Shown: positions 1-64,000 of the stretch, one piece after another
How the letters are laid out: every line of letters begins with the position of its first letter
How positions within the stretch are numbered: position 1 is the first letter of the stretch
NCBI GenBank assembly: GCA_965243025.1
Contig: CBDETY010000003.1
Location: 416,001-480,000 of the forward strand
Origin: Candidatus Latescibacterota bacterium
GTDB taxonomy: Bacteria; Latescibacterota; UBA2968; UBA8231
Direction: 5' to 3'
DNA: 64,000 bases
Made by a program: the position numbers and the translations under genes
The notes under the pieces: model-generated
What the model was told of the DNA's origin: nothing
Databases searched by the model: none
What the model saw: the letters and a program-made list of their open reading frames with translations, nothing else

Positions 1-1542
1 AGGGAGGTGGCGGTTCCCGCCTTCTTCATGGGGTTCGCCTTTCCCCTTGCCAACGCCGTCATCCAGCGCGCCGCCGGGTTCGTGGGCCGGTACGCCGGTC
101 TCCTCTACCTGGCAAACACCATCGGTGCGGTTCTGGGATCCCTGGGCACGGGATTTTTCCTCCTGCCGGCATTCGGAATGCAGGAGAGTGTGACCTTGTT
201 GGTCGGCGCCGCCGGGTTGGCGGTCGTCCCCCTGTACCTGGCCGCCCGCCCTGCAAGCCCGTGGAGCCGCCGGACGCGCCCGGCAACGGTTGCATTCGTC
301 GCCGCGGCCGTCCTGTTGGGCGGGGCCCTGACCCTGTGGACGGGTCTGCCGCCGGATCACCTGATCGCCAGGAGCCTCAAGCCGATGTCTCCGGGCGAGA
401 AACGGCTCGCAGTCAGCGAGGGCATCACCGAAACGATCGCCGTCACCGAGCACCCGAGCGAGGGGCGGCGCCTGCTGACGAACGGATACTTCATGTCGGC
501 GACCAGCTGGAAGGGACAGCGCTACATGCGGGCGTTCGCCCACGTCCCGCTCCTGTCGCACGAGGCCCCGGAAAGGGTGCTCGTGATCGCTTTCGGCGTG
601 GGCAACACGGCGCACGCCGCGGCCCTGCACGAATCGGTCCGCCGCCTGGAAGTTGCCGAGCTCTCCGAGCATATCCTCGACCATGCCGGCTATTTCTCCG
701 CCACCAACGGGAACGTGCTGGAGAACCCGAAAGTCTCCGTCTTCGTCAACGACGGACGCCATCACCTGCGCATGCAGCCGCCGGCGGCCTACGACCTGGT
801 AACCCTGGAGCCGCCGCCGATAGCTCACGCCGGGGTGGCCTCCCTCTACTCGCGCGAGTTCTTCGAAACAGTGCGATCCCGCCTGAAGCCGGGGGGCTAT
901 TTCACCCTGTGGCTGCCGGCCTACCAGGTCCCGGGGGAAACGGTGTTGTCGATGGTGCGGACCTTCGTCGAGGTCTTTCCGAACTCCGTGCTGCTCTCCG
1001 GGGTGTACTCCGAGCTGATCCTGATGGGAGTCCGGGATGCGCCGGTGGAAATCGATCCGGTGCTCGTTCAGGCCAGGCTCGAGGCGATGCCTGGAGTCCG
1101 CGACGATCTGGCCGCCGTCCACCTCGGCAGCTTGACGGAGATCGTCGGGACCTTCGCCGCCCCGGGCGAAACACTCCTTCGAGAGAGCAGGCTGTCACCC
1201 CCGGTAACCGACGATCGCCCCATTCCCGACTACGCCAGGAAATCACAGTTGCGGGACCATCGCATACCGCCCCGGATCTTCGCCGTCAGGGAGGTCGACA
1301 CCTGGTGCCCGGGTTGTTTCACAGACGGCCGGCCGCTCCCGGAGCTGGAGCATTTCGAGACCTACCTGAGCATCCTCGAGCGTCTCTACCAGTCGTCCCG
1401 GTTCCTCAACTCCAGCACTGTAAAGGGCCCAGGTCGAAAAAGAGCCCGCATCCCGATTCCTCCCGATGCTGGGATCGCGGCAGCCGTCGCAGAGCACCGG
1501 TACCTCGGCTACGTTATGGAGGGTTTTTTCGAATCGAGATGA
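1..1542 (+). CDS. Membrane-fused spermidine synthase-like (SAM-dependent) protein, 5' end outside window
   Basis: Hydrophobic 'LYLANTIGAVLGS' helices, then aminopropyltransferase-like motifs (VLVIAFGVGNTA, NDGRHHL, YDLVTLEPPP, LYSREFF). Confidence 0.8.
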   Translation, partial: REVAVPAFFMGFAFPLANAVIQRAAGFVGRYAGLLYLANTIGAVLGSLGTGFFLLPAFGMQESVTLLVGAAGLAVVPLYLAARPASPWSRRTRPATVAFVAAAVLLGGALTLWTGLPPDHLIARSLKPMSPGEKRLAVSEGITETIAVTEHPSEGRRLLTNGYFMSATSWKGQRYMRAFAHVPLLSHEAPERVLVIAFGVGNTAHAAALHESVRRLEVAELSEHILDHAGYFSATNGNVLENPKVSVFVNDGRHHLRMQPPAAYDLVTLEPPPIAHAGVASLYSREFFETVRSRLKPGGYFTLWLPAYQVPGETVLSMVRTFVEVFPNSVLLSGVYSELILMGVRDAPVEIDPVLVQARLEAMPGVRDDLAAVHLGSLTEIVGTFAAPGETLLRESRLSPPVTDDRPIPDYARKSQLRDHRIPPRIFAVREVDTWCPGCFTDGRPLPELEHFETYLSILERLYQSSRFLNSSTVKGPGRKRARIPIPPDAGIAAAVAEHRYLGYVMEGFFESR

Positions 1543-1620
1543 AGCCGATCCGGCTCCGGCACGGGGTCGCACCTCGTCCGGGCGGCTTCGTCATGCGGAA
1601 GTGAACCGACAAGGAGCATT

Positions 1621-2244
1621 GTGATGATCCACGAGATACGCACCTACGATCTCAGAACGCATGCACTGCAGGAATACTGGAAGCGCTTCGGCGAGAAACT
1701 CCCCCGCCGCCAGGAGTTCTCCAGGCTCGGCGGCCATTGGTACACCGAGGTGGGTCGGCTCAATCAGATGGTTGCCGTCTGGCCCTACGAGGACCTGGAG
1801 CAGAGGGCGGAGATCCGCGAGCGGGCCGAGGCCGGTCCTGACCAGGCCTGGCCTCCCGATTCGGGCGAACTGATCGTGGACATGGTCTCCCGGATCTACC
1901 GTCCGGCGCCGTTCATGACGCCTCTCGGCGAACGTCGAATCGGTCCCCTGTACGAGATGCGGCTGTATACCTTCCCGGTAGAGGCCATTCCCGGGGTGCT
2001 GGAAGCCTGGGGAGAACAGATCGAGGAGCGCGAGAAGCTCTCCCCCCTGGCCGGCTGCTGGTATACCGACAGCGGCGGACTCGACAACTTCGTCCACCTG
2101 TGGGCTTACGGGAGCTTCGAGGAACGCCAGCGCGTGCGCGAGCAGGCCCGGCAGCAGGGCAACTGGCCTCCGCGGACCCCGGTCAAACCGGCGAGGCAGG
2201 AGAACAAGATCCTCTATCCCGCCCCGTTTTCCCCGATGCAATAG
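1621..2244 (+). CDS. Tandem NIPSNAP-domain protein
   Basis: Two repeats of 'E.R.Y...G.W.T..G.l....hlW.Y...eeR...R'; SD AAGGAG upstream. Confidence 0.85.
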   Translation: MMIHEIRTYDLRTHALQEYWKRFGEKLPRRQEFSRLGGHWYTEVGRLNQMVAVWPYEDLEQRAEIRERAEAGPDQAWPPDSGELIVDMVSRIYRPAPFMTPLGERRIGPLYEMRLYTFPVEAIPGVLEAWGEQIEEREKLSPLAGCWYTDSGGLDNFVHLWAYGSFEERQRVREQARQQGNWPPRTPVKPARQENKILYPAPFSPMQ

Positions 2245-2253
2245 GAGACCGGC

Positions 2254-3309
2254 ATGTTTCGCGTCGGCATCATCGGCTGCGGCCGCATGGCCAACACCAT
2301 CGAAGACGAGCAGATAGCGAGGAGGAGAGAGCGTCCGAACCGGAGCGGGCTGGAACTGCCTTATTCGCATGCCGCCGGCTACGCGGCAGTGGAGGAGACG
2401 CAGGTCGTCGCCGCGTGCGATATCGATGCTGCGCGCCTGCGGGCTTTCGTCGATCGCTGGAACGTCAGGGCCTACGGGGATTTCCGCGAGATGATAGAGC
2501 GGGAGAATCTCGATATAGTGAGCGTTGCCACCCGCCCGGAGCAGCATGCCGAACAGCTGATTTTCGCGGCCGAACACGGCGTTGCGGGGGTGTACGCGGA
2601 AAAGCCCCTCTGCATGACCTTGACCGAAACCGACGCGATAAGAGAAGCCTTCGAGCGCAACGGCGCGCACCTGGAGTACGGCTGCATCTACCGCCACTGG
2701 GCGGCGTACGAACAGGCGCGGACCATCGCCGAAAGCGGCGACCTGGGGGAGGTCCGGGCGGTGCTGGGGTTCGAGGGAAAGGCGCTCGAGGGGCACTTCA
2801 TCGACCTGCTCCTGTACCTGCTCGGCGACCCGGAGCCGGTGTCCGTCCAGGGGAGGATTTCCCAGCTCAACCCGGCCGAGGACGACACCGCGGGCATGAA
2901 ATTCATCAACGACACACCCCTGCTTTCGGCGCTGATCGAGTTCGACAATGGGACTTTCGCGCACGTGGCGCGGACCGGAATCGGCCGGGAGATCGAACTG
3001 GTCTGCAGCGAAGGGAGCATCCGCGTCGTCAACGAGGGGGAAGCGATTCAGTTGAGGCGCCGGGATTCCGTGTCCGATGCGCTCGATGCCGTGCCTGTCG
3101 AGCAGGCGCAGCCCCGCAGCGGCACCGTGCACATCATTCGCGACCTGGTCGAGGCCCTCGAGACCGGCAAGCCGGGGCGCAGGAGCAACCTGCGGGTGGC
3201 GATGATCAGTCAGGAGATCGGCTTCGGGCTGTACGAATCCCATTTGCGGGGGGGAACCGGGGTGATGCCTCCCGTGCCCAATCGAGACCGCTGGGTCTGG
3301 AGCTGGTAG
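2254..3309 (+). CDS. Gfo/Idh/MocA family oxidoreductase
   Basis: GIIGCGRMA Rossmann motif, DIVSVAT, AEKPL. Confidence 0.88.
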   Translation: MFRVGIIGCGRMANTIEDEQIARRRERPNRSGLELPYSHAAGYAAVEETQVVAACDIDAARLRAFVDRWNVRAYGDFREMIERENLDIVSVATRPEQHAEQLIFAAEHGVAGVYAEKPLCMTLTETDAIREAFERNGAHLEYGCIYRHWAAYEQARTIAESGDLGEVRAVLGFEGKALEGHFIDLLLYLLGDPEPVSVQGRISQLNPAEDDTAGMKFINDTPLLSALIEFDNGTFAHVARTGIGREIELVCSEGSIRVVNEGEAIQLRRRDSVSDALDAVPVEQAQPRSGTVHIIRDLVEALETGKPGRRSNLRVAMISQEIGFGLYESHLRGGTGVMPPVPNRDRWVWSW

Positions 3310-3402
3310 GCTGTCGGCCATCCCTGGCCGGGGAGGCGGACACCGAAAAGAGACCGCTGCCAACCGTAAACCGGCGGAGACCGCCGGGAAAGGGACCAAG
3401 GA

Positions 3403-4527
3403 ATGAAGATTACCGAGGTGAAGACTTATACTGCGGGGCAGGAGGGCAGGGGAGCTTTCCTGTTCTGCCGGGTGTTCACCGACGCGGGAATCCACGGCGT
3501 CGGAGAGGCGGCCGGCTGGCCGAGCGTCGAAGCGGAGATCCAACTCAAGGCCGCCGCGGTGATCGGGGAGGACCCGTTCGCCATCGAGCGCCTTTGGAGC
3601 CGCATGTTCCTGCAGACCCACGGGATGACCGGGGTCACCGGGGCCGCGGCGATGTCGGCGATCGAGATGGCCCTGTGGGACATCAAGGGGAAGGCCCTCG
3701 ACACCCCGGTCTGGAACCTGCTGGGAGGGAAGATGCACGACCGGCTGCGGGTGTACACCCACTGCGACGATGCCGAAAAGGCGCGCGAGCTCGTCGACCA
3801 GGGGTACACCGGCCTCAAGATGGGGAACATCGAGAACTGCCTGCGCCAGGTCGCCGAGATCCGCGCCGCGGTCGGGGACGAGATCGACCTGATGGTCGAC
3901 CTGCACGGCATGCCCTGGATGACCACGCGCGACGCGATCTCGATGGGGCGCGCCCTCGAGGAGTACGGCCTCTTCTTCTACGAGGAGCCGGTCGCCCCCG
4001 AGAACGTCGAGGCCATGGCGCGGGTGTCCGAGGCGATCGACATTCCGCTCGCCGCCGGCGAAAGGCTCGCCTACATCTACGGCGCGCGCGAGCTGATCGA
4101 GCGCGAGATCGTCGACGTCATCCAGCCGGACGCCGGCCGTTTCGGGGGGCTGGCGCAGATGAAGAAGGTCGCCGGCATGGCGGAGGCCCACTACATTCAG
4201 GTCGCCCCTCACGACGGCTCGCTCGGGCCCGTGGGGGAGATCGCTTCCCTCCATCTTTGCGCGGCCATTCCCAACTTCCTGATATGGGAGCACCGCACCG
4301 GCGACATCCCGGCGCGCTACGAGGTGATGGCGCCGCAACCGCAGGTGGTCGACGGCCACATGAGGCCCCCGGACGGACCGGGGCTCGGCGTCGACCTCGT
4401 CGACGAAGCGATCGAGAGGTACCCGGGTTCCCCCGGGTCGGGCGGGTATTTCCGGGATTCCCGCTACGACTACCAGTACGTCCACGCCAGGAGATCGCGG
4501 GCCAGATGGCTGCGGGGACCCGAATGA
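3403..4527 (+). CDS. Mandelate racemase/muconate lactonizing enzyme family (galactonate dehydratase-like)
   Basis: SAIEMALWDIKGK, LMVDLHG, YEEP, AAGER, IQPD, GPGLGV. Confidence 0.9.
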   Translation: MKITEVKTYTAGQEGRGAFLFCRVFTDAGIHGVGEAAGWPSVEAEIQLKAAAVIGEDPFAIERLWSRMFLQTHGMTGVTGAAAMSAIEMALWDIKGKALDTPVWNLLGGKMHDRLRVYTHCDDAEKARELVDQGYTGLKMGNIENCLRQVAEIRAAVGDEIDLMVDLHGMPWMTTRDAISMGRALEEYGLFFYEEPVAPENVEAMARVSEAIDIPLAAGERLAYIYGARELIEREIVDVIQPDAGRFGGLAQMKKVAGMAEAHYIQVAPHDGSLGPVGEIASLHLCAAIPNFLIWEHRTGDIPARYEVMAPQPQVVDGHMRPPDGPGLGVDLVDEAIERYPGSPGSGGYFRDSRYDYQYVHARRSRARWLRGPE

Positions 4528-5159
4528 AGCTGACAGCGCGGCGGCTCGTTCTCGCCCTCCTTTCCTTCGCGGCCTTCTCATGCGGGGACGGGGGGCATGC
4601 GGGCCGCGAGCTGCAGCAGAAAGCGGATGACCCCGCTGTTCCGGTGCTGGGCACAGTTCCCGATTTCGCGCTCACCGACCAGACCGCTTCCCCCTTCGGC
4701 AGCGCCCAGCTCGACTCCGGCCTCTGGGTCGCCAACTTCATCTTCACCCGCTGCGCCGCGACCTGCCCGGTGCAGACCGCGACGATGGCCCGGCTGCAGG
4801 AACGGCTGCGGGCGAAACAGCTGCTGCCGGAAATCACCCTCGTCAGTTTCAGCGTCGATCCCGGGTTCGACACCCCGGAGGTGCTGCGCCAGTACGGGAA
4901 TGAGTACGGCGCCGACCCGGACAGGTGGCGGTTCCTCACCGGGGGACGCGAGGAGATCTGGGACCTCAGCAAGGGCGGCTTCAAGCTGGGGGTCGGCGAG
5001 TCTCCCCCCGAGTCGCAGGCGCAGCCGCTGTTCCACAGCCCGCGGATGGTCCTGGTCGACCGCCAGCGCCGCATCCGCGGTTACTACGACGGGGTAAGCG
5101 CCGGGGGACTCGATGAGATCGAGGGGGCCATCGACGCCGTGGCCGGGGAAACCCCTTGA
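4524..5159 (+). CDS. SCO1/SenC family copper chaperone (probable lipoprotein)
   Basis: ATGA overlap with upstream gene; lipobox-like AAFSC; FIFTRCAATCP (CxxxC), SVDPGFDTPEVL, HS..MVLVD. Confidence 0.88.
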   Translation: MKLTARRLVLALLSFAAFSCGDGGHAGRELQQKADDPAVPVLGTVPDFALTDQTASPFGSAQLDSGLWVANFIFTRCAATCPVQTATMARLQERLRAKQLLPEITLVSFSVDPGFDTPEVLRQYGNEYGADPDRWRFLTGGREEIWDLSKGGFKLGVGESPPESQAQPLFHSPRMVLVDRQRRIRGYYDGVSAGGLDEIEGAIDAVAGETP

Positions 5160-5340
5160 GGATGCGGTCCGGCGGGCAGGGACCTCTTCCAGATTCCCGG
5201 TTCCTCACCGCCGCCTCGGTTCATAAGGGGCCAGGTGCCCGATTTGGGAATTATATACATACCTATGCAAGGGTTTTTAATAATCTTCCCCCGATTTATC
5301 CCTCAGGGTGAAGTAGATTTACTGAGGTCGGGCGGGCGAC

Positions 5341-5561
5341 GCGACGAGAGGCAACTGAGCCTGGTCGTCGACCGCGGCCGGGGCTTCGAGCCCTCTCCGG
5401 ATGAAGCCCGGCAAGGCTTGGGTTTCTGCCTGTTCAGCATCGGGGAGTGCCTGAGTCAGTCAGGCGGCTCCTTCGAAATCGAATCGGAGCCGGAACAGGG
5501 GACGCGTTGCGTGCTGGCGGTCCCTTCCTCATCTCTGGAGCCAAAGGAAAACTCCCGATGA
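5341..5561 (+). pseudogene. C-terminal (HATPase) remnant of the PAS histidine kinase
   Basis: RRDERQLSL...SSSLEPKENSR closely matches the 3' end of the kinase at 49286-50380; PAS and HisKA parts are missing. Confidence 0.85.
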
Positions 5562-6184
5562 CGACCCGGGTGATGCTGGTGGACGATCACGAACTGATGC
5601 GCGACGGCCTGCGAGCCCTGTTCCAGGACGACGAGTTCGAGGTAGTGGGCGAAGCCGGGGCCGCCCGCACCGCGGTGGAGCTGGCCGCGGCCTGCCGGCC
5701 GCACGTCGTAGTTATGGACGTTTCCCTGCCCGACCTGAGCGGAGTCGAAGCGACGCGTCAAGTCCTCGTCCGGGCTCCGGAGGTGAAGGTGGTGGCCCTG
5801 TCGGTGCACGCCGACCCGCAGTACGTCGCCGGCATGCTGGAGGCCGGAGCCTCGGGGTATGTGCTGAAAGAGGGGGCCGCGGTCGAGCTGCTGCACGCGG
5901 TGCGGGCGGCCCTGGCCGGGCACTCCTACCTGAGCCCGGAACTGGGTGCGGCGGTGTTCGACCAAGTGCAGGCTCTTGCCGGATATCCGGAGCTGAGAGA
6001 GCGGGAACGCGAGGTCCTGCGGCTCATCAGCGAGGGCCTGACGACCCGCCAAATTGCCGAACAGATGAACCTGAGCGAGCACACCGTCCATACGCATCGG
6101 CAGCACATCATGGACAAGCTCGACCGGCACAGCGTGGCCGCTTTGACCAAGTACGCGGTCACCACAGGGCTTACCACGCTGTAG
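5558..6184 (+). CDS. NarL/LuxR family response regulator
   Basis: LVDDH, VMDVSLP, GASGYVLK, C-terminal LuxR HTH; paralog of 50377-51006. Confidence 0.92.
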   Translation: MTTRVMLVDDHELMRDGLRALFQDDEFEVVGEAGAARTAVELAAACRPHVVVMDVSLPDLSGVEATRQVLVRAPEVKVVALSVHADPQYVAGMLEAGASGYVLKEGAAVELLHAVRAALAGHSYLSPELGAAVFDQVQALAGYPELREREREVLRLISEGLTTRQIAEQMNLSEHTVHTHRQHIMDKLDRHSVAALTKYAVTTGLTTL

Positions 6185-6319
6185 TCTCAAAAGCGGCAGT
6201 CTCCCCCGGGTCTGGGCCCTGATTCCGGACTTGGGGGTGGTGCCGGCTCTTCCGGGGACTTGGGATTGCAGGTGCTCTGACTGAGCACCCCTCTGGTGCG
6301 TTCCAGACGCGGACATTTA

Positions 6320-6359
6320 CGGGAGGAGGACTCTTCCCCTGAAAGGAGTCCTCCTCCCG
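6320..6359. promoter_or_regulatory. Strong GC-rich hairpin upstream of the first WGRIK-tail gene
   Basis: CGGGAGGAGGACTC ... GAGTCCTCCTCCCG 14-bp inverted repeat; function unknown. Confidence 0.5.
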
Positions 6360-6465
6360 CCCTTGCTTCTTGGAAGAGAAGACCATCTGGCCCGTTCAGG
6401 AATTCGGTAGGAGTAGAGGTATTATTTTTCCGGCTCAATTTCGGGCAGAACAAGAGGAAAAACAG

Positions 6466-7461
6466 ATGCCCCTTCTTCGCATCAGGAATCAGTTGAGCAT
6501 TTCCCTCGGCCTTCTCACCGGGTCCGCACTGTCGGCCGAAGCCCATGTCGGCAGTCTAGTCGTCCCGTTCGCCGAGGTGACCGACGAGATGCTGTCGGTG
6601 ATCCAGCTCGACGGCTCGGTGGACGAGTGGTCCGATCTGATCGGCGAACCTGCCATGACCCTGCTTGATTTCCAACCTGAAGGGAAGGAAGGAGGCTCAG
6701 TCGATCCGTCCGATATCGACTTCCAGATCTGGTTGGCCTGGCACGATGAGCCCGCTCGCCTCTATGTAGCCTTTGTTGCTGCCGATGACCGTTACTGGAA
6801 TACCCATACCTACGACGTGGATTGGATAACCTCTGATGATGACAACATGATGCGCACTTGGGAAGGTGGTAACGACGGTATTGTCCTTGGAGTCGACGGA
6901 GACCACAGCGGCGGTCCCGGGCTTGAAGGATCATTCCAGTTTGAAGAACTCCTCGAGAGTAGTGGGGAGACTCAGCTATATCATGCCATTTCCCGTACTT
7001 CCAGTGGACCGATCCTGGATGACCCGAGGTCCAGGCACCGGAGTAAGGTTTTCTCCTGGATGACCCTGCCGCCCTACGCGGAGGCCGGCGGCTTGGTCGC
7101 CGGAGAAACACCGGTCATCTTTTCAATCGAGCTGTACATCACGCCGTTCGACCACAGGGGTGAGGAATTGACCAGCCCCGAGGGAAGTGTGACAAGCGAT
7201 CTGAGGGCGGGAAAAATCATCGGCTTCGCTATTGGCGTATATGATGCGGACCTGCCTGCTGCCCAGGATGAAGATCCTCTTGCGAATTATGTGCCGGAAT
7301 CCCAGGTGGATCCCCATCGTCGAGTTTTCGAGGACATATATCGTTTTGCGGCCGATTACTTTATCGATGGGCTGCTGCTGCCGGCCAACCCGGCCGAACC
7401 GGTAGAAGACAGCGCCGTCCAGTCCGTTTCCTGGGGCCGCATCAAGGCATCGCTGTGGTAG
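6466..7461 (+). CDS. Secreted CBM9/DOMON-like protein with C-terminal SWGRIKASL tail (paralog 1)
   Basis: Signal peptide ending AEA|H; LDGSVDEW, IWLAWHD...LYVA, DGDHSGG, ELYITPFD, IIGFAIGVYDAD; tail SAVQSVSWGRIKASLW. Confidence 0.75.
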   Translation: MPLLRIRNQLSISLGLLTGSALSAEAHVGSLVVPFAEVTDEMLSVIQLDGSVDEWSDLIGEPAMTLLDFQPEGKEGGSVDPSDIDFQIWLAWHDEPARLYVAFVAADDRYWNTHTYDVDWITSDDDNMMRTWEGGNDGIVLGVDGDHSGGPGLEGSFQFEELLESSGETQLYHAISRTSSGPILDDPRSRHRSKVFSWMTLPPYAEAGGLVAGETPVIFSIELYITPFDHRGEELTSPEGSVTSDLRAGKIIGFAIGVYDADLPAAQDEDPLANYVPESQVDPHRRVFEDIYRFAADYFIDGLLLPANPAEPVEDSAVQSVSWGRIKASLW

Positions 7462-7547
7462 TGACCCTCTTCGTCCTTCTGCTCCTGCTCGCTCACGCCA
7501 ATGCGCACGATCTGGACGGGAGCCCCGGATTCGCGGCGGACGAATGA
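7455..7547 (+). pseudogene. Stub of TolB-like partner gene (signal peptide only)
   Basis: MVVTLFVLLLLLAHANAHDLDGS matches 43677-43746 at DNA level; homology stops at 7523. Confidence 0.75.
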
Positions 7548-7548
7548 C

Positions 7549-9870
7549 ATGACCGCGGAACCCCCCGCGACCACCGAATACTCCCCCGAGGCCCTGTGGA
7601 GCCTCCTCGACCCCGCAGAACCCGGACTCGAGGAGATGGCCGCGGCGATGGCGGCCGGCGACGGCGAGGCCGCCGAAAGGGGGTACCTGTCCTACCAGCG
7701 GCGGCGCGAGGCCCCCGTCCTTCCCTGGGTTCACAGCTCAGACGAGAGCCCGCAGGAGCGGCGGGCGGGGTTCGACTTCCTCACCGAAACGCCGCGGCAG
7801 CTGACCTGGAGGGACCGGGAGCGGGGCCGGGAGCTGGTCAGCCTGGAAAAGGGGTACACCTCCCACCGTCTGGAGGGGATCCGGCCTTCCCAGTACAACG
7901 TCGTCGAGCTGGCCGACATGCTGCTCGACAACAAGGTGATGCTGGTCTACCACCCGGAGGACGGGGTCCAGGACCTCGGGACGGAGTGGGACTGGGAGCA
8001 CATACCCCCCGGCGACGGGCAGGGCCGGAGATGGACCCTCAGCCTGCCCTACCAGTACTTCCTGTTCGTCCTCGGGCAGGCGTACTGGGCGACCGGGGAC
8101 GAGCGCTACATCGCCAAGCTGGTCTGGATCTTCAACCGCTACTTCGACTACGTCGGCCGCCGCAGCGACTGGATCTGGCTTCCCGACATGCAGCTTGCCC
8201 GCTGCTACCAGCAGCTGATCCCCTTCATCCTCTCCTGGGAGGGGCTGCCGCCCCGGGACCTGTGCCGGCTGCGCCACTGGCTGGCGACGACCTGCGCGGA
8301 GTCGATGGAGAGGGTCCGCTCGGCCCCGGGCAACCAGCTGCTCTTCAACGGGCTGGGCATCCTCTGGCTCGGCGTCGGCATGCCGGAATTCCGCCGCGCC
8401 CGGCACTGGCGCGCCCTCGGGTGGGAGCAGATCCGCGGCTACTTCGGAGAAGGGGCATTCTACCCGGACGGGACCTCGAAGGAGAACTCCTTCGGCTACA
8501 TCATCGGCGCCTCGGCGTCGGCGATCGAGGCGGTCGACCTGGCCCGGAACAACGGCTGGCCCTGCCCCGGGGAGGTCGAGGAGGCGATGGTGAAGCGGGC
8601 GGAGTTCCTCGCCGACTGCGTCAAGCCGGACGGCACCTGCACGTGGACCGGGGACAGCCGGCGGCGCTCCCCGCGCGACTACGTCAGCCGCATCGCCGGC
8701 CCGCGGGGCCGCGGCGACCTCGAGCACGCGGTCAGCTGCGGCGAGCGCGGCACTCCGCCGGACCACACCTCCTCCTGGTACGCCTGGCAGGGGCTGGGGG
8801 TGATGCGGAGCGGCTGGGGGAAGCAGGCCAACTACCTGATGTTCGACGTCGGCCCCCTCGGAGAGGTGCACGCCCACGAGGGCAAGCTCGCGGTCGAGGT
8901 GGCCGCGTACGGGCGCTCCCTGATCGAGGATCTCGGCATCCACAGTTATTCACGAGAGGCCGCCGAACTTCCCTACTACGACCTGTTCGGCAACACCCCC
9001 GGCCACAACACTGTGATCGTCGACGGCGCCAGCCAGATGCGGCTGATCACCGGCCCCAAGACGGTGCAGGAGCCTCTCGCCAATACCTGGGTCAGCACCG
9101 GGGTCTGCGACTATCTCGAGGGGGAGTACGACCACGGGTGGGGGGAGGGCCAGTTCGGGGAGCCGATGTCGTCGGTTTACGAGCCGGAGAAGTACGAGGG
9201 CGCGATCGACACCTCGATCGCCCACCATCGCAGCGTCGTCTATGTGAAGGGGAAGGAGCAGGGGGACTGCGAGTATTGGGTGATCACCGACCGTCTGACC
9301 GGCAGCGGGCAACACACGTACGAACAGCTGTTCCACCTCGTCCCGGGGCCGGTGGCCGCGGACCCGGCCACCGGTGCGGTACTCACCGCCGGCGAAGGGT
9401 TGGCGAACATCGCCATTCTCCCGGCGGCGGCGGACGGCGTCGAGATGGAGGTCGTCGAGGGCCGCACCGAGCCGGCGATGCAGGGCTGGTACTGCGGCGA
9501 CCGGCCGCGGCCGGTGCCGGCCCCCTGCGTCGTCTACCGGCAGCGCGGCGCGCCCCCGGTCTGCTTCCAGACGGTCCTGTGGCCGCAGCGCCCCGGGGAA
9601 ACCCGCCTGCCGGCGGTGTCGACCGCAGGGGAGCCCGGCAGCGGCTGGCTGCGGGTGCGCTTGCCGGACGGGGCCGGGGAAGATTTCTGCTGTTCGGCGG
9701 CCTTCGAGGGAACCCACGAGCTCGGAGATCTCTCCTTCGACGGCATCGCCGCGGTGGTGCGCTTCGATCGCCAGGGGATTCCCGCCGCCCGGGAGGTTAT
9801 CGGTGACGGCCCGCTGCGCGGGCGGGGTCAGGGACTTGCAGGGGGGCCAGGGAAGGGTGAGCAGGAGTGA
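7549..9870 (+). CDS. Heparinase II/III family protein (polysaccharide lyase-like)
   Basis: AYWATGDERY, YPDGTSKE.S..Y, MRSGW, HAHEGKL, HNTVIVDG. Confidence 0.85.
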   Translation: MTAEPPATTEYSPEALWSLLDPAEPGLEEMAAAMAAGDGEAAERGYLSYQRRREAPVLPWVHSSDESPQERRAGFDFLTETPRQLTWRDRERGRELVSLEKGYTSHRLEGIRPSQYNVVELADMLLDNKVMLVYHPEDGVQDLGTEWDWEHIPPGDGQGRRWTLSLPYQYFLFVLGQAYWATGDERYIAKLVWIFNRYFDYVGRRSDWIWLPDMQLARCYQQLIPFILSWEGLPPRDLCRLRHWLATTCAESMERVRSAPGNQLLFNGLGILWLGVGMPEFRRARHWRALGWEQIRGYFGEGAFYPDGTSKENSFGYIIGASASAIEAVDLARNNGWPCPGEVEEAMVKRAEFLADCVKPDGTCTWTGDSRRRSPRDYVSRIAGPRGRGDLEHAVSCGERGTPPDHTSSWYAWQGLGVMRSGWGKQANYLMFDVGPLGEVHAHEGKLAVEVAAYGRSLIEDLGIHSYSREAAELPYYDLFGNTPGHNTVIVDGASQMRLITGPKTVQEPLANTWVSTGVCDYLEGEYDHGWGEGQFGEPMSSVYEPEKYEGAIDTSIAHHRSVVYVKGKEQGDCEYWVITDRLTGSGQHTYEQLFHLVPGPVAADPATGAVLTAGEGLANIAILPAAADGVEMEVVEGRTEPAMQGWYCGDRPRPVPAPCVVYRQRGAPPVCFQTVLWPQRPGETRLPAVSTAGEPGSGWLRVRLPDGAGEDFCCSAAFEGTHELGDLSFDGIAAVVRFDRQGIPAAREVIGDGPLRGRGQGLAGGPGKGEQE

Positions 9871-9937
9871 GCAAAGGACTCGATTCCTGCTCTTTGCGGT
9901 CCAATGCCAGCGAGCCAATCAAAGCGGCCCGAAATCC

Positions 9938-10744
9938 CTAAGCATCATCCATCGTCGGGGTATTGTTGTCGCAGCGGACCGGCCGGAAGAGGGTCTTCCG
10001 TTTGAAGGGCATCTCCTCGAGGTGCCTGGGATGCGGTTCCCAGCTGTGCCACTTGTTGCCGACGGTGTTGTAGCAGTTGAAGATCGCAACCCGGTCGACG
10101 CTCTCCTCCGTCCACCTGGCCCCGGTATGTGTAATCGCCTCGGTGAAGAACAGCAGGGAGCCGGCGGGGCAGGTGTAATCCTCCCACAACGGGGAGCCGG
10201 GATCCGCGGTCGACTGCGGGGCGGGGAACGCCCCCTTGTGGCTGCCGGTAAGGAACCGGGTTCCGCCGCAGCCCTTGCGGACCGGGTTCAGCTCCCAGAC
10301 GACGCGCGTCAAACCGCTGTGGGCCTTGTCGTACTGCAGGTGGTAGGTATGCGAGTTGCCGGGAAAGTTCAGCATCCCGCGCCCGCCGTGAGGCCGGAAG
10401 TTGTCGTGCCCGTTGGCGCGGATGGTCAGAAACGTGCTTTCCTGCCGGAATCCATAGCAGTTCTCGTTGGCGTAGCCGGAAGCGAGGAACTCGTTCATGA
10501 ATCCGAGAACCGCCGGATGGTCGGTCAGGCTTTCCAGGGGACCCCCGATGGAATAGCGGTGGTGCCCGGGAATCGAACGTGGTTCTCGTTTTAGCCGGTA
10601 GCAGAACTCCCGCATCTCCTGAATCTCGGATTCGTTTAGGACGCCGGGGATCAAAAGCCACCCTCGGGTATCGAAGAGAAAGCGGTGTTCTTCCGTCAGG
10701 GGGATCTGCGGCAGATTGTCGGCATTCGTTTCGGGATTCGGCAT
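9938..10744 (-). CDS. Phytanoyl-CoA dioxygenase (PhyH) family protein
   Basis: FDTRGWLLIPGVL, GGTRFLTGSHK, AGSLLFFTEAITH. Confidence 0.8.
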   Translation of the reverse strand: MPNPETNADNLPQIPLTEEHRFLFDTRGWLLIPGVLNESEIQEMREFCYRLKREPRSIPGHHRYSIGGPLESLTDHPAVLGFMNEFLASGYANENCYGFRQESTFLTIRANGHDNFRPHGGRGMLNFPGNSHTYHLQYDKAHSGLTRVVWELNPVRKGCGGTRFLTGSHKGAFPAPQSTADPGSPLWEDYTCPAGSLLFFTEAITHTGARWTEESVDRVAIFNCYNTVGNKWHSWEPHPRHLEEMPFKRKTLFRPVRCDNNTPTMDDA

Positions 10745-10773
10745 GATGAGGATAACCTCCAGGTCAGGCTCGG

Positions 10774-11010
10774 TTATAACTGGTCATATACTTCCGGCTC
10801 TACGTCCGGCACATTTCCCAGAACAGCCTCGAACCGTTCCCGGTTACCCCGTCTGGCGCGGTCTTTCAGGTACTCGACCGTCATCAGAGCGGACACCTTT
10901 TCCGTCACTGCCAAGGTGATGAACTGATTCATGGAAATCCCCTCCCCTTCCGCCATTTTCTTGATCCGCTTGTGCAGTGAGTCGGGCAATCGAACGCTCA
11001 GCGTGCTCAT
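10774..11010 (-). CDS. Ribbon-helix-helix (CopG/HicB-like) antitoxin
   Basis: MSTLSVRLPDSLHK...EGISMNQFI; overlaps PIN gene. Confidence 0.85.
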   Translation of the reverse strand: MSTLSVRLPDSLHKRIKKMAEGEGISMNQFITLAVTEKVSALMTVEYLKDRARRGNRERFEAVLGNVPDVEPEVYDQL

Positions 11011-11435
11011 GGCAATGCTCCTGTCCTTTCCAGAAATTCTTTGGCGGTTACCGCCTCGATTCCAAATCTCTCAACACCCCTGAAGTCCCGTTTGTTATAC
11101 GTCACGATATACTTGCATCCTGCCCTGACGGCCAATTCGAGAAACATATCATCCCGTGGATCCGGAAGGCAGGGGCGCCACAGGAAGTGTATCTCGTGCA
11201 AATTGGCCACCGAACACAGATAGTCGAGAAAATCTGCAATACCGTCCTGCGTAACCTGAAGATCTTTTCCCTGTTTCCGGAGAGCCTCTTCGTATTCCAG
11301 GACAACCGGAACGGAGAGATTGACCTCGAACGGGCCCTTGTCGATCAAGGAGATCAGCCAGAAGGAAGCGCCTCTCCTGGAGCGAAGCGCGGCCACGAGA
11401 ATGTTGGTATCCAGGACAATTGGGGCAGACTCCAT
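11007..11435 (-). CDS. PIN-domain toxin (putative TA toxin)
   Basis: IVLDTNILVAAL, DPRDDMFLELA, IVTYNKRDF; alternative start 11453. Confidence 0.88.
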   Translation of the reverse strand: MESAPIVLDTNILVAALRSRRGASFWLISLIDKGPFEVNLSVPVVLEYEEALRKQGKDLQVTQDGIADFLDYLCSVANLHEIHFLWRPCLPDPRDDMFLELAVRAGCKYIVTYNKRDFRGVERFGIEAVTAKEFLERTGALP

Positions 11436-11572
11436 GGTGGTATTATATGCCATACCAAATTTGGCGCAACGGATCAGGAAATCACCCGTCCCCGGTGCAG
11501 GATACCCACCGGGTTATTGGTTTCCTGGCATGGGTGTGGTTTCGTTGAGCAGGCGGTAGCTGGACTCGCTCT

Positions 11573-11629
11573 GTAGCTCTTGCGCCGCATCAGGGTGCGG
11601 AATGCAACGAGCAGGTTAATTCGCAGCAT
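11573..11629 (-). pseudogene. N-terminal stub of an additional ABC permease
   Basis: SD AAGGAG + MLRINLLVAFRTLMRRKSY, resembling the N-terminus of the neighbouring permease (MLRNYLLITLRNLRRQKLY). Confidence 0.6.
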
Positions 11630-11669
11630 CCAATCTCCTTCGCCTGTGGTTGCGATTGAGCCTGAAGAA

Positions 11670-14081
11670 TTACTCCGAACGAAGGGCATTCACCGGATTG
11701 GCTTGCGCTGCCCTGAACGTGTGATACGAGGCGGTGAGCCAGGCGGTCGCAAGCGCCACGAGACCACCTGCAACGAACAACCCCAATCCCGGATCGATGC
11801 GATAGGCAAAACCCTGCAGCCAGCGGTCGGCGGCAAAGAAGACGATGGGCCATGCAATCAGGTTGGCCAGCAGGATCAGGCGGGTGAAATCCCTCGAAAG
11901 CAGAACGACCACGGACAGGCTGGTCGCACCCAACACCTTGCGGATGCCTATCTCCCTGTTGCGCTTCTGCACCGTGAAAGCCGTCAGACCGAAGAGGCCC
12001 AGGCAGGCGAGGAACACGGCGAGTCCGGAGAAAACGGCGAAGATGCGGCCCATGCGTTCCTCCGAGTCATACAGGGCGTCGAGCCGCTCGTCGACGAAGT
12101 GGTAGTCGAAGGGGAAGGGATCGTTGTGCGATCGCAGGGTCTTACGGATGAACTCAATCCCCTGTTGTGGATTTCCCGGGGCAAGGCGCAATACCGCATA
12201 GGCAGGGCTGAAGCTGCCGTTCACTGCGTTTTCCGGCATGGCGATCACCAGGGGCTCGATCGGTTGGTGCAGGGAACCGAAGTGGAAGTCGGCTACGACC
12301 CCGACGACCGTCGCCGCACCTGCATCACCTTGACTTTCCAGTCGGGCCCCGACTGCGGACTCAGGGCCGAGAAGACGGGCCATCGATTCGTTGGCCAGTA
12401 AAGCGTGCTTCGGGTCGTCGGCGTGATCTCTGGAGAAGGAACGGCCTTCGAGCACCCGCATGCCCATGGCATCGACGAAGTCGTAGTCCACCCAGAGCAT
12501 CGTGACCTGCAACGTCTCCGAATCCGGCCCCGTCGTTTTGAGGTCGGACTTGTTGATCACGTAGCCCGGTTCCTGCGAACAGCGTCCGACGGCCGTGACG
12601 AGTGGGCTCGCCAGGAGGTCCTGGCGCACAGGCTCGAACTGCCGCCGGATTGCATCTGAACGGGTGGTGAAGACGATCAGGTGGTCCTTGTCGAAACCGA
12701 GGGATTTCGAGCGCAGGAAGGCGAGCTGCTCGCCGACGATGAGGGTCGCCGCCAGCAAACCGATGGAAACGGTGAACTGAGTCACTACGAGGATGCTTCG
12801 CAGTCCGACCGACCGGCCGGACCGGTCGATCATCCGCTTGAGTGCCCGGACCGGGGTGAAGGCGGACATCTGCAGGGCGGGGTAGAAGCCGGCGCAGAGC
12901 CCCGTAACGAGCGCCATTCCGGACATCGCCAACAGAATCTGCGGGTTCTCCGGCAGGTTCAGCGCAAGTTTCATTCCCGTCAGCTCGTTGAACCACGGCG
13001 TCACCATCTTCATGATGAACAGCGCAACACCCAGCGAAGCGAAGCTCAGAATGATCGCTTCCCCGATGAACTGACGGGCGAGCTGGCCGCGGTATGCTCC
13101 CACCGCTTTGCGCACCCCAACCTCCAGCACGCGCTCCGAGGATTGTGCTGTCGCGAGATTGGTGAAATTGATGATCGCCAGAAGCAACAGGAAAACGGCA
13201 ACCGCGCTGTAAGCGTAGATATGGGCTATGTCGCCGCTCGTGCTGCCGATGTTGGCGTAAAAGTCGGAATGCAGGTGCACGTCGACGATGGGCTGCAATC
13301 CATAGCTGACGTCATGGTTCATCTGCCTGTAAAGCTCACCCATCTGTCCTTGAACGATGGCGTTCATCTGCTCGACAATCCGTTCCCCGTCAGCTCCCAT
13401 TCTGACACGCAAGTAGGTCGGATAGCTGTGGTCGTACCATCTCTTTTCCAGAGGGAACTGGTCCACACCAGTCCCCGAAGCGGCGGCCAGCAGGTCGAAC
13501 CTGAGGTGGGAATTGGTCGGGAAATCGCGCACGACGGCGCGAACCACATGCTCTCCCTCGTTGAGCGGCCGGCCTGTGGGGTCCAGGTCGCCGAAATACC
13601 GCTCTGCAGTGCTCTCCGAGAGCACGACCGCCTTGGGGTCGGCAAGCGCCGTCCTGGGGTCGCCGTGCACGAACTCGAAACTCAACACGTCGAATAGCTC
13701 CGGGTCCGCCCAGAAGAATCGATCATCGAAATAGACGTCGTTGCCGACGCGCACTACCGGCTTGACTCCCCCCACGAACAAGGGTTGCCACACCCGGCTG
13801 ACCGCTTCAACCTCGGGGACCTGCTCGCGAAGGGCGGCCGCCAGGGCGGCTGGGGCGATCGGTGCCTTTCCGTCAAAACTTTCCGAGCGTATCTCCACGA
13901 CGACGCGGAAAATGCGCTCCGCTCCGTGGTGAAACCGGTCGTAGCCGAATTCGTGGCGGACGAAGAGCAGGATGAGCGCGAAACCCGCCATGCCGATTGC
14001 CAGGCCCGCTGTATTGACCGTTGCATACAGTTTCTGCCGGCGGAGGTTGCGCAGGGTAATCAGGAGGTAGTTGCGCAGCAT
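11670..14081 (-). CDS. MacB/FtsX-like ABC transporter permease (duplicated domains)
   Basis: INFTNLATA..ER..EVGVRKAVGA, LACLGLFGL...R.REIGIRKVLGA, NPVNALRSE. Confidence 0.92.
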   Translation of the reverse strand: MLRNYLLITLRNLRRQKLYATVNTAGLAIGMAGFALILLFVRHEFGYDRFHHGAERIFRVVVEIRSESFDGKAPIAPAALAAALREQVPEVEAVSRVWQPLFVGGVKPVVRVGNDVYFDDRFFWADPELFDVLSFEFVHGDPRTALADPKAVVLSESTAERYFGDLDPTGRPLNEGEHVVRAVVRDFPTNSHLRFDLLAAASGTGVDQFPLEKRWYDHSYPTYLRVRMGADGERIVEQMNAIVQGQMGELYRQMNHDVSYGLQPIVDVHLHSDFYANIGSTSGDIAHIYAYSAVAVFLLLLAIINFTNLATAQSSERVLEVGVRKAVGAYRGQLARQFIGEAIILSFASLGVALFIMKMVTPWFNELTGMKLALNLPENPQILLAMSGMALVTGLCAGFYPALQMSAFTPVRALKRMIDRSGRSVGLRSILVVTQFTVSIGLLAATLIVGEQLAFLRSKSLGFDKDHLIVFTTRSDAIRRQFEPVRQDLLASPLVTAVGRCSQEPGYVINKSDLKTTGPDSETLQVTMLWVDYDFVDAMGMRVLEGRSFSRDHADDPKHALLANESMARLLGPESAVGARLESQGDAGAATVVGVVADFHFGSLHQPIEPLVIAMPENAVNGSFSPAYAVLRLAPGNPQQGIEFIRKTLRSHNDPFPFDYHFVDERLDALYDSEERMGRIFAVFSGLAVFLACLGLFGLTAFTVQKRNREIGIRKVLGATSLSVVVLLSRDFTRLILLANLIAWPIVFFAADRWLQGFAYRIDPGLGLFVAGGLVALATAWLTASYHTFRAAQANPVNALRSE

Positions 14082-14121
14082 GGTCGCGTCTTCGTGGAAT
14101 ACCAGGTCACAGTTCCGGTCA

Positions 14122-14271
14122 CTACCCGTACCTGAGGGCGTCGGCCGGGTTGGTCCGCGCCGCCAGCCAGGTCTGCCCGCTGACGGTCGCCCGTCCGACG
14201 GCGTTGATCAGCGAGATCGTCCTGTTTCGCCCCAGCACGCGCAGGGCAATGGTCAGGTTGCTCTTCCACAT
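14122..14271 (-). pseudogene. Internally deleted ABC permease mini-gene (49 aa)
   Basis: MWKSNLTIALRVLGRNRTISLINAVG (permease N-terminus) fused in frame to RATVSGQTWLAARTNPADALRYG (permease C-terminus). Confidence 0.75.
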
Positions 14272-14303
14272 GGTCCCGTTCCTTGCAGTTCCCCCGGTCC
14301 CCT

Positions 14304-15029
14304 TCAGCGCTCCCCGGCGATGTTCTCGGTCACGACCCTGCCGTCGAACAGGTGGATGACCCGGTGGGCGAAGTCGGCGTAGGCCGGCGAGTGCGTCACC
14401 ATCACCACCGTGGTGCCGTTCCGGTTCATCTCGGTGAGCATCTCCATGACCTCGTCTCCGTGGCGCGAGTCGAGGTTGCCCGTCGGCTCGTCGGCGAGCA
14501 CCAGTTTCGGCTCCGAGACCAGCGCCCTCGCCACCGCAACCCGCTGCTGCTGCCCCCCCGACAGCTGCTGCGGAAAGTGCTTGCCGCGGTGGGTGATCTG
14601 CATCTGGTCGAGGATCGACTTCACCCGCTCCCGGCGTTCCCGGCCCGGCAGGCCCATGTAGAGCAGGGGCAGCTCGACGTTCTCGTGGACGGTCAGCTCG
14701 TTGATCAGGTTGTAGGACTGGAAGACGAAGCCGATGGTCCCCTTGCGCAGGTTCGCCCGCAGGCGCTCGGAGTAGGTCGAGACCTCTTCCTCCAGCAGCC
14801 AGTATTCCCCCCCGGTCGGGTTGTCGAGCAGGCCCAGCAGGTTGAGCAGCGTCGACTTGCCGCAGCCGGACGGCCCCATGACGGCGGCGAACTCCCCGTC
14901 GGCGATCTCGAGGTTGACGTTGTCGAGGGCGGTCGTCTCCACCTCCTCGGTGGTGTAGACCTTGCGCAGCCCCACGGTGCGGATCAGCGTTGCCTTGCCG
15001 TTTCCGGTGTTCGCCGCGTGTTCGGCCAT
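14304..15029 (-). CDS. ABC transporter ATP-binding protein (LolD/MacB-like)
   Basis: GPSGCGKS, LSGGQQQRV, LADEPTGNLD, VTH. Confidence 0.95.
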   Translation of the reverse strand: MAEHAANTGNGKATLIRTVGLRKVYTTEEVETTALDNVNLEIADGEFAAVMGPSGCGKSTLLNLLGLLDNPTGGEYWLLEEEVSTYSERLRANLRKGTIGFVFQSYNLINELTVHENVELPLLYMGLPGRERRERVKSILDQMQITHRGKHFPQQLSGGQQQRVAVARALVSEPKLVLADEPTGNLDSRHGDEVMEMLTEMNRNGTTVVMVTHSPAYADFAHRVIHLFDGRVVTENIAGER

Positions 15030-15054
15030 CTTGCTCTTCTCCGTCAGTGTGCGC

Positions 15055-16317
15055 TTACCGCAGCACCAGCACGTCGATGTTTTCCCCGAAGCTCTCGTAG
15101 CTCGAGGTGATCACCCGCTCCCCCGGCTCGAGTCCCTCCAGCACCTCGTAGACCCGGGGGTTCTGGCGCCCGAGCCTGATGGAGCGCCGCGCCGCCCGAT
15201 CGCCGGAGGCGTCGAGCACGTAGGCCCAGTGGCCCCCGGTCGACTGGTAGAACCCGCCGCGCGCCACCTGCACCGCCTCCTCGAGGTTGCCCAGCTCCAG
15301 GCGCACGAGCAGGGTCTGGCCGCGGCGGATCCCCCCGGGCGCTTCCCCCTCGAACAGGAGGTCGACCTCGAAACCGCCCTCCCTGACCTCGGGGTAGACC
15401 TTGCTGACCACAAGGCCGTACGGCTGTTCGCCGCTGTCGAAGCTGCCCCGCTGCCCGCGGCCGACGCGGCCGATGTAATGCTCGTCGATGGTTGCCCGCA
15501 CCTTGAAGCCCTCGGTCATGTCGATCTGTCCAAGCCGCGCTCCCGCACCCTTGCTCTCTCCGACCTCGGCGTCCAGCGAGGTCAGCTGCCCGGCCACCGG
15601 GGCCCGCACCGTCAGGTTGTCCAGCCGCCGCCGGACGATTTCGAGATCCCGTTCAGTGCGCTCCACCGCCGAGACCAGCTGCGCCACCTTGCTCGCCGCC
15701 AGCAGCGAATCCTGAGTCTGAGTCTCCCGGGTCAGGGCCATGCGGCGGGAGCTGTACTCGTACTCGTCGCGCAGGCGCTCGTATTCCTGGCGCGACATGA
15801 TGGCCGCCAGATCCTCCTCCGGCAGGTCCTGGTAGCGCTCGAAGTTGCGCTTGTCCAGGGCGAGCCGGTACTCGATCTCCATCAGCGTTTTCCGCGAGGC
15901 CAGCATGTTCTGCTCCATGGTCAGGCGGCCGTTGAGCAGCTCCTCCCTGCTGCGCTCCAGCCCGGCCTCCTGCTGCAGGATGGTCAGCTCGAGGTCGGGG
16001 TTGGCGAGGCGCAGCAGCGGGTCTCCAACCGCCACCGCGGTCCCCTCCTCGGCGAACACCTGCACCACCTGACCGCTCTCCAGGGCGTCGAGGTACACGG
16101 TGCGCAGCGGCACCACCGTGCCCCGCACCGGGATGTACTCCAGAAACGGGCGGAGCTCGACCGCCGACAGGGTCAGCCTTTCGCGCTCGACGTTCAGCCT
16201 GCGCACTCCGAAATCGGCGAGCAGGGCGTAACCGCACAGACCGGCCAGCAGCAGGAGCGCGGCGCCCAGGGCGACCCGCCGCGGGGTGAAGCGCCGCTTC
16301 TCGAGTCTGCGGTCCAT
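15055..16317 (-). CDS. Efflux periplasmic adaptor (HlyD/MacA-like)
   Basis: MDRRLEK + TM helix, VRAPVAGQL, EVLEGLEPGERVITS; GGAGG upstream of 16317 (alternative start 16407). Confidence 0.88.
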   Translation of the reverse strand: MDRRLEKRRFTPRRVALGAALLLLAGLCGYALLADFGVRRLNVERERLTLSAVELRPFLEYIPVRGTVVPLRTVYLDALESGQVVQVFAEEGTAVAVGDPLLRLANPDLELTILQQEAGLERSREELLNGRLTMEQNMLASRKTLMEIEYRLALDKRNFERYQDLPEEDLAAIMSRQEYERLRDEYEYSSRRMALTRETQTQDSLLAASKVAQLVSAVERTERDLEIVRRRLDNLTVRAPVAGQLTSLDAEVGESKGAGARLGQIDMTEGFKVRATIDEHYIGRVGRGQRGSFDSGEQPYGLVVSKVYPEVREGGFEVDLLFEGEAPGGIRRGQTLLVRLELGNLEEAVQVARGGFYQSTGGHWAYVLDASGDRAARRSIRLGRQNPRVYEVLEGLEPGERVITSSYESFGENIDVLVLR

Positions 16318-16450
16318 GCCGAGGCCTCCCCCGGGGCGGGTGCTGCCGGGGTCGGATTCGATGGGCTCGGCGCGCTCCCTGGGGAAGATCCGGATATTCG
16401 CAGGCATGATATTTTCTGCTGTATCTTGACGCAGTCCTCAATGCCGCCAA

Positions 16451-16466
16451 AGCAAGATGCGTGCTA
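16451..16466 (-). promoter_or_regulatory. Candidate sigma54 -24/-12 promoter for the exporter operon
   Basis: Minus strand TAGCAC-GCATC-TTGCT vs consensus TGGCAC-N5-TTGCW (one mismatch, in the -24 GG); divergent NtrC-type activator adjacent. Confidence 0.55.
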
Positions 16467-16533
16467 TGTCACCTAACTTTCATAAAAACAACGGGATGAA
16501 ACGAATCGCCCCGACGGAGGGGAGGCCCCTGGC

Positions 16534-16571
16534 CGTCCGCTGGCGATACACCGGGTGTCCGCTGGCGTACA
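16534..16571. promoter_or_regulatory. Candidate tandem enhancer (UAS) boxes for the NtrC-type regulator
   Basis: CGTCCGCTGGCGATACA and TGTCCGCTGGCGTACA (TGT-N10-ACA-like) about 70-105 bp upstream of the sigma54 motif. Confidence 0.55.
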
Positions 16572-16757
16572 CCTGGACCCCTGCCGGGGATTCCTCCAGC
16601 CCTTGCAAGTGGCCGCTGCGCGACCCCCGGGCTCGTCAATTTTCAAAAGCTTCCCGGTTCCCGCGCTGGAATTTCCGCGTTTCCAAGCCTGGCCTGGGTT
16701 GGGGGGCTTTCCACGGCCGCAGCCGGGAATTCCCCCGGCCGCGCCACATGATCTTCC

Positions 16758-18134
<1,377 letters not shown>

Positions 18135-18281
18135 GAAGCCTTCTCCGCGGGTAGCAACAGCCCTTGGAGGTTTAACTGCACACCGGATTTCAGCAGAATC
18201 CGATCTATCCTCTTTTTGGCAGGCTGAGGCATTGTAGAGTAGGTTCAATTATGGTGGTGGAAGTAACCTGAAGGAGGCCGC

Positions 18282-18482
18282 ATGACCGATCTACAGACTG
18301 AAAAAACCGCAAGACCAGCAGCGCGCACAGACATGACCCAACATCAGGGAAATACCACGGCACGACGACTCTTGTCTGCCTGGTTGGCCGACGAATCCGG
18401 CTATGAAGAGGCAACGTGGTCCAACCTCAAGCAAAATCTGGAGGCCAACCGCTCTGGTCATAGAAAGCTCTTCAGTGCCTGA
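18282..18482 (+). CDS. Putative antitoxin (small protein upstream of PIN gene)
   Basis: SD AAGGAGG; LLSAWLADESGYEEATW; overlaps PIN start. Confidence 0.6.
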   Translation: MTDLQTEKTARPAARTDMTQHQGNTTARRLLSAWLADESGYEEATWSNLKQNLEANRSGHRKLFSA

Positions 18483-18901
18483 CGTGCTCTTGTTCGATGC
18501 CGGCGTCCTGGGACAGAGCGTCCCATCCACGGCAGAATCCCGCGTTTGCTCAGTGGTTCGACCAACTGCTGGCCACTGAGACGACGGTTATGATTCCTGA
18601 AATTTCTGACTATGAAGTGCGACGTGAGTTAATCCGCGCTAAACGTGAAACGGGCGTTTGTCGCCTTGACCAACTCCAACAGGCCCTGCAGTACTTGCCT
18701 ATTACCACCACCGTTATGTTGCGCGCCGCCCGGTTATGGGCGGAAGCAAGACAACGAGGTCGCCCGACTGCCGATCCCAAAGAACTGGATTGCGACGTGA
18801 TTCTCGCAGCTCAAGCCCGGGAAGTCGGAGCCACCGTCGTCACGGACAATACCGGCCATCTTTCGCAGTTCGTGGAAGCCAAGAGTTGGCGCGACATCTG
18901 A
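18475..18901 (+). pseudogene. PIN/VapC-like toxin with frameshift near 18515
   Basis: GTG frame gives VLLFDAGVLG, continuing in another frame as SHPR...IPEISDYEVRREL...LDCDVILAAQA...VTDNTGHL. Confidence 0.7.
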
Positions 18902-18902
18902 G

Positions 18903-19161
18903 TGGCTGAAATACTCGATTTCACTGACCCCACATGTTGAGGAACGAGGAAGAGTACGATACTGCCGTCGCGGAAATCGATTCCCTTCTCGACACCGATC
19001 CTCCGCCCGGGTTGGAGGCGTATGACCGGCTGGAGTTCCTGTCGGTCCTGGTGCAGGCATACGAAGAGGCTCATGTGCCTGCTTTCGAGCAGCCTGTGCC
19101 CCAGGAAGTGGTCGATTTTGTCCTGGAGCAGAAGGGGCTTACCAGGACGGATGGCCTCTGA
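18903..19161 (+). pseudogene. Truncated HigA-like antitoxin
   Basis: LRNEEEYDTAVAEID...RLEFLSVLVQAYE...LEQKGLTR; cut before the HTH at the direct repeat. Confidence 0.65.
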
Positions 19162-20518
19162 GGCCCGGGACCTGACGACTCTTCCCCGCCGCCTGATTCA
19201 GGGCTTCCGCTCCTTCCGCGCGCGGATCGTGCTTCGAGTCCTTCTCCTCGGCGCAACCCTGTGGCTGCTGTTCCACACGACCGCAGGAGGATGGAGCTAC
19301 CCTGCGGTAACGGTCGCCGCCGGTCTCCTCCTGCTCTTCCAGATCTTCGGCCTCGTCCGTTTCGTCGACCGCACCAACCGCGAGCTGGCCCGCTTCCTCG
19401 CCGCCATCCGCTACGCCGACTTCTCGCAGACCTTCGGCGCCGGGGGTCTCGGCTCCTCCTTCGACGAGCTGAAGACGGCGTTCAACGAGGTGCTCGACGC
19501 CTTCCGCCTGGCGCGGGCCGAGAAGGAGGAACAGGCGCGCTACCTGCAGACCGTGGTGCAGCACATCGGCGTCGGCCTGCTCGTGTTCGACGGAAACGGC
19601 AGGGTGTCGCTGATCAACAACGCCGCCAAGCGCCTTCTGGGGGTGCCCCGGTTGGGCGAAATCGCCGGTCTCGACCGCGTCAGTGCCAGCCTTGCCACCA
19701 CCCTGAAGAACCTGGGTCCCCGGGGCCGCGACTTGGTGCGCTTCGGGGAGACCCAGCTCGCCCTGCACGCCTCGGTGTTCCGCACCGGGGACCGCGAGCA
19801 CACCCTGGTGGCGCTCCAGGACATCGGTCCCGACCTCGACGAGAAGGAAACGGAGGCCTGGCACAACCTGATCCGCGTTCTCACCCACGAGATCATGAAC
19901 TCCATCACCCCGATCGCCTCGCTGGCCGCCACCGCGGACCGCATGCTGAAGGAAGGGAGCCTCGACGGGGAGACCGCCGGGGACATCCGCACGGCGGTCG
20001 GCACGATTCAGCGCCGCAGCGAGGGCCTGTTGCAGTTCGTCGAGACCTACCGCGGGCTCACCCGGGTGCCGGCGCCATCGTTCGAGATCGTACCGGTGGC
20101 CGGGCTTTTCGCCCGCGTCGAGCAGCTGCTGGGGCCGCAGTTCGCCGAATCGGGTGTCGAGCTGCACACCCGGGTCGATCCCCCCGGCCTCGAGCTCACG
20201 GGGGATCCCGGCCAGGTCGAGCAGGTCCTCATCAACCTGCTGAGCAATGCCCGCGAAGCCACCGAGGGCAGGGACCGGGGGCGAGTCGACCTGAGCGCAT
20301 ACCTGGCGCGCGGGAAGGTGGTCGTCGAGGTCGCCGACAACGGGCCGGGGATCGTCGAGGAAGCCCTCGACAAGCTCTTCATCCCCTTCTTCACGACCAA
20401 GCAGAACGGCTCCGGGATCGGGCTGAGCCTGTGCCGCCAGATCATGAGGCTCCACCGCGGCTCCATCTCGGTGCGCTCGCAACCGGGGGAGCGGACGGTG
20501 TTCTCGCTGCGGTTCTGA
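19151..20518 (+). CDS. Sensor histidine kinase (NtrY-like), likely partner of 16758-18134
   Basis: Two TM helices, LTHEIMNSITPI H-box, DNGPGI, FFTTK..GSGIGLSL. Confidence 0.92.
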   Translation: MASEARDLTTLPRRLIQGFRSFRARIVLRVLLLGATLWLLFHTTAGGWSYPAVTVAAGLLLLFQIFGLVRFVDRTNRELARFLAAIRYADFSQTFGAGGLGSSFDELKTAFNEVLDAFRLARAEKEEQARYLQTVVQHIGVGLLVFDGNGRVSLINNAAKRLLGVPRLGEIAGLDRVSASLATTLKNLGPRGRDLVRFGETQLALHASVFRTGDREHTLVALQDIGPDLDEKETEAWHNLIRVLTHEIMNSITPIASLAATADRMLKEGSLDGETAGDIRTAVGTIQRRSEGLLQFVETYRGLTRVPAPSFEIVPVAGLFARVEQLLGPQFAESGVELHTRVDPPGLELTGDPGQVEQVLINLLSNAREATEGRDRGRVDLSAYLARGKVVVEVADNGPGIVEEALDKLFIPFFTTKQNGSGIGLSLCRQIMRLHRGSISVRSQPGERTVFSLRF

Positions 20519-20634
20519 GCCGATCGGAACAGGGGCGGGATACTTGCAATGTGTAGCAGAGGAAAGCCGGAATACCGAGGCTCCTTCGGGTAGGAGTTGC
20601 GGCGATGCAACAGCCAGCTTTCGCGATGATGGAA

Positions 20635-20730
20635 ATGCGAGGACACTATTTGGAAATTACCTACCGCAAAGGGAAGCCCTTGCCGCATACCTGTATTTAT
20701 CGAAGCCTTCGGATGTGGCAATGCAGCGCT
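20635..20730 (+). pseudogene. Frameshifted DUF2283-like antitoxin relic
   Basis: MRGHYLEITYRKGKP joined by frameshift to LAAYLYLSKP; family assignment from recall. Confidence 0.45.
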
Positions 20731-20794
20731 TACGCCCCTTGCCTCATGGGTATCTTTTTTCCTTACCGGTCGGTAACCGACCCGACACTTGGGC

Positions 20795-21652
20795 ATGGCA
20801 AATGACATGGAAACGGCTGAAATAGCGGAGCAGATCAGGGAAAGCGGCTACTGCATCGTCGAGGACGTAATCCCCGCAGGGGAAGTCGGCAGAATCCGCG
20901 AGCGCGTCGTGCGGGCGCAGGCCGCCAACGACGCCGCCAACCAGGCCCGGGAGCAGGCGACGCGCGCCAGGGGCCACCGCATCGGGGCCCGCGGCGTCGG
21001 CGTCCTCAAGCAGGCGATCAACCACGACCAGTCGTTCGCCCCGTACCTGGCCGACCGCCGGATCGTCGGGGCCCTCGAGACCTTCTTCGGCCCCTGGCTG
21101 CGGATCTCCTGCACCGACGCCGTGGTGAACCACCCGGGCAACGAGCGCGGCTACTGGCACGCCGACTGGCCGTTCAACCAGACGAACGCCTCCAATGTCC
21201 CCGCCCCCTACCCGGACGTGATGATGCACGCGTCGTCGCTGTGGATGCTGACCGATTTCACCGCCGCCAACGGGGGGACGCTGCTGTTGCCGGGCACGCA
21301 CAGGAAGGACCACAATCCGGCGAAGGGAGACCTCCCCGGATTCGACCACGAGGCCCCGCAGCCGGCCGAGGTTCACGCCGAGGGCAGGGCGGGGTCGGTG
21401 CTGCTCTCCGACAGCCGGCAGTGGCACGCGGTCGCCCCCAACCGGAGCGGCAGCCCCCGGGTGGCGCTGATCGTGCGCTACGCTCCCTGGTGGCTGAACC
21501 TGAATCCGACGCACACAGGAACGCCGGAGCACGAGATGATGGTGGTGGAGCCCCGGGGGAAGAACTACGAGATGGAGCCGCTGCGCCGGGACGTGTACGA
21601 AGGGCTTCCGGAGGAGGTGAAGCCCCTCTACCGGCACTTCGTGGCCAACTAG
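20795..21652 (+). CDS. Phytanoyl-CoA dioxygenase (PhyH) family protein
   Basis: GYCIVEDVI, WHADWP, LTDFTAANGGT..LPGTH, WHAVAPNRS. Confidence 0.88.
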   Translation: MANDMETAEIAEQIRESGYCIVEDVIPAGEVGRIRERVVRAQAANDAANQAREQATRARGHRIGARGVGVLKQAINHDQSFAPYLADRRIVGALETFFGPWLRISCTDAVVNHPGNERGYWHADWPFNQTNASNVPAPYPDVMMHASSLWMLTDFTAANGGTLLLPGTHRKDHNPAKGDLPGFDHEAPQPAEVHAEGRAGSVLLSDSRQWHAVAPNRSGSPRVALIVRYAPWWLNLNPTHTGTPEHEMMVVEPRGKNYEMEPLRRDVYEGLPEEVKPLYRHFVAN

Positions 21653-21778
21653 GGGAGCGGCATCTCCCCGACTGAGGTTCGACCCGCGCTTGCCGCCGGG
21701 TTCCCGGACGTAGACACGGGTAGAGCGTCGATTCCCACTACGCCGCTTCGTTCCAACAAGCCGCCGTCGGGGTCCCGG

Positions 21779-23017
21779 CTACCGGAAGACCGCCCTGTCG
21801 GCTGTTTCATTCCACAGCCGGTTGAAATCTTCGCTGCCGTCGTCCAGCCAGAAGTCCTGGTCAACCAGGCGATCGTAGCCGTCGCCGACGCCGGGGACCA
21901 CGGTGGGGTCCAGGCTCGATGAGCCGCGCATGGGGGCGCGGCCGTAGGCGGTGGGTCCGTTTTCGACGGAAACTCTGATCAGGGCCCGGGGAATCGGCGG
22001 CGGTTCGGTGGACTTCAGGCGTTCCAACGCCTCGCGGTTCAGGGTGACGCCGAGGCCGGGTTCCTCCGGGACCTCGACCTGGCCGGCGACAACCTCGAAG
22101 GGATCGACGACGTCGTCCTCCCACAAATGGGCCAGGGTCACATGATGAAGCGTGGCTTGTTCGAAGGCGGCGGCCATGTGCAGGACCAGGGCGCGGGTGA
22201 TGTTGCCGCCGGTGTTCTGCATCATGAAGGGAGAATTGGCCGCTTCGAAAAGGCCGGCCCGCCGGATGGCGACGCCGACCGGGGCGTGGCCGAGCATGTA
22301 GCCGTCGGCCAGCCCCATGAGGGCCTCCCGGCCGCCCAGAGGCATGTGGTGGATGGCTACGGGGAGGGAGGATTTCTGCCGCAGGACCTTGTAGCCTTCC
22401 AGGTCGAAAGTGCGCAGGGGATCTTCGATGAGGCCGGCGATCGGGAACCGGGACAACTCCCGGGAGAGCTCGACGGCGTGTTCGACGGGGTTGTTCCAGT
22501 TGAGGTCGTAGTGGATCCTGAAGCCGCGGGGAGCCGCTTCCTGCATGGCCCGGGTCTGGTCGATGACGTTGTGGAAGGAGTGGGTGTGGTACTTCATCCA
22601 CAGGTAGCCCTGTGCGGCGGCGTGCTTCACTTCTTCGGCCATCAGTGCCGGGGTTTGCGAAACCGTCCAGGACGAGAACGGGACCCAGGAGCGGACCTTG
22701 GGCCCGAAGAGCCGGTAGGCGGGCACGCCGTTGGCCTTGCCGACCAGGTCATAGATGGCGGGTGCGACCCGGATATCGAGCTCGGGATGGGCGAGCCAGG
22801 CGCACGGGTCGGTCCCGCGCAGTTGCTCGAGATTCCGCTCGAAGCCGGGGTCTCCGGGGCCGGTGTGTTCGGCCAGGCCCTCGAGGCCGTTGTCGGTGTG
22901 CACCACCAGGATGGTGCGCGTGTCCCAGAGGTCGCCCCCGTTCAGCCTGTGGGCGTCGCGGTTCCAGGCACGCAGCGGCGGGTGGATCTCGTGTCGTTCT
23001 ATCCCGGTTATTTTCAC
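21779..23017 (-). CDS. Enolase-superfamily (MR/MLE) enzyme
   Basis: VHTDNGLEG, AIYDLVGK, IEDP, PGLGVTL. Confidence 0.8.
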   Translation of the reverse strand: MKITGIERHEIHPPLRAWNRDAHRLNGGDLWDTRTILVVHTDNGLEGLAEHTGPGDPGFERNLEQLRGTDPCAWLAHPELDIRVAPAIYDLVGKANGVPAYRLFGPKVRSWVPFSSWTVSQTPALMAEEVKHAAAQGYLWMKYHTHSFHNVIDQTRAMQEAAPRGFRIHYDLNWNNPVEHAVELSRELSRFPIAGLIEDPLRTFDLEGYKVLRQKSSLPVAIHHMPLGGREALMGLADGYMLGHAPVGVAIRRAGLFEAANSPFMMQNTGGNITRALVLHMAAAFEQATLHHVTLAHLWEDDVVDPFEVVAGQVEVPEEPGLGVTLNREALERLKSTEPPPIPRALIRVSVENGPTAYGRAPMRGSSSLDPTVVPGVGDGYDRLVDQDFWLDDGSEDFNRLWNETADRAVFR

Positions 23018-23021
23018 GCTT

Positions 23022-24692
23022 TCATCCTCCTGTCGATACAGCAGCCTGACGGTCCCAGCGGGACTGGCGGAACTCGATGCGGCAGTGGACGTCGAGCAGC
23101 ACCGTCCGCCCCTCGGCGTTGAGCCGCTGCGCCCGCTCGAGGGCGGGAACCAGCTCCTCCGCTTCCTTGACGACGATTCCGGCGGCGCCCATGGCTTCGG
23201 CCAGCCCGGCGTAGTTCCCCGTCATCCGCGAAAAGCCGTAGCGCTCGAGGGCGGTCGGAAAGCCGCCAGGGTAGGTCGCCATGCCGCCGTTGTCGAGCAC
23301 CACGGTGGTGATCGGCGCCCCGGCGCGCACCGCGGTTTCGATGTCGAGCCCGGACATGCCGAAGGCGCCGTCCCCCATCACGTTGAGGCAGAATTTGTCG
23401 GGGTGGGCGAGCTTGGCCCCGATCATCAGGGGGATGCCGAAGCCGAGGTGGGTGGTCCGGCCCCAGCCGACGTAGCTGTGGGGCACGGTGGCGGTGTAGA
23501 AGGGGATCATCGAATCGCGCGTCGCCCCGGCGTCGTGGGTGACGATGCTGTTCTCCCGGTCGAGGGTCCGGTCGATGGCGTGGATTACGCGGTAGGGGTT
23601 GAGCGGCTGTTCCCCGGAAGTCAGCAGCGGCCTCCACTCCGCCAGCCACTCCTCCTTCAGGGCGGCGATCTCCGCGGCGACCCGCTGTTTCCGCTCTTCC
23701 CGGCCGGGCTCCCCGACCCGGGATTTCACCTCGTCGACGAGGGCCGCCAGGGTCAGCCGGGCGTCCCCGGTCAGGCCGACCGCGGCCGCTTCGTCCTTGT
23801 TGATGTCGTCGGGGTTGCTGCTGTTCTGGATGATGACGGTGTCCGGCCGGATCTCGTGAGCGTACGGGGACCGGGTCAGGCTGGCCCCGGCCGCCAGCAG
23901 CAGGTCGCATTCGAGAATCGAGGTGCGGGCGGCGAGGTTCATCGCCCGGCTGCCGGCGCCCAGCGAAAGGGGATGGCGCTCGTCGAAACCGGATTTGCCC
24001 GCCAGGGTGCAGAACACCGGGATGCCGGTCAGCTCCGCCAGCTCTTTCAGCTCCCGGGAAGCCCCGGAGAACAGGACGCCGGCGCCCGACCAGATGAGAG
24101 GTTGCTCCGCTTCCAGCAGCAGCCTGGCGGCCTCCTCCACGTCTCCGTTCGCCGGGGCCTGAAGCGACATCCGGGGAGCGCGGTAGTCGCGGGCGTCCGC
24201 GGGCACCTCCCGGCCGCAGACGTCCTCGGTCATCTCGACCGCCACCGGTCCGGAGGGGCCGTTGCGCAGGGCGTGAAAGGCGCGCCGCATGACCGAGGAG
24301 ATCTGCTCCGGCGCGTACACCGCCTCCACCCGTCTGGTCAGGCCCTGGTACTGCCGCGCCGCGGAGAAGCCCGGCCGCACCCCGATGCGGTCGAGGCCGG
24401 GGCCCTGGGGCAGCAGCAGTACCGGGACGTTGTCGGCGAACGACTGGGCCAGTCCCCCCATGGAGTTTTCCGCCCCCGGCTGCGACTGGACCGCGACGAC
24501 GCCGAAGCGCTTCCGGCCGCTGGTGCGGCTGAACCCGTCGGCGGCCATCACGGCGCCGCGTTCGTGGCGGAACATGACGGGCCGGATGCCTTCCCGGGCC
24601 GCCGCTTCGATCAGCGGATTGGAAGGAAAGCAGGAAAGCCACTCGACTCCTTCGGTCTTGAGTATCCGGGCGATGAGCTCAGTGCCGTTCAT
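23022..24692 (-). CDS. Thiamine diphosphate-dependent enzyme (acetolactate synthase-like)
   Basis: RHERGAVMAADG, GDGAFGM...DNGGM. Confidence 0.9.
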   Translation of the reverse strand: MNGTELIARILKTEGVEWLSCFPSNPLIEAAAREGIRPVMFRHERGAVMAADGFSRTSGRKRFGVVAVQSQPGAENSMGGLAQSFADNVPVLLLPQGPGLDRIGVRPGFSAARQYQGLTRRVEAVYAPEQISSVMRRAFHALRNGPSGPVAVEMTEDVCGREVPADARDYRAPRMSLQAPANGDVEEAARLLLEAEQPLIWSGAGVLFSGASRELKELAELTGIPVFCTLAGKSGFDERHPLSLGAGSRAMNLAARTSILECDLLLAAGASLTRSPYAHEIRPDTVIIQNSSNPDDINKDEAAAVGLTGDARLTLAALVDEVKSRVGEPGREERKQRVAAEIAALKEEWLAEWRPLLTSGEQPLNPYRVIHAIDRTLDRENSIVTHDAGATRDSMIPFYTATVPHSYVGWGRTTHLGFGIPLMIGAKLAHPDKFCLNVMGDGAFGMSGLDIETAVRAGAPITTVVLDNGGMATYPGGFPTALERYGFSRMTGNYAGLAEAMGAAGIVVKEAEELVPALERAQRLNAEGRTVLLDVHCRIEFRQSRWDRQAAVSTGG

Positions 24693-24882
24693 TCGATTTG
24701 TCCGCAAATTTCCAGAGGTGCGATCGAAACGATTCCCGCCCCGGGGATGGTTCCGGACCGGGAAAATGGTGCGAAAAGGCCGGGTTCGCTACGCCGGAAT
24801 CAGGAGCAATGAAAAAACGAGAGCCTGTTCATACCTGCCGGCCTTGCAACAGCTCTTTCACGACCAGGAAAGGAAGGCGTCC

Positions 24883-25887
24883 GTGCTGACCATCGGCCCC
24901 GGCCCCGATCCCTACTTCGCCTACAAGTTCCACCATGTCGAGCGGGCAAAGACCGCCTGGGTCCTCTCCGAGGAGTTTGGCCTGTACGAAGCTCTGCGAG
25001 CCGGGCCGGCCACCGTACCCGAAGTCAGCAGTCGGATCGGCCTTCAGGAGCGGCCCACCGCGGTGCTGCTGGCGGCCAATGCATGCGTCGGCGTTCTCGG
25101 CATGGAGGAGGACCGCTACTACATCTACCCGGTGATGCGCGAAATGGTCCTGGAGGGGGGCGTTGCCCGCACCGTGCCCAGGACTCCGGACCCGGAAGAC
25201 TGGTGGTACCGGATCATGAAGGAGGCGCTGCTCACCAACGCCCCCGTTCCCGAGGCCCTGCCGGAGTGGCTGGCAAATCCCCAGGGAAACGAGGACAGCA
25301 CCGCCTTTGCCCCGAGCCGCCACGGCTGGCGCATTCTGTGGGGCCACGCCCTTGCCGAGGCTGTGGACTTTACTCCGTTTCGAACCGTGGCGGACCTGGG
25401 CGGGGCAACCGGGGGTGTGCTGGTCGGCCTGACCGAAAGGTGCCCCCACCTGCAGGGGATTGTCGTAGAGCTCCCCTACAGCCGGAAGACCGCCGAGGCG
25501 GCCATCAGGCAGAGCAACGCCCAAGACCGGGTTCGCTTCCACGCCGCCGATTTTTTCAGCGATCCCTTCCCGGATGGGGTCGACGTGTTCTTCATGTCCC
25601 ACATAATCCACGACTGGGATGACGAGCACTGCATCAGGCTGCTGCGCCGCTGTCACGATGCCCTGCCTGCGGGCTCGCCGGTGCTCGTGCAGGAATACCT
25701 GCTGAACGAGGACAAGACCGCAGGTCTGATCGCCGTGTTTCAGTGGTTCGGCCTGATGTTCGGAACGACGGGAGACCAGCGCACCGGTCCGGAGATCGAA
25801 GCGCTGATGGGCGAGGCCGGTTTTTCCGGGACGGAGTGCCGCCCCCTCGACCACGAGCAGGGGATCGCGATCGGCTGGAAGCGCTGA
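24883..25887 (+). CDS. SAM-dependent O-methyltransferase with dimerisation domain
   Basis: ADLGGATG, ADFF, SHIIHDWDDE; GTG start after AGGAAGG. Confidence 0.88.
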   Translation: MLTIGPGPDPYFAYKFHHVERAKTAWVLSEEFGLYEALRAGPATVPEVSSRIGLQERPTAVLLAANACVGVLGMEEDRYYIYPVMREMVLEGGVARTVPRTPDPEDWWYRIMKEALLTNAPVPEALPEWLANPQGNEDSTAFAPSRHGWRILWGHALAEAVDFTPFRTVADLGGATGGVLVGLTERCPHLQGIVVELPYSRKTAEAAIRQSNAQDRVRFHAADFFSDPFPDGVDVFFMSHIIHDWDDEHCIRLLRRCHDALPAGSPVLVQEYLLNEDKTAGLIAVFQWFGLMFGTTGDQRTGPEIEALMGEAGFSGTECRPLDHEQGIAIGWKR

Positions 25888-26050
25888 GTCCCTGACGGTC
25901 CCCTCAATCGATGACTCCCCCGGGTCGCGGCAGGAGGTGATGTCGGGGCCGGGCATGCCAGATCCGGCGGTCATCCGGCAGTTTGGTCTCGAATTGACCG
26001 AGCCAGTTGGCCGCCTTTGTCCGGCAGCCCCTGCCTCCACCTTCACACAA

Positions 26051-27130
26051 TCACCGCGAAAGCCTTCTCACCATCTCGTCGTCCAGCTCCACCCCGAGAC
26101 CCGGCCCGTCGGGCACCGCGATGCATCCGTCGACAACCTCCAGCGGTTCCTTGAGGATCGGCCAGTCGTCCCGTATCCGGATCGGTTCGATGTTGTACTC
26201 CTGCGAGTAGGGAACCATCTGGCTCGCCGCGCAGAAATGCAGGTGGGCCACCGTGCTGAGTATCGGCTGGGTGTTGTGAACGGTGATCGGTATGCCGAAC
26301 GCCGACGCCAGCGCCTCGATCTTCACGAATTCCGTGAACCCGGGGACCTTGACGATGTCCGGCTGGATGATGTCCACCCCGCCCCTGGTGATCAGGTCGC
26401 GGTACTGGTGGTGGGTGTAGATCATCTCCCCGGAGGCAATCGGGATCGTCAGCGCGTCGGCGATCCGCGCCAGCCCCTCGAGGTCGTGCGCCGGCCTCGG
26501 CTCCTCGAAGTGGAAGACCCCGAGGTCCTCCAGCGCCGCGCCGATATACATGGACTGGTGCACGGAGTACGCCCCGTTCACGTCCACGAGGATGTCGATG
26601 TCGTCCCCGACGGCCGCCCGCACCTCGGTCACCGTCTCGATGGTCTCGTCGGCAGGGTCGTCGATCTCCCCGGGAACGGCGCTGTGCAGCTTGTACCCGC
26701 TGTACCCCTGCTCCGCCAGAGAGGCGGCCCGCCGGCCCTCCTCCAGGGGAGTCAGGTCCCGCCGCATCGAGCTCGCGTAGACCTTCACCTCGTCCCGGAG
26801 CTTGCCGCCGAGCAGCTTGTGGATCGGAACCCCCAGCGCCTTCCCCTTGATGTCCCACAGGGCGATGTCCAGTCCGGCGATGGCGCAGAACACCGCTCCC
26901 CCCATATCCTCGGCGGAACCGGCCTCCATCATGTCGCGGAACCGCAGGCCCGTGTCGAGGGGATCCTTCCCGGCGATGGCGGGCGCGAGGTGCTCCTCGA
27001 TGATAGCCTTGGTCACCCCCGGCTGCCGCCGGAAGCACTCGCCGATTCCCGTTATCCCCTCATCCGTATGCACCTTCACGAACGGGAAGTCCCCGTCCAG
27101 AATCAGGCATTCCACCGAAACAATCTTCAC
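26051..27130 (-). CDS. Mandelate racemase/muconate lactonizing enzyme family
   Basis: GLDIALWDIKGK, LVDVNG, FEEP, ASGE, IIQPD, GPGLGVEL. Confidence 0.9.
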   Translation of the reverse strand: MKIVSVECLILDGDFPFVKVHTDEGITGIGECFRRQPGVTKAIIEEHLAPAIAGKDPLDTGLRFRDMMEAGSAEDMGGAVFCAIAGLDIALWDIKGKALGVPIHKLLGGKLRDEVKVYASSMRRDLTPLEEGRRAASLAEQGYSGYKLHSAVPGEIDDPADETIETVTEVRAAVGDDIDILVDVNGAYSVHQSMYIGAALEDLGVFHFEEPRPAHDLEGLARIADALTIPIASGEMIYTHHQYRDLITRGGVDIIQPDIVKVPGFTEFVKIEALASAFGIPITVHNTQPILSTVAHLHFCAASQMVPYSQEYNIEPIRIRDDWPILKEPLEVVDGCIAVPDGPGLGVELDDEMVRRLSR

Positions 27131-27580
27131 AAGCTGAAACCTCCAGGCTGCCGGTTCGTCCGCGCCGGAATGTTCAACAGATTCTACCAGGACACAATAC
27201 CCAACCTCTCAGATCTCCATTTCGCGTTGTTTGCAATTAAGTGCGCAATACCGCGTTTATCCGGGTTTGGCAGCCTTTGCCAAAGGACTTGAAAAAAGTC
27301 AATACACCCGCTTGAGCGAAATTGCCTCTCCTCCCGTCCACGACGCCCCGTGGAAATTTGCTCCGGAAAATCCCAATGCCTTTTCAGCCGTCCTTCGTGG
27401 ACCCACCTTATCCGGCACCGTTTCGGCAACTTCATGGGAAACCATCTGCAGGATGCCAACCAGGGAGACAGAAGCCGACATCGCGCTCAGGGCAAGCCAG
27501 CGCGACCCCCGTTGCCGCTGCGGGGGGGCGGCTTCCCCTGAACTGACCTGGGACATTGAAGCCGGCAGGGGGCGTACCTG

Positions 27581-29908
27581 ATGCCCTCGGCGCACCCCGC
27601 CGTTCCCCACGACCGGCGCATGCTGATCGTCAGCGTCCACGACGTCGCGCCCCCGTTCGCACCCGGCGTGCGGCAGCTGCTCGACGAGCTGGACCGCCGC
27701 TCCATCCGGCCGCGGGTGCTGAAGGTCGTGCCCAACTACGCGGGAAAGTGGCCGCTGTCAGAGGATGCCGAGCTGTGCAACCTCCTGCGGTCGGAGGCGG
27801 CCGCAGGCAGCGAGATCGTCGCCCACGGCTGGACCCACCAGACCCAGGGCCGGATGCGCGGACCGCTGAGCGCCCGTTGCATGGGCTCCTGGTTCGCCCC
27901 GGAGGCGGCCGAGTTTCTCACCCTGCCTGAAGCCGCCGCCCGCGAAGCGGCCCGCAACGCCCGCCGCGCCCTCGCCGACACTCTGGGTGTGGAGCCGCAG
28001 GGGTTCTGCGCCCCGGCCTGGCTGATCAACAGGGAGGGCCGGGCGGCCGTTACCGCCGCGGGGTACCGCTACCTGCTCGAGCGGGGTGCCGTCCGCGACC
28101 TGCAAACCGGGGAGGCTGTCCCCACTCCCTGGCAGGGTCATATGGGAGTCGGGGGTTTCCACGAATGGCTGGTGCAGCGGGGGAACGGGGCCGTGGCGAT
28201 GCGGGCGGGGATCACCCACGGCGGCCTGTCCCGCCGCCCGGTGGTCAAGGTCTTCCTCCATCCCCAGCGCCTGCGGGACAGCCCGGCCCTGGAGCGGGTG
28301 CTCGACCGCCTCGGCGAGCTTTCCGCCAGGCGGGAACTGGTGACCGCGGGCGAGCTGTTCTCGACCGCCACCGGCCGGCCGGCCTCTCTTCTCCCGACGC
28401 GGCGGGACCCGCTGCCCCTGGTCTCGGTGGTCGTCCCGGCGCTGAACGAGCAGGCCGGCATCGCGCGCGCCATCGAGTCGGTAGCCGGGCAGCAGTACCC
28501 GCCGGACCGGCTCGAATGCGTCGTGGTGGACAACGACTCCCGCGACGCCACGGCCGAGGTCGTGTCCGATCTGGGGCGCAGCTGGGAGTCGGAGGCAGGC
28601 ACAACCCCTCGCCTGAGCCTTGTCCGGGAAACGGAACGGGGCGCCGCCAGGGCCAAGAACCGGGGAGCGTCGGAGGCCCAAGGCGATGTCCTGGTGTTTC
28701 TCGACGCGGATTCGACGCTGAGCCCGACGGTGGCGCGGGATGTCGCCGATGCCTGGAGCAGCGGCGCCCGCGGGGGCAGCATACCGGTCCTGGCCGAGTC
28801 CGACGACATCTGGGAGCGTGGTTTCTTCAACGCCATGGAGTTGGGCAAGCAGGTCTTCGGGATCCACTGCCAGATGTTCTACCTGGACCGCCGGCTGTTC
28901 GACGAGCTCGGGGGCTTCAGGCACGAGCTGCTTCTGGCGGAGGACCTGGAGCTGATGCGCAGGGCGGCGGCATCGCTGGGAACCGGCAACGGCCGCCTGC
29001 AGCGCATAGGGCGGTCCGGCTTCCGGGGCCGCAGCCTCGACGGATCCTGCATCCGCACCTCGCCGAGGCGGATGCGGGCGATGCCGTGGCGTTTCGGAAT
29101 GATCTGGATGTTGGTGCGCTGGACCCTCGGCTTTGTCGGGATCGGGAGGCGTCGGTACACAGCCGGGGGGCCGGCTCCGAATGCCCGGCCGCGGGCTGTC
29201 CGGTGGGCCCGCAGACTGGCCGAGGGAGGCCTGCGGCTGGTGCTATCCAGCGCCGGATCGCACCGGCCGGGGAAGCCCGCGGGCCTGCTCCGGTTCCTGT
29301 GGTTCTGGGATCGCCTCTATATCCGCTGGCACCGGTTGCGCCCCGTCAGCCCGGACGGGCTCGTGTTCTTCCGCCTGGAGACCTACAGGGGTTCACAGGT
29401 CACCCTGCCGGACGGCACCCGGATTGCCAGGGGCGACCCGGTCTGCCGGCTGCACCTCCGCAACGACCTCGTTGCCCGGTCGGCCGATACCGGGGTTTCC
29501 AGCCGGACCTGGCGGGGGATCGGCGGCGTTCGCGCCGACCTGACGGCCCTGGCAACCCGGGCGGAGGCCGGGACCCTCGCGCACAAGGGGGATCCGGTAA
29601 GGGCGCTTGCCGGCGCGACGGTTCATTTCAAGGGCGCCCCGAGGTTGGGCTTCTCCGTAGTCGTACAGCCGCAGACCTGGCGGCTGGAGTTTCAGCGGGC
29701 GTACATGATGGGCCTCATGGCCCTTTTCGGTCCGCGAGGGACGCTGCGCCGGCGCCGCGAGGACGGCCGGGTCCCGGGCGGGAGCGGGCAGGCGGAAAGC
29801 GGCCGGGGCGGCCCCGACCTGGAGGTCGGAGAGTTGTGGATGAGCCGGTCGGAGCTGCTGGCGCGGTACCTGCCCGGACGGGATGCCCCCCCTCCACGCC
29901 CCGGCTGA
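27581..29908 (+). CDS. Fusion: DUF2334-like polysaccharide deacetylase + GT2 glycosyltransferase + YkoP-like domain
   Basis: VSVHDVAP/HGWTH/GFCAPAW; VSVVVPALNE/VVDNDSRD/FLDAD/EDL; LPDGTRI..GD.V..LHLRN. Confidence 0.75.
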   Translation: MPSAHPAVPHDRRMLIVSVHDVAPPFAPGVRQLLDELDRRSIRPRVLKVVPNYAGKWPLSEDAELCNLLRSEAAAGSEIVAHGWTHQTQGRMRGPLSARCMGSWFAPEAAEFLTLPEAAAREAARNARRALADTLGVEPQGFCAPAWLINREGRAAVTAAGYRYLLERGAVRDLQTGEAVPTPWQGHMGVGGFHEWLVQRGNGAVAMRAGITHGGLSRRPVVKVFLHPQRLRDSPALERVLDRLGELSARRELVTAGELFSTATGRPASLLPTRRDPLPLVSVVVPALNEQAGIARAIESVAGQQYPPDRLECVVVDNDSRDATAEVVSDLGRSWESEAGTTPRLSLVRETERGAARAKNRGASEAQGDVLVFLDADSTLSPTVARDVADAWSSGARGGSIPVLAESDDIWERGFFNAMELGKQVFGIHCQMFYLDRRLFDELGGFRHELLLAEDLELMRRAAASLGTGNGRLQRIGRSGFRGRSLDGSCIRTSPRRMRAMPWRFGMIWMLVRWTLGFVGIGRRRYTAGGPAPNARPRAVRWARRLAEGGLRLVLSSAGSHRPGKPAGLLRFLWFWDRLYIRWHRLRPVSPDGLVFFRLETYRGSQVTLPDGTRIARGDPVCRLHLRNDLVARSADTGVSSRTWRGIGGVRADLTALATRAEAGTLAHKGDPVRALAGATVHFKGAPRLGFSVVVQPQTWRLEFQRAYMMGLMALFGPRGTLRRRREDGRVPGGSGQAESGRGGPDLEVGELWMSRSELLARYLPGRDAPPPRPG

Positions 29909-29928
29909 ACCGGGTTCGCCCAGGGCCG

Positions 29929-30717
29929 TCAGCCCACCTCCTCCCGGAGACCGGACCGGTCCAGAACCTCCTCCAGCGCCGCGGCCAGGACTTCCGCGCA
30001 CCGCGCCAGGCCGGCCTCGCCGGCGACCAGGTCCTGGCGGATCTCGACCATGGCGTTGGGGAGCCCGGCCGAGTCGGCGTGGCAGCGGTTGGAGAAGGCG
30101 TACTGTTCGCGGCCGGAATACGGCTCGTTGTCGCCGACCCTCACTCCCTCCTGCCCCCGCAGCGCCTCGATCAGGGGCCGCGCCAGGCGGTCGTCCCGGT
30201 CCCAGAGCACGCCGAAGTGCCAGGGGCGTTCGCGGCCGTTGAGGCTCGGGGTGAAGGTGTGGACGGCCACGTAGGCCGGGGTCTCGCCCCGCGAGCGGAT
30301 GCGGTCGAGGACCCCGGCAATGGCCTCGTGGTAGGGGTGGAACAGGGCGACGGCGCGCCGGTCCGCCTCCTTCCGGGCAAGGCCCCGGTTCCCGGGGACC
30401 GGAGTGCCGTCGCTCTCTGACAGGATCGATTCCGGGTGGCCGGGCCTGCGGTTGCAGTCGATGACCAGCCGCGAGTACGCCGACAGCACCGCCGGGGCGT
30501 CGAACCTCCGCGAGAGCCGGCGGGTCACCTCGGCGCCCCCCGGGTCCCAGCCGATGTGGCGCCGCAGGTCGGACGGGTCGAGCCCCAGGCCGTTCAGGGC
30601 CGCGGGCACGGCGTGGGAGGCGTGGTCGCAGGTGAACAGCAGCGCCGCCCGGCCCGACGGATTGACGATCTCGCAGGGGGGCGGCTCGCCGCCGGCAAGC
30701 AGCGGCGGTTCCCGCAT
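29929..30717 (-). CDS. N-formylglutamate amidohydrolase
   Basis: CDHASHAVP, HIGWDPG, SRLVIDCNR, HTFTP, DNEPY, EIRQDL. Confidence 0.9.
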   Translation of the reverse strand: MREPPLLAGGEPPPCEIVNPSGRAALLFTCDHASHAVPAALNGLGLDPSDLRRHIGWDPGGAEVTRRLSRRFDAPAVLSAYSRLVIDCNRRPGHPESILSESDGTPVPGNRGLARKEADRRAVALFHPYHEAIAGVLDRIRSRGETPAYVAVHTFTPSLNGRERPWHFGVLWDRDDRLARPLIEALRGQEGVRVGDNEPYSGREQYAFSNRCHADSAGLPNAMVEIRQDLVAGEAGLARCAEVLAAALEEVLDRSGLREEVG

Positions 30718-30731
30718 CCGTCCTCCTCCCA

Positions 30732-31862
30732 TCAGACAGGGTCCTGCCGTACCGGGCCGAGGTTGCGCCACCAGCGCAGCTCGTTGCTGCCGCGCTCGGC
30801 GCACGCCACCACGTCCAGGCGTCCGTCGCCGTCGATGTCGGCGGCGATCACCTCGCTGGCCTTGCTCCAGGGGGCCTTGAGCACCTGCATGTCCCACCGG
30901 CCCCGCGGGTCGCCCCGGTGCTTGAACAGCGCCAGCCGGCCCTGCGGTCCCCAGGCCGTGGCGAGCACTTCGAGCTGCCCGTCGCCGTCCAGGTCTGCGG
31001 CGACGGCATGGGTAGCGAGGGGGAACTCGTCGGCGATGACGTGTTTCCGCCACGCGTCGCCCTCCGTGTTTTCGTACCAGGCGATCTGGGCTCCCGGGGT
31101 CTCCAGGGAGTCTTTGCGCGAGTCGTTCCCCCGGGCGGCGACGAGCACGTCGACGCCGCCGTCCCCGTCCATGTCGACGATGTCCCCGTGGTTGGGCCTG
31201 ACCGTCGTGTCGTCGATGACGTGACGGGGCCACGGGCCGCTCGAAGGGTTCCCGGTGTTCTCGTACCAGGCCAGCAGGTTCACCCCCCCGGCGGTGCCCA
31301 CGAGATCGAGGCGGCCGTTGCCGTTGACGTCGGCCGCCCGCACCATGCGCGTCTCGGCGACGTTCGAGTCGATGATCGTCTCGCGCCACTCGCCGCCGCG
31401 GCGGTCGAACCAGGAGAACCGGTTCCCCTTGATCCAGCTGGAAGCGGCGACCTCGAGCTCGCCGTCGCCGTCGAAGTCGGCCGCCTCGACGTCGTAAGCC
31501 CCCGGCAGCCCTCCCTCGCATATGTAGTGGTGGGACCAGGAGTCCGCCCGGCGGGGGTCGCCGTCGAATTCGAACCAGAGGACGCTGCCGCCGATGTTGT
31601 CGATGTTGACGATCTCCGGCCTGCCGTCGCCGTTGATGTCGGCGACCGCGTGGCGTTCCAGCCACTCCCCCGGCCGGGTGTGAACGACGTGCCTGGTGAA
31701 GTTGCCGGCGCCGTCGTTCTCGTACCAGTACAGCCCCACGCCCGTGTCGGTGCTGACGAGGTCCGGGGAGCCGCTCCCGGTCAGATCGACGGCGGAGACC
31801 CCGATGGTGTACTCGTAGCCGTCGGCAATGAGCCTCTCGTCGAATTTGACGAATTCGTTCAC
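30732..31862 (-). CDS. FG-GAP/VCBS repeat beta-propeller protein
   Basis: Repeated ADxxGDGxxD/E motifs followed by WYEN; no evident signal peptide. Confidence 0.85.
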   Translation of the reverse strand: MNEFVKFDERLIADGYEYTIGVSAVDLTGSGSPDLVSTDTGVGLYWYENDGAGNFTRHVVHTRPGEWLERHAVADINGDGRPEIVNIDNIGGSVLWFEFDGDPRRADSWSHHYICEGGLPGAYDVEAADFDGDGELEVAASSWIKGNRFSWFDRRGGEWRETIIDSNVAETRMVRAADVNGNGRLDLVGTAGGVNLLAWYENTGNPSSGPWPRHVIDDTTVRPNHGDIVDMDGDGGVDVLVAARGNDSRKDSLETPGAQIAWYENTEGDAWRKHVIADEFPLATHAVAADLDGDGQLEVLATAWGPQGRLALFKHRGDPRGRWDMQVLKAPWSKASEVIAADIDGDGRLDVVACAERGSNELRWWRNLGPVRQDPV

Positions 31863-32157
31863 AGGTCTCTCCACCGGGCGGGGGAATGGACAGTCAGTCC
31901 GGCACTTGCGCTGCGGCAGCGGCCGGCCCTCCCCCGGATGCCCCCGGCAGGATGGTTCGGAAATCCGGGACAAGGGTTTGCATGAAGCAGGTTATGCTCG
32001 GTATCGTCAAGGATCAGGAGGGAGGAAGGCGGATGTGACCGGCACCCGGGGCCGAGACCCGGTTGCCGAAGGCCGCGGTACCCGCAAAGACTCTTTCCCG
32101 GGGCGCCATCACGGGGCGCGAGAAAATCCACGGCTGATACCAGAAGAGGGAGGAACG

Positions 32158-33063
32158 ATGACAGATCGACTCGAGGTGATCGCCGACGACGGCAACCTGG
32201 TAGGGGAAGGCCCGATCTGGGACGGGGAGCGCAACCGCCTGCTGTGGACGGACATCTCCAGCTCGCTGGTCTACCAGATCGACGCCGGCGGCAACAAGAG
32301 CATCATCAACCGCGGCCTCGTCGTGAACGGCATCGGCCTCAACGGCGACGGCCGCCTCGTCTTCTCGGGGGCGGACGGGCTGTTCCTGTGGAGCGGGGAA
32401 GGGGAGTACCGGAACATCGCCTCGGAACACGAAGGGGAGGCCCTCTCCTTCAACGACATGATCGTCGGTCCGCAGGGGCGGGTGTACGCCGGGACCATGT
32501 ACTGGGGGGACGAGGGCAAGGAGAAGGACGGCAAGCTCTACCTGTTCGACGCCGGAGGCGGCGTCGAGGTCGTCGCCGAGGGGATCGAGCTGTCCAACGG
32601 CCTGGGGTTCAGCCCTGACGAGGGGACCCTCTACTACTCCGATTCCGCCTCCCGCAGGATCTACGCCTTCGACGTCGACGCTGGCACCGGCAGGCTGGAG
32701 AACCGGCGGGTGTTCGTGCAGGTGCCCCGCGACGAGGGGATTCCCGACGGCATGACCGTCGACGCCGAGGGCTTCGTCTGGAGCGCCCAGTGGTACGGCG
32801 AGCAGGTGGTCCGCTACGATCCGGACGGCAGGGTGGAGCGCCGCCTGCCGATGCCGGTGAAACAGGTCTCCGCCGTCGCCTTCGGCGGACCGGACCTCGA
32901 CGAGCTCTACATCACCAGCGCCGGGGAATCCTGGCCGAGCGACGCCGCCCCACCGGGGTACGACTCAGCGGCGCCGAACATCGGCGGCCCCCTCTACCGG
33001 CTGCGCGTTGACGTCAGGGGCAAGCCGGAATTCCGCGCCGCCTTCGAGCAGGGGAGCGGGTAA
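32158..33063 (+). CDS. SMP-30/gluconolactonase/LRE family protein
   Basis: GEGPIWD, FND, SNGLGFSPD, PDGMTVDAEG, FGGPDLDELYITSA. Confidence 0.92.
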   Translation: MTDRLEVIADDGNLVGEGPIWDGERNRLLWTDISSSLVYQIDAGGNKSIINRGLVVNGIGLNGDGRLVFSGADGLFLWSGEGEYRNIASEHEGEALSFNDMIVGPQGRVYAGTMYWGDEGKEKDGKLYLFDAGGGVEVVAEGIELSNGLGFSPDEGTLYYSDSASRRIYAFDVDAGTGRLENRRVFVQVPRDEGIPDGMTVDAEGFVWSAQWYGEQVVRYDPDGRVERRLPMPVKQVSAVAFGGPDLDELYITSAGESWPSDAAPPGYDSAAPNIGGPLYRLRVDVRGKPEFRAAFEQGSG

Positions 33064-33395
33064 TGCAGCGGGTGGCGTTCGTAATGCAGGTGAAGCCGGG
33101 GCAGGAGGAGGAGTACGTCCGCCGCCACCGCGAGGTCTGGCCGCAGGTCGAGGCCGACCTGAAGCGGGCCGGCGTGCACAGGATGAGCATCTTCATGTCC
33201 GGGCGGCAGCTGTTCCTGTACATGGAGGTCGAGGATTACGCCGCGGCCTGCGAGGTCCTCGAGAGCAGCCCGGAGTCGGTGCGCTGGGAGGAGTACATGG
33301 CGCCGATCATGGAGAACGCCGGGGGGGAGGAGTACGACCCGGCGAACCCGTACCCCGAGGGGTTGCCGGAGGTCTATTCCTGGGAAGCCTGCTGA
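33063..33395 (+). CDS. L-rhamnose mutarotase family protein
   Basis: EEYVRRHREVWP, SIF, LFLYMEV, RWEEYM. Confidence 0.85.
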   Translation: MQRVAFVMQVKPGQEEEYVRRHREVWPQVEADLKRAGVHRMSIFMSGRQLFLYMEVEDYAAACEVLESSPESVRWEEYMAPIMENAGGEEYDPANPYPEGLPEVYSWEAC

Positions 33396-33498
33396 CGGCC
33401 GGTCGGGAGGTTGAGGGCCGGCAGGGTTGGCAAACGCCCCAAGCCTGCCGGCGGACTCGAAGGTGGAATTTCGGCCGGGTCGAGGCGGTCCCGGGCGA

Positions 33499-34860
33499 TC
33501 AGTCCGTACCAGGGGCGCAGCCCGCGGCGAGCCCCGCCTCCTGCTGCAGGCGCAGCTCGAGGGCGGGGGACTCGGCCAGCTCGACGTCGTCCCGGGTGAT
33601 CAGCCCGTCCTCGGCGACGTCCCGCCTCAGCACGGCGCCGCGCGAAAGCCCGACCGGCAGCAGGTTCTCCGCTCCGGCCACCGACGCCTTCTCGAGCAGT
33701 CCGTAGATGCAGAAGCCCCCCTCTCCGTCGAGCGTGGTCCCCGCCTTCAGCGGCTTCTTCGCCGCCGACACGACCTCGGCGTGCCAGCCGATCGGGGAGC
33801 CGCAGGTCTGGTTGTCGAGCATGATTGTCGCCACCGAAATCGGCATCTCGTGGCCGATCCAGTGCTGCGGCCGGTAGATCATCGCGTAGTTGCTGCGCTT
33901 TCCGATGATCATGCCGATGATCTCCCCGTACGATCCCAGCGATTCCGCGGCGAACCCGGTCGGCCCATCGACGACGCAGTAGAGGCCGCCGCGCAGGCTG
34001 CGCTCGACCGCGGCCTCGTTCTCGTCGATGGAGCTGACCGCCTCGACCACCCCTTCCTGCGAGAGCACCCCGCCCCTGTCGCGGTGGCAGACGACGTCGG
34101 GGATGTCGCGCAGGTCGGAGCAGGGGAAGTGCATGCCGCGCACGTCCGGCACGAGGCCGGACATGTTGGCGAGACAGGCCATCTCGATGGCGTGCTTGGT
34201 GCCGTCGAGGAAGCTGCCGAACATCTGCGCGTTGTAGTCGTCGCCGGTGAAGCCGTAGAGCCGCGGCACGTCGTCGGGGTTGGCCTTGCGGAACGCGGTT
34301 CTGAAGCGCGTCCCCTTGCCGGCGGCGACCACCCGGAAGCCGAGGGCGCGGGCCCAGTCCCACAAGCCCAGGGCTACCGCCGGCTCGTCGCCGTACGCGG
34401 CGCTGTAGAGGACCCCGGCCTCGTCGGCGAGCCGTTTCAGCTGCCAGCCGGCGACGACGTCCGCCTCGACCGTCACCATCACCACGTGCTTGCCGGCGGC
34501 GATGGCGTCGCGCGCGTGGCCGGCCCCGGCCTCGACGTTGCCGGTGGCCTCGATGACGACGTCGACGCCGCTTTCGACCAGGACCCGGGCCTCCCGGGTG
34601 ACGGCGAAGCGCCGGGAAGCGATGGCCGCGTCGACCGCGTCAGGTGTGTCCGCCTCGACCACCTCGCAGTCTCCGGCGCCGCCGATGCGGAAGGCGCGCA
34701 CCCCCTTGTCCGGGTCGAGCTCGGCGATGACGGCCAGGCGCATCCCGGGGGCCGCGGCCATCTGCGAGGCGATCTGGGTGCCGAAGGTGCCGGCGGCGAT
34801 GAGGCCGACCTGGATCGGCTCGCCCCTCTCCTCCCGTTCGCGCAGCCGCTGGTAGAGCAT
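33499..34860 (-). CDS. NAD(P)-dependent oxidoreductase with C-terminal SAF domain (homoserine dehydrogenase-like)
   Basis: GLIAAGTFG, EATG, GKHVVM..VEAD, GDEP, DGTK, LDGEGGF. Confidence 0.85.
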   Translation of the reverse strand: MLYQRLREREERGEPIQVGLIAAGTFGTQIASQMAAAPGMRLAVIAELDPDKGVRAFRIGGAGDCEVVEADTPDAVDAAIASRRFAVTREARVLVESGVDVVIEATGNVEAGAGHARDAIAAGKHVVMVTVEADVVAGWQLKRLADEAGVLYSAAYGDEPAVALGLWDWARALGFRVVAAGKGTRFRTAFRKANPDDVPRLYGFTGDDYNAQMFGSFLDGTKHAIEMACLANMSGLVPDVRGMHFPCSDLRDIPDVVCHRDRGGVLSQEGVVEAVSSIDENEAAVERSLRGGLYCVVDGPTGFAAESLGSYGEIIGMIIGKRSNYAMIYRPQHWIGHEMPISVATIMLDNQTCGSPIGWHAEVVSAAKKPLKAGTTLDGEGGFCIYGLLEKASVAGAENLLPVGLSRGAVLRRDVAEDGLITRDDVELAESPALELRLQQEAGLAAGCAPGTD

Positions 34861-34866
34861 GGGCCG

Positions 34867-35637
34867 TTACTCCTCGAGGCGCTGCCAGCGCAGCACCTGC
34901 CTGGCGTGGTCGGACAGGGACTCCCAGAGCTCGCGGGAGAAGTGGGCCTGGGTGTTCTCGTGCTGCCAGCGGCTGAAGACCCAGGAGCTGCTCATCGCCA
35001 TGCAGATCTCGTCGCGCGGGCTGTCGGAGCGGTTGGGGGTGCCGCGGTGGATGACGCGGTTGTCGTGCACCCACAGGGAACCCTTGCGCAGGTTGAGCCG
35101 GCGCGAGGTGAACCGCTCGCTGAAGGCGGCGCCGTGGCCGAAGAGGTCGTCGAGGTTTTCGGCGGGCAGCTCGCCGACGTACTGGGTGCAGGGCATCACC
35201 TCGAAGCTGCCGTTCTCCTCGGAGGTGTCGCACAGGGGGAACTTGACCCCGACCTGGTAGCAGGGGGTGGCGATGCCCGGGAGCAATTCGTTGATGCCGT
35301 CCCGGTGCCAGCGCTGGTAGTCGGTCCCCGGCAGCGGGATGTTCGAGTCGAACACGAACCAGACGTAGTCCTCGCCGAGGATCTCCCCGAGAAAGGCCAC
35401 GAGGTCGGGGTGCTCGAAGATCTCCTCGTCGAAAAAGGGGGGCTCGTACGGCACCGGCACGTTGTAGCGGCCCCGGCCCCGGAGGGGGTTCTCCCCCTGC
35501 CTTTCGATGTCGGCGTCGCGGACCGGCTCCCAGGCCTCGAGGATGCGGTCGATCTTTTCGTCCGGGATCAGGTCCTCGAAGACGACGAACCCGTTGATGC
35601 GGAACTGCTGGACCCTGGCGGCGGCGTCCGGGCTCAT
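34867..35637 (-). CDS. PhyH family dioxygenase (tandem copy B)
   Basis: QRWHRDG, EENGSFE, IHRGTPNRS. Confidence 0.85.
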   Translation of the reverse strand: MSPDAAARVQQFRINGFVVFEDLIPDEKIDRILEAWEPVRDADIERQGENPLRGRGRYNVPVPYEPPFFDEEIFEHPDLVAFLGEILGEDYVWFVFDSNIPLPGTDYQRWHRDGINELLPGIATPCYQVGVKFPLCDTSEENGSFEVMPCTQYVGELPAENLDDLFGHGAAFSERFTSRRLNLRKGSLWVHDNRVIHRGTPNRSDSPRDEICMAMSSSWVFSRWQHENTQAHFSRELWESLSDHARQVLRWQRLEE

Positions 35638-36428
35638 CGGGTCTCCTCTACGCGCATCAGCCGCAGCACCTGCCTGCCGTGGTCGGGCAGGGACTCCCAC
35701 AGGGCGCGCGGGAAGTGGCTGGCGGTCTCCTCGTGCAGCCACCGGTTGAACAGGAAGGGGCGCGACATCGCCATGCAGAGCTCGTCGCGCGGGAGGCCGG
35801 AGCGGTTGGGAGTGCCGCGGTGGTAGTTGCGGCCGTCCTGCATCCACAGGGAGCCCTTGCGCAGGTTGAGACGGACCGGCTTGAAGGCGGGGTTCGAGTC
35901 CGCACCCCTGCCGAGCACCTCGTCGAGGTCCTCCCGCGGCAGCACCTCCTCGGTGACGTACTGGGTGCAGGGCATCACCTCGAAGCTGCCGTTCTCCTCC
36001 GAGGTGTCGCACAAGGGGAACTTGACCCCGATGGTGGTGGCCGGGGTCATGATGCCGGGGAAGAGGTTGGCGCGGCCGTCGCGGTGCCAGTTCTGGTAGT
36101 CGGTTCCCGGCAGCGGGATGTTGGAATCGAAGTGGGTCCAGACGTAGTCGTCGCCGAGCGCCTGCCGGAGAAAGGCGGCGACCGCGGGATGCTCGAAGAT
36201 CTCCGGGTCGACGAAGGGCTCGCGGAAGGGGACCCGGACATTGTAGCGGCCCCGGCCCCGGGGCGGGTTCTCCCCCTGCCTTTCGATGCCGGCGTCGCGG
36301 ACCGGCACCCAGGCCTCGAGGATGCGGTCGATCTTTTCGTGCGGGATCAGGTCCTCGAAGACCGTGAACCCGTTGATGCGGAACTCGAGGAGCCTGGCGT
36401 CGATGTCGTATTCGCAGGAGGCGGTCAC
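35634..36428 (-). CDS. PhyH family dioxygenase (tandem copy A)
   Basis: QNWHRDG, EENGSFE, YHRGTPNRS. Confidence 0.85.
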   Translation of the reverse strand: MTASCEYDIDARLLEFRINGFTVFEDLIPHEKIDRILEAWVPVRDAGIERQGENPPRGRGRYNVRVPFREPFVDPEIFEHPAVAAFLRQALGDDYVWTHFDSNIPLPGTDYQNWHRDGRANLFPGIMTPATTIGVKFPLCDTSEENGSFEVMPCTQYVTEEVLPREDLDEVLGRGADSNPAFKPVRLNLRKGSLWMQDGRNYHRGTPNRSGLPRDELCMAMSRPFLFNRWLHEETASHFPRALWESLPDHGRQVLRLMRVEETR

Positions 36429-36658
36429 TGTCGTCTCAGGTTCGTTGCAGGCGAGCCACCCGGAAGCGGGGGTTCCGGCCGCGGGCAGGAGGTGCGCGGG
36501 ATTGCCCGTCCCCGGGCCGCGCGGTCAGGCTCGGGTCGTGGCGGCGGCGGGCGAATATAGATTCCCCTCCGAAGGGTTGACAACCGGTTCCGGGCCGGGC
36601 GGTATTTGCGGCCGCATCAAAGTTCGCGCCCCCCATACCCCAGAGACAGGGAGGTCCG

Positions 36659-37609
36659 ATGAAGGCAGTCATGGCCTTCGACCTCGGGGAGGAGTTCGTC
36701 GCCGACCTGCGCGCCTCCTTCCCCCAGGTCGAGTTCGCCCTCGCCTACAGCGAGGAGGGGCAGCTCGCGCAGGCCCCGGACGCCGAGATCTTCTTCGGCA
36801 CCATCAGCCGCGAAGCGTTTCTCGCCGCCGCCCGGCTGAAGTGGTACCAGTACATCGGCATCGGCTTCGACACCGAACTGCGCCGCGTCCCGGAGCTGAT
36901 CGACAGCCCCGTGGTCATGACGGTGAGCCGGGAGACGCACGTGGTCCCGATGGCCGATTACGTCTTCGCGATGATCCTGTCGTTCGCCCACTGCATCCCC
37001 GGGCTGATCGAGGATCAGAAGGCACGCCGCTGGGACCCGCACAAATGGGCGGTCACCGAGCTTGCGGGCTCGACGATGGGGGTGCTGGCCATGGGGGACA
37101 TCGGCAGGGCGGTGGCGCGCCGGGCGCAGGGGTTCGACATGGAGGTGTACGCCGTCGACCTCGCGCCGATGGAGCCGCCGCCGGGAGTCCGCGAGGTGTG
37201 GGGCCCCGAACGACTCGACGACCTGCTGAAGATATCGGACTGGTTCGTCGTCACGGCGCCGCGCACTCCGGAGACCGAGGGGCTGATCGACGCCCGCCGC
37301 TTCGGGATCATGAAGCGCAGCGCCCACCTGATCGTCGTCTCCCGCGGCGGCATCGTCGACGAGGAGGCGCTCGCCGCCGCCCTCGCCTCGGGAGAGATCG
37401 CCGGGGCCGGCTGCGACGCCCTGTGGCCGGAACCGCCGGCGCCGGACAGCCCCCTGTGGGACCTTCCCAACATGCTGATCTCGCCGCACTCGTCCGCCCA
37501 CTCGCCGCAGATGTGGGAGCGGCGCAGGCAGATCTTCAAGGAGAACCTGGGCCGCCACCTGGCGGGCGAGCCCCTGATGTTCGTCTGCGACAGAAAGAGA
37601 GGATACTGA
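36659..37609 (+). CDS. D-2-hydroxyacid dehydrogenase
   Basis: MGDIGRAVA, P.TPETEGLI, SRGGIVDE, ISPH. Confidence 0.9.
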   Translation: MKAVMAFDLGEEFVADLRASFPQVEFALAYSEEGQLAQAPDAEIFFGTISREAFLAAARLKWYQYIGIGFDTELRRVPELIDSPVVMTVSRETHVVPMADYVFAMILSFAHCIPGLIEDQKARRWDPHKWAVTELAGSTMGVLAMGDIGRAVARRAQGFDMEVYAVDLAPMEPPPGVREVWGPERLDDLLKISDWFVVTAPRTPETEGLIDARRFGIMKRSAHLIVVSRGGIVDEEALAAALASGEIAGAGCDALWPEPPAPDSPLWDLPNMLISPHSSAHSPQMWERRRQIFKENLGRHLAGEPLMFVCDRKRGY

Positions 37610-37615
37610 ACCCGC

Positions 37616-38359
37616 ATGGCACTTACCGAAGCGATCGTCGTCAACTGGAGGGAATCGCGCACCTATCTCGGCCACGACAACGCCGTCGTGTCACCGATAC
37701 TGACCCCGGCAGGAGGGGACAACGGCATCTCCTCCTGCCTGCAGTACATCGGCGCCTTCGCCAGACATTCGCTGCAGGGGCGCAAGAACTCCGACAACCA
37801 CTCCCACGACAGCGCCGAGCAGTACTACTACATCCTTTCGGGGGAAGGGGAGGTGCTGATCGGCGACGAGCGCCACCCGGTGCGGGAGGGCTCGGTCACC
37901 TACTTCCCGCCCGGAACGCCGCACCAGTACCTCAACGAAGGCACCGACGACTGGGCCGAGCACCTGATCATCACCTTCCCGACGGAGCGGACCGGCAGCG
38001 CCCCGCGGGTGCTCAACTGGCGCGACGTGACCCCGGCCTTCGGCGTCCACGGCGACGCGGTTACCTGGAAGCTGCTGGAATCGGTCGACGAGCCGGAGCC
38101 GGACACCGACCGGCCCTGCCTGCTGAAGTCATACTACCTGGCCAGACAGGCGGTCATGCGCGGCAAGGCTTCGGATTTTCACGTCCACGACGACAAGGAG
38201 CAGGTCTACTACATCCTCGAGGGAGAGGGGCTGGTGATCGCCGACCGCTGGGTGCACCGGGTCGGGGAAGGGGACACCGTGTACCTGCCGCGCGGCGTCG
38301 CCCACCAGATAATCAACGAGGGGTACGACGGCTGGCTGTCGTACCTCGTGGTCAGCTGA
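37616..38359 (+). CDS. Bicupin-domain protein
   Basis: HSHDSAEQYYYILSGEG...PH and HVHDDKEQVYYILEGEG...AH. Confidence 0.85.
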   Translation: MALTEAIVVNWRESRTYLGHDNAVVSPILTPAGGDNGISSCLQYIGAFARHSLQGRKNSDNHSHDSAEQYYYILSGEGEVLIGDERHPVREGSVTYFPPGTPHQYLNEGTDDWAEHLIITFPTERTGSAPRVLNWRDVTPAFGVHGDAVTWKLLESVDEPEPDTDRPCLLKSYYLARQAVMRGKASDFHVHDDKEQVYYILEGEGLVIADRWVHRVGEGDTVYLPRGVAHQIINEGYDGWLSYLVVS

Positions 38360-38370
38360 GGGAGGAGACC

Positions 38371-39414
38371 ATGATTACCCGTCACCCCGACGTCCTTCGC
38401 GGCGACATCGCCCGCGTGCTGAGCGCCGCCGGCGCCGACGGCCGCAACGTCGAGATCGTCGCCGGCCACCTCACAGGGGCGGAGCTGTGCGGCGTCCAGA
38501 CCCACGGGATCTTCCAGATTCCGTCGTACATCGAGCAGATCGAGAAGAAGGAGCTGATCCCCGACGCCTGGCCCGAACTGCTCAGCGACTCCGGCAACCG
38601 CGCCGCGGTCACCGGCAACGTCGGCTTCGGCCACGCCGCCGCCGACTTCTCGTTGCGGCTGGCGGTGCAGAAAGCCCGCGACCACGGCCTCTCCCTCGTC
38701 GGGCTCGTCAGGGCCAACCACATAGGCCGCCTCGGCCACTACGCCGAGATCGCCGCCGGGCAGGGGATGATCTCGATGATCTGGGGATCGGGGTACTCGG
38801 TGACCAGCGCCCGGGCGGCCCCGTTCGGGGGCCGCGACCGCGTCCTCGACACCAACCCCTACTGCGTCGGCATCCCCGCCGGGGAGGGCAGGCCCCCGGT
38901 GATCGTCGACTTCGCAACTACTGCGGGTTCCGCGGTGAAGGTGATGAACGCGCAGCGCCGCGGCGAAGAGCTGCCTCCCGGGATGATCGTCGACAGCGAG
39001 GGCAGGCCGACCACCGACCCCGGAGACTTCTACGGCGGCGGGGCGCTCGCCCCGTTCGGCGGCCACAAGGGGTACGCGATCATGACCGTCGTCGAGCTTA
39101 TGGGCCGGGTGTTCGCCGGGGCGGACGGCCACGCCCGCGAGGGGGAGGGGACGCCGATGATGCGCCACCAGGGAGTGACCTTCCTGGTGCTGCGCGCCGA
39201 CGCCCTCGGGCCGATGGATGAGTTCCTCGCCCGCGCCGGGGCCACCCTCGACGGCATCAGCGGCAGCGAGCCGGCCGCCGGTTTCGACGAGGTGCTCTAC
39301 CCCGGTCAGAAAGAGGAGGCGACGCGGCGCAGGTGGGCCGAAGGCATCCCGCTGGCCGAGGACGTCTGGGAGATGTTCACCCAAGCGGCGCTGAAGGTCG
39401 GGGTCGAGCTGTAG
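38371..39414 (+). CDS. Ldh_2 (malate/L-lactate/ureidoglycolate dehydrogenase) family oxidoreductase
   Basis: GVQTHG, NHIGRLGHY, TNP, FGGHKGY, YPG. Confidence 0.9.
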   Translation: MITRHPDVLRGDIARVLSAAGADGRNVEIVAGHLTGAELCGVQTHGIFQIPSYIEQIEKKELIPDAWPELLSDSGNRAAVTGNVGFGHAAADFSLRLAVQKARDHGLSLVGLVRANHIGRLGHYAEIAAGQGMISMIWGSGYSVTSARAAPFGGRDRVLDTNPYCVGIPAGEGRPPVIVDFATTAGSAVKVMNAQRRGEELPPGMIVDSEGRPTTDPGDFYGGGALAPFGGHKGYAIMTVVELMGRVFAGADGHAREGEGTPMMRHQGVTFLVLRADALGPMDEFLARAGATLDGISGSEPAAGFDEVLYPGQKEEATRRRWAEGIPLAEDVWEMFTQAALKVGVEL

Positions 39415-39552
39415 CGAAGGGTGTAGCGCGAACGTGGGGTCCGGGGGGCCGGAAGGTGCGGCCAGCATGGCGCCTGCGGCCCGCGGTCCGCCCAGGGAAT
39501 CGGACGAACCTCCCCGGTTCGCCCGGACAAGCTCACCGAAGGCGGGGAACTC

Positions 39553-40569
39553 TCAGGAATAGAGATCGGCCACGTACTCTTCGTAGCCGTTGTAGAGCAG
39601 GGTAGGCCGCCACTCCCAGACCCCGATCATGCGCTCCTGCGCCTGCGACCAGCGCGGGTGGGGCACGTCGGGATTGACGTTCAGCCAGAAATCGTACTCC
39701 CGGGAATTTACGATGTTCCAGAAGTTGGCCGGCTGCTCGGCGACGAACTCGATGCGGACCACCGACTTGATGCTCTTCATGCCGTACTTCCAGGGAACGA
39801 TCAGCCGTATCGGGGCGCCGTGCTGCACCGGCAGCTCGTGCCCGTAGATGCCGGTCACCATCATGGTCAGCTCGTTGAGCGCCTCCGGCATCGACAGCCC
39901 CTCGACGTACGGCCAGGGCAGTTCCGGGGTGTTCCACTGGCCGCGGGCGTTCTCGGTGTCGAAGAAGCTGGTGAAGCGGACGAACTTCGCCGAGGAGAGC
40001 GGTTGGGCGAGGTCGATCAGGGCCCGCATGGGGAACCCCGTCCACGGCACCGCCATCGACCAGGCCTCGACGCAGCGGAAGCGGTAGAGCCTCTCTTCCA
40101 GCGGCATGCGGCGGACGAGGTCGTCGACGTCGAACGTCGCCGGCTTGTCGACGAGCCCCGATATCTCCACCGTCCACGGCCGCGTCTCGAAGTGGTCGAC
40201 GAACAGGTGCACCTGCTTCGACTGGGTGAACTCGTAGAAGTTGTTGTAGCGGCCCGCGACTTCCTCCTCGGTCAGGGGGCGGTCCAGGGTGTCGAACTCG
40301 GGGTTGAGCTCCGCCGGATAGAGGGGATTGCCCCCCTCGGGCGCGGCCGGCTCCTGCCCGGACGGCTCCTGCAGCGTCGGGAGGGCCGTTTCCTCTTCCG
40401 GTTCCGGGTCGACGGGAGTGATGATTCTATCGCTGCCGCAGCCGGCCGCCAGCCCCAGTCCGGCCAGGCCGGCCGAGCGCAGGAACCTGCGGCGGTTCAG
40501 GAAGACCTCTTCCGGGGTCGCCTCCCGTTCCGGTATTTCCCATCCCCGCCTGCGCCGAATACCTGTCAT
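39553..40569 (-). CDS. msrP: Protein-methionine-sulfoxide reductase catalytic subunit MsrP
   Basis: TPEEVFLNRRRFL Tat motif, YNNFYEF, ERLYRFRCVEAWSM, GAPIRLIVPWKYG.KSIK, HPRWSQA. Confidence 0.92.
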   Translation of the reverse strand: MTGIRRRRGWEIPEREATPEEVFLNRRRFLRSAGLAGLGLAAGCGSDRIITPVDPEPEEETALPTLQEPSGQEPAAPEGGNPLYPAELNPEFDTLDRPLTEEEVAGRYNNFYEFTQSKQVHLFVDHFETRPWTVEISGLVDKPATFDVDDLVRRMPLEERLYRFRCVEAWSMAVPWTGFPMRALIDLAQPLSSAKFVRFTSFFDTENARGQWNTPELPWPYVEGLSMPEALNELTMMVTGIYGHELPVQHGAPIRLIVPWKYGMKSIKSVVRIEFVAEQPANFWNIVNSREYDFWLNVNPDVPHPRWSQAQERMIGVWEWRPTLLYNGYEEYVADLYS

Positions 40570-40826
40570 CGTATCCTCGTAATGACCCAGGTGTTGCCGC
40601 CCGTCGAGTTGCAGCCGGCGGCTGTCCGAAAAAGCTCGAAGCTCGATTCCGCGTCGCGGCAAACCGCAGTTGGCGTCCCCGACAATGTAAGGATGTTCTA
40701 ATCGCCGATCATGCCCCCCTGTCGGGAAGCGACGCGCCTCGCCGGCCCCCCGGTTGCTTCCGCTGAGCCATCGAAGCGATCTTACCCCCGCCGACACCGC
40801 CCAAAACAGGGTCGCAAATCTACACA

Positions 40827-41940
40827 CGGGACACGACACTGATGAGCGGACTGAAGCGACAGCAGAACAAGGGGAGGGGTCGGCTGAATGCGGAGGAGTA
40901 CCGCGAGCTGTTCGAGGAGTGCCACGAGGCCATGGCGATCATCGCCCGCGACGGGACCATCCTCGACGCCAACCACGCCGCCAGCGAGCTGTTCGACTGG
41001 CCCCATGCCGAGTTCCTCGGCCTGAACATCCTCTCCGTCTACGCAAATCCCGAAGACCGCGCCCGCTACCAGGAGCAGGTCGAGCGCGACGGGTACGTCC
41101 GCGACTTCGAGGTCGTCTTCGTCACCCGCGGCGGGCGCCGGCTCGACTGCCTGCTGACCACCGTGGTGCGGCGCGCCGCCGACGGCCGCGTCATCGGGTA
41201 CCAGGGCCTGGTCCGCGACGACACCGAGCGCCGGCGCATGGACAGGGAACTGCGGGAATACCACGAACAGGTTCGCGCGATGGCTGCCGGGTTCGTCGCC
41301 ATCGAGGACCGCGAGCGGCGGCGCATCGCCGTCGACCTGCACGACCGCGTCGGCCAGACCCTGGCCGCGTCGCAGATGAAGATCGATGTGCTGCGGCGGG
41401 CGGACGGGGAGGCGCGCCAGGCCCTGCTCGAGGACCTGCACGGCCTGCTCGACCGGACGAAAAGAGAGCTGCGCACGCTGGTTTTCGAGCTCAGTCCGCC
41501 GGTGCTGCACGACTTCGGGCTGGTGGCCGGCCTGCACTCGCTCGCCGGGCACCTCGAGAAGGAGCACGGGCTGCGGGTCAGCCTGGAAAGCGAGGGGGAC
41601 TGCGAGGTGGTGGACGAGGGTCTGCGCGCTACGCTGTTCCGCTGCCTTCGCGAGCTGTTGCTCAACGTCGCCCGGCACGCCGGCACGGACGCGGCGGTGG
41701 TGTCCCTGCGCCGCGACGAGAGGCAACTGAGCCTGGCGGTCGCCGACCGCGGCCGGGGCTTCGAGCCCTCTCCGGATGGAGCCCGGCAGGGCTTGGGTTT
41801 CGGCCTGTTCAGCATCGGCGAATGCCTGAGTCAGGCCGGCGGTACCTTCGCCATCGAATCGGCCCCGGGGCAGGGGACGCGCTGCGTGCTGGCGGTCCCT
41901 TCCTCATCCCTGGGGTAAAAGGAGAACTCCCGATGACGAC
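40827..41940 (+). repeat. Segmental duplication, copy 1 (copy 2 at 49271-50384)
   Basis: Near-identical DNA from CGGGACACGACAC to the regulator start; roughly a dozen differences by eye. Confidence 0.9.
40842..41918 (+). CDS. Cytoplasmic PAS + HisKA_3 histidine kinase (copy 1)
   Basis: PAS domain, ERRRIAVDLHDRVGQ H-box, ELLLNVARHA, DRGRGF, GFGLFSI; no TM helix. Confidence 0.92.
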   Translation: MSGLKRQQNKGRGRLNAEEYRELFEECHEAMAIIARDGTILDANHAASELFDWPHAEFLGLNILSVYANPEDRARYQEQVERDGYVRDFEVVFVTRGGRRLDCLLTTVVRRAADGRVIGYQGLVRDDTERRRMDRELREYHEQVRAMAAGFVAIEDRERRRIAVDLHDRVGQTLAASQMKIDVLRRADGEARQALLEDLHGLLDRTKRELRTLVFELSPPVLHDFGLVAGLHSLAGHLEKEHGLRVSLESEGDCEVVDEGLRATLFRCLRELLLNVARHAGTDAAVVSLRRDERQLSLAVADRGRGFEPSPDGARQGLGFGLFSIGECLSQAGGTFAIESAPGQGTRCVLAVPSSSLG

Positions 41941-41991
41941 CGCGTGGCCTTGACCAGGTACGCGGTCAGCACCGGGCTCACCACCCCGTAG
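41933..41991 (+). pseudogene. Response regulator collapsed to 59 bp
   Basis: ATGACGAC start joined directly to the 3' end (ALTRYAVSTGLTTP*) of the NarL gene. Confidence 0.8.
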
Positions 41992-42104
41992 CTGCCCTCT
42001 TCGGGGCGGTCACTCCTTCCGCTTTCGGCTCCCGACTCCATAAGCCCCCCGGGAGCCCGCGGCGCCGGACTTTTTCCGGGCCAATCCCCCGTTTTTCGGA
42101 AATG

Positions 42105-42215
42105 TCACCCGATCGGGTGACAGAAAAATCACCCGATCGGGTGACAGAAAAATCACCCGATCGGGTGACAGAAAAATCACCTGATCAGGTGACAAAAAAT
42201 CACCTGATCAGGTGA
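42105..42215. repeat. Array of 5 palindromic 16-bp boxes
   Basis: TCACCCGATCGGGTGA x3 (42105, 42129, 42153) and TCACCTGATCAGGTGA x2 (42177, 42200); periods 24,24,24,23. Confidence 0.95.
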
Positions 42216-42405
42216 TGCGGGAGCCGTCCGTCCGGTGCGATCTTTAAATCCAGGACGAACGATAGGTCGAACAACGGTTTCCAAGAACAGAGGTTGGATC
42301 CTCGTGGCTGTTATCAACAAAAGGAAGCATTTATCGCTGGCGGCGCGACTTTCTCCCGGTAGTCGTTCCAGCCATTCCGAATCCAACCGGGGCGCAAGGA
42401 GGCAC

Positions 42406-42648
42406 ATGATGCCACGCTTTGTGAAGCACCTCGCAGCGGCAGTCCTGCTGGCTGGTGGAGTCCTTCTGGCTGGCACGACGTTCACGTCCTTCGTGGACGC
42501 TCATGGCAAGCCGGGCTCGTACACGGAGTGGAGCCATGGACACACGAACAGTTCGGCAAGCGCGTGCGCCTACAGCTGCTCGCAGTTGGGGCATAACGAC
42601 TCGAGTTTCGATTGCCCTAACTGCTCATGCAAGGATTCGGAGTGGTAG
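42406..42648 (+). CDS. Small secreted Cys-rich (defensin-like) peptide
   Basis: SD AAGGAGG, signal peptide ending VDA|H, CAYSC...G...C..CSC. Confidence 0.65.
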   Translation: MMPRFVKHLAAAVLLAGGVLLAGTTFTSFVDAHGKPGSYTEWSHGHTNSSASACAYSCSQLGHNDSSFDCPNCSCKDSEW

Positions 42649-42747
42649 TAAACTCTGGACCTTCTGCGTGGGGTAGAAAAAAAGCGTTGAGGTGGATGAA
42701 GTTCCTTAAGGGCTTCATCCATCTGTTTTTGGAAAGGAACCAAAAAA

Positions 42748-43683
42748 ATGAAACACCTGATCGTACTGCTCATATGGACCGCCGCAGCCGCAGCTCACAG
42801 CGGGGATCGTCTGTATCCCATCTATGAGCTTACGGATGAAATGCTGGCAACGATTGACTTGCATGATGGGCTGATTGACGAATGGTACGACATAGGGGAG
42901 CCCAGTATGTCGCTACTGGATTTTCAGACTTTGTTCAATGCGATCCCTGCTGATCCGTCCAACCTGGATTTTCGCATTTGGCTGGCTTGGCATGACGAGT
43001 CGAATCGCATTTATGCGGCTTTCATCATCATTGACGATGTATACAACAACGCACATAACCATACGGAGGACAACCTGAATTCGGCCATGCTTCAGTTTGA
43101 CAGTGTACTCTTCAACCTCGATGCAGATCACAGTGGAGGTGTTGGAGAACGGAGAGGGGTAGATCATACCGAGGAAGAGTTGATAGGTATTTTTGGCAGT
43201 ACGCAGCGCTATACCGTTATAGCTCGAACTGTAATCGGTCCTGCGTTGGACAACCAAATAAGAGTGGGCAACTCCCCAACCTTGTCTGACCGCGGACTAC
43301 CCAACTCATGGAAGGTTCATCCTCCCTATGGAGATGCGGGAGGAACCGCAGCTGGAGAAAATCCTACCGTCAGCGTAATCGAGATGTATGTCACACCATA
43401 TGACTGGTGGGGGGCGTGGGATGACGTAGACCAAACCGAATTCAGTGAACTGTCTGCGCACCAGGTAATAGGTTTTGCCATCATGATTAACGATATTGAC
43501 GAAAGAAAGCGCGGAATGGGTCCTTTTTGGCTTCCAGTAGATATATTCGCTGAACGCATAGATGATGGTGATCTTCTGAATAACATGGCTGATGGCTTTC
43601 TGGATGGGGTGCTGTTGCCCGCTCAGGAGACGACCGCCGTCGAGTCCGTTTCCTGGGGCCGCATCAAGGCCTCGCTGTGGTAG
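42748..43683 (+). CDS. Secreted CBM9/DOMON-like WGRIK-tail protein (paralog 2)
   Basis: AAA|HSGDRLYP, DGLIDEW, IWLAWHD, DADHSGG, EMYVTPYD, TAVESVSWGRIKASLW. Confidence 0.78.
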   Translation: MKHLIVLLIWTAAAAAHSGDRLYPIYELTDEMLATIDLHDGLIDEWYDIGEPSMSLLDFQTLFNAIPADPSNLDFRIWLAWHDESNRIYAAFIIIDDVYNNAHNHTEDNLNSAMLQFDSVLFNLDADHSGGVGERRGVDHTEEELIGIFGSTQRYTVIARTVIGPALDNQIRVGNSPTLSDRGLPNSWKVHPPYGDAGGTAAGENPTVSVIEMYVTPYDWWGAWDDVDQTEFSELSAHQVIGFAIMINDIDERKRGMGPFWLPVDIFAERIDDGDLLNNMADGFLDGVLLPAQETTAVESVSWGRIKASLW

Positions 43684-44538
43684 TGACCCTCTTCGTCCTT
43701 CTGCTTCCTGCTCGCTTACGCCAATGCGCACGATCTGGACGGGAGCGTATACTGCTCCCGGGACGGCGAGGCCCGCCGGCTGTCCGGTTTCGGGGCGGTC
43801 GCCCCGGTATGGTCGCCGGACGGCGAAATGATCTGTTACTTCCAGCACACCCATGATGAAAACCTGTTCCATTTCATATCGCCTGCCGGAGAGCTGCTGC
43901 AGACCGTACCCCTTCCTGCGCCGCTGACCGTCGCGGCAGACCTGACCTGGCATCCCGACGGCGAGGTCACCTTCGCCGCAAGCCAGGGAGAGTCCTATGA
44001 CATCTACAAACTGACCCCCGAAGGACAGGCCGAGCTCATCGTGTCGGATGGGATTCAGCCTGCCTGGTCGCCGGATGGCCTGTCCCTGGCCTTCACTACG
44101 TACCGGGACAGCAACCTGGAGATCTACCTTGCGGACCATGAGGGGCGCCTGCGGAATCTGAGCCTTCACCCGAGCCCCGATGCCCGTTCTTCCTGGGCGC
44201 CGGACGGAACCCGCATCGCCTTCGAAAGCAACCGTTTCGGCAATCCGGATATTTTCGTAGTGGAGGTGGCCAGCGGGGACATAACCCGTCTGACCAATCA
44301 CCCGGGCAAGGATTGGAATCCGGTCTGGTCTCCGGACGGCCGCAAGATCGCCTTCGTTTCCTCACGGTACGAGGACAACCGGATCTACATCATGAACGCG
44401 GATGGAACCGATGTCAGAAGGTTTTCCCAAGGACATGCGGGCGATTGGCAACTGGCCTGGTCCCCTGACGGGAAATGTCTCTGCTTCGTCTCCAGCCGAC
44501 CGGAACCGTTCTTCGACTGGCTCATCCGATTGTTCTGA
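43677..44538 (+). pseudogene. TolB-like (PD40) beta-propeller, +1 frameshift in the signal-peptide coding region
   Basis: Repeated P.WSPDG..iAF.S motifs; CTGCTTCCTG here vs CTGCTCCTG in the 7455 copy disconnects the GTG start; ORF from 43828 remains open. Confidence 0.75.
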
Positions 44539-44605
44539 ATTGAAGGAACGGATGCGACGGACGGGGCGGCGGCTCTGGCCGGTCGCACCTACTTGAGTCT
44601 GGAGC

Positions 44606-44668
44606 TCCCCTGATCAATGGACAAAAAAATCACCCGATCGGGTGACAAGAAATCACCTGATCAGGTGA
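44606..44668. repeat. Array of 2 perfect + 1 degenerate palindromic boxes
   Basis: TCCCCTGATCAATGGA (44606), TCACCCGATCGGGTGA (44630), TCACCTGATCAGGTGA (44653). Confidence 0.9.
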
Positions 44669-45042
44669 TACCGGAGCCGTCTGTCCTGTGCGATCTTTCA
44701 ATCAGGACAAACGAAAGACAAAGATGGCATGGTTTCGCAGAAATGAGGCAGGGCGGCAGAAAGGAGAAACCGCGACGCGCGCACGTTGCTGCCCCATGCA
44801 CCCAGGAAGACGAATTTGAAATCGGCCTTACGCGGAAGGTTGTCTCGCTCCTTATTGTAGTACGACTGTGGAAATTCCTTTCCTGGCAACTCTATGGGAG
44901 AAAGGCCGATGGAAGAGATAGAACCGGGTGGTGGCAGAAGGACTCAGACGTTTACATAATCACAGATCATGAATGGAGACAGAACCAAATGGCTTTGAAG
45001 AAAACTCCACAGTAGAAATCCCTAACCGAAGGAAGGCACACC

Positions 45043-45972
45043 ATGATCTCCGTCCGATGCAACGCTGCATGGCTCACCGCCTTTTGTCTCTGTCTGCCGG
45101 CACTGGCTTTGGCGCACGTGGGCGACCGTATTTATCCCATTTCTTATCTCAGCGACGATATGCTGGAACAGATCGATCTCAAGGATGGTTTGGTGGATGA
45201 ATGGTACGAGGTGGTCGGAGAGCCGTCTATGACCTTGCTGGACTTTGGCGAGGTAGATCAGGGATCACCCGATCCTTCCGACTTGGATTTCCGCATCTGG
45301 CTGGCCTGGCACGATGACCCGGCCCGGTTCTACGTAGCCTTCGTGGGCAGCGACGATATTTATAAAAACGACCATGATTACAACGTCGACGAATTCTCTG
45401 TACAGGACCATATGGATCAGAATGACGGTATCAGCCTGGTGATCGATGGAGATCACGGCGGCGGTGCGGGTTGTGAAAAAAGTGGCTGCACGATGGAAGC
45501 GGCAGTCGAGACCCGTGAAAGAAGCCAGAGATACGACGCCATTGCCCATACCCCTGACGGCCCGAAACTGGATGATTCTTACACCAGATTTTCGACAGGA
45601 GGGTTGGCCTGGAATGCCTTGCCACCCTACGCCGATTCCGGCGGCAGCGTGGTCGGAGAAAACCCGACAATCAGCGTGATCGAACTCTATGTCACTCCGT
45701 TCGATTATTGGGCGTATGATGACATCGAAGGGAGCATGGTAAGCGATCTGACCGCAGGACAGGTCATCGGCTTCGGTATCACGGTGAATGAATTCGATCC
45801 GCCTGATATCAACTGGGGGGTCCCTTGGGTCGAAGGAACGCAACCTGCTGATCATTTTTGGGATATGCTTCTGCTGAAAGCCGACGGTTATCTCGACGGG
45901 CTGCTGTTGTCCGCTGGAGACACTGCGGTCGAGGCGGTTTCCTGGGGACGGATCAAAGCCTCGCTGCGGTAG
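45043..45972 (+). CDS. Secreted CBM9/DOMON-like WGRIK-tail protein (paralog 3)
   Basis: ALA|HVGDRIYP, DGLVDEW, IWLAWHD, DGDHGGG, TAVEAVSWGRIKASLR. Confidence 0.78.
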   Translation: MISVRCNAAWLTAFCLCLPALALAHVGDRIYPISYLSDDMLEQIDLKDGLVDEWYEVVGEPSMTLLDFGEVDQGSPDPSDLDFRIWLAWHDDPARFYVAFVGSDDIYKNDHDYNVDEFSVQDHMDQNDGISLVIDGDHGGGAGCEKSGCTMEAAVETRERSQRYDAIAHTPDGPKLDDSYTRFSTGGLAWNALPPYADSGGSVVGENPTISVIELYVTPFDYWAYDDIEGSMVSDLTAGQVIGFGITVNEFDPPDINWGVPWVEGTQPADHFWDMLLLKADGYLDGLLLSAGDTAVEAVSWGRIKASLR

Positions 45973-46027
45973 TAGTGACCATTCTCGTCCTTCTGCTCGT
46001 CACTCTATCACGTAGCGTGACCGTACC

Positions 46028-46405
46028 ATGGCTATCCGGGTTGCTGCAGACGACCATGAAATGCTGCGGGATAATGTCAGGGAGTTCCTTGCCGGGCAGG
46101 ACGGCATTGAAGTGGTCGGAGAGGCGGTCGATGGAGAATCCGCTCTGGACCAGGCGGGCATGCTGCAACCGGACGTCGTCGTCATGGACATCAGGGCATT
46201 CCGGGCGGCGGCGGGGTAACTGCCACCCGGAAGATTCGCGCCGAACTGCTTGGTGCGGGTGGTGGCCCTTTCCATTCACAGCGAAAGGATCTACCTCCAA
46301 GCGATGCTCGTTGCGGGTGCATCCGGGTAAGTCGTCAAGAATTCGCTCGTTCGCCACCTTGTCCCGCGATCCAAAGCATTGCGGCCGGCAAGCAGTTACT
46401 TCAGC
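46028..46405 (+). pseudogene. Decayed response-regulator receiver gene (paralog of 54352-54783)
   Basis: MAIRVAADDHEMLR...PDVVVMDI, then frameshifts and stops; DNA similarity continues (GTGGTGGCCCTTTCCATTCACAGCGAAAGGATCTAC). Confidence 0.8.
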
Positions 46406-46468
46406 GAATAGGCGGGATGGTCCAGAGACTATCCAGCTTTTGCGAGCTGTTCACAGCAGGAGAATGAC

Positions 46469-47418
46469 ATGCATGTGATCCTTCTTTCAGCCGTGATCGC
46501 CTTGTTCGGCCTGGACCCCGTCCTCGGGCACAGAGGCAACCGGGTTTATCCGTTCTACGAGATAACCGACGAAGCCGCAATCGACTTGACCGATGGAACA
46601 AATAGAAGACTGGGAAGAGTTGTTCGGGGAGCCCTCCCTGACGAGGCTCGATTTCACCGCGTTCGAAGACCAGGCGCGAGTACGAATGGAATACGATCCA
46701 TCCCACCTTGACTTCCAGATCTATCTGGGCTGGAACCGGGTTTCCGACCGCATCTATGTGGGCGCCATCTGCATCGACGACGTGTATGTGGGAGAGGAGG
46801 GATATTCTTCGAATTATCTGGAGCGAGCGGGTGAGGATCATGTCTCTCTACATATCGATGGCGATCACGACGGTTCGACCGCTTGGGAAGACGACTTCGT
46901 TTACGACAGGCAGAGTGACGATTCGGGACTTGTGGATCAAAAGGCACAGCGATACGCCGCTTTACCGCTGCGCCGGGAGACTTCGCACGTCGGCTTGCCC
47001 TTTTTGGAAACGTATTTTGAGGGTGAACCTTGGTGGGGGTACCCTCCCTACGGAGACGGGGGCGGCTCCGTTGTCGGAGAGAACCCCGTGGTCTGGGTCA
47101 CCGAGTTTTACGTCACCCCGTTCGACCGGTTGCTCAGGAAGGAGCCGGAAAACAGTTTGGTCTCGGATCTAGTTGCGGAACAGGTTGTCGGGTTTTACGT
47201 GTACGTTGGCGATTTCGATGAGCCGGGTACCCATGGGCCGGGTAGCAAATTTGCGCGCGAGTATCACGTGATCGGAATCTACGACGTAGTCGATTCGTGA
47301 CCTTCCCGATGAGGGCATGATGGATGGCCTTCTGCTCCCTGCGAACGGCATCGGCCGCGGCGACTCCGCGGTAAAACCCGACTCGTGGGCGCGCATCAAG
47401 GCGAGCTTCTCGCAATAG
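46469..47418 (+). pseudogene. WGRIK-tail paralog 4, two frameshifts (about 46600 and about 47295)
   Basis: VLG|HRGNRVYP...DLTDG / IEDWEELFGEPSLT...DGDHDG...EFYVTPFD / MDGLLLPAN...SAVKPDSWARIKASFSQ. Confidence 0.78.
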
Positions 47419-47574
47419 GAGGACATCATGAATGTCTTAATCTTAATGAAGTTCGCAGCGGTCCCGGTCCTCGGTCGGAACAGGCGCCTTGAAGGGCTGC
47501 CTTGGCGGAGATGCCCTTGCCGGGGCGCTTGGGAATCGGGAGAATCATCGCGGAGTGCACGCCGGATTGAACCT

Positions 47575-48540
47575 TTGAAACGGTTTCTGCTTCCTGTCAC
47601 TTACATCCTGTTTTTGTCGCTCACCCCTGGACCCGTCCTTTCCTGCTCCTGCGAGCCTCCGGGGACCCCCCCGGAAGAGTTGGCGTCAAAGGATGCCGTG
47701 TTCACAGGGCGGGTAGTGGAGATTGTCGAGAAGATCGCAGACATCGAAGACCTGTCGATTCCGTTCGAACGATCTATCGAAGATCTGTCGATTTCGTTCG
47801 AACTATCCGCGGTGTGGAAGGGTGAGCTTCAAAAGGATGTCGCCATCCGGACCGGATTGTGGGACGCTCTCTGCGGCTACCACTTCGAACTGGGTGAGCA
47901 CTATCTCGTGTACGCCTATTCCTCGGGGGATGGGGTCCTGAACGCCGGAATCTGCAGCCGTACGAACGTGCTCGCAGTAGCAGCCGAGGACATGGAGCAG
48001 CTTGGGGAGCCGGTCTCTCGCTGGCATCTGAACGACGATACAGAGGATTTTCTGGCCCTCCCGGAAATCCTGGGGAGGTGGGAGATCGAGTCCGGCATGG
48101 AGAATGGTGCCAGTATTCCGCATTCACCTGCCGGGTGGCGGCTCCTCGAATTCAGGGCGGACGGCGCCTGTGTCGTCAACATGGTTCTACCGAACCTTCT
48201 CGTCATTGCAGAATTCCCGTACGCCAGGGAACGGACCCTCCTGTTCGGGGACGAGAAGTGGCAAAAGGTCGTTCTCAGCCCGATCCAATCCGCTTACGTC
48301 GACCGAGGAAAGGGCTGGGGTGGCGAAACCTTCCAGGTCTGGCCGGAGTTCTTCTTGGCCCTGAGCGGTGATGGCAAACTGGTCGCCATTGTTGAGAACC
48401 TTGGCATACTGTCGGTCCACTCCTTCAGGAGGACGGATCGCCCGATCTATTCAGTCCCTCCCGATGGACAGGTGACCTCTGTTGCCCCCATGACCTGGGG
48501 AGGGGTCAAAAAAGAGAGCCTTCAACCCTCACCAAACTGA
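47575..48540 (+). CDS. Secreted TIMP/NTR-like domain protein with TWGGVK tail
   Basis: TTG start, signal ending VLS|CSC; AVFTGRV, CGYHFELGEHYLVYA, CSRT; tail TSVAPMTWGGVKK (ORF open from 47428). Confidence 0.7.
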   Translation: MKRFLLPVTYILFLSLTPGPVLSCSCEPPGTPPEELASKDAVFTGRVVEIVEKIADIEDLSIPFERSIEDLSISFELSAVWKGELQKDVAIRTGLWDALCGYHFELGEHYLVYAYSSGDGVLNAGICSRTNVLAVAAEDMEQLGEPVSRWHLNDDTEDFLALPEILGRWEIESGMENGASIPHSPAGWRLLEFRADGACVVNMVLPNLLVIAEFPYARERTLLFGDEKWQKVVLSPIQSAYVDRGKGWGGETFQVWPEFFLALSGDGKLVAIVENLGILSVHSFRRTDRPIYSVPPDGQVTSVAPMTWGGVKKESLQPSPN

Positions 48541-48794
48541 ATCCTTCTTCCTCACCCCAGCGACGACGGCTTTGCAGATTCAGGGGGCATTCGCGCATCC
48601 CCCTCCACGATCCGTGCGGAGGCTTTTCCGATTCACGGGGAAAGTTCCCAATTTGGGATAATTCGTCCTGCTCTGAGAGATTTTTTTTCAATCGATCAAC
48701 CCTACCTTGGTGATGCCGACGGACTCCATTTCGACGCTTTCCGTGCCCCACGGCTCGTTGTCCTTCTCGGAGGAAAGGAAGTCGAGGGGAAAAA

Positions 48795-48984
48795 CCGAAT
48801 TGTCCAACCAGGACAATCACCCCGTTACTGGGGTTCGGTCAGCGACCGGGCCGAGTCCAGGACCCCGTTCAGCACCGTGTTGAATTCGAGGCTCTCGTTG
48901 ATGCGCAGACTGGACTGACTCAACCGGGGTCAGGCGCTCCGGGAGGGCCTCGTTGTCCCGTTCCATCTTCTCAGCCGGTTTCAT
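48795..48984 (-). pseudogene. N-terminal relic of a GAF-type sensor kinase
   Basis: SD AAGGAG + MKPAEKMERDNEAL.ERL / LSQSSLRINESLEFNTVLNGVLDSARSLT / GVIVL across two frameshifts. Confidence 0.6.
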
Positions 48985-49285
48985 CCTCTCCTTTTCTTGT
49001 CAGGGGCCTGATTTCAAGCCAAATCTCCCAAAATGCCCATTTCCACCCGGTTTCCACTAAAAAACCACTGAAATGGACCTTGTTTCCACCGGTTCATCAC
49101 TCATGGGCAATTATATTATCGACCCGGTTTATTCGGGTCGCAGCCTGTTTCCTGGGCGGAGTCCCTCAAATCGCACGGCTGCAGAATCCGGGAGGGGTGC
49201 GAACGCGCCAGTTACTACCTCACGGACAACCATAATCCAACAACTCGGCGCAGGATTTCCCAAGTCAACCCGGGACACGACACAG

Positions 49286-50380
49286 ATGAGCGGACTGAAG
49301 CGACAGCAGAACAAGGGGAGGGGTCGGCTGAATGCGGAGGAGTACCGCGAGCTGTTCGAGGAGTGCCACGAGGCCATGGCGATCATCGCCCGCGACGGCA
49401 CCATCCTCGACGCCAACCACGCCGCCAGCGAGCTGTTCGACTGGCCCCATGCCGAGTTCCTCGGCCTGAACATCCTCTCCGTCTACGCAAATCCCGAAGA
49501 CCGGGCCCGCTACCAGGAGCAGATCGAGCGCGACGGGTACGTCCGCGACTTCGAGGTCGTCTTCGTCACCCGCGGCGGGCGCCGGCTCGACTGCCTGCTG
49601 ACCACCGTGGTGCGGCGCGCCGCCGACGGCCGCGTCATCGGGTACCAGGGCCTGGTCCGCGACGACACCGAGCGCAGGCGCATGGACAGGGAACTGCGGG
49701 AATACCACGAACAGGTTCGCGCGATGGCTGCCGGGTTCGTCGCCATCGAGGACCGCGAGCGGCGGCGCATCGCCGTCGACCTGCACGACCGCGTCGGCCA
49801 GACCCTGGCCGCGTCGCAGATGAAGATCGATGTGCTGCGGCGGGCGGACGGGGAGGAGCGCCAGGCCCTGCTCGAGGACCTGCACGGCCTGCTCGACCGG
49901 ACGAAAAGAGAGCTGCGCACGCTGGTCTTCGAGCTCAGTCCTCCGGTGCTGCACGACTTCGGGCTGGTGGCCGGCCTGCACTCGCTCGCCGGGCACCTCG
50001 AGGAGGAGCACGGGCTGCGGGTCAGCCTGGAAAGCGAGGGGGACTGCGAGGTGGCGGACGAGGGTCTGCGCGCTACGTTGTTCCGCTGCCTTCGCGAGCT
50101 GTTGCTCAACGTCGCCCGGCACGCCGGCACGGACGCGGCGGTGGTGTCCCTGCGCCGCGACGAGAGGCAACTGAGCCTGGCGGTCGCCGACCGCGGCCGG
50201 GGCTTCGAGCCCTCTCCGGATGGAGCCCGGCAGGGCTTGGGTTTCGGCCTGTTCAGCATCGGCGAATGCCTGAGTCAGGCCGGCGGTACCTTCGCCATCG
50301 AATCGGCCCCGGGGCAGGGGACGCGCTGCGTGCTGGCGGTCCCTTCCTCATCCCTGGAGCCAAAGGAGAACTCCCGATGA
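49286..50380 (+). CDS. Cytoplasmic PAS + HisKA_3 histidine kinase (copy 2)
   Basis: Near-identical to 40842-41918; ATGA overlap with the regulator. Confidence 0.92.
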   Translation: MSGLKRQQNKGRGRLNAEEYRELFEECHEAMAIIARDGTILDANHAASELFDWPHAEFLGLNILSVYANPEDRARYQEQIERDGYVRDFEVVFVTRGGRRLDCLLTTVVRRAADGRVIGYQGLVRDDTERRRMDRELREYHEQVRAMAAGFVAIEDRERRRIAVDLHDRVGQTLAASQMKIDVLRRADGEERQALLEDLHGLLDRTKRELRTLVFELSPPVLHDFGLVAGLHSLAGHLEEEHGLRVSLESEGDCEVADEGLRATLFRCLRELLLNVARHAGTDAAVVSLRRDERQLSLAVADRGRGFEPSPDGARQGLGFGLFSIGECLSQAGGTFAIESAPGQGTRCVLAVPSSSLEPKENSR

Positions 50381-51006
50381 CGATCCGCGTATTGCTGGTG
50401 GACGATCACGAGCTGATGCGCGAGGGCCTGCGCGCCCTGTTCGCGCAGGACGGGGAGTTCGAGGTGGTGGCCGAAGCCGGGGACGCGCGCACCGCGGTGG
50501 AGCTGGCCGCGGCCTGCCGGCCGCACGTCGTGATCATGGACGTATCTCTGCCCGACCTGAGCGGAGTCGAAGCGACGCGCCAGGTCCTGGGCCGGGCCCC
50601 GGAGGTGAAGGTGGTGGCCCTGTCGGTGCACGACGACCCGCAGTACGTCGCCGGCATGCTGGAGGCGGGGGCCTCGGGGTACGTGGTGAAAGGGGCGGCC
50701 CCGGTCGAGGTGCTGCGGGCGGTCCGGGCGGCCCTGGCCGGCCGCACCTACCTGAGCCCGGAGCTGGCCGGCGCCGTGTACGATCAGGTGCAGGCACTTG
50801 CCGGACATCCGGAGCTGACCCTGCGCGAGCGGGAGGTGGTTCGGCTCATCAGCGATGGGCTGACCACACGGCAAATTGCCAGGCAACTGAACCTGAGCAA
50901 GGACACCGTCCACACGCACCGGAAGCACATCATGGACAAGCTCGACCGGCACAACGTGGCGGCCTTGACCAAGTACGCGGTCAGTACCGGGCTTACCTCG
51001 CTGTAG
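50377..51006 (+). CDS. NarL/LuxR family response regulator
   Basis: LLVDDH, IMDVSLP, LTLREREV...HRKHIMDKL. Confidence 0.93.
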   Translation: MTIRVLLVDDHELMREGLRALFAQDGEFEVVAEAGDARTAVELAAACRPHVVIMDVSLPDLSGVEATRQVLGRAPEVKVVALSVHDDPQYVAGMLEAGASGYVVKGAAPVEVLRAVRAALAGRTYLSPELAGAVYDQVQALAGHPELTLREREVVRLISDGLTTRQIARQLNLSKDTVHTHRKHIMDKLDRHNVAALTKYAVSTGLTSL

Positions 51007-51106
51007 CTCCCGTCAAGACAGTCCGGGCTCCCCGGGGTTTTCCACCCACTCCAAACCCCTCCCAAGCGGGCCAATTTCGGCAAAAAACCGGCTTTTTCCG
51101 GCAAAA

Positions 51107-51145
51107 TACCCTGATCAGGGTATGAAAAATCACCCGATCGGGTGA
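51107..51145. repeat. Array of 2 palindromic boxes
   Basis: TACCCTGATCAGGGTA (51107) and TCACCCGATCGGGTGA (51130); period 23. Confidence 0.9.
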
Positions 51146-51649
51146 TACCGAAGCCGCCATTTCGGTGCGATCTTAGATCCAGGACGAACGAAAGATGGCA
51201 TGGTTTTTCGGAAATGAGCTCAGGGCGGAAGAAAGGAGAGGGAAACCGCGAGGATGCACGTTGCTGCCCCGTGCCCCCAAGGAGAAGGCATCTGGGGATT
51301 GGCAGGGATGACTTGGCGCAAGCAATCGGCAGTATGGATCACCTTTCCTCTGGAAAATCGCAAGCGCTTGGTGCCCCTTAGACAAACCAAATGCCCATTC
51401 CCAAGCAGGACACGGAAGTTCAAGCTGGCACGAATGCGACGGTGAAGGGCATTGCAGTTGCTCGCACTGAAACCCTGAAGGGACCTCAGGCACCAAGGTC
51501 TACCCCCGACAGACGAGTCTCCATGCCCATTTTTTCGTGGAGTGCTCGTCCGTCCAGGGAAGGTGCATTTTTGGGTTGCCCTGCCCTAACTAAGCTTAGG
51601 TTGGCCATGAAGCGGTCCTCCATTTGGTTGACTTGAAGGGAAGATAACC

Positions 51650-52603
51650 ATGGTCCTTATCGGTCGTTCTCTAATGGCTCTGGGCCTCCTTCTCCCGCTG
51701 ACAGTGCCATTCGGTGCCCATGTGGGTGATCGTGTGTACCCGATCGCCTACCTCAGCGACGAGACGCTCGAGGAGATCCGGCTCGACGACGGGTCGGTGG
51801 ACGAGTGGTACGAGCTGGTCGGCGAACCCACCATGACCCTGCTGGATTTCACGGAAGAAAATGAAGGTTCGGCACCTGATCCTGCCGACCTTGACTTCCG
51901 CATCTGGCTGGCCTGGCACGACGAACCAGCCCGGTTATATGTGGCTTATGTGGCCAGCGATGACGTATACAAGAACGGACACGATTACAACGTGGATTGG
52001 GCCACATCCTCACGGGATAATATGTATAAATATGACAGCATCATGCTGGCATTCGACGGAGACCATAGTGGGGGTGCTGGCTGTACTATTTGCCCAGAGG
52101 AGTTAGCGTTGGATCTCTCTGGACAAACTCAGAGATATATGGCCGTTGCCCATAGCAATGGTCCGAACTTGGATGACCCGGCCACTAGGTTCTATACCGA
52201 TTCGTTTGCCTGGACAGTGTTGCCCCCCTATGGGGAGGGGAGCGGCCGCGTTGCAGGAGAAGCTCCCGCGATAAGCGTTATCGAGCTGTGGGTTACCCCA
52301 TTCGACCAGAAAGGTAAGGCGTGGGATAGCGTCGAAGATGTCGTTGTCAGCGATCTGGCTGCCGGTAAAATCGTTGGTTTTACGATTGCAGTGCATGATT
52401 ATGACCCACCTGATAATTCCTGGATGCAGTGGAGTCCCGAAGCCACTTCTGACACAGACTGGGATACCTTCTTTACTATATTGGGCTATAAAGCGGATCG
52501 TTTTTTCGATGGTATTCTGCTGCCCGAATTGGACGAACCGGAAGTCTCTGCGATCTCGTCGGATTCTTGGGGACGAATCAAAGCCTCCTTGGAGATTGAG
52601 TAG
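51650..52603 (+). CDS. Secreted CBM9/DOMON-like WGRIK-tail protein (paralog 5)
   Basis: FGA|HVGDRVYP, DGSVDEW, IWLAWHD, DGDHSGG, SAISSDSWGRIKASLEIE. Confidence 0.78.
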   Translation: MVLIGRSLMALGLLLPLTVPFGAHVGDRVYPIAYLSDETLEEIRLDDGSVDEWYELVGEPTMTLLDFTEENEGSAPDPADLDFRIWLAWHDEPARLYVAYVASDDVYKNGHDYNVDWATSSRDNMYKYDSIMLAFDGDHSGGAGCTICPEELALDLSGQTQRYMAVAHSNGPNLDDPATRFYTDSFAWTVLPPYGEGSGRVAGEAPAISVIELWVTPFDQKGKAWDSVEDVVVSDLAAGKIVGFTIAVHDYDPPDNSWMQWSPEATSDTDWDTFFTILGYKADRFFDGILLPELDEPEVSAISSDSWGRIKASLEIE

Positions 52604-52605
52604 CT

Positions 52606-52848
52606 AAGGTAACCGGTTTTCACGTGGTAATTTACGACTACGACTCAGGGGAGGAAGCCAGGACTGCGTGGACGCCCGGAATGACGTATTCGTCGATGCT
52701 TGACGTATTTCCCGATCTGGACCGCTATATTGGCGGCCTTTTGCTGGTTGCATACGGGATAGTAAAATCAGGCGAAGGAGAAGACAGCGCGATGGAATCC
52801 GTATCTTGGCCGTGGATCAAGCCGCCTTGCAGGAGGAGTAAGGCATGA
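52606..52848 (+). pseudogene. Orphan C-terminal fragment of another WGRIK-tail paralog
   Basis: KVTGFHVVIYDYD...YIGGLLL...EDSAMESVSWPWIK aligns with the last quarter of the family. Confidence 0.7.
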
Positions 52849-53719
52849 GCCCTTCGATCTTGGCCGCCTTCCTGTTGCTTGTACTGTTGTTAGCCGATGG
52901 CCCTCCTGCGACAGCCCATGACCGCGGGGGAAGCGTATTCGTTCTTTCCCAGGACGGGGGTTCTCCCAGGCGCGTTTCGGTGGTGGACAGCACGGACATG
53001 CCCTGCTGGATGCCGGACGGCCGGGGCGTCTTGTACGTTGCCCATACGAGCAGGGTGAACGCCTTCCATCTAGTGTCCACGGCTCGGGTTTTACTCTTGA
53101 ACATTCCCATACGTTCCCCCTTCATTAGCGTGGCCGGAGTATCCGCCAAGCCGGGCGGGGCGGGGCGGAAATAGCCTTCGGTAGTGAAATGGAAACCGGG
53201 AGGTGGGACATTTTCCGCATGGGCATCGCGGCCGCAAACGGGCCGGAGCTAATGGTCCCGGACGGGATCTTTCCCGCTTGGTCCCCCGATGGCCAGCACT
53301 TCGCGTTCACCACGTACCGCACGGGCGACATGGAGCTGTTCCTCGCCGACCAAACGGGGAAAAACTTCCGCAACCTGACCAACCACCCGGCCTATGATGC
53401 CCGGGCAACGTGGTCCCCGGACGGTCGCCGCCTGGCTTTCGAATCGGATCGCTACGGCAACATTGAAATCTGCGCCCTTGAAGTGGAAACCGGGGCCGTG
53501 ACCCGGATGACGAACCACCCCGGTGAAGATCGGGAACCGGCTTGGTCCCGCAACGGAGAAATCGCCTTTGCGTCCAATCGGGAGGGCGTGTTCAGCATCT
53601 ACCGCATGGCGCAGGACGGAACAGCTGTCACCCGATTGACCATGGGCAGCCAAGACCGCCAGCCTGCTTGGGCTCCGACCGGCGACAGTCTGTGTTTCGT
53701 TTCTAGGCCGAATCGATAG
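52845..53719 (+). pseudogene. TolB-like (PD40) beta-propeller split at a GGGGC tandem repeat
   Basis: Signal ATA|HDRGGS in 52845-53174; WSPDG repeats in 53189-53719; removing one GGGGC unit at about 53157-53166 restores the frame. Confidence 0.78.
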
Positions 53720-54122
53720 AAAGTCAGAGTTCGATCTAGTTTAGGTGGTGTCCTGTGGCACGAGGGCAACCAGATTTGGCTCCGGTCCTACCGGCACGGT
53801 CTACGCACCCAGGAGATCAGAACAGGCCCCCTGGAGATCAGGCACTGATCGTCCCCGATTCTCCCATCTCCTCCCCGAAAATAGCAGTGGCTTCCACATT
53901 CTCCAGTGTCAGCCATAGATCACGATTCCGAGTATGGAGATTCCGAGTATGGACCGGTCAAGTTTGCCGATGGGTTGCTTGTCCCTGTTGGTGGACTGGA
54001 AACTGCAGTGGAGTCGGCTTCGTAGAGTCGTATCAAGGAAGAGCGCGGTCGAGTCGGTTTCCTGGGGGCGGAGCCCAGGCCGCCAGACTTTATCCGGGCA
54101 AATCCCCGTTTTTCGGAAAATG

Positions 54123-54209
54123 TCACCCGATCGGGTGACACGAATGTCACCTGATCAGGGGACAGAAAAATCACCTGATCAGGTGACAAAAAATCACCTG
54201 ATCAGGTGA
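54123..54209. repeat. Array of 4 palindromic boxes
   Basis: Boxes at 54123, 54147 (one mismatch), 54171, 54194; periods 24,24,23. Confidence 0.95.
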
Positions 54210-54351
54210 TGCGGGAGCCGTCCGTCCGGTGCGATCTTTAAATCCAGGACAAACGAAAGATGGAATGGTTTCGCAGAAATGAGGAAGGGCGGCAGAAAGG
54301 AGAAGCCGCGACGCGCGCACCCGGGCAACGCGGCGAAGGAGTGACCGTATC

Positions 54352-54783
54352 ATGACCATCAGGGTATTACTGGCAGACGACCACCAAATGCTGCGAGAAG
54401 AGGTCAGGAAGTTTCTTGCCGGGCAGGACGGCATGGAGGTGGTGGGAGAGGCGGTCGACGGGGAATCCGCCCTGGAACAGGCGCGCCGGCTGCATCCCGA
54501 CGTCGTCGTCATGGACATCAGCATGCCGGGCGGCGGCGGCATCAACGCCACCCGGCAGATCGGCGCCGAACTGCCCGAGGTGCGGGTGGTGGCCCTTTCC
54601 ATTCACAGCGAAAGGATCTACGTCCAGGCGATGCTCGGGGCGGGTGCTTCGGGGTACGTCGTAAAGGATTCGATAGCCCGCGATCTGGTCCCGGCGATCG
54701 AAAGCATTGCCGCGGGCAAGCGGTATTTCAGCCCGGAGATCGACGGACTCGACGACATCGAAGGAGGGAGCCGGGCATGCTGA
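54352..54783 (+). CDS. Receiver-only response regulator (NarL-type, no HTH)
   Basis: LLADDH, VMDISMP, GASGYVVK, ends shortly after YFSPEI. Confidence 0.8.
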   Translation: MTIRVLLADDHQMLREEVRKFLAGQDGMEVVGEAVDGESALEQARRLHPDVVVMDISMPGGGGINATRQIGAELPEVRVVALSIHSERIYVQAMLGAGASGYVVKDSIARDLVPAIESIAAGKRYFSPEIDGLDDIEGGSRAC

Positions 54784-54872
54784 GGCGCGGTTTCCCGGGG
54801 GCGGATCAAAGCCTCCCTGGAGTTCGTGGGCAATCCAGTCCTGGGTTGCACGGGCCCCCCCGAGGCGAACCG

Positions 54873-56765
54873 GTGACTTCCATTATAAGGAAGGTCCTCC
54901 ATTCCCCGGCTTCCGGTCTTTTTCCCGCATTGCTTCTCCTTCTGCCGCCCCTTGTAACATCCGCCGCCGCGGTCGACTCCCTGGTGGTCGGCCAGAACTC
55001 CCGTCAGGGGGGCTGGAACAAGCTCCGGGAGGCTTCCCGGTTCATGGGTGTCGGCGCCGACTCCATCTGGATGTGGGGGGTCGACCCGGACGCCAACCTC
55101 TCCCTGACCATGGGACAGCGGGAGGGCCGGGTCTTTCGGATCGTACCGGGGTTCCTGGGGCCGATCGGGGTAGAGATAGCAGGGGCCGAGGTGCTCGCCG
55201 ACGGCGACCCTTTGACCTACTACGACGCCGACATTTTTTCCCGGCAGGCTCAGAGGCCCGGTCTCGGACGGACGACCGCCATCCACCTCGATCTCGGGGG
55301 CACCTTCCGCGTCAACCGGATCCGCCTGTTTCCCCGCCTCGACCCGCGCAACCAGCGCCGCTTCCTGCAGGAGTTCTCCGTCGCCACCCACCCGTCGAGC
55401 CTTTACGGCGACTTCGAGGAGCTGTTCTCCTTCTACCCCGCCCTTCCCAACTTCCAGCCGGTGGTCGAGAAGCGGTTCGATTCGCGCGACGTTCGCTTCG
55501 TCCGCATCGCCCCGTCCTCGCAGCGGTCCTGGGAGATCGCCGAGCTCGAGGTCTACGGGGACGGGTCGCTGCCGACGGGGGAATACCGCTCTGAGTCGAT
55601 GCGGGTGGGATTCAAGGTTTTCGGCCTGGTCCGCTACGAGGGCCGGGGGGTCGATTCCTCCCCGGTGCTGATCCACACCCGGGTGGGGCCCGACAGGGAA
55701 GCGGAGTGGTACTTCCTTCTCGAGGAGGACGGGGACGAGATCTACAGGGCGAAGAACAGGGCCGAGTACCTGGCCGCCCCCCCTCACCTGCACGGACCGA
55801 TCCGTCCGAACCCGAACTGGAGCAGCTGGGAGCCGGTGTCGCAGGGGGTGGTGCGCTCCCCGAACCTCGAGACGTACATGCAGTTCCGGGTGCGGCTGTT
55901 CACTCCCGGAGTCCGCCTCGACCGCCTGGTGTTCGAGACGATCTTCCCGCCCCTGGTGCAAAGCGTGGTAGCCGAGGTGAGCCCGGACACAGTGGCCGCC
56001 GGGGTGGAGACGGAGTTTGCCCTGGCGATGCTGGCTCACATGAAGGTGCCTACCTCCGGAAGCCGGGTCGGACGCAGCGATACCGGTTTCGAGCGCATCC
56101 TGATAGAGACCGATGCCCACATCGGGCGGGTGCGGCAGGTCCGCATCGACGACCGCGCCGTGGCTTTCACCTCCCGGCGGCACCCGAACGGCCTGTACGT
56201 CGACCTGCGGCGCCAGGTGGAGCAGGACGGGTCGTTCATCCAGGTGATCTTCCGCGGCACCGTGTACCGCGACAAGACCGCGTTCCGGGTCCGCGTCCTC
56301 GACGACCGCGTGGTCGACAAGCGGACCAGGGACGGCACCGTCGAAATCGAGGAGACGGGGTATCACTTCGCCGCCCCCGGGGACGCCGACGCCCAGACTT
56401 CGGCGCAGGGGCTGGTCGTCACCCTCGAGAAACAGGGGGAGCGCGCCCCGCTGCTGGCCAACTTCGAGGTCGGACACCGGGTGCTGACCCCGAACGGGGA
56501 CGGGATCAACGACGAGCTGAAGATCGGCTACTCCCTGCTGACGGTGACGCGGCCTTCTCCGGTGGAGCTGTTGCTGTTCGATCTCGGCGGGCGCCGGGTG
56601 GCCTCCGTCGAGGCGGTGCAGCCGGTCGGCAACCACCGGCTGTCATGGGACGGCCGCGGCAGGGACGGGGGCCTGGTTCCCCCCGGGACATACATCTACC
56701 GGCTGCGGGTGCGCGGCGACGGCGATCCCGAGGTGCGGCAGGGGATCGTGGGGGTGGCGTACTGA
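54873..56765 (+). CDS. Large secreted protein, discoidin-like N-terminal region + FlgD-Ig-like C-terminus
   Basis: Signal peptide, LDLGGTFRVNRIRLFPR, IAELEVYG, TPNGDGIND...WDGR; start uncertain (ORF from 54777). Confidence 0.7.
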   Translation: MTSIIRKVLHSPASGLFPALLLLLPPLVTSAAAVDSLVVGQNSRQGGWNKLREASRFMGVGADSIWMWGVDPDANLSLTMGQREGRVFRIVPGFLGPIGVEIAGAEVLADGDPLTYYDADIFSRQAQRPGLGRTTAIHLDLGGTFRVNRIRLFPRLDPRNQRRFLQEFSVATHPSSLYGDFEELFSFYPALPNFQPVVEKRFDSRDVRFVRIAPSSQRSWEIAELEVYGDGSLPTGEYRSESMRVGFKVFGLVRYEGRGVDSSPVLIHTRVGPDREAEWYFLLEEDGDEIYRAKNRAEYLAAPPHLHGPIRPNPNWSSWEPVSQGVVRSPNLETYMQFRVRLFTPGVRLDRLVFETIFPPLVQSVVAEVSPDTVAAGVETEFALAMLAHMKVPTSGSRVGRSDTGFERILIETDAHIGRVRQVRIDDRAVAFTSRRHPNGLYVDLRRQVEQDGSFIQVIFRGTVYRDKTAFRVRVLDDRVVDKRTRDGTVEIEETGYHFAAPGDADAQTSAQGLVVTLEKQGERAPLLANFEVGHRVLTPNGDGINDELKIGYSLLTVTRPSPVELLLFDLGGRRVASVEAVQPVGNHRLSWDGRGRDGGLVPPGTYIYRLRVRGDGDPEVRQGIVGVAY

Positions 56766-56881
56766 TGACGGGCCTGATGACAGGCGCAGCAGCCTCCCGG
56801 GCGAAACCACCCGGCCGCCGCATGCCGGGAACAGGGCCGCACCCTGACCGCGGCCGGCCGTTCCAGGCGGCGCATCCGGCC

Positions 56882-59401
56882 ATGAGCCTCCTCACCCGGC
56901 ACTGTCGTTCGATCCTGCTCTGTGTGTTCCTGCTCGGCCCGGCACTGGCGAACGCCCAGGACGGCTACACCGTCGCCGGCAAGCGCCTCATCGTGCGCGG
57001 GGACGGCCACTGGCGGGACTGGAAGGGGGCTGTCGGCGGGCACCTGATCGAGGAGGGGGAGGTGAAGCCGAGATTCCTGCGGCGCGGCATCAACGCCATG
57101 CTGAACGCCACCGACTTCGAGGTGATCGCATCGGGAGATACGGTCATCGGGGGGGTGCGCCTGGTCGGCGCCGGCCGGGAGACCGCGGCCCTGGTCATGG
57201 ACGGCGACCCCTTTACCTACTGGGAACCGGAGGACCCCGACTCGCTGCAGAACTGGTTTATCGAGGTGGACCTCGGGCGCGCCGTGATCGCCGACCGGGT
57301 GCGGGTGAAGTTCGCCGGGGATGGGGCGGGAGACCCGTTCCTGAAGTTCCGCGTGCTGATGTCGAACGGGCGCGCCTCCACCAACACCGCCAGCCGCTAC
57401 GACGCCGAGTTCTACCGCGTCGCCCAGGTGACCCGCCGCAACAAGGAGCAGCGCGAGTTCGAGTTCGAGGTGCCGCCGCAGCGGCCGCTGCCCCCCGGGG
57501 TCGCCGGCGAGGTGGCGCAGATCGTCCGCCTCGAGGCGCTCGACACCGACGGTCCGCGCGGCGAGGAGGTCACCCCGGAGGAGTACGCACTGCTGTCCGC
57601 CCACGACCAGGGGGCGGTCGAGCATTTCCGCGTAACCGTCGCCGGGCGCGAGATCCTCGTCGAGGAGGAGACCTGGCAGGAGCTGCCCGCCGTGGAGCAG
57701 GGCCCGGTCCGCTACTACCGGCACGAGCGCGCGCGCGTCGCCGAGCTCGAGGTCATCTCCCTCGGCGACAACGCCGTCGGCCTGACGCAGCGCCTGCGCA
57801 ACCGCGCCACCGACCTGTTCGAGGATATCGTCCTGACCGTCTCGACCGACGGTCTCTACTCCTCCTTCTACCCGATGCGCCTGTACGACCCGCTGCGCAA
57901 CCGCAACCAGCTCCTCGTCGATCTCGGCGCCAGGTTCTGGATCGACCGCATCCGGCTGCTCAGCGCCCAGGACGCCCTCACCGCATACCAGCTGCGCGTC
58001 TCGGACGGCTCCGTCGACCCCAACGGCAACCGCGTCTGGGAGGATTTCGAGGAGCGCCACAACCGGGAGGCGTTCCTGCAGCTCGAGGAGCGCTTCCCGC
58101 CGCGGGAGGTGCGGCTGATCGAGCTGCGCCGTCTCGAGCTCTCCGGGGCGCGCTCCGAGATCAACCGCAGCCTGAGCGAGCTGCAGGCGTACGGCGAGGG
58201 GTACGTCTCCGAGGTCGTGCTGGAGTCCCCCATCATCAAGCTCGGAACCTCGCGCATCTTCACCGGGGTCTCCTGGGAAGGGGAGGCGCCGGAGGGAACC
58301 CGGCTCGAGGTGCGCAGCCGCAGCGGCGACGACCTGCTGGTGGTCAACAGGTACTACGACCTGTTCGGGCGCGAGATCAGCGAGCAGCAGTGGGAGGAGA
58401 CCTCCGAGCGCAACCGGGGGTTCACGACCACCGAGGAGTTCACCGGCGAGGGCTGGAGCGCCTGGAGCGAGCCGTACCGCGAGCAGGGGGAGCCGTTCCG
58501 GTCTCCCAGCCCGCGGCGCATGCTGATGCTGCAGGCGCGCCTGTCGACCGCGGATCCGCTGCGGGCCGCGAGCATACGGGGCATCGAGCTGGGGCTGGAG
58601 GCGCCGCTCGTCGAGCAGACCTTCGCCGAGATCTGGCCGAACCAGGGGGTGCGCCCCGGAAGGGAGGAGGAGTTCGCCATCTGGATGCGGCCCGAGTTCC
58701 AGAGCGGCGATTCCGGGTTCGACCGCATGCGGGTGCGCTCCTCCTCGGCGGCCCCGATCGAGCTGGTGTCGCTGCAGGCCGGGAACGAGGCGCAGCTGCG
58801 CGGCGGCCGCGGCAGGAGCCTTTTGTCCGGTGGCGCCCGCGTCGAGGCCCTGGAAGAAGGCGGGGTGGTCGTCGAGCTGCCGCGAAGGGTTTCCGGCGGC
58901 GCCCTGCTCTACAAGGCCGGGATTCGGACGAAGGTGTTCCTGAGCGGGACGACGTTCACCGTGGAGCTGCTCAACTCGGAGCGCCCCGGGGTGGTGCAGG
59001 CATTTACCGAAGGGGACGCGGTCGGCGAGGTGCGCAGCGAGTCGATGGTGGTGGTCGCCGACGTCGAGGACGCCCCCATCCTCGAGCAGGTGCGGGCCGA
59101 GCCGGCCCTGTTCACGCCGAACGGCGACGGCGTCAACGAGACCACCCGGATCCGCTTCTCGGTGTTCCGCGTCAAGGGGGAAAGCGACCTGCGGATCGGG
59201 GTGTACGACCTGTCGGGCCGCAGGGTGCGCGACCTCGGCGGCGTGTGGGAGACCCCCAGCGGGGAGCACGCCGTACCCTGGGACGGCAGCGACGACGAAG
59301 GCCGGCGGGTGGGTCCGGGCCTGTACCTGGTGCGCGTCTCGGTACCTACCGACGCAGATGCTCCCGGATCGGGGCTGGCCGCGGTCGGGGTGGTGTACTG
59401 A
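56882..59401 (+). CDS. Large secreted protein, two discoidin-like regions + FlgD-Ig-like C-terminus
   Basis: Signal ANA|Q, EVDLGRAV, VDLGARFWIDRIR, FTPNGDGVNE...WDG; alternative coupled start 56765. Confidence 0.7.
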   Translation: MSLLTRHCRSILLCVFLLGPALANAQDGYTVAGKRLIVRGDGHWRDWKGAVGGHLIEEGEVKPRFLRRGINAMLNATDFEVIASGDTVIGGVRLVGAGRETAALVMDGDPFTYWEPEDPDSLQNWFIEVDLGRAVIADRVRVKFAGDGAGDPFLKFRVLMSNGRASTNTASRYDAEFYRVAQVTRRNKEQREFEFEVPPQRPLPPGVAGEVAQIVRLEALDTDGPRGEEVTPEEYALLSAHDQGAVEHFRVTVAGREILVEEETWQELPAVEQGPVRYYRHERARVAELEVISLGDNAVGLTQRLRNRATDLFEDIVLTVSTDGLYSSFYPMRLYDPLRNRNQLLVDLGARFWIDRIRLLSAQDALTAYQLRVSDGSVDPNGNRVWEDFEERHNREAFLQLEERFPPREVRLIELRRLELSGARSEINRSLSELQAYGEGYVSEVVLESPIIKLGTSRIFTGVSWEGEAPEGTRLEVRSRSGDDLLVVNRYYDLFGREISEQQWEETSERNRGFTTTEEFTGEGWSAWSEPYREQGEPFRSPSPRRMLMLQARLSTADPLRAASIRGIELGLEAPLVEQTFAEIWPNQGVRPGREEEFAIWMRPEFQSGDSGFDRMRVRSSSAAPIELVSLQAGNEAQLRGGRGRSLLSGGARVEALEEGGVVVELPRRVSGGALLYKAGIRTKVFLSGTTFTVELLNSERPGVVQAFTEGDAVGEVRSESMVVVADVEDAPILEQVRAEPALFTPNGDGVNETTRIRFSVFRVKGESDLRIGVYDLSGRRVRDLGGVWETPSGEHAVPWDGSDDEGRRVGPGLYLVRVSVPTDADAPGSGLAAVGVVY

Positions 59402-62076
59402 TGGGCAGGCTGCTGGCATTCCTGGCCGCGGCCGGCGCCGCCGCGCAGCTCTGCTGGGCCCAGTACCCCGGCGCCGTTCCCGGGGCGACTCCCACGGCCC
59501 TGCCCCGGGGCGTGGCCCCCTCCTTCGGCATGGAGGACGTGACCCCGGAGATCCACAAGAACTACGTCCCCGTCCACCTGCCCGAGTACCACCGCTATCC
59601 CTGGTTCGCCGCCGACCAGAGCTTCGCGACCGACTTCTTCAAGCGCTACCTCGACCGCCGGCTCGAGGGGGACGAGTGGTACGATTCCTTCGGCAACCAC
59701 CTCGGCCGCGGCTGGCTGGTCTACTCCTGGGAGCAGCGGCAGTCCCTGCGCAACGGCAGTTTCCTGCGCAAGAGGCCCGCCGACCCGAGAGCCACCAACA
59801 TGTACGGCAGCGTCTTCCAGAGCCTCGTCATCTCCTCGGACGTGCAAGGGCAGCACCAGTTCAGCCTGATGATCGGCGACCAGATCTCCACCCACCTGAC
59901 GCCGCTGACCTTCAACAAGCCCCGCTTCAACGGCCTGCGTCTCGAGGCAGCCTCCGACCGCCACCGGTCTACCCTGCTGCTGTCGCGCCCCAGCAGCCCG
60001 GACCAGGCGCGGCGCAGCAACTCGACGCACCTGTTCGGCGGCCATACGTCGTTCCAGCTCCACGACGCGGTCGCCATGGGGGTCACCTACGTCAACGCCC
60101 ACAACGCCCAGACGCAGGTCGACTTCAACGTCGGCAACCCGCTGCACGGGGCGCTGACGACGAAGCAGAACCAGCCGCTGAAGAAGGTGTGGGTGCGCCT
60201 GCGGGACGACTCCCCCGAGGACGGAATCGGCGGGGCTTCGCTGTTCCGCCACGAGATCATCCTCGTCGACCAGTCGGGGCGCGTGCACCGGGGCCGCGAC
60301 ATCGGGCTGCTGCCGAAGATCCGGGGCGGGGTGCTCCGGGAAGGGGCGATCGCCGCCGACGGCAGCGAGGCCGCGGTGCTGGAGTACGACCTCTCCTCCC
60401 TCGGCGAGGAGCACGGGATGGAGTCGCTCGACCTGCAGCGCGTCAGCTTCGAGCTGGCGGTGGCCGACGACTACCGCGTCGAGATGGCCTCGGACCTGCA
60501 GACCGACGGCGAGGTCCGCAACGCCGAGCCGGTCTTCACCACCGTAGCCCGCGCCCGCGGCAACGTCCGCGACAACAGCAACAGCAGGGTGCTGAAGCTC
60601 GACTACCTGCTGCCGACCGGTAACGAGCTGATCGGCGTCGACTTCAACGTCGTCGACGCCGGCGGCCTGTCGCTGCAGGGGGAGGCGGTGCTGAACCGGC
60701 ACCACGGCAAGTACCCCAACCTCGAGGAGGGGCTCCAGCACCACGCCGCCCGCAAGGCCCGCGCCGGCTACGCCCAGGTCGCCTACCAGCGCTTCCCGTG
60801 GAAGCTGTACGCCGAGCTGTTCTCGATCGACGACGCCTACGCCACCTCCTACTGGCTGACGCAATCGGACGGCACCATCCGCTTCAAGGCGCGCATTGCC
60901 GACCTCTACGAGTTCGTAGACGACGACGACGACTTCAACGCCGTCCCGGAATGGGAGCGGCCCTTCCAGCGCTCGACGCGGGAGGTCGCCTGGCCGGGGT
61001 ACGACGAGAACGGCGACTTCATCTACGACCACAACCAGAACGCCAACCTGTTCCCCGACTACGACGAGCCGTTCCTGCGCTACCGGTCGGACCGCCCCGA
61101 GTTCCTCTTCGGCACCGACATGAACCACAACGGCACCATCGACCGGTTCGAGAACGACCGCCTCCCGGACTATCCCTACCGCCGCGACCACCGCGGCTAC
61201 AACATCTACCTGAAGGTGCGGGCCGGCGGCGGCGGCAGTCTCCTGGCCGGGCGCCAGAACAGCGGCCTGATCTCCGGCGACGGGCGCACCCGGGCGCTCT
61301 ACGGGATGGCGACCTGGAAGCGGGAGCTGTCCGGGTTCGGGCAGGTGCGGGTCTTCGACTTCGGCGCCCTGGTCCGGGACGACATCCCCGACGACCTGCA
61401 GCGGTGGGTGCAGCCGGCAGGAGCCATCGGCCGCATGCAGGACGTCGAGGACCCGCTGGCCTCGCGCAACACCTGGAAGAACTCCTTCTACGCCGACCTC
61501 AGCCACCGCCTCGCCGAGGACCTGCGCATGCTGCACCGCTTCAAGTGGGACGTCGCCGTCCAGCGCGACGGGGACGAGGCCCTTTCGAGCCGGCTGGCCC
61601 GCAGACGGTCGGGGTTCGTCGGCCTCATCGACAAGGCGGAGTGGTCGCTGCCGGTCGGCCTCGGGTTCTTCGAGCCGCGCTGGAAGAGCGAGCTGCGCTT
61701 CGACCGCCCCTACCTCGCACGCCGGGAGAAGGCGGCCAGCGTCGAGGAGACCGTCTTCCTGACCTGGTCGCAGCCGCTGCTGGCCGAGCAGTCGCGGGCC
61801 TCGTACTTCGCCCGCTACGGCCGGCAGATCTTCGACACCCGGCTGCAGGTCGGCCTCGAGCTGTCGAAGCTGTGGATGCTCAAGGGGAAGCGGGCCGAGA
61901 TCGACCAGAACCTGCGCACCTGGACGGTGGTCGTGCAGCTGACCAACCAGGTCGCCTACCAGGGGTACCGGATCGTGACGCGCACCGGAATGCAGTGGAC
62001 GCGGCGGGCCTTCGAGTTCGGGCACCGCGAGCGGGCGAACCTGATGTTCTTCACCGTCAACGCGGGGCTGGAGTGA
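59401..62076 (+). CDS. Large secreted protein, possible outer-membrane beta-barrel with Ca-binding loops
   Basis: Signal CWA|Q; DDDDDFN, DENGD, DMNHNGTID motifs; amphipathic strands ending FFTVNAGLE. Confidence 0.55.
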   Translation: MGRLLAFLAAAGAAAQLCWAQYPGAVPGATPTALPRGVAPSFGMEDVTPEIHKNYVPVHLPEYHRYPWFAADQSFATDFFKRYLDRRLEGDEWYDSFGNHLGRGWLVYSWEQRQSLRNGSFLRKRPADPRATNMYGSVFQSLVISSDVQGQHQFSLMIGDQISTHLTPLTFNKPRFNGLRLEAASDRHRSTLLLSRPSSPDQARRSNSTHLFGGHTSFQLHDAVAMGVTYVNAHNAQTQVDFNVGNPLHGALTTKQNQPLKKVWVRLRDDSPEDGIGGASLFRHEIILVDQSGRVHRGRDIGLLPKIRGGVLREGAIAADGSEAAVLEYDLSSLGEEHGMESLDLQRVSFELAVADDYRVEMASDLQTDGEVRNAEPVFTTVARARGNVRDNSNSRVLKLDYLLPTGNELIGVDFNVVDAGGLSLQGEAVLNRHHGKYPNLEEGLQHHAARKARAGYAQVAYQRFPWKLYAELFSIDDAYATSYWLTQSDGTIRFKARIADLYEFVDDDDDFNAVPEWERPFQRSTREVAWPGYDENGDFIYDHNQNANLFPDYDEPFLRYRSDRPEFLFGTDMNHNGTIDRFENDRLPDYPYRRDHRGYNIYLKVRAGGGGSLLAGRQNSGLISGDGRTRALYGMATWKRELSGFGQVRVFDFGALVRDDIPDDLQRWVQPAGAIGRMQDVEDPLASRNTWKNSFYADLSHRLAEDLRMLHRFKWDVAVQRDGDEALSSRLARRRSGFVGLIDKAEWSLPVGLGFFEPRWKSELRFDRPYLARREKAASVEETVFLTWSQPLLAEQSRASYFARYGRQIFDTRLQVGLELSKLWMLKGKRAEIDQNLRTWTVVVQLTNQVAYQGYRIVTRTGMQWTRRAFEFGHRERANLMFFTVNAGLE

Positions 62077-63998
62077 TGGAGCGGCTTTCTCCTGCGGCAA
62101 CCTGGCGGCCGGTCGCGGCGCTGGTATTCCTGGCGCTGTCGGCGGCCTCGGCCGAGGTGCGGACCTTCGTCCTCGGGGGCGGGGAGCACCCCTGGGAAGG
62201 GGGCGGCGACGGCACCGATCCGGTCATCCTGGCGGGCAGCCGCTACAGCCCCACCCTCGACACGACCAACACCCCCGACAACGACATCGAGTTCGCGGCG
62301 CGGCGCGGCTGGGTCAGCCCGACCTTCTTCGACGGCAGCCGCAACATCGCCTCGCTGGTGCTCGATGGGGGCTCGATCACGGCGCCCAACTCCTCGACCT
62401 CGGCGACTGTGCTGCTCAGGGCGCAGCTGGCGGGCACGGTCAACGGCGATCACGAGGTCGCCTTCGAGCGCAAGCCGGTGCCGTTCAACCCGGTGGTGCC
62501 GGCGTTCGGCATCTGGGTCATCCTCGACTTCGGGCAGCGGGTCGGGGTCGAGCGCATCCGCTTCTACCCGCGCAACACCGTGGTAGCCAGTCCCGACCAC
62601 CCCTTCCACAACGACTTCCTGCGCGGCTACGAGGTGTGGCTGAACGAGCGGCTGACGAGCACCATCGAGGGGGCCCCCGACCGCCTCGCGGTGCGGGTGC
62701 ACGACAACGAGGAGCCGGTGGTCGACGTGCCGCTGACCCCGCAGTACGTCCGCCTCATCAAGCTGCGGTCCCTGACCGAGCTGCCGTTCGAGGTCGACGA
62801 GATCGAGGTGTACGGGACCGGGTACCTTCCCGGGGGAACCTACCTGTCGGACCTGATCGACCTCGGCAGCCCGGCTACCATAGGGCGGATCCGCTGGCGC
62901 GAGCAGGTGGTCGGGGAGGAGCTCTTCTCGAACCTGAGCGTCGGCATGCGCTCCGGCCACGACGATACGCCGATCCTGTTTCTGCAGCGCGTACAGAAGG
63001 GCCTTTTCACCGTTTTCATCCCGGTGACGGCGGAGGAGTACTGGGAACTGCCCCGCAACGAGCAGGTGACGCTCCAGGAAGACCTGGAAAACTGGAGCCC
63101 CTGGAAGACGGTGGAGAACCGCGGCCTCAACCCGGCCCCGGCGCCGCGGCGGTTCGTCCGCTTCCGCATGGAGTTCGCCGGGGGCCTCTTCGACACCCGG
63201 CTCGTCGAGCGGCTCGAGTTCGACTACCTGCAGCCCCCGCTCGCCGACACCCTGCGCGCCGAGGTGTACCCGCGGCTGGCCAGGGCGGAGGAGCCGGCGA
63301 CCTTCCGCTACGCCGTGCTCCTGGGCCGCCGGGGCGATATCCACGGGTACGACCGCCTCGAGATCGACAGCAACGCCCCGGTCGAGGATATCCGCAACGT
63401 CCAGGTCGACGGCGTCCCGGTCGAGTTCGAGATCGAGTCCTCGACCCGGGACGGATTCCGCATCAGCCTGCCGCGGATCGACCGCGACGGCTCGCTCCTC
63501 GAGCTGACCTTCGACATCCCGATCTTCCGCTTCGGCACCACCTTCTCCGGGAGGGTTTTCGACAGCCGCTTCCCCACCGTGCCGCAACGGCTCGAGCCGG
63601 GCAACGCCGTCGACTTCGGGCCGGACGACGTCGACGAGCTGTCGAACCTCACCGTCGAGATCCCCAAGGAGCAGATCGGCCGGCTGGTGGGGGAGATCGC
63701 CTTCGACAGCCGCGTCGTCACCCCGAACGGGGACGGCGCCAACGACGAGCTGCGGGTCGGTTTCAACCTGCTGCAGGTGGTCCGGGAGGTGCCTGTCTCC
63801 TTCGAGCTCTACGACCTGTCGGGGCGCTCCGTCGCCTCCCTGGAGGCCGAGCGGGGACTGGGGCCGGCCTCCTTCACCTGGGACGGGCGCACCGCGGACG
63901 GCCTGCGGGTGCTTCCCGGAACCTATGTCTGGGTGCTCCGCGTCGCCGCCGACGCCTTCGAGGAAGCCCACTCAGGCGTTATCGCGGTGGTGTACTGA
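62076..63998 (+). CDS. Large secreted protein, discoidin-like region + FlgD-Ig-like C-terminus
   Basis: Signal ASA|E, LDFGQRVGVERIRFYPR, EIEVYG, TPNGDGAND...WDGR; TGATG coupling on both sides. Confidence 0.72.
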   Translation: MERLSPAATWRPVAALVFLALSAASAEVRTFVLGGGEHPWEGGGDGTDPVILAGSRYSPTLDTTNTPDNDIEFAARRGWVSPTFFDGSRNIASLVLDGGSITAPNSSTSATVLLRAQLAGTVNGDHEVAFERKPVPFNPVVPAFGIWVILDFGQRVGVERIRFYPRNTVVASPDHPFHNDFLRGYEVWLNERLTSTIEGAPDRLAVRVHDNEEPVVDVPLTPQYVRLIKLRSLTELPFEVDEIEVYGTGYLPGGTYLSDLIDLGSPATIGRIRWREQVVGEELFSNLSVGMRSGHDDTPILFLQRVQKGLFTVFIPVTAEEYWELPRNEQVTLQEDLENWSPWKTVENRGLNPAPAPRRFVRFRMEFAGGLFDTRLVERLEFDYLQPPLADTLRAEVYPRLARAEEPATFRYAVLLGRRGDIHGYDRLEIDSNAPVEDIRNVQVDGVPVEFEIESSTRDGFRISLPRIDRDGSLLELTFDIPIFRFGTTFSGRVFDSRFPTVPQRLEPGNAVDFGPDDVDELSNLTVEIPKEQIGRLVGEIAFDSRVVTPNGDGANDELRVGFNLLQVVREVPVSFELYDLSGRSVASLEAERGLGPASFTWDGRTADGLRVLPGTYVWVLRVAADAFEEAHSGVIAVVY

Positions 63999-64000
63999 TG

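Follow-up and report, generated by a model that had tools for sequence, protein, structure and literature searches.

A probable NarL/FixJ-type two-component regulon, locally duplicated and eroding, beside secreted CBM9-like proteins of a Candidatus Latescibacterota bacterium

Introduction

Is a locus in which kinases, response regulators, palindrome arrays and secreted paralogs recur in shuffled order a new device for diversifying exported proteins, or a familiar kind of regulon that has been copied and is wearing down? The question is raised by a 64,000-nt stretch of DNA from a Candidatus Latescibacterota bacterium (the window), for which an initial annotation had proposed a recombination-driven repertoire of exported binding proteins. 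We consider it probable that the locus is a NarL/FixJ-type two-component regulon, duplicated locally and eroding, whose phosphorylated regulator acts through the boxes of the arrays on operons for exported proteins. In other words, the locus has the look of an ordinary regulon within a gene family that evolves fast, and not of a new variation system; judging from sequence, the boxes most likely turn on a small number of genes from a secreted CBM9-like family of about 100 proteins.

Features of the locus

The features are listed by position in the 64,000-nt stretch, with their strand.

5336..5566, +, 3' stub of a PAS histidine kinase gene (partial module), weak HATPase_c match
~5558..6184, +, intact NarL-type response regulator (REC+GerE; Pfam, alignment)
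6370..7461, likely start 6466, +, CBM9-like paralog with a SWGRIKASLW tail
40842..41918, +, PAS-HisKA_3-HATPase_c kinase, copy 1
41946..41999, +, response-regulator gene remnant adjoining kinase copy 1 (last ~54 nt, remainder deleted)
42105..42215, no strand, array W1, with five palindromes of 16 bp each at intervals of 24, 24, 24 and 23 bp
42236..42244, +, TGcGATCTT extended -10-like element, lying 23 nt beyond the final W1 box; putative function
44689-44697, 51166-51174 and 54230-54238, further copies of the TGnGATCTT -10-like element
42406..42648, +, small secreted Cys/His-rich peptide with a CAYxC motif and a predicted mature N-terminal His
42748..43683, +, CBM9-like paralog, intact
43687..44538, +, PD40 propeller gene, TolB-like, with a frameshift in its signal peptide
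44630..44668, no strand, array W2, a pair of boxes at a 23-bp interval
44692..44800, +, also 51169-51290 and 54233-54330, conserved leader (type A; alignment)
45043..45972, +, CBM9-like paralog, intact, whose protein was used for the structure model
46017..46405, +, decayed copy of the receiver-only gene, 83% identical to 54341-54732
46469..47415, +, CBM9-like paralog, pseudogene with at least 2 frameshifts
47428..48540, +, unrelated 370-aa protein with the same kind of tail (TWGGVKKESL...)
49286..50380, +, PAS-HisKA_3-HATPase_c kinase, copy 2
50377..51006, +, intact NarL-type response regulator, recognition helix ...SKDTVHTHRKHIMDKL
51107..51145, no strand, array W3, two boxes, TACCCTGATCAGGGTA (variant, first) and TCACCCGATCGGGTGA
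51650..52603, +, CBM9-like paralog, intact
~52600-52850, smaller paralog fragment
52845..53719, +, TolB-like PD40 gene, split by a frameshift into 52845-53174 and 53189-53719
53755..54080, +, C-terminal paralog debris with two tail remnants
54123..54209, no strand, array W4, a set of four boxes of which one carries a mismatch
54352..54783, +, stand-alone receiver (REC only; Pfam), in orthologous position in the congener
54777-56765, gene with a T9SS-type C-terminal domain, neighbour of the locus

Both kinase copies carry PAS, HisKA_3 and HATPase_c domains (HisKA_3, PF07730, at E 1e-11 in each by Pfam), and their DNA is 98.6% identical over 1123 nt (40824-41945 against 49268-50390), with no transmembrane stretch seen on reading the sequence of copy 1. 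The stub at 5336..5566 aligns at 87-89% identity with 50152-50390 and 41708-41941, and the set of two near-identical kinases and one stub stands as first described. The regulator combines a receiver (PF00072, E 3e-24) with a GerE domain (PF00196, E 9e-17) in Pfam, and its best NCBIfam matches are to the NarL family (MctR, UvrY/GacA, NarL; E 1e-54 to 1e-35), every one of them under its model's equivalog cut-off. The locus shows the elements of a NarL/FixJ-type system: a REC plus LuxR/GerE-type HTH regulator, a HisKA_3 kinase and a 7-2-7 dimer operator geometry. Regulator genes occur in the four states of decay that had been listed initially (intact, collapsed, decayed and receiver-only; Pfam, alignment). 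The readable receiver piece of the decayed copy at 46017..46405 amounts to 67 aa only, and its long ORF has no Pfam match. The further partial module was also recovered, at 5336-7523 (first given as 5341-7547); it lacks an array, and the sequence downstream of its regulator at ~5558..6184 contains no box.

Palindrome arrays and the promoter-like element

The box (TCACCYGATCRGGTGA) is 16 bp long and recurs within arrays 23-24 bp apart, its dyad TCACCYG-AT-CRGGTGA being two perfect or near-perfect inverted 7-base elements with 2 bp between them; in W1 the 24-mers 1-3 are identical. Genome-wide, 27 boxes match at up to one mismatch, against 0 for a reversed control pattern, and 26 of these fall in nine arrays, a tenth array being made of diverged boxes. 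Nine of the ten array loci, in 6.8 Mb, are tied to this two-component system; the orphan array X1 (C3 3311353) has neither a regulator nor a family gene nearby. Seven of the ten begin ~100-150 bp past the stop of a regulator-gene copy or remnant, while W2 and W4 come after cargo genes or paralog debris, with the receiver-only gene lying after W4. Within ~1.1 kb downstream there is a family gene or fragment at eight arrays, a receiver gene at one and neither at one.

The distance from the last box to GATCTT is strikingly constant: 23 nt in eight of the nine arrays computed, 22 nt in the ninth and again 23 nt in the diverged tenth array, as read from its sequence. The four arrays with a shared downstream leader that had been described are indeed present (W1-W4), the leader at three sites, where the repeated stretch covers 44720-44784, 51191-51255 and 54256-54320 within the type A leaders. 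The alignment of these leaders yielded no covariation in favour of an RNA structure. The -10-like promoter element is a consensus-like match only, and a generic sigma-70 scan returned no site at the arrays. A sigma-54 promoter finds no support: TGGCAT-N5-CGCA is wrongly spaced and is not conserved, and the window has 12 consensus-like matches, fewer than the 20 that chance would give.

That the locus is regulated, as had been suggested, is likely: the boxes resemble operators of the adjoining NarL-type regulator and keep a fixed distance to the -10-like element. There is also a single case of co-variation between helix and box, in which regulator copies with ...TVHTHR... have TCACCYGATCRGGTGA and the copy with ...TVNTYR... 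has GTACCC(T/G)TTCGGGTGA; distant regulator orthologs, whose helices differ, lack boxes of this kind. Conservation among relatives is shallow, the exact box being present in just two of 41 related genomes. One of the relatives, a congener (G002), holds the order kinase, regulator, boxes, peptide, paralog, propeller, boxes, receiver, with arrays of 2 and 3 boxes that include the W3 pair TACCCTGATCAGGGTA and TCACCCGATCGGGTGA, an order that would be the ancestral unit, retained.

Exported proteins and their C-terminal tag

Four paralogs in the window are intact (6370/6466-7461, 42748-43683, 45043-45972 and 51650-52603), each with its own start and signal peptide. The frameshifted member of the five copies counted initially lies at 46469-47415; it carries two or more frameshifts, and SWARIKASFSQ, its tail, falls in another frame. 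The five window paralogs have no Pfam match at E<=0.01, and CBM9_1 (PF06452) appears below threshold in two of 30 relatives (17-18 bits against a cut-off of 23.4). The structure model of the 45043-45972 protein (pLDDT 78, pTM 0.80) bears out the earlier guess of a CBM9/DOMON-like protein by its predicted fold, matching 1i82_A with Z 18.8 and rmsd 2.5 A over 188 of 189 residues, and then 4jpq_B (Z 16.1), EbdC (2ivf_C, Z 10.6) and NxrC (7b04_C, Z 10.4). Foldseek gave E 2e-9 for the modelled paralog, and CBM9_1 occurs in 37%, 13% and 94% of the members of the nearest ESM Atlas clusters. What this cargo binds we can only infer.

The family is lineage-specific but by no means confined to this locus: ~100 copies occur in the genome, 85 of them near-full, and most are not under these boxes. 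TolB-like genes do accompany the paralogs as reported, but the tally of two long copies and two stubs was wrong, as both genes are damaged, the one at 43687-44538 by a 1-nt indel in the signal peptide, seen on comparison with the copy at 7455, and the other by splitting into two ORFs. Part of the locus may be non-functional, because unit A is without its own regulator and both propeller genes are damaged. The Cys/His-rich peptide (42406..42648) has a homolog in G002.

The less ordinary parts of the locus are the C-terminal tag and the predicted N-terminal His on all cassette proteins (three of three mature proteins: peptide, CBM9-fold protein and propeller). The tag, (P)TAVExxSWGRIKASL, is common to the family and to exported proteins that are not related to it, in part of the phylum Latescibacterota, which makes the original description of the proteins as tail-sorted plausible. 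The tails extend 3-14 residues past WGxIK and are not hydrophobic, and the tag matched neither Pfam nor NCBIfam models (NCBIfam at E<=10). Two known kinds of signal were rejected for it, a T9SS C-terminal sorting domain (Por_Secre_tail/CHU_C/FlgD_ig, ~70-100 aa), as the paralogs end ~15 aa past the fold without such a Pfam match, and an exosortase/sortase-type tag, as no hydrophobic helix or basic cluster follows. The (P)TAVE prefix also starts some T9SS C-terminal domains of this genome, and in one metagenomic relative a T9SS domain stands at the tag's place.

Discussion

In the regulon that we favour, the system would pair a soluble PAS-HisKA_3 kinase with a regulator of REC+LuxR-HTH type, a stand-alone receiver would belong to it as well, and dimers of the phosphorylated regulator would most likely bind the tandem 16-bp 7-2-7 palindromes. 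The promoter-proximal box would be centred ~42-43 bp upstream of the presumed start, beside the extended -10-like TGnGATCTT, and the bound regulator would activate operons whose products are all predicted to be exported, namely the small Cys/His-rich peptide, at least one CBM9-fold protein and a TolB-like propeller. The gene inventory with its states of decay, the fold, the spacings, the synteny and the size of the family are observations; the binding, the activation and the start of transcription are what we infer here. The ancestral unit was probably duplicated in tandem and then worn down by deletions and frameshifts, and the regulator-array-leader piece appears to have been copied to at least five further places, before other family members.

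The initial proposal of a programmed system, in which portable arrays serve as expression sites and paralogs are swapped in by recombination to vary the cell surface, appears unlikely to us. The evolution of the locus is indeed mosaic and shaped by recombination, as had been claimed: between loci the regulator-array-leader module shows 80-95% identity, against 68-71% for the paralogs behind it, and the array-linked paralogs fall into six or more distinct places in the family tree. Besides, conservation among the paralogs is strongest at their two ends (AHVGDRVYP at the N-terminus; the tail with the 3' flank, 94% identical between 7404-7523 and 43625-43746), which could act as recombination handles, and at W4 the tail debris is joined directly to pre-array sequence. 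However, a programmed repertoire finds no support, since the 56 window ORFs scanned (27 + 29) contained no recognisable recombinase or transposase domain, in agreement with the initial remark that none was visible; silent cassettes were not found either, the intact copies having their own start and signal peptide. The congener holds the conserved order, and there is no well-supported alternative joint, the sides of the joints being at most 57 letters, most of them under 35, and fitting paralog cross-mapping. Close paralog pairs have gene-wide dN/dS of 0.22-0.51, none above 1, and in segments picked as variable the values are 0.28-1.14, with two of 13 pairs reaching 1. The idea of portability is partly right, as the module does precede unrelated family members. 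Only ~11 of the 85 near-full copies lie behind arrays.

The boxes themselves invite other readings. It is quite improbable that they are selfish or structural palindromes (REP-like) or minus-strand intrinsic terminators blocking antisense transcription. The minus strand of each unit could indeed form a 6-7 bp G+C-rich stem with a 4-nt loop and a T-run (box plus A-tract), and a scan counted 20 terminator-like sites where 12.9 would be expected, the boxes making up many of these; yet the restriction to ten loci, nine with the two-component system, the plus-strand orientation of the flanking genes and the one case of recognition-helix co-variation all speak against it, and the strict 22-23 nt to the -10-like element would have no role. 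Very unlikely, in our judgement, is an epigenetic switch acting on the regulon, by which GATC methylation would lock promoters on or off and give phase variation without a recombinase. Methylation switches are known at pap and agn43, and GATC lies at the dyad of every box and in GCGATCTT, but the only Dam-family match is marginal and partial (22.4 bits, model positions 20-61), and GATC, at an observed/expected ratio of 0.97, is neither avoided nor enriched. It is highly improbable that the assembly created the duplications by chimeric joining of paralogous loci. The region is rich in repeats, and short-read contigs end at arrays, at tails and at the kinase copies; nevertheless it lies in one 6.78 Mb contig, contigs from the runs of two independent studies have identical pieces over the unit A-unit B junction (47393-49165/49314) and over regulator, W3 and paralog (50734/50742-51728/51803), and the congener has an equivalent unit.

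Beyond the conventional regulon, we offer more tentatively a bolder view, which we regard as conceivable though doubtful. The tag, (P)TAVExxSWG-x-[IVL]-K-xxx, might be an undescribed sorting or anchoring signal with its own machinery, the module might be a duplicative promoter cassette that recruits CBM9-fold members into the regulon of one sensor, and the His-terminated trio might form an extracellular metal-dependent (e.g., copper, histidine-brace-like) binding or oxidative system and not plain lectins.

Comparison with known systems

NarL dimers use 7-2-7 sites, and the E. coli ogt promoter has tandem 7-2-7 sites, one of them centred at -44.5, with a TATCTT -10 (PMC7419079). The present locus resembles NarX/NarL in its HisKA_3 kinase and REC+LuxR-HTH regulator and in its tandem 16-bp 7-2-7 sites, the proximal one beside the -35 region. 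It differs in that the kinase is a soluble PAS protein and not a periplasmic nitrate sensor, in carrying as many as five sites, which follow one another every 23-24 bp with A-tracts between them, and in the multiplication of the module within one genome. The half-site TCACCYG is also unlike the NarL consensus half-site, TACYYMT.

Among C-terminal sorting signals, which include T9SS C-terminal domains, PEP-CTERM/exosortase and LPXTG/sortase, the tag is comparable as a conserved motif that closes, at the extreme C-terminus, many exported proteins of one lineage that are unrelated to each other, but it has only ~15 residues, with no Ig-like domain and no hydrophobic helix or basic cluster.

The cargo shares its predicted fold with CBM9 (Thermotoga maritima Xyn10A CBM9-2, PDB 1i82; PF06452 CBM9_1; DOMON-like superfamily), and its likeness to heme-b DOMON-like proteins of the EbdC/NxrC type (Z 10.6 and 10.4) is one of fold only. 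Unlike CBM9, the family has ~120 extra residues and consists of stand-alone secreted proteins instead of glycoside hydrolase modules, with a conserved predicted N-terminal His, a C-terminal tag and ~100 copies per genome.

Content and state of the locus

The contig bearing the window is 6.78 Mb long with a G+C content of 65%, and over 42-54 kb this value drops to 55-63%, below that of the surrounding sequence. Nearly every item listed in the initial annotation was found in the sequence, arranged in two units, A (40842-46405) and B (49286-54783), plus a partial module without array (5336-7523).

Main elements of the locus (window coordinates)
5336-5566: kinase stub (3' end)
ca. 5558-6184: regulator, intact (REC+GerE)
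40842-41918: kinase copy 1 (PAS, HisKA_3, HATPase_c)
42105-42215: array W1, five boxes
44630-44668: array W2, two boxes
46017-46405: receiver-only gene, decayed
46469-47415: paralog broken by at least two frameshifts
49286-50380: kinase copy 2
50377-51006: regulator, intact (REC+GerE)
51107-51145: array W3, two boxes
54123-54209: array W4, four boxes
54352-54783: receiver-only gene, intact

The two kinase copies are 98.6% identical over 1123 nt, in agreement with the near-identity reported before. The NarL-type regulator, also described as present in several states, has left only its last ca. 54 nt behind kinase 1. The palindromic box TCACCYGATCRGGTGA is repeated in the arrays at a pitch of 23-24 bp with A-rich spacers, and the number of boxes per locus ranges from 2 to 5. 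Within W1, the first three box-plus-spacer 24-mers (42105-42176) are identical, which suggests recent slippage or unequal exchange. Of the five paralogs (secreted CBM9-like proteins, the cargo of the arrays) four are intact. TolB-like partners are present, but the two long genes and two stubs of the initial annotation could not be maintained, as both TolB-like genes are damaged. The reported lack of a recombinase was borne out: no recombinase or transposase domain was detected in any of the 56 ORFs scanned.

Elsewhere in the window two PhyH-type dioxygenase genes lie in tandem (34867-36428; 78-95% identity at an offset of 773-779 bp). A heparinase II/III-like gene (7455-9870) probably starts at a GTG overlapping the stop of the paralog at 6370-7461, and its signal peptide and first mature residues (AHDLDGS) are the same as in the PD40 genes, as if the 5' end of a propeller gene had been fused onto it.

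Ancestral arrangement and duplication

In another genome of the same genus the order is kinase, regulator, two boxes, small Cys-rich ORF, paralog, PD40 gene, paralog debris, three boxes and receiver-only gene, that is, the arrangement of unit B. Directly upstream of it, unit A has a nearly identical kinase, a deleted regulator and a decayed receiver gene. More distant relatives have the kinase and regulator, sometimes followed by the receiver gene, but neither these boxes nor a paralog come after them, and the exact box is present in 2 of 41 related genomes. A fixed arrangement with boxes unlinked to these genes had been named beforehand as evidence against a variation system; in the relatives the order is indeed fixed, yet boxes and genes occur linked to each other.

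Short-read contigs of two studies contain identical pieces that cross from one unit into the other (47393-49165/49314), as well as pieces spanning regulator, W3 and paralog, which argues against an assembly chimera; such contigs end at repeats and so are compatible with variants. The 15 joints listed in public contigs were all short-sided and fit paralogs located elsewhere that map here, and they are not taken as a sign of rearrangement. Runs labelled sponge metagenome contain small shares of the window. Contigs from one RNA-library run (X20) match 50115-50355, 50541-50699 and 54574-54739 with 0-4 differences, although this library may hold DNA and the matches are no proof of transcription.

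Boxes as putative operators

Genome-wide, 27 matches to the box were found at up to one mismatch and none to the reversed control pattern. Each box consists of two inverted 7-base elements with 2 bp between them, the 7-2-7 geometry given for NarL dimer sites in the available text of an Escherichia coli study (PMC7419079). Nine arrays take 26 of the 27 boxes, and a tenth, at 2.33 Mb of the contig, has diverged boxes. Seven of the ten start ca. 100-150 bp past the stop of a regulator gene copy or remnant; W2 and W4 come after cargo genes or paralog debris, W4 preceding the receiver-only gene, and the array at 3311353 of the contig is an orphan. The distance from the end of the last box to a GATCTT hexamer is 23 nt in eight of the nine computed arrays and 22 nt in the ninth, and 23 nt was also read from the sequence of the diverged array. 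In six arrays a TG lies two bases 5' of the hexamer. If GATCTT is the -10 hexamer, the proximal dimer would be centred at ca. -42/-43, a class II activator position. Regulator copies with the recognition helix ...TVHTHR... pair with the standard box and the single ...TVNTYR... copy with GTACCC(T/G)TTCGGGTGA, while downstream of distant orthologs, whose helices are different, boxes of this kind are absent. This co-variation may be taken as weak support for the regulator-box pairing, since it amounts to a single case.

The main rival to the operator reading is that the boxes are intrinsic terminators on the minus strand, where each box and its T-run do resemble a short one; against it stand the restricted distribution of the boxes, the location of the flanking genes of both sides on the plus strand, and the fixed distance to the -10-like element. 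Other readings concerned the leader, the conserved segment that follows the -10-like element. A structured RNA was rejected, as it has 18 predicted pairs with only one compensatory change and the covariation term penalises the fold; an Rfam scan of 40000-56000 gave a single sub-threshold match at chance level, which fell on W1 and reached 20 bits where the gathering score is 35. A small ORF was discarded because the indels between copies are not multiples of three, and a sigma-54 promoter because the spacing is GG-N9-GC rather than N10 and the -12 GC is absent in two copies; sigma-54 consensus-like sites in the window number 12 against 20 expected.

The 23-nt spacer between last box and GATCTT (44669-44691 and equivalents) has a dyad of its own, ACCGGA-N8-TCCGGT, both arms of which are altered in W3 (ACCGAA...TTCGGT); this dyad might serve as another protein site or form a hairpin. 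GATC is found at the dyad of every box and also within the -10-like element GCGATCTT. A search for a Dam-type methylase gave no clear homolog, only one marginal partial match, and the observed/expected ratio of GATC is 0.97.

Spread of the regulator-array-leader module

The genome has only three intact copies of the kinase, the remaining ones being stubs, and regulator copies at eight places. Between loci the regulator-array-leader module is 80-95% identical, whereas the paralogs behind it share only 68-71% DNA identity, their most conserved parts being their ends. In a tree of the 85 near-full family members (FastTree, midpoint root, read without supports) array-linked paralogs appear in at least six separate places, each beside array-less paralogs. 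Taken together, identity levels and scattering indicate that the module has been copied or recombined before different family members. To this extent the proposal that arrays are portable expression sites holds, but a dedicated switching mechanism does not follow: the spread resembles what duplication and homologous recombination ordinarily produce in a family rich in repeats.

A block of stub, regulator, three boxes and paralog was found twice, at 3344720-3347520 and 6065640-6068380 of the contig, in inverted orientation and 2.7 Mb apart, with identical printed flanks and equal search scores. Directly upstream of kinase copy 2 there is also a repeat of ca. 460 bp (48700-49222; ca. 10 genome copies, 75-81% identity) with repeated GTTTCCAC motifs, which is found as well upstream of the kinase stubs at 3.286 and 3.344 Mb. 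Rather than a MITE, it may represent the 5' end, with the region upstream, of a multi-copy gene for proteins of ca. 830 aa with weak matches to the regulator query (E 1e-8 to 1e-13).

The CBM9-fold cargo family

The paralogs had no match in Pfam or NCBIfam. A structure model (52 sequences; pLDDT 78, pTM 0.80) aligned with the CBM9 structure 1i82_A over 188 of 189 residues (Z 18.8, rmsd 2.5 A), followed by 4jpq_B (Z 16.1) and the heme subunits EbdC and NxrC (Z ca. 10). In the nearest ESM Atlas clusters CBM9_1 occurs in 37%, 13% and 94% of members, and the commonest phyla are Latescibacterota, Gemmatimonadota and Poribacteria. The family model matches 116 ORFs in the genome, 85 of them covering at least 250 of 321 positions; ca. 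11 of these 85 sit behind arrays. Two congeners have at least 53-54 copies each, two other genera 31 and 13, and other genomes of the same taxonomic family 0-6, while none was found in the three sister families searched. Among 1.84 billion representative proteins there were 947 clusters at E<=0.001. The searched passages of a paper on sponge Latescibacterota make no mention of this family, and a sponge metaproteome study places CBM9-annotated proteins among the commoner CAZy families (PMC6081418).

Variation among the paralogs is concentrated in five segments. Gene-wide dN/dS in 15 close pairs was 0.22-0.51 (one further pair was saturated), values that reflect relaxed constraint, not demonstrated diversifying selection. 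Positive selection is not supported by these values; the higher ones in the variable segments are partly circular because the segments were picked by amino-acid entropy.

Partners and predicted N-terminal histidine

At several loci the paralogs are accompanied by two recurring partners, a TolB-like PD40 propeller and a small secreted peptide that bears a CAYxC motif. In one metagenomic protein of 833 aa (P0255) the family domain, a middle region, a PD40 propeller and a T9SS C-terminal domain are in one chain, a fusion that suggests a functional link between family domain and propeller. Complex prediction for the paralog at 42796-43680 with the propeller at 43729-44535 scored 0.01, which speaks neither for nor against binding. 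Signal-peptide cleavage is predicted at A|H in 66 of 85 family members (Q replaces H in 10), in 7/7 cassette propellers with a readable N-terminus (11 PD40 ORFs printed) and in all four small peptides seen; by a crude signal-peptide rule A|H appears elsewhere in 2/28 T9SS substrates and 3/27 other tagged proteins.

Predicted mature N-terminal His (window coordinates)
42478: small peptide
42796, 45115, 51719: paralogs
43729: propeller

Copper proteins of the "histidine-brace" type characteristically begin, once mature, with a His, and judging by the sequences the cassette proteins may have a metal-binding N-terminus.

A C-terminal tag

C-terminal tag (window coordinates)
7414-7461
43636-43683
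45925-45972
48490-48540
52553-52603

The aligned tails give the consensus (P)T-[AS]-V-x-x-x-[ST]-W-G-x-[IVL]-K plus 3-14 residues, with WA replacing WG in many family members. The motif WG-x-[IVL]-K occurs 123 times in the genome's ORFs of 80 aa or more, and in 100 cases it is no further than 12 residues from the stop. The tag is also carried by thirty ORFs that do not belong to the CBM9-like family; 21 of these proteins were scanned and 7 gave Pfam domains (fasciclin, lamin-tail, PD40, lipocalin-like, Cache). With a profile of the tail, the tag was detected in 82 of 151 genomes of the phylum, all-or-none by taxonomic family: 63/63 in the window's own and 0/30, 0/19, 0/5 and 0/2 in four others. 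No curated model matches the tail (Pfam, NCBIfam; six 40-aa tails against NCBIfam at E<=10), and a literature search for WGRIK/SWGRIK/WGxIK yielded no relevant paper, the sole match being an unrelated one (virus). Some T9SS domains of the genome likewise begin with the prefix TAVE. We infer that the tail, whose features are those of a tag for sorting or anchoring, would act as one, and its family-wise distribution lends itself well to a search for a sorting machinery by phylogenetic profiling.

Significance and comparison with known systems

The best account of the locus is a NarL-type regulon whose tandem operators are phased and which, duplicated and in decay, lies within a CBM9-fold family that has expanded hugely. 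The new recombination-driven variation system proposed initially is not supported, given the lack of recombinases and transposases among the 56 ORFs scanned, the absence of supported rearrangements in public contigs and the fixed order in the congener. As its regulatory logic is classical, the locus does not establish a new type of system. It does provide a clean example from nature of how a NarL-type promoter module (the regulator gene, its 2-5 phased operators and the leader) has been copied around a genome before different genes; it also draws attention to a CBM9-fold family that is very large and unannotated, and exposes a short C-terminal tag common to unrelated exported proteins.

A close parallel is the ogt promoter of E. 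coli, described as having tandem NarL-type sites, one of them centred at -44.5, and the -10 hexamer TATCTT (PMC7419079). Both systems have tandem 7-2-7 inverted elements, which in this genome are the putative binding sites of the regulator.
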